NCBI GenBank assembly: GCA_030390025.1 | Contig: CM059432.1 | Location: 54,066,001-54,130,000 of the forward strand | From: Squalus acanthias | Lineage: Eukaryota | Reading direction: 5' to 3' | Length of the DNA: 64,000 nucleotides | Part shown: one piece after another, positions 1 to 64,000 of the stretch | Position numbering within the stretch: the stretch's first letter is position 1 | Layout of the letters: each line of letters opens with the position of its first letter | Notes under the pieces: generated by a model | Seen by the model: the letters and a program-made list of their open reading frames with translations, nothing else | The model's database searches: none | What the model was told of the DNA's origin: nothing | Program-made: the position numbers and the translations under genes

Positions 1-397
1 AGAATGAGTCACTCGCTTTTATTTAAACAATCAATAATTTAAGAAATTGGAAAAAAGATTCAAGGATATAAATAAAAATATGAAATGAATAATTAATACT
101 TAACTAAAATGACTCCACAATACATGCAATGACAAACTAGAAAATAAATAATATAATTCATAAGCTAAATTTGCCTACCTTGATTAAAAATAAGACAAAG
201 ATATGTACATCAAATGTTATCACTTAAACTGGCAGCTTCATACTTGCTGGGTGGTATAGTGCAGGTCAGATTTTTAGTTCAGCCAATGTTATACTGCAGC
301 AAGCCTGAGTATTACAGTTAATTATAATTGTTTGTTGCTACAATAAACTTAAAAGAAACAATTTTTAATAAAAATATCAATTTTAAAACGATTTGCC

Positions 398-925
398 GGG
401 TATTTTACTTTACAGGCGGAAAAGCAGCCTAGTGAGCAGTTGTTAGCCCGTGTGGAAGTGGCAGCGGGAGGCAGAGCCAATTTTAATGACCAGGCTTCAT
501 TAACATGCCGTGGGAAGCGGTAGATAGTCAGATGGCCCCGGAGTCCACTCGCCAGGCCCAAGGTAACTGCGGGGATGGTGGTGGGGGGTGGGGTGGAAGC
601 ACTCATCAATTCGTGAAGGGTAGTGGGAGTCCGAGCAGGGGAGGCCTACATTTTCCTTGTGGGGTCTGCAGGAGCACCCTGCTCCTTCTGGTCCTGCAAA
701 GGAATGTATTAAACTAATCCTGGAAAGGTATGTTCGGTGCTCTGACCAGGTTACGGCTCTCGAGGCAGCTGCTGCAGGTGCCCTGCTTACTTTCACGTTG
801 AATTGGTGTCAGGGTCCTATTAATGTAATAGGAACCCAATTTGCATAAATGTATGAGGCTCCCATCTGACTTGTCTGATGGGAGCTTCATAAGCCTGAAA
901 AATTAGGCATGTTAAAATTGCAGCC
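398..925. mobile_element. Degenerate Harbinger-type non-autonomous element (MITE)
   Basis: Ends resemble the TIRs of other MITEs in the window (gggtattttac ... gttaaaattgcagcc); interior resembles 20311-20760 and 13611-14140. Boundaries approximate. Confidence 0.5.
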
Positions 926-1389
926 AGGCCACTCACCTTCCCCTTTCTCTACTCTTATCTATTCTGACTCTGATGCCTGACATTAGGCCACTGATCAATG
1001 CAGAGATAGATCCAGACCCCAGTGGAGTGGCAATAGCTGGAGATGACATGCCTGAGGTTGTTGTCTGTCAGGATACCAGCACATGCCAGGCCTCTGGCCT
1101 ACTTATTCAGAGCACCAAGCCAATGGCACATAAAACATAGGTTGCGTTTATTTGCAACACCAGTGGGTTGGACCAGATTTCTCATTAGTCCCCTTGGAAG
1201 ACAAGACATACCCAACAGTTTGTCTGGAATGTGTTATTTGATCCTGCCTGCTGTAGACAACCCTGCAATGTGTAATTTGATTCAGTCTTGTTAGGCAGCC
1301 TACAAAAGTGGAGCTGTAGTTAGCTTTGTGAAGATCTTCCATTTTCTCGTGTTCTGCAATTGTCCTTGGCTGATAAAATAAAATACTTT

Positions 1390-1673
1390 GGGGGCGAAAT
1401 TCACCTCCTTTGCGCCCGCCGTTAGCGCCCCCCCTTTAACGGAAGGGGAGGGGGCGCTGAAATGCATCAGCGCTTCGCGCTCCGGCGCTACCGCGCTTTG
1501 TGCCCCACGCACCACCCCGAGAGGAAGTGGAGCGCCCGAGATAGCGCTCCGCTTCCTCGCCGGGGCGGTAAGCCCAATTTAGCAGCCAGGACGGGAGTAC
1601 CACCCTGGCTGCTAAATGTGAGGCGCTAATTCGGTTACCGCCCCCAAATGGGGTGTAAATTAATTTCGCCCCT
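1390..1673. mobile_element. PIF/Harbinger MITE
   Basis: TIRs GGGGGCGAAATT / AATTTCGCCCCT, 3-bp flanks TTT on both sides, GC-rich gcgct/agcgc subterminal motifs shared with 4735, 30802 and 43350. Confidence 0.8.
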
Positions 1674-1929
1674 TTTATATTCTAATTAGTGGGTTGGTTA
1701 CTTCTTTTTATGTTTTTTTCCTTCTGGAAGTGATAAAAATTCTTTAATTCAGAATGAAGGGACCAAGGTCAAGACTACAACTTTAAGAAATGCTCATTAA
1801 AATAGGAAATAAGAAGTGCAAATACTCAATGATCTCCGGATCTCAGGTGATGTTACTATAGCAGGAAGATAGTAAGAATTTGCCAATCAATAAACCAATG
1901 GGTGCGGGTGTGTGGGGTGTGTGTGTGTA

Positions 1930-2016
1930 TCCAACCTATCGATACACCAGTGAGTTCACAGTGGGGAGAGGTCGTTCACCTGCTCAATGTGTGAGGACGG
2001 ATTCACTAATTCATCC
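1930..2016 (+). pseudogene. Degenerate C2H2 zinc-finger coding remnant
   Basis: Frame from 1930 reads SNLSIHQ*VHSGERSFTCSMCEDGFTNSS, a decayed HQRVHTGERPFxCxxCGKGFxxSS Kruppel finger/linker with an in-frame stop. Confidence 0.7.
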
Positions 2017-2141
2017 GTTTGGAAGGACATGACCCACGTCTGACAGAGGGGGAGAACGTGATCCATCTCATCCCCCACTTTAGACATGGATCACGTTCTT
2101 CCCCCATCCCCACTGTTCTCCCCGTGCTCTAACCCCCCAAA

Positions 2142-2852
2142 AGTTCCTGACCTTCTCCTCCCTCCCCCCAAGTTCCTGACCTTCTCCTCCCCCCGAGTTC
2201 CTGACCTTCTCCTCCCCCGAGTTCCTGACCTTTCCTCCCCCTGAGTTCCTGACCTTCTCCTCCCCCCCGAGTTCCTGACCTTCTCCTCCCCCCCGAGTTC
2301 CTGACCTTCTCCTCCCCCCGAGTTCCTGACCTTCTCCTCCCCCCCGAGTTCCTGACCTTCTCCTCCCCCCGAGTTCCTGACCTTCTCCTCCCCCGAGTTC
2401 CTGACCTTTCCTCCCCCTGAGTTCCTGACCTTCTCCTCCCCCGCAAATTCCTGACCTTCTCCCCCCCACCCCTGAGCTCCTGACCTTCTCCCCCCCACCC
2501 CCGAGCGCCTGACCTTCTCACCCCTCCCTTCCGAGCTCCTCTTTCCCCCCCGAGCCCCTCTCATTCACCCCTCCGAGCTCCTCTCCTTTTTCCTTTCCGA
2601 TCCTTTCTCCTCTCCCCCCCAAGCTCCTCACCTCTCCCCCCTCCGATCCCCTCTCCTTCACCCCTCTGAGCTCCTCTCCTTTCTCCCCTACGATCCTTTC
2701 TCCTTCCCTCCTCCAAGCCCCTCTCCTTCCCCCTTCCGATCCCTTCTTCTCTCCCCCTCCGATCCTTTCTCCTCTCCCCATCCCCCGAGCTCCTCTCCTC
2801 TCCCCCCCTCCAAGCTCTTCTCCTCTCCCCCTCTGATCCCCTGACCTTCTCC
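2142..2852. repeat. C-rich (G-rich on minus) minisatellite, two sub-arrays
   Basis: About 15 copies of a 24-26 bp unit GAGTTCCTGACCTTCTCCTCCCCC (2142-2520), then a more diverged CCGAGCTCCTCTCC/CCGATCCTTTCTCC array (2520-2852). The repetitive G/E/R ORFs here are artefacts of the repeat. Confidence 0.95.
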
Positions 2853-3499
2853 ACAGGGAGGAAAGCATGGTTCAGGCCGCAGACCACAACCCTGCGGCCA
2901 GGCGCATACGTGTTTGCAACCTCCAGTGTGCATGTGCAGTTCCGGTGGGGGCGGGGCGGTGTTCAGGTTCCGCCCCCCCATACAGTGCGCATGCAGAAAA
3001 CCCCTTGCAAATAGTCAGTCTGTAAAAGGTAACACCAGGCTGCCCAGGAACAAGTTCAAGAAATGCAGCCAGCAGTAGCTCCTTCCTGGGAGCAAGCATT
3101 CATGAGAGGAGGGCCACCTCAGTCCCATGAGCCTTTTGTACCACAAAAACAGCCAACCACCTCTCGTGATGCTGGTCCTCAGATTGCACCTAGGAGAGAA
3201 AGGTGTGTTTAGCCAACCAGGGAAAGCACAATGTCAAGAAAGAGAAGAGGACATTGGCTTGATTTAACTTGGGTATTTTTTTGGCCTAGAAATTTGATTG
3301 CTCAGCGCCCATTTTTTGGGGCAAAAAATAGGCGTTGCAGAGTGTGGCATGGGGTGCACATGCGCTCATTCCACACCTGAAGTATGCCGCATGCCATATT
3401 GGTTAGGGCACCCTGTGGTCATTGAAGGCACTTGCCTGAACCAGGTTTTAGGTCCATTACCTATGCAAATCGGGGGCCTAATGACTGTTTCAGGCTCCT

Positions 3500-3925
3500 G
3501 TATGCAAATGTGTCCCAACTGAGCACAATATATGTCTCCTCTCTTCCTACCGTCCAGAGCCCCAAACACTCCTTCCAGGTGAAACAGCGATTTACTTGTA
3601 CTTCTTGCAATTTAGTATACTGTATTCGCTGCTCACGGTGCGGTCTCCTCTACTTTGGGAAAATTAAATGCAGATTGGGTGACCACTGTGTGGAACATTT
3701 CCATTTAGCCCGCAAATGTGACCCCAAGCTTCCAGTCACCTGTCACTTTAATTCTCTGCTCCACTCCCACTTTGACCTTTCTGTCCTCAGCATCTAAACT
3801 GTTCCAATGAAGCTCAACAGAAACTCGAGGAACAGCACCTAATCTTTTGATTAGGCACTTTACAGTCTTCTGGACTCAAAACATTGAATTCAACAATTTC
3901 AGATCATAACCTTTGCCTCCATTTT
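3500..3925 (+). mobile_element. Penelope-like element fragment (GIY-YIG endonuclease region)
   Basis: FQVKQRFTCTSCNLVYCIRCSRCGLLYFGKIKCRLGDHCVEH is the VY-x-I-x-C-x2-C-x3-Y-x-G GIY-YIG signature; the continuation CSNEAQQKLEEQHLIF is frameshifted. Confidence 0.85.
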
Positions 3926-4310
3926 GATGAGGGAGTGACTATTTAAGATGGTGGATGGGATGCCAATCAAGCGGGCTGCCTTGTCCTGGATGATGTCGAG
4001 CTTCTTTGGTGTTGTTGGAGCTGCACTCATCGAGGCAAGTGGCGAGTATTCCATCACACTCCTGACTTGTGTCTTGTAGATGGTGGAAAGGCTTTGGGGA
4101 GTCAGGAGGTGAGACACTCGCCGCAGAATACCCAGCCTCTGACCTGCTCTTGCAGCCACTGTATTTATGTGGCTGGTCCAGTTAAATTTCTGGTTAATGG
4201 TGACCTCCAGGATGTTGATGGTGGGGGATTCGATGATGGTAATGACATTGAATGTCAAGTGGAGGTGGTTAGACTCTTTCTTGTTGAAGAGAGTCATTGC
4301 CTGGCATTGC
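3926..4310 (-). mobile_element. CR1/Zenon-like LINE fragment (RT C-terminal region)
   Basis: IYKTQVRSVMEYSPLASMSAAPTTPKKLDIIQDKAARLIG; same family as 18355, 26860 and 61382. Confidence 0.85.
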
Positions 4311-4559
4311 AGGAAGGACCTTTGGAAACCTGGGCGGATATCAATTTTGGGGTGGAAAAGCAATTGAAACAGTTTGCACCTCATTTCGCTGGCCAGCCAA
4401 GTGATTTGGACCAATCCTAAGCCCCAAAATGCTGAAAATGGTGTGGCATTTTGGACTCTCACATTAAAACCTCTTTCTGCTCTTAAATATTTTGTTCTTA
4501 TCAGTCTTTCTTAAACAAGAAAGATCAGCTACATTTTCTTGACAATGTGATGTACGAAC

Positions 4560-5910
4560 TATTGAAAAAAGACATGAAAAGAGCAGCTGGTCCATCAAGC
4601 CTGACCTGTCCACCATCTAACTCATCCTTCAATACCCACAACCTCCCACCTCCCCCTCCCCCGCCCTTCCCCTTACAGTAATCTGGAGGAGGCAAAAAAG
4701 AGAGCAAAAACCTTCGGCTAATTTGGGAAAATAAGGGGTAAAAATTTGCTGGGTTAGCGTCCCGAAAAAGTTAGCGCCCCAGCGGCCGATTTTCTCAGGT
4801 AGTGCCCCGAGAGGGAGGAGGGGCGCTACTGGAAGCGCCCCGCATCCCTCTTGGGGCGCTGCGAGCCAATATCGTGGCACATCGCGCCACGGTACTGCAG
4901 GCCTTCTTCCCCTTATTAAAGGGGAGTGGCCTGGTGCAGCGCATCCCGGCGCCCAGCTGGGCCACCAGGGATCAGGACTGCCGGCAAGCGAGCTGGGCAC
5001 TCAAGAGGAGTGCTGGGCTCACGGAGAGCAGCTGTCACCCCGCGGGGGGGCTTCACGAGAGCCGGGGACAGCAACGGGGGCAGGTGCTGGCAGGGGGCCA
5101 GCAACAAAAATGGCCACCAGCCACTTCTCCTTTAACTAGCGCTGTCCCGGCCATGGGTAGGCCTCCCTGACCCCGGCGGACATAGCGTCCGGCAGTTAGT
5201 CGGGGGGCGCCACCCAATATTACAGCCGGGGCGCGAGCGGGGCGCTGCGCACGGTGATGACGCCATCGCCGGTGGCGCAGAGCCGCATGGCGCGAATGGT
5301 TAGCGCCGCTGCTAACCTCCCGCTGAATTTCGCGTTAGCGGCGCCGCGCCCAAGCGCTAGTTGATTTGCGCCCCATTAGCGCCCTCTTAGAGCGCTAATG
5401 GGAGGAGCAAATCAACCGAATTTAGCCCCCTAAAACTCTAGGATATTCCTCTCCAACTCCTGCAGACAATCAAGCAAACTCCAGGAGAGCATGGTGACTG
5501 ATACCACTACACAATCAACTCACCTACCTTTTATAACTGGAGATGTCTTCCACTTGTAGGAACTTGTCACCCTTTTGAGTGCTTTCAGTGAATCTGCACT
5601 CACCCCTGACATTGGCAACTTGTCACAGAGGTTGATATCTCTCTGCAACACGAAGAACTTCCTGGCATCTAACCTAATTCTATGATTCCACAGTTTACAC
5701 TGAAGCCTCCTCGTTGTCTGATTATCTAACGCAAATAAACTATCCACCTGGGCAGAACCTATTCCCTTCATAATTTTAAAGACTTCGTTCATTTTCCCTC
5801 AAAGTTTAAAAAGACCAATTAGGTATCAATCGAGGAGCCCTCCTTTGAACCTTTGCCAAGGCCTTGATATTCCCCACCAGGTGACAGGACCAAAACAGGG
5901 CACAGCTGTC
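4560..5910 (-). mobile_element. Old CR1 LINE 3' fragment, interrupted by a MITE
   Basis: ORF 5520-5792 (EVFKIMKG...RLDARKFFVLQRDINLCDKLP) is a diverged CR1 ORF2 C-terminus; 3' UTR-like sequence lies on both sides of the MITE at 4735-5430. Confidence 0.7.
4735..5430. mobile_element. PIF/Harbinger MITE
   Basis: TIR-like ends GGGGTAAAAATT / AATTTAGCCCCC with TAA target-site duplication (4732-4734, 5431-5433); CpG-rich interior. Confidence 0.85.
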
Positions 5911-6825
5911 TGTAGATTTAAATTCACTGATCTTTCCTTATTGGGTGAGGTCAGCTTGTAGCCCCACAGTTGTTGTCAGCACCCAATGTGCAGCAGACCA
6001 GGGGCCAATCCACTGCTACCATATTGTCTTCCCCACAAGGTGAAACAGCCCATTACAAAGATAGGGCAGACCAGTTTCAGTCAAAAAATTCTAAGGCCAT
6101 AGCTTTATTTTCCTTAATGGTACTTGTGCCCCTGAAAGAAGGCTTCAAAGATGGTTGCTGGTTCTTAATTTACTTCTTTCCTATCCCTGTAACAAAACTT
6201 TATGATGTTTCTATGTGTTGATCTATTACTGTGATCTGTTTTCTGTGATTCTTGGAGTTGTGTAATAGTGTTAGGTATATCTCCAAACTCCTTGGTAATC
6301 CAGTAGAACATAAAGGCCTAGAAATTCGGTTGCATAGGGCCTGTTCTTTGGGTACTATGGGTGCCAAATTGGGACCAAAATGGTGTCCGAGCAGCACGCG
6401 CACACTTCTGGTGCGTGCCACGCCAGACACCAACTTGGTGAGGGCATTGCGGCGGCTGTTAGAAGCATGCGCTGGAAGTATGGTAAGTAGGCAGATCGTG
6501 ACGTCAATCAGCGTGCAACACTGATTTGATGCCAGCACTGCCATTTTCATCGTCATCGCTGGATCTAACGTCCTCTCTTAACCTCGCACATATGAACATG
6601 TGTTCAGCAGCAGGAAAGACCCCCCACCAGTGCTATTTAAAGGGATCATCACCAATCTCAGGTAACCTGCTTTTTGATTTCTACTGGCTCTGTGTATGTT
6701 TGTGGAAGTGTTTGCAGCTTTCTAGAGTTATTTAAAGTTGGCGAGGTGACAGAGAGTGGTGCTGCAAGTGGAGAAGGCCTTGCTTCTGACTTCAAGGATT
6801 CTGGTCAGACCAGTTGCTCCCAGTC

Positions 6826-7252
6826 ATGGGTGCTCTCGTTGTTATCCCCCTCGGCCTGCAGCATGACAGGGAGATGGAGCAGAGGCAGCGAAGAAGAGGA
6901 CAAGCTGCTCACAGAGGGAGGAGCAGGAGAGGGAGAAGAGCTCTCAGCAGGAGACCTTAGGGTCTTCCGAGAACAATTCTCTTACCTCAACCTGAACCTG
7001 GAGCAGTGTTTGAGCCATCTGCGCTTTATGAAGGAGGTGCTTACTGTGGTGATCTGCTGTATCCTCCACAACCTGGCCATCATGAGGGCACACCCCTTGC
7101 CACCAGGGATATGGCCACCAGCTCAGGAGCAGGAGGAGGAAGAGGAGGAAGTGTAAGAGGAGGAGGAGGAAGCGGAAGGAAAGAGGTAACCCAGACAGAC
7201 CCTTTCTGGCCATGATATCCAGGATCGAATCATTCGGCTGCAGTACCAGTGA
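6826..7252 (+). pseudogene. Harbinger (HARBI1-like) transposase remnant, catalytic core deleted
   Basis: N-terminal VFREQFSYLNLNLEQCLSHLRFMKEVLT joined directly to the C-terminal VVICCILHNLAI motif. Confidence 0.8.
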
Positions 7253-7542
7253 CCACAACCCCAATTCCCCTTTCAACATTAGTCTCACACCTTACCTTCC
7301 CTCTGTTACTGACTATCACAGCATCCTCTTGGCCACAATGCTGAAATAAAAGCCACCACAAACCAAACATTCCAATCCAACTTTATACATCTATCCATCC
7401 AATATTACATTAAAAAATCAACTAATCACCCTTGTGCATTCCCTTAGTGACTGTCTTGCATGAGCCTTTGCCTATCCCAGTGCTCCTATGCAGTGCTACC
7501 CCAGTGGTTGCTACATGGCTGGTGAAAGGGTGCTGACTTTCA

Positions 7543-9298
7543 TTGGGGAGACTGTAGATGGCCTTGCAGGACGACCTCGAGGAGTTCGGGCCTAGTAGGC
7601 TTGGCTTCGGACTGCACCACCTCGGCATGGGTGGCAGCAGATGAGCTGGTGGCTGACAGGCAACAGCAAGGGCACTGGCGGAGTGGCAGTGGTGGAAAGA
7701 TGAATGTTGTCATCCTGAGAGAGGACAACAGGGTCGGCCTCCACGGATCCATTGCCACTCCCCAGGGGCAGCACCTCAGCAATCCTAGTAATCTGATGGA
7801 GTACAGATTGCTGGACTGCTGTGAAACCCTGCCAGCCCCTTTCAACACTGGTAACCGCAGCCATGATGGCAGCAGTCTGTGCTTGCATGGCAGCAAGCTG
7901 AGCTTGCATGACTTCAATTTGAGTTTCCATTGCAGCACTCAGACGTTGGATGGCTTCTGCTTTTGCTGTAATGGAAGCTGAGACTATGGCCATCAGACGC
8001 TGCATCATGGTTGTGTCCACAAATAGATTAATGGATCTGACCAGCCCTTCCACGCTGGAAAGGATGGGCTCCAAGCTCTGCCCAAAGCCCTGGGAAAGGC
8101 TAGCATTGGACTCCTCCATGCTCCTTGACATTGCATTCAGGCTTTCTGGCAAGCCTGCCAATGCACCAAGCAGTCTTCCTCTGAGTCCTGTGCAGCAGAA
8201 CTCGTGTGCAGCCTCACGCTCCGGGGAGCTGGCACCTGAGCTACCCTTTCCCCCAGTCCTGACTGCAGGCCGCCTGTGCCCGGTGTCTCACCACGTGCAA
8301 ATCCTGCATCTATCCTATCCTCTAAAGTACTCACAGTGTCAGTATCTAAGCTGGTGGCTGGGAGTGTGAAATCGAGTGACGGTGTTTCTTCTTTTTCTAC
8401 ACTCTCCTCTCCTTCTTCATGATAACCCACTGGCTGGACATGTTGGATTTCTTGGGTGTCTGAAATGAGAAAGGCACAAGGGTAGGGTTGTGGTGAGGGG
8501 AGGGGGGGAAAGCAAGAGGTGCATGCTTACACCATGTGCAGCTTGTAAATCAGAAGAGATTGTGGGATGAGGAGGAAGTGGGATGTGACAAGGAGGATAA
8601 CATCTAAGGATACCTTCATCATCTATTCTTTCAGCCACGCTGCTGGCCACGGGCTCTGCCTAGCCCCTGCCAAGAATGGCCAGCACCGTCTCCTCCATGG
8701 GGGTGAGGTCATGCAGGCGAGCCTGTCCATCGCCGGTTAAGTTCTGCTGGCGCCAGTTATGCGCCAGCTTTTCATGCAAGAGATACGAAAGTGTGCCAGT
8801 GAGTGTGCTGTAATGTGTTTGAGTGATGTGCCTGTTATGGTCAAATAGCTGACAGTGTGTTCAAGCTGTGAGATGTGGCTGTGCGGCTTTCAGCAGTGGT
8901 AGGTATGTGTGGGTGAGTTGAATCTAAGAATGTGAGGTATGAGTCGTGTTTGGTAGAGATTGTTGGTAGGTGAGTGATGGGGGTGTGGTGCATTGAGCAG
9001 TGTGTGAGGCTAGTGGTGCAGATGGTGGGATGTGGCATTTGAAGATGAATTGACTGACCTTGACCACTCGTGTGAGGTCATTAATCTTCTTCCTGCACTG
9101 AGTCAAGATTCTCAGGGCTATACTGCTGGCATTGACCACATTAGCTATCTGCTCTCACTGCAGTCTGGTCTGTTGCCTGGAGGGCCTCGTGGCCCCCTGT
9201 GGAAAGAGCATCTCTTTCCTGGAGTTTACCTCCTGGACCAATTCCTCCAGTGCTGCATCCGAGAACTTTGGAGCCCTTTCTTTGGCCTGTTGAGCCAT
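7543..9298 (-). pseudogene. Harbinger Myb/SANT-like (trihelix) DNA-binding gene, 3 exons, decayed
   Basis: Exon 1, 9298-9059: MAQQAKERAPKFSDAALEELVQEV...LQ*EQIANVVNASS...TQCRKKINDLTRVVK, with AAG|GTCAGT donor. The exon-2 acceptor is mutated (tcttgcat|gaa near 8775). Exon-3 acceptor catttcag near 8459 leads into coiled-coil-like ORFs 8137-8430 and 7592-8161. Confidence 0.8.
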
Positions 9299-9799
9299 TA
9301 TTAAGTCTTCTTCTTTCTAAGACTTGCCTTCATAACCAGTTCCAGCACCTGTTGCAGGCAGAAGGCACCTCCCCTTTAAGAGGTGCAGACTGCCATAAAG
9401 TAGTGCAGGCTAGCTTTAATTGGAGCTAGCCTTGCACAAACTTAGGACCCCTTCCATGCATTCAGCCACTCAGTGCTCGGCTGAATACTAAAATCATGTA
9501 AATTAGCAGCCAGCATGAATTTTACGTGCCAAACAAGCACAGGTTGTTATCACATCGCGATCACTATCGCTAGAGAAAAAGTACTAGACAAACTAATGGG
9601 ATTAAAGGTGGACAAGTCCCCTGGATCCGATGGCCTGCATCCTAGGGTCTTAAAAGAGGTGGCTGCAGAGATAGTGGATGCATTGGTTGTAATCTACCAA
9701 AATTCCCTGGATTCTGGAGAGGTCCCAGCAGACTGGAAAACCGCAAATGTAACGGCCCTATTTAAGAAAGGAGGGAGACAGAAAGCAGGCAACTATAGA

Positions 9800-9924
9800 T
9801 CAATGTGAGAAGTCGCACAACACCAGGTTATAGTCCAACAGTTTTATTTGAAACTGTTGGACTATAACCTGGTGTTGTGCGACTTCTCACATTTGTCCAC
9901 CCCAGTCCAACATCTCCACATCAT
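9800..9924. mobile_element. Penelope terminal fragment forming a perfect 43-bp inverted repeat
   Basis: Arms 9802-9844 and 9851-9893 are exact reverse complements; flanked by GGCAACTATAGA / GGCAACTGTAGA duplication; same sequence follows the hammerhead motif at 21541-21575. Confidence 0.8.
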
Positions 9925-10068
9925 GGCAACTGTAGACCAGTTAGCCTAACATCTGTCATTGGGAAAATGCTGGAGTCCATCATAAAGGAAGTGGTAGCAG
10001 GACATTTAGAAAATCATAAGATAGTCAAGCATGGTTTTATGAAAGGGAAATCATGTTTGACAAATTTA

Positions 10069-10897
10069 GAGACATAGAAACATAGAAAAATAGGAGCAGG
10101 AGTAGGCCATTCGGCCCTTCAAGCCTGCTCCACCATTCAATATGATCATGGCTGATCCCCTATCTCAATACCATATTCCTGCTCTCTCCCCATAGCCCTT
10201 GATGCCTTTTGTGTCTAGAAATTTATCTATCTCCTTCTATATTCAGTGACTTGGCCTCCACAGCCTTCTGTGGTAGAGAATTCCACAGGTTCACCACTCT
10301 CTGAGTGAAGAAATTCCTCCTCACCTCAGTCCTAAATGACCTACCCCGTATCCTGAGACTGTGACCCCTCGTTCTAGATCCCCCAGCCAGGGGAAACATC
10401 CTCCCTGCATCCAGTCTGTCTAGCCCTGTCAGAATTTTATACGTTTCAATGAGATCCCCTCTCATTCTTCTAAACTCTAGTGAATACAGGCCTAGTCGAC
10501 CCAATCTCTCCTCATACGACAGTCCTGCCATCCCAGGAATCAGTCTGGTGAACCTTCGCTGCACTCCCTCTGTGGCAAGTATATCCTTTCTTAGGTAAGG
10601 AGACCAAAACTGCACACAGTACTCCAGGTGTGGTCTCACCAAGGCCCTGTATAACTGTAGTAAGACATCCTTGCTCCTGTACTCAAATCCTCTTGCAATG
10701 AAGGCCAACATACCATTTGTCTTCCTAACTGCTTGCTGCACCTGCATGTTTGCTTTCAGTGACTGGTGTACAAGGACACCCAGGTCCCTCTGTACATCAA
10801 CATTTCCCAATGTATTACCATTTAAATTATTCTCTGCCTTTCTGTTTTTCCTACCAAAGTGGATAACTTCACATTTATCCACGTTATACTGCATCTA
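10069..10897 (-). mobile_element. CR1 LINE 3' fragment inserted antisense in another CR1
   Basis: ORF 10223-10894 is a CR1 ORF2 C-terminus; tail seen as catagaaacatagaa; host CR1 reads CLTNL|LEFFE across it. Confidence 0.95.
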
Positions 10898-12336
10898 TGC
10901 TGGAGTTCTTTGAGGATGTAACGAGCAGGGTGGATAAAGGGGAACCAGTAGATGTCGTGTATTTGGATTTCCAGAAGGCATTCGATAAGGTGCCACATAA
11001 AAGGTTACTGCACAAGATAAGAGCTCACGGGGTTGGGGGTAATATATTAGAATGGATAGAGGATTGGCTAACAGAAAACAGAGAGTCGGGATAAATGGGT
11101 CATTTTCAGGTTGGCAAACTGTAACTAATAGGGTACCGTAGGGATCAATGCTGGGGCCTCAACTATTTACAATCTATATCAATGACTTGGATGAAGGGAT
11201 CGAGTGTAATGAAGCCAAATTTGCTGACGATACAAAGATAGGTGGGAAAGCAAATTGTGTGGATGACGCAAAGAATCTCCAAAGGGATATAGATAGGCTA
11301 AGTGAGTGGGCAAAAATCTAGCAGATGGAGTATAATGTGGGAAAATGCAAGGTTATCCACTTTGGTAGGAAAAATAAAAAAGCAAATTATTATTTAAATG
11401 GGGAGAGATTACAAAATGCTGAAGTACAGAGGGATCTGGGGGTCCTTGTACATGAATCACAAAAAGTTAGCATGCAGGTACAGCAAGTAATTAGGAAGGC
11501 AAATGGAATGTTGGCATTTATTGCAAAGGGAATGGAGTATAAATGTAGGGAAGTCCTGTTACAACTGTACAGGGCATTGGTGAGACCACACCTGGAGTAC
11601 TGTGTACAGTTTTGGTCTCCTTATTTAAGGAGGGATATACTTGCATTGGAGGCAGTTCAGAAAAGGTTCACGAGGTTGATTCCGGAGATGAAAGGGTTGT
11701 CTTATGAAGAAAGCTTGAGCAGGTTGGGCCTATACTCATTGGAGTTTAGAAGAATGAGAGGTGATCTTATTGAAACATATAAGATTCTGAAGGGGCTTGA
11801 CAGGGTAGATGCAGAGAGGATGTTTCCCCTCGTGGGGGAATCTAGAACTAGGGGGCATAATTTCAGAATAAGGGGGCACCAATTTAAAATGGAAATGAGG
11901 AGGAATTTCTTCTCTCAGAGGGTCGTGAATCTTTGGAATTCTCTTCCCCAGAGAGCTGTGGAGGCTGGGTCATTGAATATATTTAAGGTGGAGGTAGACA
12001 GACTTTCAAATGGCAAGGGAGTCGAGGGTTATGGGGAGCGGGCAGGGAAGTGGAGTTGAGGCCAAGATCAGATCACCCATGATCTTATTGAATGGCAGAG
12101 CAGGCTCGAGGGGCCAAATGACCTACTCCTGCTCCTACGTCTTATGTTCTTATGTTCTTATGATCCACGTGCTCTTTTTCGGGGGCTACCGAATTTCTCG
12201 GCCAAAACATCTGAGGGCTCATTTCCCAGTGCAAACATTAATGTGGGAGCTCACTGTCAGTGCAGGGAGTGAAATAGACTGCAGTGGCTAAATAAAGGGG
12301 CAGCTTAGTTGTTGCTGGACAGAAAACTGGAAAATA

Positions 12337-12815
12337 ACAACAACTTACATTTATATAGCATCTTTAACGTAGTAAAACATCCCAAGGCACTTCACAGCAG
12401 TGTCATCAGATAAAATGTTACATCGAGCCACATAAAGAGATAATAGGAGAGGTGGCCAAAAGCATAGTTAAGGAGAGAGAGGCAGAGAGGATTAGGAAGG
12501 AAATTCCAGAGGTTAGGGCCCAGGCAGCTGAAGACATGCCGTCAATGGAGAGGCAAAGGAAATCGAGGATGCACAAAAGGTCAGAATTGGATGAACGCAG
12601 AGTTACGGAGGGTTGTCGGACTGGAGGAGATTACAGAGATTAGGAGGGGCAAGGCCTCGGACGGCTTTGAACACAAGGATGAGAGATTTAAATTTGAGGC
12701 ATTTCTGGGCCAGGAGCATATGTAGGTCGCGAGCACAGGGGTGATGGGTGAGCGGAACTTGGTGCGAGTCAGATCACGGGCAGCAGAGCTTTGGATGAGC
12801 TGAAGTTTATGAAGA
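12337..12815 (-). mobile_element. L2 LINE 3' end (tail shared with the Deu SINE)
   Basis: caacttacatttatatagcatcttt is the reverse complement of the aaggcgctatataaatgcaagt tail seen at 30400-30420. Confidence 0.65.
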
Positions 12816-13289
12816 TGGGTAAAGGCTAACCAATGATGCAGAACACTTCCATTTTCAGATGCTGCTTACTCTCAGGGTAGTGCCATATCCAGTCTCCAAC
12901 CCTCTACTGATAAAGATGTGCTAAAAACAGGCAGGACAAGTTAATTAGCACATCATTTGATGAGGTGGCACCAAATACAATGGAGAAAGAGAGAGACAGA
13001 AAGAGAGAGAAGAAAGAAAGAAAGAACTTGCATTTATTGGGGCGTTGCATAGAACTAGTCCCTTAACTAATAAATGCTTCAGAGGTTTGGTGAAATTGCA
13101 AACAATAGCACAGTTTTATGGTATACATAGTGAAATACTGGAAGTCAATTAAAGCCCACACATTACACTGGAGAACCGATAAAACCATCAAAACAAAAAT
13201 CAGTGCTAAGCACTCACCACAGGTCTGTAAACACTAGAATGAACATCTGACATTATTTGTGACTCACAAAAGTAAGAAAATAAATGCTA

Positions 13290-13600
13290 AAATGTTTTGG
13301 TACATAATGGGCACTTGGGATAGAAAGTCATACAGGAGCATATAGTTTTTCTAGAGTCTCAGAAGATTGTATCCGAGCATAGATGATGAAGCATCAAAGT
13401 AAAAGGAAAATGAGGCAATTGTGTCATTGATTTTTTTTTGTTTTCTTGGGCCTGGGGAACAAGAGCTGGAGAAGTATGTTGCTCAGCTGAAAATCTTAAC
13501 AGCTAACTGCAATTTCAGGAAATTTTATGAATCTTTGATCAGCAATAGAGTCATATACGGAATAACGGACTTCGACTTGATGGAAGAGACTCCTTAGCAA
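13290..13600 (+). pseudogene. Ancient Ty3/Gypsy gag remnant
   Basis: GPGEQELEKYVAQLKILTANCNFRKFYESLISNRVIYGITDFDL resembles the Gypsy gag motif Q.GE.I..YV..L..LA..C.F....IRDR.V.GI.D..L. Confidence 0.6.
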
Positions 13601-13610
13601 AACAGTCCTA

Positions 13611-14140
13611 GGAGTGATTTTAACCTTACCTGCACAGCGGAAACCAAGTGGGTGGGGAGGTAATCTGCCCCAGGTTACTTATCTGCCCAGATTCTGCCAA
13701 TCGTGGTTTTCACTCAAACTTCCAGACAGGCAGCTAAACCACCCACCCAAAACCAATGTGTCCTTCTTTAAATATGCACATCGATGCTGTCATTGGGCTT
13801 CGACTGCAATTAGAACTCCGGCCTGAGCAGGGAAGTTGTCATGGCTTTGCACCATATGAAGGCCAGTCAGGACCTGCCAGGAAGAATAAGAGGCCACAAA
13901 AGGTAAGTTTCACAAATTTATTTTGTGAGACTAGGAGGTGCAGCCGGGCCCCACAAGAAAAGTTTAGGCCTCTCCTGCCCCAGAATCCCACCCCAATTCC
14001 ACAAGACCCCCGTAACCTCCTTTCCCACACTTAACTGAGTGCTGACAGTATGTTAACGAAGTGCAGGGGTTAAAATAGCCCAGACCTGTTTTCTGCTGTA
14101 GGGGTAAGTTTCTAACTCACCCCACCATCCAAAATCCCCA
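13611..14140. mobile_element. Harbinger-type MITE (degenerate)
   Basis: ggagtgattttaacc ... ggttaaaatagccc / aaaatcccc TIR-like ends; TSD not resolved. Confidence 0.5.
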
Positions 14141-15527
14141 TTGGATTTGTGGATGGAGACCCATTTTTCTGCACATGTACAATCAAAGCATATGGAAGAA
14201 TTCTTCAGGTTTCTTCTTATCTTGCTATACACCTATCTAAGCAATGCAATTCTTCCTGTTTATAAATTTACTGAAGTAGTCTGCATGAGCATAAAATTAC
14301 ATTTCCCATTTTGCATTAAAGTCAACTTTTTAGTTAAAACGATCAACAGAAGATTTTCACCCCAAATCTCTTTCTGAACACTGGGGAACAGGATCTCCCT
14401 CCTACTGTCTACCACCTACACCAGGGCCTCCAACACAGCATTGGAGAATCTGTCTAGGCCTCTACCAGCGATTTTAGTCCTTTGACAATGTTTTCTTTTG
14501 TCTACAACCAGAGTGCACCTTCTCTTTAAAAGGTGCTCGCTGCCTTTAAGGGACATCAAAGACACCTGATTTACCACCACCCCAAACAGGCGCTGGCTGC
14601 ATGCCTGAATCATTATAATGAGGTTCCAACATGAATTTAACGTGATGCCTGGAACCACGGGAACAGGCGTGTGCAGCACACACCCCGCCAATCCCCTCCC
14701 CCCCCCCGTGTTTAAAGCGAGCTGACCCACTGATGTTCATTATTTTTGTATTATTATGTGAAGACAAGTCCAATCGTAACTGTTGCTCTGTATGTTCCCT
14801 TGCTGTGAAATAAAGCAGCTTAACGATTTGTTCAGATCTAGCCTCATCTTACCAAATGTTTTATCAGGCTGCCTTCAAAAAGATTGAAGAAGCACAAGTG
14901 AAGGTTGTTGGAAAATGGAGGAGAGGCATTGGAAGAGGTTTGTGTGTTGAAGGCTTCAAAGACATGAAGGAGGATCGGGAGGGCATGTGTGGCAGACATG
15001 ATATCCAGTTCATATGTCAGGGAGGACGCATTGTTGCATCCTCTGGGTTACGCTGCCATATAAGTTAATATTGGGCATTGTGAGTCAACTCTGATGCGTA
15101 AGAGCCATGGGATTCGCTTATGGCAGTGACTGACATCACTGAACCCAAGAAAGTATCTAAGGCAAGACCCACATTTGTAACAGAGCCTGATCCTCAATGC
15201 TACTGCCTGTAGCAAAATGCAGGAAAGCTATTCAAGATAGTACATCGCACGTAACCCACAAACTTCAAAAATTTGCATACATGTGGACGCTGACTCCATG
15301 GCTTCAGATGATGTCACCAAGGAGCAGTATGTGGATGAGGAAAAGGAAGGGGGCGTCAAAGATGAACTCTTGAGGGACTTTAGGTGACAGTATAGGGATG
15401 GGAAAAGAAGCCTTTGCTAGAGATCCTCTGGCCATGATCGAAGAGTAAAGAATGGACAAGTGAATGTTGTTGGATAATAGAGGCGAGGCATTGGAAGAGG
15501 TTTGTGTGTTGAAGGCTTCAAAGACAT

Positions 15528-16495
15528 TGGGAGTTAATGTGCATAGGTCCCTGAAGCTGGCAGGACATATTGAGAGAGTGGTTAACAAAGCATATCGGAT
15601 CTTGGGCTTCATAAATAGAGTTATTGAATACAAAAGTAGAGAAGTTATGCTGAACCTTTATAAAGCGCTGGTTAGGCCACAACTGGAGCATTGCGTCCAG
15701 TTCTGGTCACCACACTTTAGGAAGGATGTGAAGACCCTTGAGAGGGTGCAGAGGAGATTTACCAGAATGGTTCCGGGGATGGGGGATCTTAGCTACAAGG
15801 ACAGGTTGGAGAAGCTGGATTTGTTTTCATTAGAGTAAAGGAAGTTGAGGGGTGATTTGATAGAGGTGTACAAGATTATGACAGGTTTGGATAGGCTAGA
15901 CGGGGAAAGGCTGTCCCCACTAGTTACATAGATTACATAGAAGATAGGAGCAGGAGTAGGCCATCCGGCCCTTCGAGCCTGCTCCGCCATTTAATGAGAT
16001 CATGGCTGATCCTCCAATTCAGTATCCCGTCCCCGCCTTCTCTCCGTAACCCTTAACCCCTTTTGCCTGTAGAAATATATCTAATTCCCTCTTAAATATA
16101 TTTAATGAGCTGGCGTACACTGCCCTCTGTGGCAATGAGTTCCACAGGTTCACCACCCTCTGAGTGAAGAAATTCCCCCTCATTTCTGTATGTTGATGAT
16201 ACAAGGACTAGGGGACACAGATTTAAGGTTTTGGGCAAGAGATACAGGGGGATGTGAGGAAAAACATTTTTACGCAGCGAGTGGTGATGACCTGGAATTC
16301 GCTGCTGACGGAAGTGGTGGAAGCGGAGACGGTCAATGTTTTCAAGGGGAGACTGGTTAGGCACTTGAGGGAAATAAACTTGCAGGGCTACGGGGATAGA
16401 GCGGGGGAATGGGCCTGACTGGATTGCTCTTCAGAGAGCCTGCACGGACTCAATGGTCCGAATGGCCTCCTTCTGTGCCGTTATGACTCTATGAC
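15528..16495 (+). mobile_element. CR1 LINE 3' fragment containing an antisense CR1 3' end (about 15926-16190)
   Basis: GVNVHRSLK...RPQLEHCVQFWSPHFRKD; tail tatgactctatgac; internal minus-strand MRGNFFTQRVVNLWNSLP block with its own tail. Confidence 0.9.
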
Positions 16496-17966
16496 ATGAA
16501 GAAGGAATAATGCACCATGGTCACAGTCACAGAGAACATTGTTTATAACTTTAGTTAGGGCCATTTTGGTGCTGTGGGGACATACAGGAAGCCAGGACTG
16601 TTATAGTGCAAACTGTAAGTAAGTTTTTAAAGGCCTCACTAAAAATAAATATTGCCATATATTATGTGATTGCTTTTAGTTTGGGATTTACAATATTACA
16701 ACAGTTTTATAATATCTGTCATCACTTTCAGTATTATTGTTTGTAGAAGTTTAATCATACATGATTATTTTAGCTGTGAACATGAAGAACCTAAGGCTAT
16801 GTAAACATCCATCACCCTATGCTTATTAATTTTTGTATTTACCCTAACTTGTTATGTAAAAGATTCACTCTGATACCAATGTAACAAAAGGAATCTTCGT
16901 TTTGTTGTTGAGAAAATTTAAGAATTAATTTTTAAACTATGGTTCATGTGTTAAAAAAAGTCCACTAGACTGAAGAGGTGGAATTGAAGTAAAATACAAC
17001 AATAGATAAAGCAGTTGTCTTTTGTGTAGTAGGCTGACATTTAACAGGGTCTGAAAATGTGAATTAACATTTTTAATTTTTCAGTTTAGCTCTTATATTA
17101 TCATAAACCCACAGGAGAGACATTAAAAACTATTTGCGGAAGAACTTACTTTAATTGATGTTCACACCTTACTTTAGGCATTAAATGGGCACCTAAGATT
17201 CCATTTGACGAACAGGAAATATGCGTTCATTATAAGCCAGAAGTGTGCCGTCTGCCATATTGGTATAGGCAAAAACTAGGCATCTAGAACCTGTGCCTGA
17301 AACAGAAATTAGGCCCTTTGCAAAGGCAAATAAGGGGTCTAATACCTGCTTGATGCCCTCTGTGCAAAACTGAGTTGCCCTGAATGTAGCCAGCACTGGG
17401 CCGGCTCCGTTCATGAACCACGTCTGCATACGGCCAAACCAGTGGTCCTTAAAGCGAGTGGGAGACTCGTGGAACCTCCAACACAACGGCGACCAACTGG
17501 CGTAATGCGGAATGTTATTGCTTTCTCACCCAACCCAAGCCCACCCGTTTTTGGGGGTTAAAATTACCCCCCTTATGTCTGAGGGTTGCTGCAGTTTCAG
17601 ATGAAGCTGCCACATGCTCCATTGATGGCTACAATTAAAGCAATGTTTCCAGAAGCACACCAGTCAGTTGCCACACATCCTCGGAGACTGACCTCAGAGC
17701 CTCCACATAGATGTGATGCTTCTCAAACATCCTTTTTAGGTGAGTACACAGAGATCAAGGTCCCATGACTCTGAAGCCATGGGCAGCCTTCTCTTCATAC
17801 TCCACTAAGAAGGTAGTACATCCTCATCCACTCCCAACTCCTCTGGCTCCCTCATGCTCTTTGATTCACATAGTGCCATATCTTCACTCACACTATCTAA
17901 TACCCCTCGGCTGCATGGGAGTGAGAAAGCAAGTAACACAGGAAATGAAATCCAGCGGGTGATAGC

Positions 17967-18104
17967 CAATGTTCCCTGTCATTTGTTTTGGCCCGTCACG
18001 GCCCCTTTATGGGGCTGCATGAGCCATTCAAAATACCGGACATGCACGGTTTTACATTGAAAAGCCAGCAAGCGGTGCGGCCGCACAGCTTACAGGGAAC
18101 ATTG
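17967..18104. mobile_element. hAT-type MITE
   Basis: 13-bp TIRs CAATGTTCCCTGT / ACAGGGAACATTG with 8-bp TSD GTGATAGC / GTTATAGC. Confidence 0.85.
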
Positions 18105-18354
18105 GTTATAGCAGAGGAACACAAGGCAGGGACTCATGGATGGACTTGACGATCACTTGCACTCCCTCATGATCACTTCCTTGTCATTGTCATCATTGTA
18201 CTCGACAAGAATAATTTTCCTTCTCAACCGTTCTAACTGCTCCTCCTCATCACCATCATCATCATTGTCATCATCATTTCCTCCTCTTCCTCTTCCTCAC
18301 AATCTGCCTCCCTTGCTGTGATGGATCAGCAGGAAAGGAGAGTACTACTAGGAA

Positions 18355-19960
18355 TGGATGAACAGAAACTTAACTGGACCAACCACATATATACTGTGCC
18401 TACAAGAGCAGGTCAGAGGCTGGCTATTCTGTGGCGAGTGACACACCTCCTGACTCCTCAAAGGCTTTCCACCATCTACAAGCCACAAGTCATGAGTGTG
18501 ATGGAATACTCTCCATTTACCTGGAGGAGTGCAGCTCCAACAACACTCAAAGAGCTCGACACCATCCAGAACAAAGCAGCCCGCTTGATTGGCACCTCAT
18601 CCATCACATTCACTCCCTCCACCACCAGCACACCATGGCTGCTGTGTGCACCATTTACAAGATGCACTGCAGCAACTCACCAAGGCTTCTTCAATAGTAC
18701 CTCCCAAACCCACAACCTCTACCATCTAGAAGGACAAGGGCAGCAGGTGCATGGGAACAGCACCATAGAATCATAGAATGGTTACAGCACAGAAGGAGGC
18801 CATTTGGCCTGTCGAGCCCGTGCCATGCAAGAGCACTTCAGCTAGTCCCACTCCCCCACCCTTTCCCCGTAGTCCTGCAAATTTTTTTCCTTCCGGTAGT
18901 TATTTGAAAGCCACGATTGAATCTACCTCTTCCACCCTTTCAGGCAGTGCATTCCAGATCCTAACCACTCACTGCGTAAATTTTTTTTTCCTCATGTCGC
19001 CTTTGATTCTTCTGCCAATCACCTTAAATCTGTGTCCTCTGATTCTCGACCATTCTGCCAATGAGAACAGTTTCTCTCTATCTACTCTGTCTAGATCCCT
19101 CATGATTTTGAACACCTCTATCAAATCTCCTCTCAACCTTCTCTGCTTGAAGGAAAACAACCCCAGCTTCTCCAGTCTATCCACGTAACTGAAGTCCCTC
19201 ATCCTTGGAACCATTCTTGTAAATCTTTTTTGCACCCTCTCTAAGGCCTTCACATCCTTCCTAAAGTACAGTGCCCAGAATTGAACACAATACTCCAGTT
19301 GAGCCCAAGCCAGCGTTTTATAAAGGTTCATCATAACTTCCTTGTTTTTGTACTCATGCATCTATTTATGAATCCCAGGATCCCGTATGCTTTTTTAACT
19401 GCTTTCTCAATCTGCCCTGCCATCTTCAACAATTTGTGCACATATACCTCCAGGTCTCTCTGTTCTTGTACCACCTTTATAATTGTACCCTTTCGTTTAT
19501 ATTGCCTCTCCTTGTTGTTCCTACCAAAATGTATCACTTCGCACTTTTCTGCATTAAATTTCATCTGCCACGTGTTCGCCCATTTCACCAGCCTGTCTAT
19601 GTTTTCTTGAAGTCTATCACTATCCTCTCACTGTTCACTATACTTCCAAGTTTTGCGTCATCTGCAAATTTTGAAGTTGTGCCCTGTACACTCAAGTCTA
19701 AGTCATTAATATATATCAAGAAAAGATAAGTTTTGTCACCTGCAAGTTCCCCTCCAAGCTACACAACATCCTGACTTGGAAATATATCGCCGTTCCTTCA
19801 TTGCCGCTGGGTCAAAATCCTGGATCTCCCTCCCTAACACCACTGTGGGAGTATCTTCACCACATGGGTTGCAGAGGTTCAAGAAGGCAGCTCACCACCA
19901 CCTTCTCAAGGGCAACTAGGGATGGGCAATATCCCACATCCCATGAATGATAATAAAAAA
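18355..19960 (+). mobile_element. CR1/Zenon-like LINE 3' fragment split by a CR1 insertion
   Basis: STIYKPQVMSVMEYSP...LDTIQNKAARLIG; sequence resumes at about 19736 (tcacctgcaagttcccctccaag), colinear with the intact copy at 27750-27990. Confidence 0.85.
18767..19725 (-). mobile_element. CR1 LINE 3' fragment
   Basis: WQMKFNAEKCEVIHFG and LEYCVQFW motifs; catagaatcatagaa tail. Confidence 0.92.
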
Positions 19961-20829
19961 CAGAGGGAAGAATGGAAGAGAATGCTCATTTGATATTACG
20001 GTAAAGCATTGCTTCCCCACTGTGAGACATGCAAAGATTTATTTGTTTATGTAACTGTGGTATTTCAGGGGAACAAACTTAAACCTCTGACTCACTGTAA
20101 AGGACACTGTAGCAGATCTTCTCATATTATTATTAAAGTTAACTGTCTAGCATCTTATGAGTGTAACGAGTGTTGCTGACTTTCTTTTCATAACGAGCTC
20201 ATTAGTCTGTGGGAACTACGTGTCCACGTTTTCATTACTCATCACTTAATCCTCCCACTGGAGAAACACCTAGTAGGATTACCGGGATAAATTCAAGAAG
20301 AAACACTTCATGGGGGAATTTTAACTCCCGGGCATGAAGCCAGCTGGGCAAGCGGGCGGCCTGCTTGGGTGCGGCAGCGGGAGGCCTGACCAATTTTAAC
20401 GGCCAGGCATCATTAGCATCCGGCTGACCAGCCGCCTACACGAAATAGGTAGGAAGTGGCAGCTGGCTGGCTGCCGACAGTCGAAGATCGAGTGTCCCAG
20501 AGGCTGCCTGCTGGCACTGAAGTAAGTCGCAGGTGGGAAGGGGGAGCCTGGGGCAGCAGAATCCTAGACTTTTCTGTGGGCCAGGAGGAATACTCTTGCT
20601 TCCCCTGGACCCACAAAGGAAGGTTCAAAACTTATCTTGCAAGTCTCTTCTTCCTGCAGACCAGGTTTCACTGAACGGGGCAATCGATGGACTTTGACGA
20701 AGCTCTTGCACATTTTATAGGAAAACACTTTAAGGCGGCTTCAGAACTCTTATATGCAAACTTCCCAGTTCCCAGTTCTACACACCCCTTCCATGCTTAT
20801 GGCAGCCAGAAAGAGAGAGACACAAAGAG

Positions 20830-21130
20830 AAAGAATTAGCATTTATATAGCACTGTAGCAAATGCTCAGGATGGCCCTAAGTGCTTCATAACCAATGAAT
20901 TACTATAAAAGTGCAATCATATTTGTTACTTGGGCAAACACAGCAACCAATTTGCGCACAACAGTATTTCACAAACAGCAAACGAGATGAATGAGTTAAC
21001 TTTTTTGGAGGTGTTGGTTGAGGGAGAAATTTTAGGAAGGATACCAATATTTATTAAATAGTGTCATGGGACCTCAAGTCCTGGACTGAGGTTTGAGTCT
21101 ACTACCTTCTGACTCAGAAGTGAGAGTCAA
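20830..21130 (-). mobile_element. Degenerate tRNA/Deu SINE copy
   Basis: Reverse-complement similarity to 29981-30432 (ccttctgactcaga head; gcatttatatagc-like tail). Confidence 0.6.
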
Positions 21131-21485
21131 TTGAAGATGAACAGAAAGGCAGAGAGAGGGAAATAGAAAAAATTAGAGTCGGAAACAATGGCCGGAATTT
21201 TGCCTACCTGGGCGGGTCCGGTGCGGGCGGTGGCAATGACGGGTCATGACCCCGCTGCTGGCTCCATCCCGCTGCTGAAAATGAACTTACCTTAATGGGG
21301 CCTAATAAGCCCACCTAGCACGTTAGATGGTCCAATTAGATGTTGCGGGTCTGGTGACGTCATTCATGATGTGTTTTCAGCTGGGATCTTTAAAGGGCCA
21401 TTTAATTTATTGGTCTGCAATTGTAAAGTACACATGCTTTGTTTTCCATCTATATATGCTTTGGAGATTCTGTATCTAATTTACT

Positions 21486-21528
21486 TCACCTGAGGAAGGA
21501 GCAAATCGATAGCTCCGAAAGGTTGTGA
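21486..21528 (+). ncRNA. Minimal hammerhead ribozyme motif in a Penelope terminal fragment (21402-21576)
   Basis: TCAC-CTGAGGA-A-GGAGC(loop)GCTCC-GAAA-GGTT-GTGA; the insert is flanked by an ATCTTTAAAGGG(A)CCAT duplication. Confidence 0.7.
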
Positions 21529-21777
21529 TTTCAAATAAAACTGTTGGACTATAACCTGGTGTTGTGCGACCTCTCAATCTTTAAAGGGACCATGGCTACA
21601 TTAGATCTGAAGTTTAATCTAACTTAGTGCTGTCAATGCACTACAGCATTGGAGTGCTGCAAACACTGAAAATGACTGCACAGAGGCAGATGGCTGCACC
21701 CAGGTTCTCTGATGACTCCCTCCATATGCTTATGGAGGGAATCAGAGCACGCAGGGAGGTCCTTTTCCCTTCTGATG

Positions 21778-22772
21778 AACATAACATAAGAACATAAGAA
21801 ATAGGAGCAGGAGTAGGCCATTCGGCCCTTCGAGCCTGCTCCGCCATTCAATGAGATCATGGCTGATCTTCTGCCTCAACTCCATTCACCGGCCCTATCG
21901 CCATATCCCTTGATGTCTTTACTAGTCAGAAATCTATCGACTTCTGTTTTGAATATACCCAATGACTGAGCCTCCAAAGCACTCTGGGGTAAAGAATTCC
22001 AAAGATTCACCACCCTCTGTGTGAAGAAATTTCTTCTCATCTCAGTCCTGAATGGCCTACCCTTTATCCTGAGGCTGTGGCCTCTGGTTCTAGACTCCCC
22101 AGCCAAGGGAAACATTCTCCCAGCATCCATCCTATCAAGCCCTGTAATAATTTTGTATGCTTCAATGAGATCCCCTCTCATTCTTCTGAATTCAAGAGAA
22201 TACAGGCCTAGTTTACTCAATCTCTTCTCATACGACAGTCCTGCCATCCCAGGAATCAATCTCGTGAACCTTCGTTGCACTCCCTCTATGGCAAGTATAT
22301 CCTTCCTTCGGTAAGGAGACCAAAATTGTACACAGTACTCCAGGTGTGGTCTCACCAAGGCCCTATATAATTGGAGTAAGACTTCTTTACTCCTGTATTC
22401 AAATCCTCTTGTAATGAAGGCCAGCATACTATTTGCCTTCCTAATGGCTTGCTGCACCTGCACATTCACTTTCAGTGACTCATGTACAAGGACACCCAGG
22501 ACCCTTTGAGCATTTGCATTCCCCAATCTTTCACCATTTAGGAAATATTCTGCCTTTCTGTTTTTTCTACCAAAGTGGATAACTTCACATTTATCCACAT
22601 TATATTCCATCTGCCATGTTCTCGCCCACTCACTGAGCCTGTTGAGATCCCCTTGAAGCCTCTTCACATCCTCTTCACAACTGACACTGCCACCTAGCTT
22701 TGTATCATCAGCAAATTTGGAAATGTTACATTTAGTCCCCTCATCCAAATCATTGATATAGATTGTGAATAG
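21778..22772 (-). mobile_element. CR1 LINE 3' fragment
   Basis: Open 290-aa ORF2 C-terminus (FADDTK...WQMEYNVDKC); CTGATG TSD at 21772-21777 and 22773-22778. Confidence 0.95.
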
Positions 22773-24944
22773 CTGATGGGCGGAAGAGACCTCCTCAGGA
22801 GACCAAGACAGCCTGGTTGTAGATTGCAGAGGAGGTCACAAGCAGGGATGTGTTCGAGAGGACCTGGGTGCAGTTCCACAAACATTTCAATTATCTCATT
22901 AGATCAGAAAATGTTAGTAGAAAGCAACACTCAACTGCATCCTGCTGTGCCTCTGATCACATCTCCATCACTCTGCCTTCCCTACCCTACTCCTGCACAT
23001 CCTTACTCACACCAACATACCTTGCACCTCCACCCATCCCTCTCTCTCTATATTATCACATCCCCATCTCACTAGCCACCCCTCACACTCACCCTCATCC
23101 TAGTGCAATCATACCAACTAACAACACACAAGGGTAGCCACTTCAGTGTTTTATCCAATGTTTATGTAAAGTTTCTGTTAAAGTGGTGTCAAACATAAAA
23201 ATCTTTATTTTCAACACTTTCCGGTCTTGGAAAGATTTGTGTGCACCTTTGGAAGTGGCTTAGTGAGTTGCAGTGAATGGTGAGACATAACAGTACCCCA
23301 TGCAATGGCGATGAGTGTGAAAGGAATGGCTTGGGCATTGTAGGATCCTTTATGGTGTTGGTGTGGGGTGGTGTCAACCTGGCGCATCATGTGGCAGCCA
23401 TATAGGTGTTCAGCGTCAAGTGAAGTAAATCTGGCCATGATGATGCCGTCCCTGGCCTCCCAGGCAGTAATGTGCTCAGGTGCTGATGCCCTCTGTCCTG
23501 TGCAGCATCAGGTGATTGCGGAGAAGGTTGGTGTTGCTGTTGGTGCTGCTGGTGTGTCTGGTGCTGCTGGTGTTGGGACTCATCGTGGTCCGCTTCTGAG
23601 GACCAAGGTGAGACAGTATAAATGGCACCCATGTTGATGGAATAGATGGCAGGTGAAGTAGAGATGACAGAAGCAATCTGTCAATGGTGAGAGAGGTTCT
23701 TACAATGAGGTGGCACTGGATGGAGACTTTGCTTGAAAGACTTGCAGCCTGCAGAAAGCTCAATCTGTGTTACAAATGCAGTGAGAATCAGCTTCAGCCT
23801 GAGGAAAGTGATCAGCTGTCAGGTGGGAGCTTTTACAGTACATTTCATCCTGTCAACTAATCAGCTGGACCAATGGCCACTCAACTCCCGCCTTAGGTTT
23901 ACAGACGTGCTTCCCGAGCAGCGTGGTCCCCGTTGGCATCCAGTTAAATTTAAAAGGTAAGGTTGAAAACACTCTTAAGGGTCTGACAACAAGCTACTAA
24001 TTGTTTAAATTAGGTCGCCCATATCTGCCAGTTGGGTCGGATCCGCAATGACAGATGTGCCTGGGGGAAAGGTGCATGGGAGCGAGATGACAGTGGATTC
24101 CCGACCCGCTGTCAAAAATAACAACTTTCCCACCTGACCCGCCACCAATTGCGCCTGCTACCACCCCAGGAAACTTACGGCCAATGAGAGAGACAGTAAG
24201 GAAACTCCCTGACCACCAGCATATCTCAGAAAATCACAGCCAGTGTGCTGGCAGTTACCTAATACGGGTAGGCAATATTTCCCTGCATATTGGAAAAATT
24301 AACCCTCATACTGTGAAATAGATTTTGCTAGATATAGCTAACTTGCTCATCATTTAAATTCAGTTCTAATTGTGCAGTTGCTAAGCTTTCATAGCTAAAT
24401 ATAAACTAATTGTAATTTTTAGAAAGCCATGCTGCATCTTTTAATATGGAAGCGTCATTTCAATGCCACTATAATGCTAAATACAATTTTTTTTTTGTTT
24501 TGTTTTGTTTTTATACCTTGTTGGAACCTTGAGGGCACCCTTTTTCTTTTCCGCCCACTTATAGTGATAAATTAAGCTTTGATCTAAAATATGAGTCTCT
24601 GCCTGTGTCTGCTTCTTTGCAAGCAACTCATTTGAGCATCTTATTAGACTTGCTGAGAAAAGATCTGTCTCCACTGCAAACCAACACACTGGTTCCATTA
24701 AGTTTGCATGTGTAATAAGTTACCTGACAGAATCCAGCACATGGAATTGGACAAAAAGCACAATGATTTTTTTGTCAGTGGTGTATATTTTAATATAATC
24801 GAATCTTGGATCTATATTGGTAATGCAGTCCAGAGGGCTCATCTGAGGGGGTAAGAAGCTCACCTCCATAAATATTCAGTTGTTGTCCACCCCTAAAGTT
24901 GTCTTGCAATGGAGGGAGAAAAATGGCTGAAGACAGTTGAACTG

Positions 24945-25130
24945 CACAATTTAGTGAAACGGCTTTGGAGGTCCTGCTGCAGGGGTCCTGCAGAGAAGGG
25001 TGGTTCTATTTGGAAGGAGGAGCCATCCTGCAATCAAAAGCAGCATCAGAACAGCATGAATGGAGGTCGCAGAAAGACAAAGTGCAGTTACAAGTTGATC
25101 TGAAACCTGGGAACAAGTGAGGGGGAAATT
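24945..25130 (+). pseudogene. Ancient Harbinger Myb/SANT exon remnant
   Basis: Frameshifted FSETALEVLLQG...VVLFGR...RTA*MEVAE...TWEQVRGK, similar to the Myb exons at 9298, 21690 and 59920. Confidence 0.55.
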
Positions 25131-25402
25131 GTTGGTTGGTTAGTTATGGAAGATTGGTAATATAAACGTGCTGATATATGGCTTGATCTTACTATTATAT
25201 GTAACAATATATTACACTGCAATTTCAAGCTGAATTTTATGTAGCATCACAGAAGGACAATTTACTGCACATTGGCAACTGTTTCAATACTTCCTACATG
25301 CACGGGCATGGTCATGTTAAACCAGGGCTCTGTGTAATATATTTCCCTTGTGGACCATTAAATATGGCAAGCATTATTCACCAAGTATACTGCCAGCACA
25401 AA

Positions 25403-26231
25403 GGGCTGGATTTTACCAGCCCTGAGGACTGCTGGGAAAATGGGAAGCAGGTCCCAACCTCACTCCCAACCCACCTCTGAACCATCTTCCCGGGAGGCAG
25501 GTCCCCGACTTGCGCAGGGATCCGTCTCCTAGCGGCGGGGAGGGGATTAGAGCCAATTAACTGCCTGTTAACAGGCAGTTAAGAGGCTTTTCCCCATTTT
25601 CCGCCAGCTGATACGGCCTTTCCTGACGGCGGGAAACCCCGCCAGGGTCAGCGAGGCGAGCTGTGGGTTTGCTGTAGTGTAAGTGTGTAAATGACAGCTG
25701 CAGAGGTAGTGTGATGGGTGCAATGGTGCACAGGTAAGTATGAAAGGTGAGAGAATGTAGTGAGAAATATTTTTATTCTGTTTATATATATCTGCAGGTG
25801 ACAAGATTTGATATTTCTGTGAAGCCTCATCTGATCGGCAGAATTGACAGATGGCTTCTGCAATCTCACATGCAGCTGCCATCTGTTTTCTCCTAAGGAG
25901 AGAGTCATTGGTGGGCCTAGGTGCAAGGGCTCACCTTTGGACAGTGATTGTCAGGGTTTGACAGCACCTCAATGCTATCAAACACTGACAATTCATCTGT
26001 CAAAAAATTATGATGCCTGTCACTTTAACAAAACCGGCAGATGAAGCGTCATGCACTGACGTCATCTGACACCGGCTTTCCCTTAATTGGCCGGCAAGCC
26101 CACAGGGCGGGCTTAACAAGGCCAATCAAGGGAAAATAGCGTCAGGTCGTCAGACATCGCTGGGGGGCGGACTAGAACCCGGAAACCAGCAGTCCCACTC
26201 CCAACGGGCCTCCTCAGGTAAGATCCCGGCC
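25403..26231. mobile_element. PIF/Harbinger MITE
   Basis: GGGCTGGATTTTACC / GGTAAGATCCCGGCC TIRs with AAA TSD. Confidence 0.8.
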
Positions 26232-26859
26232 AAAGTATCTGAATGCTACTTGGTCATACACTTACATAGGATGACTGTTGGCATGGGCACTTGGGTGGCA
26301 CTCATCTTCCACATTCCTCTTGCCAACATGTGGCCCTTTTATATCTGCTTGCAGGAGATGGTTGCAGATGAGGGTGGGAGGTCACCTAAATTGTGACCAT
26401 TGGCCCCTTGTGAGGGGAGGGCTAGTGAGATTATATGCATAGGGGGAAATAGAAGAAGGCGAGGTCACAAGCATTCCCCAAACGCATGGCTTGGATCCTT
26501 TGCCGTAAATTCCTTATCTCCTTATTCAATCACTTATCCGCTCCCTGACATGCAGGCATACTTTGCAGCTCTGCAGCCTAACATACTGCAATATGTTGCA
26601 ATGTTACTGTCAATATTGGTAAAACATCTTCTTTCTGTTCCTCCAGGTGCCCAAGAAGAAATGGTGTCACTCTCCATTGATTAGCTCCAACTGAGCACTT
26701 CACAAGAACATGCACAACACACTCCTGCAGTGATAAACACCAACACAGATATAGCCACACTTTGGGAGTGACAATTATTGAGAGTGAGCAAGAAAACCTT
26801 TAGTTGCTGAACCCAGAGTTTAAATTCAAGACGAATGTCACCTTGCCAGCACCTTGTGC

Positions 26860-27995
26860 ATACTAGAGTTTGGGGCATCAAGGAGCCCTAGTAAAATTGA
26901 AGTCAATGGGAATCAGGGAGAAACCTCTCCACTGGCTGGAGTCATACCGAGCACAAAGGAAGATGGTTGTGGTTGTTGGAGGTCAATCATCTCAGCCCCG
27001 GGACAACGCTGCAGGAGTTCCTCAGAGCAGTGTCCCAGGCCGAACCATCTTCAGCTGCTTCATCAATGACCTTTCCTCCATCATAAGGTCTGAAGTGGGG
27101 ATGTTCGCTGATGACTGCACAGTATTCAGTTCCATTTGCAATTCCTCAGAAAATGAAGCAGTCCATGCCCGTATGCAACAAGACCTGGACGACATTCAGG
27201 CTTGGGCTGATAAGTGGCAGGTAACATTCGCGCCACACAAATGCCGGGAATGACTATCTCTAACAAACGAGAGTCTAAACACCTCCCCTTGATATTCAAC
27301 GGCTTTACCATCGCCGAATCCCCCACCATCAACATCCTGGGGGTCACCATGGACCAGCAACTTAACTGGACCAGCCACATAAATACTGTGGCAACAAAAG
27401 CAGGTCAGGGGCTAGGTATTCTGTGGCGAGTGTCTTACCTGACTCCCCAAACCCTTTCCATCATCTACAAGGCACAAGTAAGGAGTGTGATGGAATACAC
27501 TCCACTTGCCTGGATGAGTGCAGCTCCAACAACACTCAAGAAGCTCGACACCATCCAGGACAAAGCAGCCCGCTTGATCGGCACCCCATCCACCACCTTA
27601 AACATTCACTCCCTCCACCACCGGCGTACCGTGGCTGCAGTGTGTACCATCTACAAGATGCTCTGCAGCAACTCGCCAAGGCTTCTTCGGCAGCACCTCC
27701 CAAACCCGCGACCTCTACCACCTAGAAGGACAAGGGCAGCAGGTGCATGGGAACACCATCACCTGCAAGTTCCCCTCCAAGTCACACACCATCCTGATTT
27801 GATATCGCCATTCTTTCATCATCACTAGGTCAAAATCCTGGAACTCCCACCCTAACAGCATTTTGGGAGCAACTTCACCACAAGGGCTGCAGCAGTGCAA
27901 GAAGGCGGCTCAGCACCACCTTCCCAAGGGCAATTTGGGATGGGCAGTAAATGCTGACCTTGCCAGCGACGCCCACACCTCAGAACGAATTTTTA
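26860..27995 (+). mobile_element. CR1/Zenon-like LINE, RT to 3' end
   Basis: GVPQSSVPGRTIFSCFINDL, FADD, WQVTFAPHKC and YKAQVRSVMEY motifs. Confidence 0.9.
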
Positions 27996-29980
27996 AAAAG
28001 TTGGTCTACAGTTCCTCGTGCAGCATGTCACACAGCTCTGGCACTGCCTCCCTGGTGAAACACAACCTATTAAACCATTGCTGCTTTGTGAGATCCAGAT
28101 TATTAGTTTGTGACACATATATTTAGTCTGCACAATGATAGATAAGAGTCCTCCTCCTGTGATGACTCCTCACTTCCCCGGCAATCAAACATTCTTCTTC
28201 CTCCAAGCCGATGTACAGTGAGATACTGAATGGTACACCCATTGTGCTAAGGGGTTGGTGTGAGCACAGAACTTCCTCACTCTCCTTGAAAGCTGTCAGT
28301 GCAGCTCAAAAGTCAGTTTGCCACATACAATCCAAGTTGGTGCTTGTGTCTTTAAAGTACTAAGGACTGAATGCAAACAAACCAGAACATCCATTTTATA
28401 GGGGCGCTCTGTGCAGATGATTTGCAACCAGTATTTTTTAAAAGAAATAGATAAGCAGGCCACATTGATATCAATTCCAGCTTCCTTGTAAATCATTTGT
28501 GTGACAGCGCCTCTTTGAGACACAGGCCCCGATATGTATACACAGCAACAGCGGCGTTGATTCTCACAGGTACACAGGTAGCGTGCTGAGTCACTGTTCA
28601 ACAGGATCGGGACAATCATGGCCGTGCTTATGGGATTCATCGGAAGCCTCGGCACATATGACCGAGCTCATGAACCATTCAGTTCTTCCATTGAGATGTT
28701 TTTTAAGGCCAATAACATTATTGAGACCGAAGGTGCAGATGAGAATGTTCTAGCTCAAAATAAAGTAATTTGTGAATGTAAAAATGAAATTTTTCTAACG
28801 GAGATCGGGCCAGATGTCTACGGAACGTTGACAAACCTACTCGTGCCAGGGAAAGCAAAGGATGCGTCATTTGCTGACATTGTCGAGAAACTCGAGGACC
28901 ATTTCGACCCAAAGCCATTAGAAATAGCAGAGAGCTATAAGTTTGGTACCAGAAACAAAAACAAAGTGAAACCATCAGTGAGTACATTGTAGCTCTTAAA
29001 AACTTGTCTTTGCATTGTAACTTCGGCACATTTTTGGATCGTGCGTTGAGATAAGTTTGTGTGTGGACTGGTGGATGAGTGCATACAGTCCAAGTTACTG
29101 AACACTCCAAACCTAACATTTGACATGGCATGCAAAATTGCCCTATCTATGGAGATGGCATCTAAGAATGCTAGGGAGCTTCGTCCAACTCAAGTGACTA
29201 GTGCAGCTGAGGTCTACAGTCACAAAGCCACCGGCAAACCTAAAGTTGTGAGACCAAGTGAAGAGCATGTCGGTGAGAGCAGTTCAGTGAATTGTTATTG
29301 CTGTAATGGAAATCACTCACCATAGTCCTGCCAATACAGAAATGTGAAGTGTTTTCACTGCCAGAAGCAAGGCCATATTTCAACAGCTTGCAGAGCTAGA
29401 TTAAAAGCAGGAAGTAAGAACCATTCTAGTGGCAATGCAAAGCAGTGACAACAAAAGGGATGAATTCACAATATTGAAGTGAATACACCTGATGTTGAAG
29501 AACTAGGCATCGACAGTATCTATGCCACTAGCGGCAATGCTAGCAGTCATGAGAAAGACTTCCGTACAATACTTTTGATCAATGTTCAACACAGCGGTAG
29601 ACTGTTCTATCATGAGTAAGGACACATAGAGTAAGTTTAATCAAGTACCACTTACAAAGAGTACCGTAAAGTTAAAAACCTACTCCGGAGAAATCCGAGA
29701 GCCATGTGGACAAATGGAATGTACAGTTCAGCACAATGGCCAGTCAGTAAAGCTGCCTATATTCTAGTGAGCTACAACAACAGGCCAATCCTCATGGGCA
29801 AAGACTGGTTGAGAAAGTTAAAACTAGACTGGAAAAATATCTTCAGTGTAGATGCTTCAAAGAAGCGACTCAACACAATGCTGAACAAGTATAAAAGCAT
29901 GTTCACAGACAGTTATGAGGGCATCACTGGGTATAATGCGCATATCTGCATCAAGTCCAACGTGAAGCCTATCTATCATA

Positions 29981-30432
29981 GTGTCAGCTGTGGCTCAGTT
30001 GGTAGCACCCTTGTCTCTGAGTCAGAAGGTTGTGGGTTCAAGTCCCACTCCAGAACTTGAGCACATATAGCTGGACTGACACTCCTGTGCAGTACTGAGG
30101 GGGTGCTGCCTTTTGGATGAGACGTTAAACTGAGGCCCCGTCTACTCTGTCAGGTGGATGTAAAAGATCCCATGGCACTATTTTGAAGAAGAGTAGGGGA
30201 GTTATCCCCGATGTCCTGGCCAATATTTATCCCTCAACCAACATAACAAAATCAGATTATCTGGTCATTATCACATTGCTGTTTGTGGGACCTTGCTGTG
30301 TGCAAATTGGCTGCCGCGTTTCCTACATTACAACAGCAACTCCACTTCAAAAGTACTTCATTGACTGTAAAGCGCTTTGAGATGTCCGGTGGACATGAAA
30401 GGCGCTATATAAATGCAAGTCTTTCTTTCTTT
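29981..30432 (+). mobile_element. tRNA-derived Deu-domain SINE (SacSINE1-like)
   Basis: A box TGGCTCAGTTGG, B box GGTTCAAGTCC, central gatgagacgttaaac domain, L2-type tail + (CTTT)n; Gypsy pol reads KPIY|CKTRPVPY across it. Confidence 0.88.
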
Positions 30433-30801
30433 TATTGTAAGACAAGGCCGGTCCCCTATGTGTTGAAAAGTCAGGTGGAGGAAGAGCTAGAGAAACTGAG
30501 AGAGAACGGAGTGCTAGTAAAAACTGACAAAAGTGAATGGGCTACCCCGACTGTGATAGTGCCCAAAGCAGACAAAACTATACGCTTGTGTGGTGACTAC
30601 AAAATTACTATCAACCAAGCAGTTGACGATGAGCAGTACCCATTACCTACATCGCAAGATTTGTATGCATCTCTCTCTGGGTCAAAGGTTTTCTCTAAGC
30701 TTGACCTGTTGCACGCTTATGCTCAGCAGAATGTTGACAAAGATAGTCAACAGTATCTCACTATCAACACACACAAAGGACTGTAAAGTCATAGAATCAT
30801 A

Positions 30802-31686
30802 GGGGGAAAAATTCGGTTGCTTTGCGCCTCCCGTTAGCGCCCTAAGAGGGTGCGAATGGGGCGCAAAGCAACTAGTGCCCGGGCGTGGCGATGTTTGCGC
30901 CGCTCGCGAAATTGACCAGACATTTTGTGGTGGCGCTAAACACTACCGACACGATCTCCTGCACCCGCAGATCGTGACGTCAGTCGAGCGTGCAACGCCC
31001 CGGACCGGATATTGAGTGGCGCCCCCTGCCTTACTGCCTGCTGCTAGCAAAGTCAGGTTGAGGGGAGCGTTTTACAGTCGGGAAGGGACTGGGGGAGCAC
31101 TATTTAAAGGTGACCGCTTCCTGCCTTTTTTTGTCGGCGACATTTTTGCACCACGCATTCTGAGAGAGAGAGAGAGAGAGAGACTTCTGGTGAGATTTAA
31201 CACTGTGTGAAGGAGTTTTGGGTACTGAGCAGCACTTTGCAGGTTCATTTTGATTTGACCTTCCTTGCATCGATTTAGAAGAGACTATGTAGACTGCACT
31301 CTGAGCTCTTTCCCTGGGCCTCTCCATTGTTCTTTCCAGCAGATTTGATGTATAGGTCTCTCCAGGCCGAGATTCAAGGCTGCAATGAGCAGGGTGTGGA
31401 TGGAGAGCAAGATCAACCCTTCCCTTTAAGAACTGGCCGGCGCCAGTGTGTCTGTGTTCCATTGCTTACTGACATCACATGAGCTTCGCCAGCGCTCTGA
31501 GGTAGCGCCTCGCTCCTCAGCATTAGCACCAAGAGAGGTGTGTAGCACCTGATTTAGCACTCCAATCACCTCCAGGGGCGATAGAGGCCAAGTTTGCAGT
31601 TGGAGGCGATAATTAGCGCCAGGCGCTAAACTTTGCGCCCAGCCGATAATTGCGCCCCAAACGGGGCGATACCGAATTTCTCCCCC
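30802..31686. mobile_element. PIF/Harbinger MITE inside a short CR1 3' end (about 30787-31765)
   Basis: TIRs GGGGGAAAAATTCGG / CCGAATTTCTCCCCC, ATA TSD within a tcatag tail; second copy in the opposite orientation at 43350-44248. Confidence 0.92.
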
Positions 31687-34600
31687 ATAGAGTCATAACG
31701 GCACAGAAGGAGGCCATTCAGCCCATCGAGTCCGTGCCAGCTCTCTGCAGAGCAATCCAGTTGGGCCCTAAACTTAACAGTAGAACTCATACACCAAGCT
31801 GCCGTATGGTGTAAAGTCCTCCCCCAAAATCTTCCAGGCTACGATGGATAAGATTTTGCAAGGAATTCAAAATTGCTTATGCAATCAAGACGCTGTGTTG
31901 ATCGCAACAAGCAGTGAGGAAGAAAATCTAGAAATATTAGATTTAGTGCTTCAAAGGTTGAATTCCCACAATGTCAAATTGAAAAGGAGCAAATGTGCTT
32001 TTGTGCAGCCCAAGGTTGTGTACCTTGGTCTGAAAGTTGATGCAAAGGGCTTACAACTAGTTAAGGAAAAGGTTGATGCTGTCATCAATGCTCCAAAGCC
32101 ACAGAACATGTCTGAGTTAAAATCTTTCCTTGGAATGGTCCAGTACTATGCACGTTTCTTAGCTGAGTTAGCGACCATGTTAGCTCCATTGCAGGAGCAC
32201 CTCAAGAAGGATGTCCAGTGGAAGTGGACAAATGCGCAACAGGAAGCTTACGACGCTTGTAAGAGAAGTCATGGTCATAGTCATAGAGTTACACAGCACA
32301 GAAAGAGGCCCTTCGGCCCATCGTGTCTGCGCCGGCCATCAAGCCCTGTCTATTCTAATCCCATTTTCCAGCACTTGGTCCGTAGCCTTGTATGCTATGG
32401 CATTTCAAGTGCTCATCTCAATGCTTCATGAATGTTGTGAGGGTTCCTGCCTCTACCACCCTTTCAGGCAGTGAGTTCCAGATTCCAACCACCCTCTGGG
32501 TGAAAAAGTTTTTCCTCAAATCCCCTCTAAACCTCCTGCCTCTTACCTTGAAACTATGCCCCCTGGTTATTGACCCCGTCTACTAAGGGGAAAAGTTCCT
32601 TTCTATCTACCCTATCTATGCCCCTCATAATTTTGTACACCTCAATCAGATCCCCCCTCAGCCTTCTCTGCTCTAAGGAAAACAACCCCAGCCTGTCCAG
32701 TCTCTCTTCATAGCTGAAGCGCTCCAGCCCAGATAACATCCTGGTGAATCTCATCTGCACCCTCTCCAATGCAATCACATCCCTCCTATAGTGTGGCGAC
32801 CAGAGCTGCACACAGTATTCCAGCTGTGGCCTAACTAGCGTTTTGTACAGCTCCATCATAACCTCCCTGCTCTGATATTCTATGCCTCGGCTGATGAAGG
32901 CAAGTATCCCATATGGCATTTTAACCACCTTATCTACCTGTCCTGCTGCCTTCAGGGATCTATGTACATGCACACCAAGGTCTCTCTGATCCTCTGTCCT
33001 TCCCAGGGTCCTACCATTCATTGTGTATTCCCTTGCCTTGTTAGTCCTCCCAAAATGCATCACCTCACACTTTTCAGGGTTAAATTCCATTTGCCACTGT
33101 TCTGCCCATCTAACCAACCCGTCTATATCGTCCTGTAGCCTGAGGCTTCCCTCCTCGCTATTTACCACTCCACCAATTTTTGTGTCATCTGCGAACTTAC
33201 TGATCATACCTCCTACATTCATATCACAGGGTTCCAGTCACAAAAACAACCTTCGACCATCACCCTCTGCCTCCTGCCACTAAGCCAATTTTGGATCCAA
33301 TGTGCCAAATTGCCCTGGATCCCATAGGCTCTTACCTTCTTGACCAGTCTCCCATGCGGGACTTTGTCAAAAGCCTTACTGAAGTCCATGTAGACTACAT
33401 CAACTGCACTACCCTCATCCACACACCTAGTCACCCCCTCGAAAAATTCAATCAAATTGGTTAGACATGATCTCCCCCTGACAAAGCCATGCTGACGATT
33501 CTTGATTAATCCTTGCCTCTCCAAGTGGAGACTAATTCTGTCCCTCAGAATTGTTTCCAATAATTTCCTTACCACTGATGTTAGGCTCACTGGCCTGTAA
33601 TTCCCTGGTTTATCCCTACTACCCTTCTTGAATAATGGTACTACGTTAACTGTTCTCCAGTCCTCTGGCACCTCCCCTGTGGCCAGAGAGGTTCTGAAAA
33701 TTTGTGTCAGAGCCCCTGCAATCTCTTCCCTTGCCTCACACAGCAGCCTGGGATACATCTCGTCAGGGCCTGTGGATTTTTCCACTTTTAAGCCCGCTAA
33801 AACCGCTAGTACCTCCTCCCTCTCAATACTAATTAGTTCAAGTATATCACAATCCCGCTGCCTGATTTCTATGCCTCCATCGTCCTTCTCCATAGTGAAC
33901 ACAGATGCAAAATATTCATTTAAAACCTCACCTACATCTTCCGGCTCTACACACAGATTGCCACTTTGGTCCCTAATGGGCCCTACTCTTTCCCTAGTTA
34001 TCCTCTTGCCCTTAATATACTTATAAAACACCTTGGGATTTTCCTTTATTTTGCCTGCCAATGTTTTTTCATGCCCCCTCTTCGCTCTCCTAATTTTTTT
34101 TTTAAGTACCCCCCTGCACTTTCTATACTCCTCTAGGGCTTCCACTGTTTTTAGTCCTTTGTATCTGCCAAAAGCCTCCCTTTTTTTCCTAATCCATTCT
34201 TGTATATCCCTTGACATCCAGGTTCCCTGGGTTTGTTGGTCCCACCCTTGACCTTTACGGGAACATGTTGGCATTGTACTCTCTCTATTTCCTTTCTGAA
34301 AGACTCCCACTGCTCTGATGTGGATTTTCCTACAAGTAGTTGATCCCAGTCCACTTTGGCCAGATCCTGCCTCATCATATTAAAATTGGCCTTCCCCCAA
34401 TTTAGAACCTTTATTTCCGGTCCATCTTTGTCCTTTTCCATGACTACCTTAAATCTCACCCAATGATGGTCACTGTCACCAAAATGCTCTCCTACTGACA
34501 CTTCTACCACTTGCCCGGCTACATTCCCTAGAATTAGGTCCAGTACCGCCCCCTCTCTTGTAGGACTTTCTACATGCTGGCTCAAAAAGCTCTCCTGGAT

Positions 34601-36722
34601 GCACTTTAAGAATTCTGCACCCTCTAAGCCTTTCACACTCTGATTATCCCAGTTAATATTGGGGAAGTTGAAATCCCCTACTATTATTACCCTATTATTT
34701 CTACACTTCTCTGAGATTTGCCTACATATGTGTTCCTCTATCTCCCCCTGACTGTTTGGGGGCCTATAATACACTCCCAGCAAAGTGCTTGCCCCCTTTT
34801 TGTTTTTAAGTTCTACCCATATGGCCTCACTAGAGGAACCTACTAAGATATCATCCTTCCTTACAGCAGTAATTGACTCCTTGATTAATATTGCGACACC
34901 CCCACTCTTTTACACCCCCCTCTGTCTCACCCGAAGATTCTATACCCCGGAATATTGAGCTGCCAGTCCTGCCCCTCCCTCAACCATGCCTCTGTGATGG
35001 CAACAATATCATACTCCCATGTGCTCATCAACACCTTCAATTCATCTGCCTTACTCGCAAGACTCCTTGCATTAAAATAAATGCCATCCAGCCTTGCCAT
35101 ACTCCCTTGTGCCATTACATATTTGCTCTGCCTTCCAGGCTGACTTGTTTTTTTCCTCTATATTTAGCTGTGCATCACCCTCTACTATAGCTCCACTCCG
35201 TATCCCATCCCCCTGCCAAGTTAGTTTAAACCCCCCCCCAACAGTACTAGCAAACCTCCCCGCAAGGATGCTGGTCCCGTTCCGGTTCAGGTGCAACCCG
35301 TCCGACTTGTACAGGTCCCACCTTCCCCAGAAGCAGACCCAGTGATCCAGGAAACTAAAGCCCTCCCTCCTGCACCAACTCTTTAGCTGCACATTCATCT
35401 GCTCTATCCTTCTATTCCTATACTCACTAGTACGCGGCACCGGGAGTAATCCAGAGATTACAACCTTTGAGGTCCTGCTTTTTAATCTGCTACCTAGCTC
35501 CCTAAATTCTTGTTGCAGGACCTCATCCCTCTTTCTACCCATGTCATTGGTACCAATGTGAACCATGACCTCTGACTGTTCACCCTCCCCCTTCAGAATG
35601 CCCTGCAGCTGTTCAGTGACATCCTTGACCCTGGCACCAGGGAGGCAACATACCATCCTGGAGTCACGTCTGTGGCCACAGAATCATCTATCTGTTCCCC
35701 TTACGATGGAATCCCCTATCACTATTGCTCTCCCACTCTTTTTCCTCCCCTCTTGTGCAGCTGAGCCACTCGTAGTGCCACGGACTTGGCTCTTGCTGCA
35801 TTCCCCTGCAAAATCATCTCCCCCATCAGTATCCAAAACAGAAAATCTGTTGGAGAGGGACCCATGGGACTCCTGCACTACCTTCTTAGTTCTTTTACTC
35901 TGTCTGGTGGTCATCCATTTCCTGTCTGCCTGTGCACTCTTTACCTGCGGTGTGACCACCTCATTAAACGTGCTATCCACGAAGATCTCAGCTTCGCGGA
36001 TGCTCCACAGTGACTCCAGCCGCAGCTCCAGCTCCGAAACACGGATTTCGAGTAGCTGCAGCTGGAGACACTTCCTGCACATGTATTCGCCCTGGACACC
36101 TAAAGTGTCCCTGACTTCCCACATAGCACTGGAGGAGCACTCCACACTGCCGAGCTGCCCTGCCATGTCCTACCCTTAATTTACTCCCTTTACTTCCTTT
36201 AAATTAAAGAATATTTAATACACTAGGGACCTTACTTCCCTTTAAACACTACTTACTCTAAACTAGAGACCTTACTTTTACTTTAACGACTGGACTGTAG
36301 AAATACTCACCAGGTCCTACTTACCAATCAGCTCCTTCCCTGGTTGTGACGTCACTTTAGCGGTTTCACAGTTGTTGTTGTTTGACTGCTCCCGCTCTAG
36401 GACTCTTTCCTACAAGGTGAAAAGTTAGGAAAAACAAAGGCGAATCAAGAGAGCTCCTCTTTCCACTCCTCACCTAACTCCCTGACTCCCCCAACTCACA
36501 GCACTCTGTTTAAACCGTACTCAGTGCAAAATCACTCTGCAAAGCCTGTTTTGATAGGCCCTGAAACAAAGGAGCTTGCTGTGTTCTGCTACAGGATAAC
36601 CAGTTTAATCTAGTTTCCCTAATTAACTGCCTTCAGCTGCTCTGAATTGTAGGCCTTGTACTCTTTTTGAGTCAACATAAAACGACTGTAAATTAACAAA
36701 ACTTCAAATGAAACTTTTCTCA

Positions 36723-39700
36723 TTAAACTAAAATAACATTGTCCGGGGAGACGATGCACTCCAGTCCCTGCGGCACCCACCGGTCTCGGAAGGCTTCAAG
36801 TGTGCCGGCGGACACCGCGTGCTCCATCTCCAGGGCCACCCAGGCGCGAACATAGCCGCGGAAGAGAGGCAGGCAATTGGGCCGAACGACCCCCTCGACC
36901 GCCCGCTGCCTGGACCTGTTAATGGCCACTTTGGCCAGGCCCAGGAGCAGTCCTACGAGGAGGTCCTCCGACCTGCCCTCTCCCCTCCACACCGGGTGAC
37001 CATAGATCAGGAGCGTGGGACTGAAGTGCAACCAAAAAGTGAGGAGCAGCCCCTTCAAATATTCAAAGAGGGGCTGCAACCTCTCACATTGTACGTACAC
37101 GTGGAACACGGAGTCCTCGAGGCTGCAAAAAAGACAGGCGGCCTGGGAGTCTGTGAACCTACTTAAAAACTGATTGCATGGGACTGCTCCGTGCAACACC
37201 CTCCAGGCCAAGTCCGCAATAGAAAAGGGGAGGACTCCCGCGTAGAGAGCCCTCCATTGGGGACCTTCGCCTCTGCCGGACGGCAAAATGGCACGCCAAG
37301 GCGTGTCTGGACGGCAGGCGAAGATGACAAAGTGGAAAGTGTGCAGGAACAGCCCATACAGGGAACCCCTCCGTGCAGAACTGAAGGGCACGGAGGGCAT
37401 TTCCCCGAGACGGCTCAAGTTGTGAGGCGCCGGTTCCCGAGAGGGGTTTCGGGGCCGTGCGCCGATGAGGAATTCCGTCCGAACGGAGGTCAGTTCGGAC
37501 GGGATCGCCCCACGTGCTTGAGCCTCCTCGATACACCTAGTGGAGTCCGGGCCCAGTGCCACTTTCAGCGACTCGATGGCTTTGGTCGCGCGCCAGACGT
37601 TGACCCAGGAGAGGCGCCGCGCCAACTCCTCCGGCGCCATCCAGCCCGCTCCTCCACCATCGAACAGGTCCCCGACTCTGGTCACCGTGCCAGGCACAGC
37701 CCTGCCCTCCGCCAGCCACCCGATCCGTCGGACGTGGAGGTGCGGATTCCTGAGCAGCGGCTCCCGAAGGAGAGCCGCCACTCCTGACGGGGGAGAACTC
37801 CGCCTGGAGGTGACCTGGTTCCAGACCCATAGCAGTTCCTGGTAGAAGACAGGCAGCTGCCACAGGTAGGCTCGCGTGCGGCCCAATTCCACAAACAGGA
37901 GCTGCGTGTCATAGTTGAGGCCGTGCATCTGGCGGAAGAAATACATCGCCAGCGCACACCATCTGGGAGGATTCTTGACGTAAAGGTACCTCTGCAGCGT
38001 CTGAAGACGGAAAGTCGCCGCCTGGATGCGAAGGCACACCAGCGCCTGACCGCCCTCCCTAAGCGGGAGACACAGAACCGCGGCAGAGACCCAGTGCTTC
38101 CTTTTGTCCCAGAAGAAGTCGATGAGCATCTTCTGTATCTTGGCGACAAACGCAGGGGGCGGGATCAAAGTGACCAACTGGTACCACAACATGGCGGCCA
38201 CCAGCTGGTTTATGACCAGCGCTCGACCCCTGTAGGACAACACTCAGAGCAACCCCGTCCAGCGTCCTAGGCGAGCGGTGACTTTGGCCTCTAGCTCTTG
38301 CCAGTTCGCCGGCCAGGTGTCCTCGGCCAGGCCGAGGTAGACTCCCAAGTAGAGGAGGTGCGTTGTGCTCCAGGCGAAGGGCCTGAACTCCTCCGGCAGG
38401 GAGTCCACCCGCCACTGGCCCACCAGGAGTCCAGAACATTTCTCCCAGTTGATCCTGGCGGAGGATGCGTCCGAGTAAATCTGCTGGCATTCTCGCATCC
38501 TCCGCAAGTCGACGGGATCCGTGACCATAAGGAGCACGTCATCGGCATAAGCCGAGAGGACGACTTCCACGCCCGGCCCTTGCAGAGCCAGTCCCGTCAA
38601 CCTCTTCCGCAAGAGGCGCAGGAAAGGCTCCACGCAAACGGCGTATAACTGACCGGACATGGGGCATCCCTGACGCACCCCCCTCCCGAAGCGAAGGGGC
38701 GCCGTCAAAGACCCATTGACTTTTATCAGACACTCAGCGGCGGCGTACAGAAGTCGGATCCGGGCGACGAAATGCGTCCCGAACCCGAATGCGCGCAGAG
38801 TTCCGAAAAGATACTCGTGATCCACCCTGTCGAACGCCTTCTCCTGATCCAGGGAAAGGAAGGCGACCGACAGACCAGCCCTCTGGGATAGGGTGGACCA
38901 GGTCCTGGACCAGATGGATGTTGTCGTGGATTGTCCGGCCCGGGACCGTGTAGGACTGGTCGGGGTGGATCATGTGGGCCAGCACGGTGCTGAGGCGGGC
39001 AGACATGGCCCTGGCGAAAATTTTATAGTCCGTGCTGAGGAGGGAGACCGGGCGCCAGTTTTTTAAAAGGCGGAGATCACCCCTCTTGGGCAGCAGGACG
39101 ATGACCACCCTGCGCCAAGAGAGGGGCATCTCCCCCCGGTCGCCAGACTTTCCCCCAGGACCCGCGCGTAGTCGCCCCCCAAGACGTCCCAGAACGCCCT
39201 GTGGAACTCCACGGTCAGCCCGTCCAGCCCCGAGGACTTTCCCCTCGAGAGCTGGCCGAGGACGCCGGTCAGCTCCGCCAAGCTTAGCGGAGCGTCCAAT
39301 TCTTCGGCGCCCTCCGGGCCGACCTTCGGCAGGTCCTCCCACAAAACTCTGCGCGCATCCTCGCTGGACGGATCCGAAGAGAACAGAGCCCCGTAATAGG
39401 CCCGGGCCTCCGCGCTGATTGTTCCGGATCCGAGACCAGAGATCCGTCGTCGGCCAGCAGCCCGAAGAGCTGCTTACGGACCCCTTGTCTTTTTTCCAGC
39501 GAGTAGAAGAAGGGGGAGCCGCGGTCCAGTTCCCGGAGGAACTGGATCCGCGACCTCACGTACGCGCCTCGGGACCCGACCAGTTGCAGGTCCTTCAGCG
39601 CGCCCTTCTTCTCTTCGTACACCTTCCGCAGGGCCGGGTCTTCGACGACTTTACTGAGACGGGACTCCAGGTCGAGCACCTCCCTCTCCAACCGCCCGAC

Positions 39701-40644
39701 CCGGGCCTCCCGCCTCTTGGTCGACCCCCTCGCGTACTCTTGACAGAAGAGACGGACGTGAGCCTTGCCCACGTCCCACCATAGCCTCAAGGAGGGGAAG
39801 CCCCCCTGCTTCCTTCTCCAGTCGGCCCAGAACCGACGAAACGAATCCCGGAACCGCTCGTCCTCCAGCAGCAGGTTGTTAAAATGCCAGTACGCGGACC
39901 CCCCCCGGCGCCCGCAACGGAGCGAGCTCCGCCCACACCAGGTGGTGGTCCGTGCACGGCACCGGCCGCATGGAAGCCACCAGAACACAGGAGATGTACG
40001 CCCGGGAAATATAAAGGCGGTCGATTCTGGACCTTCCTCCTCAGAACCCCACCCAAGTGAAGGCGCTGGAGTCGGGATGGAGATTTCGCCAGACATCCAC
40101 CAAGTCGAGGGACCCGACCAGGTCCCTCAACTTCACCGTCGCTGCCAGGCTTCGCGGGGGACCGGAACGGTCCCTCGCCTCGAGGGTACAATTGAAATCC
40201 CCCCCGAGGATGACGCACTCGCCGACGTCGATGGTGCCCAGAAGAGCGGACACTTCTTCGAAGAAGTGCACTTGCTGCGCACTGGCCTGGGGGGCATACA
40301 TGTTCACTAAATGGAGCGGCACGCCCCCCCAGGCGAACAGTGACCTGGAGCAAGCCGCCCGGCACATGCTCCTTGACCCCCAAGATCTCCGGCTGAAAAT
40401 GCGGGGCCAGCAAGATAGCCACCCCGCTGGAAATGTTGGAGAGGTGACTCATGTTGACCCCTCCTCGCCACTCCAGGAGCCACATGGCCTGGTCTCCCAG
40501 AACGGTGTGAGTTTCCTGCAGGAAGCACACCGCATGCCTCCCTTCCCGAAGGACCGAGAAGTTATTAAATCTACGGCGTGCCTCTCTGCTGCCGTTGATG
40601 TTGAGGCTGGCTATGGTTATCTTCATGACAAGAGCATAGTGCAA
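36723..40644 (-). pseudogene. Tx1 ORF2: APE endonuclease - reverse transcriptase - CCHC (several frameshifts)
   Basis: KITIASLNING, FLQETH, GGDFN, WRPVSLLSTDYKI, GRGVRQGCPMSG, YADD and CLFCSLEDSVFHVYVQC motifs spread over several ORF pieces. Confidence 0.92.
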
Positions 40645-40657
40645 CCTCTACCTAACC

Positions 40658-42706
40658 CTAACGGGAGGAGGGAGCGCGGCCGCTAGTCGACCGCCACTCC
40701 CTTCTCAGCCCAGCGAGGAACTTCCGGATCTGACGCCGCTCGGCCGGGTCCACACCCCCGTCCGCGCCCATGGTTTTGACGGCGGCGCGGACGGAGCAAA
40801 CGAGCAGCGCCAGATCCGACCATTTATCAATGGCCAGCCGGATTATATCTTGGCGACCCTGGCCCATGGCCACAAAGTCCCGGAGTTCCACAACAGGGAT
40901 GAGGGGGGACCCGGAGGGAGGCACGAGGGTATCCGCCGCCTCGCTGGCGACGGAGTCCATGTCATCCTCAGTGTCTCCCGCCGGGTCCCCGTCCTCCTCC
41001 GGGGGGTCGCCATCAGCTGGCACTACCTCTGCCCCGATCCCACCCCCAGGATCGACGGCAGAGGAGTCCTCCCTGGGCTCCTCCAGAGGCGCCGGGTCAG
41101 GAAGCGGCGGCGGCTCAGGGGCCCCCCTCCGCCCCCGGCACCGGGGTGCATGGGGAAACCGGGGAGTACATTAATGCCAGTTCCCCCAACACCCCCGGCG
41201 CCAGCGTCGGAGTCGGAGTCAGGGGCCTTCCCCTTCACCGCCACCATCCTCTGACCCAGCGGACCAGGTCGAGCAGCACCTGGGAATAGTCTTGACCGTA
41301 TACGGCGGGCTCAGCCTCATCGGCCTCGCCCGCCCCGGGCCCCAGGACGCCCGACCTGGCGAGAAACAATGGTTCAATATATAGATCCTCCGCGGGTAGT
41401 TCCGCGACCCCCCCCACGAGCAGGGTCTCTTCCCCATCCCCAGGAGGCACAGGCTGGACAGATTCATCTGTCGTACCCTCCCGGGGGACAGGCGACTCCT
41501 GCCGAGTGTTGGTGACGGTGTCGGTGGTGGGGGGGGGTGGCGCAGCACACGCGGCGAGCGACGACTCCCCTTGCGAGGGGGGACCCTGTTCCTTGCGGTC
41601 CTCCTCCTCCTCTAGGGCGTTGCGCCTCCTTTTCAATGTGAAGGGACACGGAGGTTGGGAGACCTCCATGTGTACCGAGGCCTCCACCTCCGCTCCCTCC
41701 TGTCGAACAGTTTGCTCGGGTCTCTCGTGCAGGGGCCCAGGCCCGGCCGCAGGTCTTGATTTTGCCGCCTTGGCGGTTGCGGCCGCAGGCCCGGGCGCGA
41801 GGCCCCCCGCACTCTCGAGCACCGCCGCATCCTGCGCAAGGTACGGGGGCGTAAGCCTGGGTAGCTCATCCTGTACGTCAAGGGGACCCGCCTGAAGGTA
41901 TTTACTTTTCCTCCGCGCCTTCCTTCCGATCGGACGCTCCCCCTTCCCTCCGTCGGAGGCCACGACGGCGTTGACCTCCGGCGTCGACCGCGCATCGGGT
42001 GTCGCGGACGCGCAGACAGAAACGGGGGAGGAGCGGCGGCGGCGCCAGCCTTGGCCGCCTCAGATGTTTTGGCGGCCTTGGAGGCGGGGCAGTTCTTTCT
42101 TATGTGCCCCACCTCCTTGCAGGCGTGGCACCGCACACCGTCCGACGTCCAGAAGACGCAGTAGGCGGTCCCCTCGTGTTGGACGACAAACGCGCCTTCT
42201 GTGTCCTCCTCCCGCAGCAGCTGGATAAACAGCTGGCGCCGGAAGGAGAAGACGTGCCGGAGGCTGGCCTCCCTGCAGCCGAGCGGGATCGGATTAATCC
42301 CCGACCTCACCTCCCCCAGTTGACGTAGGTGAGGGAGGAGGAGCTCAACTGGAACAAAGGGCGGGACGTTTGAAAGGACAATTCGCTGCGCGGTGGCCTC
42401 AAGCAGATCCACCGGCAGGAAGGTCCCGCCCACGGTGAGCCCCTTCGTGACAGCCAGGGACACCGCCCGCTCCGACCCCAGGAAGAACACAGCCTTGCCG
42501 TACATTTTAGAGGCTGCTACGATGGCTGAGGGGCCGACTACCCCAGCCATGGCTTTAACGCAAGCCTCTATGGTCATGTTGGGGTGAGTGTAGCTCTTCA
42601 CCCCTAGCTTTTTTGTCAGTAACCTGAAAGGCGACGGGGCAGCACAAGCAGCGGGACTGGCTGTGGCTGCCACACCCACGTACGACCTTGCTGGCCCCGT
42701 CGCCAT
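40658..42706 (-). pseudogene. Tx1 ORF1 (nucleic-acid-binding, zinc knuckle), frameshifted
   Basis: IVAASKMYGKAVFFL, IVLSNVPPF, VFSFRRQ and CHACKEVGHIRKNC motifs. Confidence 0.9.
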
Positions 42707-43349
42707 AATGAGGTGTTATAAAGGGCTACACTCACCCCAAGTCACAGGCCGGGTGATGGTTGAAATGGCCTAGGTAGTTGTTTTTTTGTCTCTTCCCTGA
42801 GCAGAGGGGGTTGTTTTAAAAATGAAGGCACACCTCTCCCTTTGATGATTGGAATTGGGAGAGGGGCCTTCTCCCCTCTGCTCAAATGGGTAATTAATAG
42901 ATAAAGGATTGAGGTGCCTCGTTAGAGAGAGAGAGGCAGAGAGAGAGAGAGAGGGGGTGGGAAGGAGGGAGGCCGCAGGGGCTGGTTCGCCACTCAGGAT
43001 AGTGGGTGGGTGGGTGCTTACAGGGGGGGAGGCACTCTCTGATGTTAACTATAGTCTTTGTTGTTTTTCTGTTCTTCTGGTGGGGGGAGAAGATGTCTTC
43101 ACCTGGGAAAATAAAGCTGGAGATGCCCAGGCTCAGTCCACCACCAGGTCTTAACGATGTTGTAGATTGGGAAATAGGTTGATGACTTCGCCTGGGCAGC
43201 TCCAGCTGTCCCAGGTCAAGCAATAGGCAAGGGGTGCTTGTTGATGGTGTGTGTGGCCTAGTTGTTAGCAAGAGCCACACACACTCACACACACCCTTTG
43301 CTGTTCCGGTCTTCTCCTTCTTCTTTCCTCCCCCCACCTAAAATACAAA

Positions 43350-44248
43350 GGGGGAGAAATTCAGTATCGCCCCATTTGGGGCGCAATTATCAGCTGGGCG
43401 CAAAGATTAGCGCCTGGCGCTAATTATCTCCACCGACTGCAAACTTGACTTTTATCGCTCCTGGAGGTGATTGGAGCGCTAAATCAGGCGCTTCACACCT
43501 GTCTTAAGGCGCAAAGGCCGAGGAGCGAGGCGCTACCTTAGAGCGTTGGCGAAGCTCAGGCGATGTCAGTCAGCAATGGAACACACACACAATGGTGCGG
43601 GCCAGTTCTTAAAGGGGAGGGTTGATCTTGCTTTCCATCCACATCCTGCTCATTGCAGCCTTGAATCTCGGCCTGGAGAGACCTGCACATCAAATCTGCT
43701 GGAAAGAACAATGGAGAGTACCAGGGAAAGAGCTCAGAGTGCAGCCCCAACAGTCTCTTCTAAATCGATACAAGGAAGGGCAAATCAAAATGAACCTGCA
43801 AAGTGCTGCTCAGTACCCAAAACTCCTTCACACAGCGTTGAATCTCACCAGAAGTCTCTCTCTCTCTCTCTCTCTCTCAGAATGCGTGGTTCTAAAATGT
43901 CACCAACAATAAAAGGCAGGAAGTGGTCGCCTTTAAATAGCGCTCCCTCAGTCCCTTCCTGACTGCAAAATGCTCCCCTCAACCTGTCGTTGCTAGCGGC
44001 AGGCGGTAAGGCAGGGGTCGCCACTCAATATCCGCTCTGGGGCGATACCGGGGCGTTGCGCACTCGACTGACGTCATGATCTGCCGGCGCAGGAGATCGT
44101 GGCGGTACTGTTTAGCGCCGCCACAAAATGTCTAGTTAATTTCGCGAGCGGCGCAAACATCAGCGCGCCCAGGCGCTAGATGCTTCGCGCCCCATTAGCG
44201 CCCTCTTAAGGCGCTAACTGGAGGCGCAACCAACTGAATTTTTCCCCC
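43350..44248. mobile_element. PIF/Harbinger MITE in the Tx1 5' UTR
   Basis: TIRs GGGGGAGAAATTCAG / CTGAATTTTTCCCCC, flanks AAA / AGA; reverse-complement homologue of 30802-31686. Confidence 0.92.
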
Positions 44249-46754
44249 AGAGTCTTTTGGAGAGTTCCCTTTTTAACACCCACCTCTCGATGTTGTTTTC
44301 TTCTCAATGGCTCTCCCTCCTTCCAAGCAGATGTTGGTATTGGTTTTCTTCTCCCCTCTCTCCCTCTCCTGTAATGGAGACCAGTTGGGGAGGCAATGAT
44401 GTAATGGCGTCCTTCTGTTGTTGTTGTTGTTTCTTTGGTCTCCTCTCCTCTCTCTCCTCTCTCTCCTCTGGCACCTCAGCAGTAATAGTAGTTGTGGCAA
44501 CAGGCGTGGTGGAGGTGGAAAGGGTCTCCACTCTGCCCTTCGTGGCTCTGTCTTCTTCTCCTAGGCACAGAGAGAGACCTTTCCTCCCCTCTCCTCTCCT
44601 CTTCTCAACACTCTGTTCAAACTGCACTCAGTCCCGTTCACACAGCACCAAGCTGAGCTGAGCTGAGCTGAGAATCTCGCAGCCTGTGTCTCTCCAACAA
44701 AGGCGAAGCAAGGGAGCTCCTCCTTCCACTCCTCACCTGACTCCCTGACTCACCCAACTCGCATCACTCTGTTTAAACCGCACTCAGTCTCTTTAGTGAT
44801 GCTTTACTTGTGCACTACAACACAGAGCATAAGCTTAAGTTAGCATATGATGCTTCCAGGTACGGTGTGATAGCTGTCATAAGCCACGTAATGGATGATG
44901 GCCAAGAGAAACCAATCGCGTTCGCATCGCGAACCCTCACAAAGAGCGAAACAACCTATGCGCAAGTTGAAAAGGAAGCACTCGTCATAGTGTTTGGAAT
45001 CAAGAAATTCCAACAGTTCCTGATCGGCAGAAATTTACCCTGATAACCGATCACAAACCGTTCCTAGCAATATTGGGGCCCAATTCTGCCATCCCTGCAA
45101 TGGCCGCATCAAGAATGCAACATTGGGCAGTGTTGTTGTCACAATATGACTACACGATTGAATATCGCACTTCAAAGCAAAATGCAATCGCAGATGCCTT
45201 GTCCAGGTTGCCACATGAAGACTCATGTGTTGGGAGTGAAGGTGAGATTTTCCCGCTAGGTGCAGTTGACAAAGACTTTCCCGTGAATGCAACTGAGATT
45301 GCAAATGAGACTCAAAAGGACTTAGTACTGAAAAGAGTGCATGAAAACACCTTGAATGGATGGACTGATCAGTGTCTGGACACAGAGTTGAAACCATTCC
45401 ATAACTGTCCTACTGAATTGTCTTGTAAGCAAGGTTGTATCAAGTGGGGAAACAGAGTGGTGGTACCTACTTCTTTGAGAGATAGAATTCTGGCCGAACT
45501 TCATACTGAACATCTAGGGATCATCCGTATGAAATCAATTGCAAGAAGCTTTGTTTACTGGCCTGGATTGGACAGTGATCATGAATCACTTGTCAGCAAA
45601 TGCAGCGTTTGCCAAAATTGCAGAAACAAACCACCCAAAACTCCACTACAACCCTGATCATGGCCAAGTAAACCTTTTCTGACAATACATGTAGACTTCT
45701 GTGAGAAAGCAAATGATTATTTCCTGGTACTTGTAGATAGTCACTCAAAGTGGATTGAAGTGAAACACATTGGTTCAAATACTACAACTCAATGTACCAT
45801 AGATGAGTTGAGGTCTATCTTCGCATGTCAAGGCTTACCTGAAAAGCTTATTTCTGACAATGGCCCTCAGTTCCATTCTGCTCTATTCCAAGAGTTTATG
45901 AAATGGAACGGTATCAAACACACTCTCGTTCCACCATATCATCCAGCTTCAAATGGAGAAGCCGAAAGGTCAGTAAGAATAGTAAAAGAAGTTCTCAAAA
46001 AGCAAGTTTTGCAGGGTTGTTCGGGACTCAACATGAAGCAACGTTTGGCAATTTTTTTGCTGAAGTACAGAACTAGTCCGCACACTACAACTGGATATAC
46101 CCCAGCAGAACTTTTGATGTAGAGGAAATTGAGAACATGATTGAGTCTTGTTGAACCAAATTTAGCCACAAGATTTGAACAGAAACAGTTGTGTCAGAAA
46201 ATCACAATGACAGCAATCAGAAAGTACGCAGTTTCAGACAAAACGAGTGTGTTTGTGTCCTCAGTCCCCCTGGTAAGTCGAGTTCACACAAGTGGGATAT
46301 AGGAACCATAGTAGAGGTTGGTGGAACCAAGAGATATTTGGTTGAAATTGGTGACAACATCTGAAGTGTTCATGAAGACCAAATGATCTCTGCTAGAGAT
46401 GAACCAAGACGTGATCTTGAACCACTTGATCATGAACACGTACATGAGTTTGACTCCATTCAGACTTCAGAAACTGAAGTACCAGGTTCAAAAAAATCTG
46501 AGATAGAAACAGGAGCATCTTTGAGTTCGGAACCAGATAAAACAGCCCGAAAATTAGTTCAACACCAAAACCTTTTTGTAAGGAGATCAGGAAGGGTCTG
46601 CAAACCTGTTATGAAACTGGATTTATAGTTCATTTAAAAGAAAAGAAGCCAGGAGTTTTTGTTTTGTGGTACATGTAATGCTGGGAAATGTGGAACCATA
46701 GTTTGTTGTATTTGAGAGAGAATACATACTTTTATTTAAGGGGAAAGCAGCGTA

Positions 46755-46930
46755 CTCTTTTGATGGCACACTTAAAACAAATAAACTGTAACTAATAAAA
46801 CTTTAAATGAACCTAAACAACTTAAATTAAAATTGTGTTGGCCGGGGTGATGATGCACTCCAGTCCCCGCGGCACCCACCGGTCGCGGAAGGCCTCGAGC
46901 ATGCCGTCGGACACCGCGTGCTCCATCTCC
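46755..46930 (-). mobile_element. 5'-truncated Tx1 3' fragment inserted at the Gypsy PPT/LTR junction
   Basis: Homologous to 36661-36835; flanked by AAGGGGAAAGCAGCGTA / AGGGGGGAAGCAGTGTA. Confidence 0.85.
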
Positions 46931-46943
46931 AGGGGGGAAGCAG

Positions 46944-47091
46944 TGTAATATATTATCAAATGGTTGGTCACATGGTTTGTCACATGGCTTAGTATGAGCA
47001 TGCTCAGTTCACTCTGGCCTAGTAAACAAGCACCTTGACGAGTAACTCATCGTGACTCTGTCCTTCATTTGTTCTACCCACATATATTACA
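46944..47091 (+). repeat. Gypsy 3' LTR (148 bp) preceded by polypurine tract
   Basis: TGTAATATA...TATATTACA inverted termini immediately after AGGGGGGAAGCAG; AGTAAA poly(A)-like signal inside. Confidence 0.85.
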
Positions 47092-47536
47092 CAGAGTGCC
47101 ACCAGAAATCGGGATGCTCCTCCACTGGATTCTGTGGAGTGAACCAGCATTACCTCTGCAAGATGAGTTCTCAGCCCAGTTTGGCCCTGTAGGTGGGAGT
47201 TTGCGAAAGGTTGGGCAGTGACGGGAGACAGCGTGCATCATTAGCCCTTAAAGGGCTACACCCCACAACAAAACTGAATTTGACTTGTCAACTACCACGG
47301 AACTCATGGAACTCTGAAACTTACACTTAGATGCCTTGTTAAGAGGTCCCATGAAAGATTTTCACTGTAAGACCTCCTTTATATTTTACCTTTTTTAAAT
47401 TTGTTTTGTTCTACTGAAGTCATCTAAATGCTTCCATTACAGTCAGGTTTCCAGTGATTAAGTGGAACCTCAGGGATCTCATGAAAGGATTCCCTGCCAG
47501 ATTTCCCAGCCTCTACTCGCCTGTTCCAGTTTATTT

Positions 47537-49119
47537 AGAATAGAATCATAGAAAGTTACAGCACGGAAGGAGGCCATTTCGGCCCATCGTGTCCGCGGTG
47601 GCCAACAAAGAGCTATCCAGCCTAATCCCACTTCCCAGCGCTTGGTCCATAGCCCTGCAGGTTAGAGCATCACAAGTGCACATCCAAGTACTTTTTAAAT
47701 GTGGTTAGGGTTCCTGCCTCTACCACCCTTTCAGGCAGTGAGTTCCAGACCCCCACAACCCTCTGGGTGAAGAAATTTCCCCTCAAATCCCCTCTAAACC
47801 TTCCACCAATTACTTTAAATCTGTGCCCCCTGGTTTTTGACCCCTCTGCTAAGGGAAATAGGTCCTTTCTATCCACTTTATCTATGCCCCTCATAATTTT
47901 ATACACCTCAATAAGGTCTCCCTTCAGCCTCCTCTGTTCCAAGGAAAACAGACCCAGCCTGTCCAGTCTTTCCTCATAGCTAAGATTCTCTACTCCCGGC
48001 AACATCCTTGTAAATCTCCTCTGTACCCTCTCTAGTGCAATCACATCTTTCCTGTAATGTGGTGACCAGAACTGCACACAGTACTCTAGCTGAGGCCTAA
48101 CTAGTGTTTTATACAGTTGAAGCATAACCCCCCCTGCTCTTGTATTCTATGCCACGGCTAATAAAGGCAAGCATTCCGTATGCCTTCTTAACCACCTTAT
48201 CTACCTGGCCTGCTACCTTCAGGGATCTGTGGACATGCACTCCAAGGTCCCTTTGTTCCTCTACACTACTCAGTGTCCTACCATTTAATGTGTATTCCCT
48301 TTCCTTGTTAGCCCTCCCCAAATGCATTACCTCACACTTCTCCGGATTTAATTCTATTTGCCACTGTTCTGCCCACCTGACCAATTTATTGATATCTTCC
48401 TGCAGTCTACAGCTTCCTTCTTCAGTATCAACCACACAGCCGATTTTAGTATCATCTGCAAACTTCTTAATCATACCCCCTATATTCAAGTCTAGATCAT
48501 TGATATATACCACAAAAAGCAAGGGACCTAGTACTGAGCCCTGCGGAACCCCACTGGAAACAGCCTTCCAGTCACAAAAACACCCATCAACCATTACCCT
48601 CTGCTTCCTGTCTCCGAGCCAGTTTTGAATCCAACTTGACACTTTGCCCTGGATCCCATGGGCTTTTAACTTCGTGACCAGTCTGCCATGTGGAACCTTA
48701 TCAAAAGCCTTGCTAAAGTCCATATAAACTACATCAAACGCACTACCCTCATCTACCCTCCTTGTTACCTCCTCAAAAAATTCAATCAAGTTTGTCAGAC
48801 ACAACCTTCCCTTAACAAATCTGTGCTGACTATCCTTGATTAATCCGTGTCTTTCTAAATGAAGATTTATCCTGTCCTTCAGAATTCTTTCCAATCATTT
48901 TCCCACCACTGAGGTTAGGCTGACTGGCCTGTAATTACTCGGTCTATCCTTTTCTCCCTTTTTAAACAAGGGTATCACATTAGCAGTTCTCCAGTCCTCT
49001 GGCACCACACCTGAAGCCAGAGAGGATTGAAAAATGATGGTCAGGGCCTCTGCTATTTCCTCTTTTGCTTCACTTAACAGCCTGGGATACATTTCATCCT
49101 GGGCCTGGGAATTTAACCA
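47537..49119 (-). mobile_element. CR1 LINE 5'-truncated (RT)
   Basis: NYRPVSLTS, DFSKAFDKVPH, GVPQGSVLGP and FADD motifs; ATTT duplicated at 47533-47536 and 49120-49123. Confidence 0.95.
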
Positions 49120-49239
49120 ATTTCACAGTGAATTTGAAAAGCAAGTGTTATGGCAAAATCATGTGCAAATACTTTTGTCACTTGCAGACCTTCGCATCTT
49201 TTTGTTTCAACTTAGACATTACCATCTCCCTTTGCTTTG

Positions 49240-49570
49240 GTTCATTGGTTGTAAAGCGCTTTGAGACGTCCGGTGGTCGTGAAAGGTGCTATATAAATGT
49301 AAGTCTTTCTTTCTTTCTTTCTTCTTTGTACAATCATACCTTTCGTCATTTAATCTCTCCTGCCTGCCACCCTATCACAGACCTTCCCTTTTGTTCTTTC
49401 CTCCCCTTCCCTCGCCCCTTTCCCTGCCCCTGCACTTGCTTAAAATCTGTGACATCTCTTACTTTTTCCAGTTCTGACGAAAGGTCATCGGCCTGAAACG
49501 TTAACTCTGTTTCTCTCTCCACAGATGCTGCCTGACCTGCTGAGTGTTTCCAGCATTTTCTGTTTTTATT
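49240..49570 (+). mobile_element. SINE/L2 3' tail followed by a Penelope terminal fragment
   Basis: gtaaagcgctttgagacgtcc...tatataaatgtaagt(ctt)n, then a pyrimidine-rich Penelope-type end with a hammerhead motif. Confidence 0.75.
49470..49506 (+). ncRNA. Minimal hammerhead ribozyme motif (Penelope-associated)
   Basis: AGTT-CTGACGA-A-AGGTC(atc)GGCCT-GAAA-CGTT-AACT: intact CUGANGA and GAAA boxes, stem I AGTT/AACT, palindromic AACGTT in place of stem III. Confidence 0.8.
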
Positions 49571-50739
49571 ATTAAACATTGCCTGTATGCTCTGTAAAAA
49601 AATAATTCACAATCAAAAAGGCACAAAAAAAAGAGAATCATGCATTTTTAGGGGGAAAAAAAGAAAAAAGACAAAACCAGCACCAAAACAGTTTGTAAAA
49701 CTGAATTAAAAAAAACCTAGCAAATCATTTGCCTCTGAAGAGGACCGTCTCTTCTGGAGCTTCACTCACATCCACTTAAGATGGACAGAGTGCACAGCAT
49801 CATCCCATCCTAAACAGAGGAGAAATCATGCTGTGCTTAATTTAAATCATTTTAATATTTGAATTAAGCTCTCATGTTTAGGTAGAGCGCAAACTGTTTG
49901 AATTTGGCAGGGATCTCATGAAAGGATTCCCTGCCAGATTTCCCAGTCTCTACTCGCCTGTTCCACTTTATTTCACAGTGAATTGGAAAAGCATGTGTTA
50001 TGGCAAAATCATGTGCAAATACTTTAGTCATTTGCTTCCCATTTGACCTTTAAAAGGTTAGCAATAGGTGTAACAACACTGGTCAAGGAGTCAATTTTCA
50101 AAGATTTGTGCTTTGCTGCTATATTTTGTTGAAGCCGTTGGTGTTAAGCATCTTTTAGCAGCACAACAGAATTTTTAAACACTTGTGCCATTTTCTATCA
50201 CCATCTACAGTATTGCAAATCGCATATATGCAAATTATATGTAATGTTTGTAAATGCTGTGTTCGTGACACACATCAGTGCAGATCCTCAAAAGCATAGA
50301 AAGCATAGCGTGAGTAATGGCAGAACCTAATAAACAGACAGTACCACTTGAAAGTGTGCATAACATTACAATTAGATAAATATTGATGAAGTAGATGCTG
50401 ATTAGCTGACCAGTCTTAATAATTAATAAAGGAAGCAGCAGTCGTATAATTTGCTGAGCATATCAATAATTAATGTTTATAGTAGGAGTAATTTGCAAAA
50501 TAGATGAACTAAGCAGAAACATTCTGGTGTGGAAGGGATGTTGAAATCGTATGGAAGTTTCTGCTAAAATGTTACATTTTGAAGTTAATTTTTTTTTAGA
50601 AGTGTGTTTCTTGGTTCTGAGTAAAGCTTCAAATTGCTATTGATTTCCATATGTGAACTTGATCAAATATATGCTTTCGTATATTGATCTTAAACTTTAA
50701 AACTAAGTTGTGTGGAACATTTAAAATAAACATAACATA

Positions 50740-51466
50740 TCATTGCCTCAGGTGGTCTTGCGGTCCACGCATTTTGTGATGGGACAGGTTTCAATCCATA
50801 ACTTTTCACACGGTGATTTCCCAGTCCTAGCTGGATCAGCACAGGCATTTCTGTTTTTTGCTACGCATTTGGACTAGCATTATTTGATAGATAATATAAC
50901 ACTGAAAAATAATGTGCAAATTAACCTGGGTTAGTATTGTAACAGTCTTGTAGTCACTTTCTGATACTGGTCTGCGTAAAGCAGGTACCACTGGAGTATT
51001 TCGTAGAAATTAATTTGAGAGATGGATGAGAACACCACGGAAGAGGTTGAGCTGCACAGTCCAGTCACATCATGACTGTTGAGCTATTCGTACTATTTAG
51101 GTTAGGTTCTTCCGCTCCTCTTCCGTATTTTTTCTTTATCCTCCGTCCTCCGCCTGACTTGTCATGAACATGTCCTTCTCTTTGAAATATCGATGATCCA
51201 TTTCTTCCGTGTGTAGACGTATTCCTTGTAGCTTAAAGTTGTTCCCTTTTTCATCTGTTTGTCTGTTTCTTCTTGTGTCATATGCCGCAACCAATGGTTT
51301 GTCCCTATTCTGTTTTATCTCTAAAGTTTTACACATGCATTAATACAAACGTTACCCGTAACTCTCTTTTGGCCCGTGGGGGTACTCTAGCCTGAGTCCT
51401 CCCAGGGCTACATATTATGTTTACACAAACAAGCAAACTACACATGATATCGCGTAACACGTTCAT
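50740..51466 (-). pseudogene. Putative env N-terminal part, frameshifted and truncated
   Basis: 51466-51329 reads MNVLRDIMCSLLVCVNIICSPGRTQARVPPRAKR (signal-peptide-like plus basic RAKR). Downstream frames carry N-glycosylation sequons (NST, NSS) and a Cys-rich piece KCVAKNRNACADPARTGKSPCEKLWIETCPITKC. Acceptor-like cccccacag|G at 51544. Confidence 0.55.
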
Positions 51467-51570
51467 CTTATCACTTTATGTTAACAATGTCCCAAAGGCT
51501 ATATCGCCAACCTAACCACTTTGTTGCTTGTAAATTCTATTTTCCTGTGGGGGTGAATGGAATATTGTTA

Positions 51571-51798
51571 TTAAGCTGGTTCCTCGATCATAATCATTTG
51601 GATTCCCTCCTCCTGCTCGACCGGTTGGAGTTGACGGGACTGTTCCCATACATATTTCAGGATATATCCCAAGGTATATCCTATCAAGATAATACATATT
51701 ATCCAAACCAGTGTTTGTGTCAGCGTCCATTCCCATTCGTCATATTGTCTAGCATATTCTTCACTTTCTACAAAAGGTACTTGTTCTGGTGTAGCCAT
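51571..51798 (-). CDS. Putative retroviral accessory single-pass membrane protein (75 aa)
   Basis: ATG 2 nt after the pol stop; acidic N-terminus, hydrophobic TLVWIICIILIGYTLGYILKYVW, acidic C-terminus. Confidence 0.5.
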   Translation of the reverse strand: MATPEQVPFVESEEYARQYDEWEWTLTQTLVWIICIILIGYTLGYILKYVWEQSRQLQPVEQEEGIQMIMIEEPA

Positions 51799-51800
51799 TC

Positions 51801-53260
51801 TTAAATTGGTGAAGGGTCATAGGCTTTCAGCTGTGTCCAGTGCTTCCATCGTCCCATGCCCTTTATATTAATGCAAGCACACGTATCCCCACTAATTAAA
51901 ATCTGATATGGTCCCGACCATTTTTTTGGGGCGAACCCGGGTTTTCCTGGTAGATTCTTAACCATTACCTTGGTCCCCGCTGGAGCGATATATGGAAATG
52001 CAGTCAATTCCAAATTTTTATCTCTTTCCTGTCTTTCCCTAGTTTGCTGTTTCATTTCTTTTAATTGGTTACTCATTTCCAGGACATATCTGCGGAGTTT
52101 ATCCTTTAGGGGACCCACATCTTCTCCTCCAGTCATTATACCATAGGGGAGCTGCATTGCCCTCCCCGTCATTAGCTCATATGGTGATAGGCCCGTGGTT
52201 CAATTTGGGGTGGCTCTTAGTTTCATTAATACTGTGGGTAGCACATCCACCCACCGTTGCTGTTTTTCCCAATGCTTTGGCTACCGCTGTTTTTAAGGTG
52301 CGATTCATTCTTTCTACCATTCCAGAACTTTGAGGATGGTATGGGATGTGGAATTTCTGTTTTATTGACCCCCTTCCTGTATGGGCGCTTCCATGATGTA
52401 GTTCTAAAAGTATCTGTCTGATGCACACGGGGGCTATCACCTTTCCATTCTTTCGCCATATTGCCTCTTCATCTGGTCTACCCCCTACTCGGTACCATTC
52501 CTGTCTTTCGTCTTCTGGGGCGTCTGCATGCAATTTACTGATATCTATTTCCTCTATCTGTGCACTAGCTACGTTCCCTTCAACCATTTCTTGCTCAAGA
52601 GCTCGCTGTGCTGCTAGATCAACAGCCTGGTTCACTTTTTTGCTCCTGATTCTGTATCTTCTGGTGCACTTTAATTTTTATTACTGCAGCTTGTGCTGGG
52701 GCTTTTGTGGCTTCCAAGAGGGCCTCTATTCGCTGCTGGTGTTTTATGTGATCCCCTCCGGTTGTCACAAACCCCCTTCTCCCCCAAGCTGTCATATAAT
52801 CGTGTACTGTCTTTCCCCTTGCTAATTCTAGCGCCTTTGTTAACGCTACTATCTCGGCTACTTGTGCCGACAAGCCTCCGTCTAAACTTCCCGACATTTC
52901 TGTTTCCAACTGATCATTTACTACTGCCAATCCTGTCCGGGGAGATCCCTTTACATATTTCCTTGACCCGTCTACGTACTGTGTCATCTGAGCTTCCTCC
53001 AGCGGTTCGTCCTGCATGAGGGTTTCGTCTAGTTCCCCCTCTGTCTCTGAGCACTGATGGGGGCTTCCCTTACTCAGGATGCCTTCCGCGGGGTTTTCCC
53101 CTGTATCCCGAATTACCTTAACTGTCTGGTCTATCGGCAGTAGGACTGCTTCCCATCGAGCTCACCGCATATTGGAAACTGACCGTAGTTTCCCGGTATT
53201 TAACATCTCTACCAGTGTATGCCGAGTGTGTAAGACGATATCCCCTGTCATCACAGTTGG
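51801..53260 (-). pseudogene. ERV pol module B: tether C-terminus, RNase H, integrase (internal deletions)
   Basis: TVMTGDIVLHTRH...VSNMR*ARWEAVLL...NPAEG, RNase H missing the YTDS segment, partial HHCC fused to the QKFHIPYHPQSSG integrase C-half. Confidence 0.9.
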
Positions 53261-54020
53261 TTTGCTACTCTAACTCTGCATCTCTGTCCTACATTATTCT
53301 TAGCGCATATTATACAACGGTGACAATACTTCGACACCTCTCGACCCATCTTTGGCCACCACCTGTACTGTGTCAGTAGGTGCAACATGTTACTTCTGCC
53401 GATATGTGTTACAACATGGTACAGTCCCATCAGTTGTTGTCTACAACATTCCGGTGCCACCACCTGGTTTCGTGGGCCCCATCTCCAAATTCTATCTCGT
53501 AACTGTGCGCCAGCTTGTTGCCATCTCTCCTTTTCCTCTTTACTAGTATTTTCTTGTACCTCCACTATATTCACTTCCTGTACCCCACTGGCTGTCATGA
53601 CCATATTTATCTCGTGTTTAAACGCGGCTTCTGGTTTAAGTTCCTCCGCGGCTAGTTTTGCGGCCAAATCTGCATATCGATTTCCTATGGGAGCCTGATC
53701 CTGGGGCTCCTATGAGTCCATGTCTATCTTCGTGTGGGCCTTTATTTTAATTACCGCGGTTTCTAAAGGTGCCTGTGTCGCCTTAACTAACCTTTCTATT
53801 AGCTTTCCATGTTTTACTACCTTTCCAGTGGAGGTCATATAACTCCTTCTGTTAATATTCCGGATGCTGGGTTTATTCCAGTATGTTTTTGTATTAATAC
53901 TGATCCATCTCTTGGTCAGAAGATTGTTTCCCACTTTGCTTTTCGGCTATCTGATATAGTTCTGTTTAAGAGCCCAAGGGGTTAATTTATCAAATCTTAA
54001 TTTTCCTTCCATCACTGTGG
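53251..54020 (-). pseudogene. ERV pol module A: second, divergent tether / RNase H C-terminus / integrase zinc finger
   Basis: PTVMEGKL...ISDSRKAKWETIF...GINPASGIL, RRSYMTSTGKVVKH...AVIKIKAH, GNRYADLAAKLAA, HVVTHIG...WWPKM...CIIC. Confidence 0.85.
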
Positions 54021-55699
54021 GGAAATACTAACTTAAAATTAAGACACTTAAATTTCATAATGTCCAATATCTTTAAATTTCGTTCAGCCATACTAAAATT
54101 GTTGCTTACAACTGGAGAAAAATTAGTTTTTCACATTTAAACAAATTGCTTCGGAGAATTCCACCATAGCAACCGCGACTCCAAGGTTAAATCTTAGACT
54201 GAAACTTAATCTTTTGTTGAACAAACTTTTTGTTTTTCTTCTCAGTTTTTACACACCAGCTTAACTTAAATTGTAGTTTGAAGTTTTGTTTCAATTCTGG
54301 GTGCACAATCTTATTCAATGTGGTCTACACAAATTTACACCAACCAGAATTTCACCGTGGCCACAATGAAAGTCTGGTTTCAATAGGTTAATTCACCTCT
54401 AACTCCAATTCAATCCAGATCAGTTTTTTCAAACTAACCAGTATCACTTGGAAAAGAAAGAAACCACATTAACAAAGAAACAATTACTCATGCCTTGTAA
54501 ACATTCAAATTCATTTTCTTCCAGGCACATTGGCAACTATGACTTCAAGGCTGAAGCTTATCTTTTGTAAAACAATTAACAAACTTAAAACAACACACAC
54601 TTGTCTGTCATTCAAGACAGGTCTTCAAAGGGTTAAACAGCTTTTAGCTCTCTGTACAAAAGAGTGGGTGGAGCTAAAACAAAACTGACTTCGACTTTTT
54701 TTTTTAAAAAACAGACTTTCAGACAAAAGACATACTGTAACTTCTTAAACATTCACAGTCAGGAAAACTTTGAGCCTTTAACACACTCTTTCACCCAAAC
54801 TGAGATCCCAGCATTTTTTAATTTTTCAAGGTTCCTGTCACTTAGCAAATCTTGAGTTTTATTTGTCTCAGCACAAATATTAATATAGCTTCCATGTCGA
54901 TTTGTTTCCTGACTCATACCCTTTCTTAATCATATAATAATAGCTCTTGTTCTAATTCAAGAATTCTTTCATTTTTACTTGCAAGTTTAGTGTGGAGTCA
55001 TTGCACCTTGTTTGTTAATGCGACTAATTGGTTTACTAGTATTACCCTCGCCTTTTTCGTCTTTTTCTGTTTTTGACCCTCTACCACTCTCTCTTACCTT
55101 CGGATTCTGGAGCGGGTCCCACCCCTCCTTCATCATCTTATCAACTAAACCCGTCTGGTCGTCTATATAGAACCTAGTAAGGGCACCATTTGTCCCTATT
55201 CTATTTCTTTCCCCGACGTCAAATATAGTCCAACTTACAGTCTTATCAAATGCTGAGTTCCTCTAATCGGGTTAGTTCTTGATACCTTAAAAGACTTTAA
55301 GCGGTTACGTAGTCACATTACACACACACATGTATTAATTGACTTCATGATCCCAGGGTACTTTGGTTCTCTACGCCTACTTGATCCTGGCCATTACGTG
55401 GGGCCCAATCGCCCTCTTAATTCCGGCTCAGGCTAGGTGTGTGAGACAGGTGCCCTCCTTGTCCGTGTCGATCAGTCAATTACTTGTACCTTCGCGACAT
55501 TTATCGTTACACAGTGTTCCCTTAGTAGACGCAATCCACACTCACACAACTGTGTTCTCATACCTCTAACAGACTTTCACTTGATTCGTGATGCTATGGC
55601 ACTGCCTCTCCGCCGTCCCAAGCGACTCAATTTCTGGACGGTCAAAATTTGACTTCTCGTCCGGCTTCACTGGTACGGGCGGTCTTTCAATCCCAGAGC

Positions 55700-55717
55700 A
55701 TCCTGCCGACTACGCCA
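55700..55717 (-). promoter_or_regulatory. Primer-binding site complementary to tRNA-Ser
   Basis: Minus strand TGGCGTAGTCGGCAGGAT, 2 nt after the LTR-terminal CA; plus strand ATCCTGCCGACTACGCCA matches the 3' 18 nt of vertebrate tRNA-Ser(AGA-type) as I recall it. Confidence 0.92.
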
Positions 55718-55719
55718 AT

Positions 55720-56385
55720 TGTTGGTGAAAAATTAATTCACTCGAGTCTGTCGTAAAGCAAAAGATCACAGTTTATTATTCAGAGCGCTCCGGGAGAATT
55801 CAGAGCGCTCTGGGAGAAGGCTCATAGCCTGCGGTCTCATGACCCGCTTCTCAACTTAACAATGGGAGCCATGCTTCTTTATACACTTCCAAAAGCCAGA
55901 AAATACAAACATCAGCACAGTTAGGGTTAGGGTTACGTCATGAGTGACCCTTAGGTTGTCTAAAAACAACTTGATCAGAATTTACACTGTTAGCAAAACT
56001 TATTCTTTTACTACTGCTTTTATCAACCATCTGTGCTGCATTGGTTTCATTCTTACACCTATTTGAGGTTACTTTACAGAAAAACAATGATTCACATTTT
56101 TGTTCTGCAGTGTCTGCATTATTTATACTGCAGCCTAAGCAAGTTGGTCTTTTATCTAATTATACCCCTGTCTCCATGCCTTCGGGAGATACTTTGACCT
56201 TTACTATAGTCCTTTAAGCAGTTCAACTAATCTTAAACAATACAAATGATTTGCCCTTACGTTATTACAATTACATTTTTTAACTCTTACAGGCAGTATT
56301 GTGACAGGTGGTTCATGTAACAAGTAAACCGCAACACACAATTTTAAGTTAAATTGCGAAGTTGGAATGTCTCCTTCACCAAGCA
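55720..56385 (-). repeat. ERV 5' LTR (666 bp)
   Basis: Inverted termini TGCTTGGTGAA...TTCACCAACA on minus; TATAAAG at 55883-55877; AATAAA at 55777-55772; adjacent to the PBS. Confidence 0.88.
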
Positions 56386-57547
56386 TACATCACCTTTCTA
56401 GGTAAACCTTACATAATTACCTTAACATTCTAAATATTTTCCAGAAAATAGGTATTTGGAAAAAATTAAGGACATCTTACTCTGCAAGAATATTTTCTGA
56501 ACATGATCTAATCTTGCTAAGCAGGCAATTTCAGGCTCACTGCTCTCTATGGTATCGGCTGTCCCATGCCCATCTCTCTACTGGTCCCACTGCTCCAGGC
56601 CCATTACTCAATACCAGTGCTGGCTTGTCCAGATCCGTTGCTCTCCTCAGTGCTGACTGCTCTGGGTGTGGTGTTAGGTATGTGTAAAGTTAATAAAAGG
56701 ACAGTGACATGAGGTGTATAGTATCACATAACTAGTGTAATACTAATACCAATTTGTTTTTATGATAGCAGATTATCAGGAATGCATTAAAGGGTACATT
56801 TTATGAATCTTCATGCTTATCAGAATACTGGCAAGAGGTCAGAAGATCTAACAGGATTTGTTGTCCATTATTATATTTAACAACATAGATATACTGATTT
56901 GATACATTGATTTTCATCTAGCAGGGCTATACAAATGATTACTGACCAGCCTGCACCAGTTGAATTTGAAATCAATACAATTGGGCTGCATAATAGCAAG
57001 TTTTATTATAAATCTCACTTAACATTTTTTCCTGGTTCTGCACTTATCTTCTCAAGTGGGACATTTGTATCATTTGATAAAGTCAGTAAGGAAGATAAGA
57101 TTGTAATATTTACTTTTTCATTATATACACATTAATTTTGCATTAAATAAAATAGTAGCAATAAAATAATATCGAATTAATTACTTCCTTCCTACAGAGG
57201 TCAGCACTGGAATACTTGTAGAGAATTATGATTTGCCATACTTTACAGCCGAAGAATTTGTTTTCATGCAGATAAAAGCAGAATTGCAGCAGTGGTTTCC
57301 TGTGGTGATGGTACAGATACTACACTAACACACTGAAAGCTAATTATTTGCTTTTCTCTGAGATATCCCTGTGGCTCCTTATTGTGAGTCATCGTCAGAT
57401 TATAATTTGGTTCATGGTGAGAAACATATGGATACAGTAAGTGTCAAGTTTGGGGTCTGACAGCAGGTGCAAAATGTAGTTTGCATGAACCTCACTAAAC
57501 ACATAACCAAGGTCACCTATCCATCATTCCAACAAGCCATGTAAGAA

Positions 57548-58339
57548 GTGAGGTGTGAGGTGATGCATTTTGGGAGGACTAACAAGGCAAGGGAATACAC
57601 AATGAATGGTAGGACCCTAGGAAGGACAGAGGATCAGAGGGACCTTGGTGTGCATGTACATAGATCCCTGAAGGCAGCAGGACAGGTAGATAAGGTGGTT
57701 AAAAAGGCATATGGGATACTTGCCTTCATTAGTCGAGGCATAGAATATCAGAGCAGGGAGGTTATGATGGAGCTGTACAAAGCGCTAGTTAGGCCACAGC
57801 TGGAATACTGTGTGCAGTTCTGGTCGCCACACTATAGGAAGGATGTGATTGCATTGGAGAGGGTGCAGAGGAGATTCACCAGGATGTTACCTGGGCTGGA
57901 GCGCTTCAGCTATGAAGAGAGACTGGACAGGCTGGGGTTGTTTTCCTTAGAGCAGAGAAGGCTGAGGGGGGACCTGATTGAGGTGTACAAAATTATGAGG
58001 GGCATAGATAGGGTAGATAGAAAGGAACTTTTCCCCTTAGTAGAGGGGTCAATAACCAGGGGGCATAGTTTCAAGGTAAGGGGCAGGAGGTTTAGAGGGG
58101 ATTTGAGGAAAAACTTTTTCACCCGGAGGGTGGTTGGAATCTGGAACTCACTGCCTCAAAGGGTGGTAGAGGCAGGAACCCTCATAACATTCAAGAAGCA
58201 TTGAGATGAGCACTTGAAACGCCATAGCATACAAGGCTACGGACCAAGTGCTGGAAAATGGGATTAGAATAGACAGGGCTTGATGGCCGGCACGGACACG
58301 ATGGGCCGAAGGGCCTCTTTCTGTGCTGTATAACTCTAT
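57548..58339 (+). mobile_element. CR1 LINE 3' fragment (tail continues 59053-59066)
   Basis: 218-aa open ORF2 C-terminus, nearly identical to the CR1 at 32271-33100. Confidence 0.95.
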
Positions 58340-59052
58340 GGGCTGGATTTTCATTGACCCGTGGAGGTGGGTTTGGAGGCGTGTGGGGGGTTAAAATTGC
58401 GAAAACTGGCGGGCAGGCACAAGCCCGCCTCCATCCCGCCTCCACGCAATTTTCATTGAATCGTGTCTCCTGGTCCCGACTCCGTCCCGCCTCTAAGAGG
58501 CGGGATAGGCTGTTAAGGCCCTTAACAAGCACTACATTGCCTCTATAATGCCATTTTGAAAGGCCTTTGTGATTTTAACCCTTTTTCTACGTGTAGCACA
58601 CCTGTTCTGAACCACGAATGTGAAACCTGGCGGGAGCACATTTGGACAGCTGACTATCAATGGCTGGCTGGCTGGCTGGCTGATATCTGGGAGTGGTATG
58701 GATGGAACATATCTGGGAGTGGTGGTGATGGATGGATGAGACATATCTGGGAGTGATGGTGCAAAAATATCTGGGAGCAGACTTAGGGCTGCTGCTCATT
58801 TTGCATCCAGGTCCTCTCACAGCAAAGGCCAGGCAGTCTTTGCACACCTTCAATGCAGCAGCAATGATGACATCATCAGAGGCAACTTTCAGACTGAAAA
58901 CACTAATTGGTTCATGGGTTCCCACATGCTGGAACTCAATTGCCCAATTAAGTGAAAATCGCATCAATCTCCCACATCCAATTGCAGTCGGGTGGATAAC
59001 ACGAAAAGTGGATGACACGACCCCAACCCGCCCCAGTATCAAAATCCAGCCC
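58340..59052. mobile_element. PIF/Harbinger MITE inserted in the CR1 tail
   Basis: TIRs GGGCTGGATTTT / AAAATCCAGCCC with TAT TSD. Confidence 0.9.
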
Positions 59053-59917
59053 TATGACTCTATGACTAGGCAACCCACGTCTGCTGGTCCAGTCAGCTGA
59101 GGAAAAATCTCTTTACAAATGTGATGGGGATGAGGAATGAAGTCTAAACAGATACTAAATAACTCTATCTCCACTTCCAGATTCCAACTTCACAAGCTGA
59201 GTGTAGTAAAAAATGGAAGGAGACAATGGAACATGACCCTGGAAGGGATCAAATGCATAACCAATGTAGCACTGAAGACTGATTGTTAAGTGAGTTCTTG
59301 GCTGCAGGTACAGTTCTCCTGGGTCAGTACATGAAAGGATTGATCAATGGCCTCCTGTAGGCAGCGAGAAGATGCATCTCAGTTATATGGTATTGAGCTA
59401 TAAATCATTGCTCCTTATTTGTTCTAGTTGAATAAAAAATAATCCTGAAGATCTGGACCTTCTTTCATCACCTTTGTGTCCAAAAGGCTGACTGCAGATC
59501 ATATTTCTGTCCTGAGGAACTAACATGTATACCAATAACACCTGTAAGTCAACTGCAGAGCTGGTGTAAATGGGTTGTCTATTTCAATAATCTCTGCAGG
59601 AAGATAGAAACAATGGCCGGAATCTTTACCTTGGAGTCGGGTGGGTGCATGCGAGCTGCATAGTGGGTCAGGATCCCAAAGATGTAAACAGTGCATTCTG
59701 CAGTGCGACTTTCACTTAATGGCCCCAATTAAACCAGTCATGCGCATTTCCTGGCCCAATTAAGTGGAGCGGGTCTGAAGACGTCATTGATGATTCATTT
59801 CCAGCGCGGATATTTAAAGCAGCCTTGCACACATCTCATTTGAAGGTCGATGTAGGAGTGAATAAGTTGGTATCCAGAGGTCTGAGTAGCGTCATAAAAC
59901 TGATACAAGTGTGGGTA

Positions 59918-61380
59918 ATGAAGACACAAAGGCAGGGGGCCATTGATGGTCTGGTGCAGGTAGTAAGAGCATGCAGGGAGGTCCTCTTCCCTGGCGATAG
60001 ACGCAAAAGACCACCCAAAGACACAAAAAGGGCATGGTTGGAGATTGCAAAGGAGGTCAATAGCAGGGATGTGATCAGGAGGACGTGGATCCAGTGCTGC
60101 AAAAGATTCAATGATCTCATGAGGTCAGGAAAGGTGAGTGCAATGCCACACTCACCTTCATCCTGATGTGCCTGTCACCACAACCCGATCACTCTGCCTT
60201 CCCAAGCCTACTCCTGCGCATCATTCCTCACACCAACCCACCTTGCAGGTCGATCCATCCCTCTCTGTCTATGTACATACTCACATCCTCATCTGACTAA
60301 CCACCACTGACACTCACCCTCATCCTAATCATAGCAAGTAACACCACAGAAGGAGGTCATTTGGCAATGTCATGCCACTCCCTCATAGTCACCCTCTACA
60401 GATGTAGCCCATCCATTCCTCACACTCATTCCATCACTCTCACTCAAAGTTCTCTTCTTTCCCTCCTTGCAGGAGAAGAGAGCCCACAACAATAGGGAGA
60501 GGCAAAGAACTGGAGGTGGCCCTCCAGTCTTCACGCCATTGACTCCAGCAGAGGAGGAGGCCCTAGAGATCTCTGGAGTTGCAGAGCTGCTGATGATGGG
60601 AGACGGAGAGAGGGGGACATCCCAGCAACCTGGTGATAGAATCACATCTCATATAGCCACATGGCATACAACAGTCACCCATATGCTGACTCATGTCAGC
60701 AGCCAGTGTAATGTCATCTTGTGCATAATGGTAACGTTACCCATTCTTATTATAACACTTCTAATTCATCTCTTTACTCTCCCACAGGTCCATCATCTGC
60801 AAATGCACTCCCCCCCCCACTCCACTATCCAGCTGGAGGAGGAAGATGACTCCTCAGAGGAATCTCCAGCCTCTGAGGGTGCACCATCACCAGACCCAAG
60901 TGCAGCCAGCACCAGCGCAGATACGCACACCTCGGTGGGTCCTGTGCGAGATAGAATAGTGTTGTCACCTGGTGTCTCTCAAATCACAAGTGAGCAAGAG
61001 CAGATGGTGTTGACAGGGGCAGCAGTGGAGACTCCTTGCCGGAAGGCACAGGACGCTCCAAGCTCTGCTGAGCTGCATGCAGATGCTGAGCCTCAGGGCC
61101 ATCGAGAATGAGGGTGATCTCGAAGGGGCAGCCACAATTGCATGAGGCTCTGGCAGCTTTTTCAGCCGTGTTGTATGCAACTGTACAGAGAATGGAGGAG
61201 TCCATCTCCAACATCAGGACCACCATCTCGCAGGTGATGGCGACGATGTGCTGTTCCATGGAAAGGATGGCCACCTGCATGGAGCAGCAAATGTGCCAGT
61301 CACATGAGAACATGCTTGCTGTGGACAACAGATGGCAGATGCTTATATGACCTCATCTCAAGGAGAGATATAAATGCCAG
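59918..61380 (+). pseudogene. Harbinger Myb/SANT-like gene, 3 exons
   Basis: REVLFPGDRRKRPPKDTKRAWLEIAKEVNS...WIQCCKRFNDL; AAG|GTGAGT at 60133, ttgcag|GAG at 60473, CTG|GTGATA at 60632, ccacag|G at 60788. Confidence 0.82.
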
Positions 61381-61381
61381 C

Positions 61382-63385
61382 ATTTATTGCCCATCTCTAA
61401 TTGCCCTTGAGAAGGTGGTGGTGAGCCGCCTTCTTGAAACGCTGCAGTCTGTGTGGTGAAGATACTCCCACAGTGCTGTTATTGAGGGAGTTCCAGGATT
61501 TTGACCCAGCAACAATGAAGGAACAGCGCTATATTTCCAAGTCAGGATGGTGTGTAACTTGGAGGAGAACTTGCAGGTGATGGTGTTCCCATGCACCTGC
61601 TGCCCTTGTCCTTTTAGGTGGTAGAGGTCATGGGTTTGGGAGGTGTTGTCGAAGAATCCTTGACAATTTGCTGCAGTGCATCTTGTAGATGGTACACACT
61701 GCAGTCACGTGCTGGAGGGAGTGAATGTTTAAGGTAGTGGATGGGGTGCCAATCAAGCGGGCTGCTTTGTCCTGGATGGTGTCGAGCTTCTTGTATGTTG
61801 TAGCAGCTGCAATCATCCAGGCAAGTGGAGCGTATTCCATCACACTCCTGACTTGTGCCTTGTAGATTGTGGAAAGGCTTTGGTTAGTCAGGAGGTGAGA
61901 CACCCAGAATACCCAGCCTCTGACCTGCTGTTCTGGAGTGCAAGCCTTCAGCACGACAGCCGGGATGTCGGGGCCCATAGCTGCATCCAGTGCGCTCAGC
62001 CATTTCTTGACCACGTGGAGTGAATCGAATTGGCTCAAGACTGGCTTCTGTGATGGTGGGGACGTCAAGAGGAGGCCAATATGATCATCCACTCGGCACT
62101 TCTGGCTGAAGATGGGTGCAAACGCTTTAACCTTGTCTTTTGCACTCACGTGCTGGGCTCCGCCATCATTGAGGATGGGGATATTCATGGAGCCTCCTCC
62201 TCCCGTTAGTTGTTTAATGGTCCACCAGCATTCACGACTGGATGTGGCAGAGCTGCAGAGCTTGATCTGATCCGTTGATTGTGGGATCGCTTAGCTCTGT
62301 CCATAGCATGCTGCTTTCGCTGTTTAGCGTTCATGTAGTCCTGTGTTGCAGCCTCCCCAGGTTGGCACCTCATTTTTAGGTACGCCTGGTGCTGCTCCTG
62401 GCATGCTCTTCTGCACTCCCCATTGAACCAGCGTTGGTCGCCTAGCTTGGTGGTAATGGTAGAGTGAGGGATATGCCAGGTGATGAGGTTACAGATTGTG
62501 GACAGTACAATTCTGCTGCTGCTGATGTCTGACAGTGCCTCATGGATGCCCAGTTTTGCGCTGCTAGATCTGTTCTGAATCTATCCCATTTAGCACAGTG
62601 GTAGTGCCACACCACACGATGGAGGGTGTCTTCAGTGTAAAGACGGCTCTTCATCTCCACAAGGACTGTGTGGTGGTCACTGCCTCCAATGCTGTCATGG
62701 ACAGATGCATCTGCGACAGGTAGATTGGTGAGCATGAGGTCAGGTAGGTTTTTCTCTCGTGTTGGTTCTCTCACCCCTTGCCGCAGGCCCAGTCTGGCAG
62801 CTACGTCCTTCAGGACTCAACCAACTTGGTCAGTCATGGGGCTACCGAGCCACTCTGGTGATGGACATTGAAGTCCCCCCACCCAGAGTACATTCTGTGC
62901 CCTTGCTACCCTCAGTGCTTCTTCCAAGTGGTCTTCGACATGGAGGAGTACTGATTCATCAGCTGAGGGAGGGCGGTAGGTGGTAATCAGCAGGAGGTTT
63001 CCATGCTTGATCTGAAGTCATGAGACTTCATGGGGTCCGGAGTCAATGTTGAGAACTCCCAGGGCCACTCCCTCCCGACTGTATACCACTGTGCCGCCAC
63101 CTCTGGTGGGACAGGACCTACCCAGGGATAGTGACGGAGGAGTTTGGGACATTGGCTGAAAGGTATGATTCTGTGAGTATAACTATGTCAGACTGTTGCT
63201 TGACTAGACTGTGTGACCGCACTCCCAATTTTGGCACAAGTCCCCAGGAGGACTTTGCAGGGTCGACTGGGCTGGGTGTGCCGTTGTCATGTCTGAAGCC
63301 GGTTTTATTCTTATTATTGTTTTCTGTAGCAGTTTGTTACAACTGAATGGCTTGCTCGGCCTTTTCAGAGGGCAGTTAAGAGTCA
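61382..63385 (-). mobile_element. CR1/Zenon-like LINE with internal deletions
   Basis: APE C-terminus (PTREKNLPDL...GGSDH) and YKAQVRSVMEY...LDTIQDKAARLIG. Confidence 0.88.
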
Positions 63386-63635
63386 CCACCGCACTCAACT
63401 TCTTCACCTCAGGCTCCATCCAGAGATCTGCAGCAGACATTTGAAGGATCTTGCAGTCGGCTGCCCACAGATGCATGACCGATGTATGACTGATGCCATG
63501 TTTGACAAGTCAGCCAATTATGTCAATTTTGCCACTGATGAAGCCAGTTTGCAGCTCTGGCTGGCTTTCCACAGGTGCAGGGTGTCATCGACTGCACACG
63601 TGTAGCCATGAAAGCACCCCATCATAACCCAGGGC
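63382..63635 (+). pseudogene. HARBI1-like transposase fragment
   Basis: VTTALNFFTSGSIQRSAADI*RILQSAAHRC...AGFPQVQGVIDCTRVAMKAP, including the first catalytic Asp motif. Confidence 0.85.
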
Positions 63636-64000
63636 TGTCCCCTAAAGATGGGAATGGTAGCATAGTGGTTATGTTACCTGGGCTAGTAAATCAGAGGCCT
63701 GAAACTAATGATCTGGAAATGTGAGGTCAAATCCCACCACCATGGCAGCTGGGGAATTATAAATTCAGTTCATTAAATAAACCTGGAATAAAAAGTTAGC
63801 ATCAGTAATGGTGCTGGAAACTAAGTCATCAATGATATCATCAGACCCACACTATTTAATAGGGCTGGAAAACACTCATGACTCTTTCAATTCGGGTCAT
63901 TAAGTGAAAGTTCCTCTCAGTAGTACATTGTGTTTTGGGCCCACACACACCCGCCTGAACACAAAGGTGAAAATTTCGGCCTAAATGTCTGTGATAAGAT

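Follow-up and report, generated by a model that had tools for sequence, protein, structure and literature searches.

The element on the minus strand of the window (the whole 64-kb stretch of DNA that was analysed) lacks a protease, a reverse transcriptase (RT), a whole integrase and an env, contains two pol fragments, and exists in many copies with common junctions. It is probably a member of a recombinant endogenous retrovirus (ERV) family that is non-autonomous, has no env, was amplified in trans and belongs to a class III lineage of sharks. An earlier sequence-only reading had also described it as non-autonomous, and indeed no protease, RT or 3' LTR was found. The same reading held the element to be retroviral and not Gypsy, and the presence of a second RNase H behind the tether, of TG..CA ends on the LTR and of a tRNA primer site agrees with this.

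The 5' LTR (55720..56385, minus strand) has an imperfect terminal inverted repeat and contains a 20-bp tandem duplication at 55778-55818. It is, as had been stated, a 666-bp LTR with TG..CA ends, running from 56385 to 55720 on the minus strand, with TATAAA at 56127 and 55883 and AATAAA at 55777. The 18-nt primer binding site (PBS; 55700..55717, minus strand), which is of the tRNA-Ser(AGA/TGA) type, starts 2 nt past the LTR end. A perfect match to tRNA-Ser had been claimed and the complementarity is exact, the PBS being the perfect complement of the 3' 18 nt of both tRNA-Ser AGA and TGA, with tRNA ends as tabulated in PMC10359600, which may not be those of the host. The 18-mer has one match in the window and none in 100 shuffles. 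From its position, the region that follows (55263..55699, minus strand) would be the leader with a presumed packaging signal, and its folding is not stronger than that of shuffled sequences (z -1.4). The 64-kb window has no second LTR, ARAGORN detected no tRNA genes in it, and there were no Rfam matches over 50400-57500.

A fragment of the gag N-terminus (54990..55262, minus strand) has no stops in 91 codons (P 0.0025) and, in a pairwise alignment of 50 aa with the N-terminal end of Heterodontus P0009, shows 30% identity (E 6e-7). It is followed by an AT-rich non-coding module of unassigned origin (53970..54900, minus strand), each of whose 310-codon frames contains 20-26 stops. The module has no significant internal repeats and ordinary folding (z -1.0). 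One weak tblastn match to the end of a protease was recovered from this module (E 0.001-0.004 among 255 queries). A decayed gag-pro-RT was considered as its source and rejected, as the profile score of -4.3 falls under the shuffled median of -3.2.

Two diverged pol pieces, A and B, lie in a row in the element and are 40% identical over 129 columns. Part 1 of fragment A (53844..53963, minus strand) is a 40-codon tether piece that shares 50% identity with residues 532-571 of P0076 and ends at an internal deletion. Part 2 (53254..53853, minus strand) includes the last third of RNase H and the entire integrase HHCC zinc finger, stops short of the catalytic core, matches Pfam Integrase_H2C2 (E 8e-13) and is 37% identical to P0076. 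In fragment B, the tether and RNase H (52637..53266, minus strand; one stop and a terminal frameshift) are 64% identical to P0076, with a Pfam RNase_H match above the cut-off and PDB matches limited to MLV/XMRV RT-RNase H. Relative to contigs from runs X6 and X11, this part of the present copy has a 36-nt gap at 52807. The integrase of fragment B (51804..52638, minus strand) is a remnant with one frameshift and one stop; a deletion at approximately 52366 has removed the second half of the zinc finger and the regions of both catalytic Asp, and the Glu motif and C-terminal domain are retained. No dUTPase match was found behind it. The retrovirus-type RNase H and integrase reported previously are thus supported by Pfam, PDB and tblastn, the integrase as remnants. 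The second pol fragment, the gag fragment and the many-copy nature of the element were all absent from the earlier reading.

In the tblastn results, the ranges for A and B share 53266-53257, which is the pattern that a template switch at a short identity would leave, and the identities between A and B by codon position (0.52/0.65/0.39) indicate that they diverged as working genes. In a tree of RNase H-integrase sequences (45 of 46 rows, P0083 having been dropped), in which the snakehead retrovirus (SnRV) forms a long branch, B falls within a clade of shark Pols (100/99), and that clade as a whole has A as its sister (98/95). However, a sister relationship of A and B is not rejected by an AU test (p 0.07), which leaves room for an old internal duplication.

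This bears on the possibility that fragment A is an expressed second gene, for the end of RNase H and the integrase zinc finger, which arose by old duplication or capture and has been kept by selection, for example via a spliced product that binds helper integrase or RNA. Though unlikely, this would fit the single stop in its 200 codons, where 12 are expected. However, the present copy differs by only about 0.4-2% from the deep X6 contigs, such that frames captured just before amplification would still be open, and fragment B, gag and the 75-codon ORF described below are just as open. The HHCC motif of A is intact but the catalytic residues of both domains are missing. Fragment A also has a Met close to its start and stops right after the A/B junction, and there are splice-donor-like and acceptor-like motifs at 55100 and 54112, respectively, but these are bare pattern matches. 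The best database hit for A scores 38% (1.84 billion representatives searched), and the lack of a close viral parent, like the sisterhood with B that was not rejected, is compatible with a gene of this kind.

The extra ORF noted earlier is real and is a 75-codon ORF that begins where pol ends (51571..51798, minus strand; no stops, P 0.006). This candidate accessory gene encodes an acidic N-terminus and one predicted transmembrane segment (residues 29-47, hydropathy 2.27). Its single homologue, P0256, shares 74% identity and an identical end, and there was no match among the ORFs of the SnRV locus L013. Look-alikes found in the Atlas, influenza M2 and a geminivirus movement protein, scored only 0.87 and are a lead rather than evidence. 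The chances are poor that the family keeps a spliced A-type ORF and a viroporin-type single-pass membrane protein under selection, as the fossil of an unsampled complex class III shark retrovirus. If that were true, the element, although defective, would bring its own set of accessory functions with which to use or modulate its helper.

The 3' remainder of the internal region (51032..51570, minus strand) is many-copy and includes no recognisable protein and no Pfam families. The limit of 50740 proposed previously is too far out, as the many-copy depth stops at about 51032-51067. Beyond this, the DNA in 50740..51031 is single-copy, with a depth of 13.5 in run X1, equal to that of the flank, about 2 in X6, and 0 in X7 and X11, and is most likely host flank that lies outside the family. 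In an X7 contig from another organism (depth 39), 51032 is joined to the LTR (56282) in proviral orientation, leaving no room for an env, though this joint is found in one contig of one run and about 180 unmatched letters separate the two sides. The start of an env-like gene and a complex layout with env had been claimed, but no env was found: the region yields no Pfam families, the best PDB match has E 0.23, none of 1070 ORFs from reference viral loci gives a credible match, and stop counts are not under chance (P 0.09-0.11). All that is left of the complex layout is a single candidate accessory ORF. ERVs commonly lose their env. A search for a target-site duplication gave no matches, the 3' end of the present copy being gone. 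What looked like a host exon at 49882 coincides in part with a 66-bp repeat.

A single decayed complex provirus, with an accessory ORF and an env start at 50740-51030 and with parts lost after insertion, is a very unlikely source of this structure. The 75-codon ORF is real and conserved, and accessory ORFs, small ones in SnRV (PMC12193657) and others in fish foamy-like ERVs (PMC12193657, PMC5210030), are recorded in the available parts of these papers. However, the same deletions and junctions are seen again in other copies and in other organisms, and the two pol fragments would go unexplained. One minus-strand frame crosses 51030 and encodes a hydrophobic stretch with cysteines behind it, but it shows no env homology and is not depleted in stops. 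Single-copy depth alone fits host DNA or a unique viral remnant, but 50740-51030 is single-copy where another copy passes from 51032 to the LTR.

Read depth, which is not equivalent to copy number, is 980-35,600 over the element in X1 versus 13.5-21 on the flanks, and falls off at the LTR edge. The corresponding values are 19-2,180 versus 0-1.7 in X6 and 34-875 versus 0-1.8 in X7. The contig evidence is from four of 20 runs, among the 32 of approximately 3,930 pieces, 15 of 22 joints and 24 of 602 loose ends listed, and the shared layout is assembled from short contigs and not read from a second whole copy. The A/B junction is spanned by X11 contig 12 (53054-53413), and in X7 a 30-nt overlap between contigs 28 and 29 covers it as well. 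The internal deletion in fragment A is spanned by X11 contig 14. The integrase-core deletion is spanned by X6 contig 19, but other contigs run on into undeleted sequence and this deletion is not common to all copies. Recurrence of the same deletions in many copies, among the contigs listed for the four runs, is a trait of a non-autonomous ERV moved in trans. Relatives were found in none of eight candidate stretches in an IMG/VR search with P0001 and none of 30 in a metagenome search with P0076, and there were no matches to the LTR-end/primer pattern or, in viral contigs, to the tRNA-end pattern. A mosaic made at the DNA level, by insertion of one provirus into or its joining with another, and spread by segmental duplication or gene conversion, is highly improbable, because, although the AT-rich module has a read depth about 5-10x that of the pol parts in all four runs and many loose ends in the contig graph, and parts of the element therefore have separate histories, the amplification ends at the LTR edge, both flanks are single-copy, and there is no inner LTR or second primer site to mark a nested insertion.

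For a recombinant family amplified in trans, the RNAs of two related retroviruses would have been co-packaged, and an RT template switch would have fused the zinc-finger boundary at which A stops to the tether with which B begins, with additional deletions. The deleted RNA, if it retained the LTRs, primer site and packaging signal, could have been copied in trans by the Gag-Pol of a related helper, with host tRNA-Ser as primer, and inserted at many integration sites. Complementation of defective ERVs in trans is known from the portion of PMC10435555 that was available. In the present copy, the polypurine tract and 3' LTR would later have been removed by a local deletion, making it a dead end.

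The lineage was placed via RT-bearing relatives from Mustelus and Heterodontus, at 58-68% identity, and not via an RT of the element itself. The midpoint-rooted RT tree has 54 rows (43 hand-picked proteins and 11 reference loci) and the foamy-rooted tree has 37 of 38 rows, P0066 having been dropped for coverage. Neither includes class II references or named ERV-L, ERV-S or lokiretrovirus ones, and fish foamy-like ERVs are not among the named rows; the reference viruses, apart from L013, carry names assigned from genome length and gene layout. The RT of the relatives falls outside the class I clade (99/97), and a union with class I is rejected (AU p 0.0007). It is also outside the foamy viruses, six rows that form a separate clade (100/100). 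In the midpoint tree, the shark relatives are on the non-class-I side with SnRV (100/99). The RT/IN phylogeny suggested earlier, run in this way through relatives, therefore separates them from class I and foamy viruses, but the trees differ on the grouping with SnRV, which has values of 90/89 in the midpoint tree and is an open fork in the foamy-rooted tree. An epsilon-type parent (37% identity to L014) was ruled out by the RT trees. As part of the explanation preferred here, the element probably derives from a shark-associated lineage of class III, SnRV-related grade. The sequence-only reading had noted that tRNA-Ser priming is known in ERV-S/class III-type elements; the class III-type grade holds, but the link to ERV-S is made by the primer alone and the other ERV-S/ERV-L marks tested fail.

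The suggestion that the lineage may be undescribed is not supported, as SnRV-related ERVs of cartilaginous fish have been published. CmiERV lineage I of the elephant shark was grouped with SnRV in the part of Han 2015 (PMC4422223) that could be consulted, and the SnRV clade corresponds to 'Huo' in the accessible text of Xu et al. 2018 (PMC6001957). On scaffold 2, CmiERV lineage I has the same 18-nt primer site right behind a TG..CA LTR as the element (PMC4422223). In the LPQG region of RT, 35 of 46 residues agree by eye with P0001, and references outside the shark clade agree at 34 or fewer. The DWG motif in its Gag, also judged by eye, is found in P0009. However, as far as the material available goes, CmiERV lineage I has a whole gag-pol-env with a class I-type env and a single pol, whereas the element has no env and two pol fragments, and its LTR and RNase H appear by eye to be unlike those of the element. 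From this sequence comparison, made partly by eye, CmiERV lineage I is probably a related lineage and a different family. SnRV itself (L013, 10,688 nt) has a Gag 28% identical to that of P0009 (E 1e-9) and a primer site with at least 6 of 18 mismatches to that of the element, and is autonomous with a long env, whereas the element is neither.

The closest proteins, 55-68% identical to fragment B, are those of the Mustelus asterias XP_078069418.1 (P0074) cluster, Pristiophorus japonicus P0002, P0003 and P0078, and Heterodontus francisci P0009. These shark relatives are automatic protein annotations and not described families. The Mustelus cluster has a protease, an RT and a single tether-RNase H-integrase module, whereas the element has two partial ones. 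XtERV-S, HERV-S and ERV-L share with the element the tRNA-Ser(AGA/TGA) primer and class III grade, and XtERV-S has YIDD, a dUTPase behind the integrase and a Gag without a zinc knuckle, according to the parts of PMC8278194 and PMC5210030 that were available. In contrast, in the shark relatives the RT motif is YVDD and Gag carries a CCHC knuckle (zf-CCHC in P0009 Gag, E 2e-7), and fragment B has no dUTPase. Lokiretroviruses likewise have a tether with a second RNase H behind it (PMC7947760, in part). The element resembles recKoRV of the koala, described in the section of PMC6112702 available as a recombinant of two retroelements with broken ORFs and many copies, in being a many-copy recombinant with disrupted ORFs. 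However, recKoRV is a recent gammaretroviral recombinant whose parents are known, whereas the element has donors from one class III lineage, no known parent and the same pol region twice.

A literature search outside subscription journals, Repbase and Dfam found no account of the family or of any double-pol ERV. From the sequences compared, the lineage and its primer appear to be already known, and the double-pol layout to be the part for which that search found no published account. Defective mosaic ERVs moved in trans represent a well-known general process and the surprise is therefore moderate. Nevertheless, shark ERVs have so far been thinly described. The element suggests that a shark ancestor harboured two class III retroviruses, with Pols only 40% identical, which were co-packaged and recombined, and whose recombinant product went on to spread to many copies across several species. 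Fragment A would be the record of an otherwise unsampled Pol lineage, the conserved small membrane ORF hints at a complex parent virus, and shared insertions could act as phylogenetic markers.

The endogenous retrovirus (ERV) copy lies on the minus strand of the window and opens with the 666 bp LTR that the sequence-only reading had described (56385-55720). The LTR is bounded by TG..CA and carries two TATAAA motifs (55883 and 56127) and an AATAAA (55777). The predicted perfect tRNA-Ser primer site starts two bases past the LTR (55717-55700, 18 nt). It complements exactly the final 18 bases of the AGA and TGA tRNA-Ser sequences given in PMC10359600, and occurs once in the window and in none of 100 shuffles. 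A leader separates it from a 91-codon open piece that matches the N-terminal end of Gag in a gag-pol protein from Heterodontus, and next comes about 930 bp of AT-rich DNA without an open frame. P0009, a Heterodontus francisci protein annotated as a Gag-RT fusion, has no protease match and a degenerate RT active-site motif; it may belong to a further defective family within this lineage, or the gene model itself may be an artefact.

The retrovirus-type RNase H and integrase reported earlier are both present, but in two tandem pol fragments rather than one, and the integrase is incomplete. Fragment A (53963-53254, minus strand) consists of 40 codons of the tether and, past an internal deletion, the final third of RNase H and the whole integrase HHCC finger. 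Fragment B (53266-51804, minus strand) begins anew with a tether, followed by RNase H and by an integrase without the second half of its finger or either Asp region but with the Glu motif and C-terminal domain. Relative to P0076, the nearest RT-bearing relative, fragment B is 64 % identical and fragment A 37 %; the two are 40 % identical to each other over 129 columns. No close relative of fragment A was found among 1.84 billion representatives (best match 38 %). Identities of A and B at the three codon positions (0.52, 0.65 and 0.39; 127 codons) indicate that they diverged as working genes. Neither protease nor RT was detected in the element by tblastn (with 79, then 255 query proteins) or profile search, and there is no second LTR copy anywhere in the window, as the sequence-only reading had stated.

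Window words were found in at least 20 sequencing runs from at least seven organisms (best run, 0.51 of the words). Contigs from 4 of 20 runs (X1, X6, X7 and X11) were compared with 49700-57480, and the results refer to the contigs, joints and loose ends listed. Depth, which is summed over contigs and is not a copy number, was 980-35 600 in the element and 13.5-21 in the flanks in X1, with the same contrast in X6 and X7. This 10- to 1000-fold difference indicates many copies. In all four runs compared, the depth of the AT-rich module (window 54100-54880) exceeded that of the pol parts 5- to 10-fold, and its numerous loose ends and length variants would fit a sequence common to a larger set of elements. 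An X11 contig (53054-53413) spans the A/B junction, and there is a 30-nt overlap across it between two X7 contigs. The deletion inside fragment A was bridged in X11. That in the integrase core of fragment B was bridged in X6, but other contigs run on into undeleted integrase, so this deletion marks a sub-lineage. A 36-nt gap in the fragment B RNase H is absent from the X6 and X11 contigs among those listed. Deep X6 contigs differ from the window copy at 1/269, 1/213, 2/191 and 9/426 bases and the single-copy flank at 5/201, which puts amplification at roughly the time when these organisms separated.

The deep zone is limited by the LTR edge on one side and by approximately 51032-51067 on the other. 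As 50740-50999 is at flank depth in X1 and X6, the element end previously placed at 50740 is not supported. One X1 contig spans from the flank to 51067 with four differences, indicating that X1 has the same truncated insertion and possibly represents the source species. One X7 contig (depth 39) links 51032 to LTR sequence oriented as in a provirus; about 180 letters separating the two sides are unmatched, and at least some copies therefore appear to end there in a 3' LTR, without env.

Single-copy segments at 56525-56679 and 57198-57310 (plus strand), and perhaps 50752-50787, have open frames, phases that match and splice signals, and are probably host gene exons; in that case the provirus would lie in an intron in antisense orientation, with an acceptor about 140 bp away. 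Elsewhere in the window are a GC-rich non-LTR retrotransposon (36700-42700, minus strand) with ORF1-, endonuclease- and RT-like frames, which we take to be Tx1/L1-like, and Gypsy-like RT and RNase H/integrase pieces (29800-32300 and 44500-46300, plus strand), possibly one element split by later insertions. A Myb/SANT-like DNA-binding ORF (59720-60166, plus strand; Pfam E 1.4e-7) is presumably of Harbinger transposon type. There is also a pyrimidine-rich tandem array (2100-2750, period about 25-29 bp), and a 66 bp repeat in three copies (47471, 49120 and 49908; 94-97 % identical) near LINE fragments.

The element retains cis signals, lacks the enzymes and env, draws on two pol donors, and exists in many copies with common junctions. 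At the junction, the tblastn matches to the two fragments have about 10 bases in common, and on this basis we propose that an RT template switch between co-packaged RNAs of two related viruses joined them. Spread would have followed in trans via helper Gag-Pol, with local loss of the 3' LTR in the window copy as the last step. Complementation in trans is a recognized route (PMC10435555), and multiplying recombinant defective ERVs are known in koala (PMC6112702).

The open frames (one stop in 200 codons in fragment A, one in 203 in fragment B) are consistent with capture from functional genes not long before amplification; it is possible instead that selection kept fragment A open. The extra ORF noted earlier does exist: directly behind the pol stop are 75 codons (51571-51798, minus strand) with one transmembrane segment and a single homologue, the protein P0256, which shares 74 % identity and stops at the same position. 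That a second integrase-finger ORF was selected together with a viroporin-like accessory gene seems improbable. The claimed env-like start was not upheld: the frames from 51339 or 51281 to 50740 gave no Pfam family and a best PDB E-value of 0.23, and none of the 1070 ORFs from reference viral loci matched them credibly. Their 7-8 stops compare with 11-13 expected (P 0.09-0.11, uncorrected for the choice of frames). One frame carries a hydrophobic stretch followed by cysteines, and a unique viral remnant is a formal possibility.

The nearest named proteins are from sharks (Mustelus asterias, Pristiophorus japonicus and Heterodontus francisci), which suggests a shark host. The first 140 residues of P0003, a P. 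japonicus 'histidine decarboxylase' model, are tether/RNase H of the same ERV lineage, and this is probably a mis-joined annotation. Reference retroviruses for the trees were taken from IMG/VR and, apart from locus L013, bear names that we assumed from length and layout. The length of L013, 10 688 nt, is the one stated for snakehead retrovirus (SnRV) in PMC12193657. An RT-tether tree with 54 rows put the shark clade (100/98) on the L013 side, separated from every gamma- and epsilon-type row (100/99). When six foamy viruses served as outgroup, class I was separate (99/97), the shark clade (96/94) joined fish proteins (95/91) and the link to L013 was an open fork. A union of the shark clade with class I was rejected in this tree (AU p 0.0007). 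In the RNase H-integrase tree, fragment B was nested in the shark clade (100/99), with fragment A as sister to that clade (98/95); a sister pair of A and B was not rejected (AU p 0.07).

An SnRV-related lineage I has been reported in elephant shark (Han 2015, PMC4422223). The supplement has an identical primer site behind the LTR, which the main text, as available, does not mention. By eye, 35/46 residues of the lineage I RT motif region agree with the protein P0001, compared with 32/46 for L013 and at most 34/46 for rows outside the shark clade. Lineage I has a plain gag-pol-env layout and, by eye, a different LTR. Clade Huo, which unites SnRV relatives and class III ERVs, is described from all major vertebrate groups (Xu 2018, PMC6001957), and an SnRV-related Pol group is named among ERVs of six cartilaginous fish (Chen 2021, bioRxiv 2021.11.23.469661). 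Priming by tRNA-Ser is already known from XtERV-S and HERV-S, but the other marks of these elements that were checked are not present here. The literature searched, which extended to neither repeat libraries nor some supplements, held no account of the mosaic family or of any double-pol ERV. The suggestion of an undescribed complex retrovirus lineage is not supported, and the element, though real, had been read in part wrongly: it most likely represents a mosaic ERV family that lacks env and depends on a helper, of a class III grade already known in cartilaginous fish.
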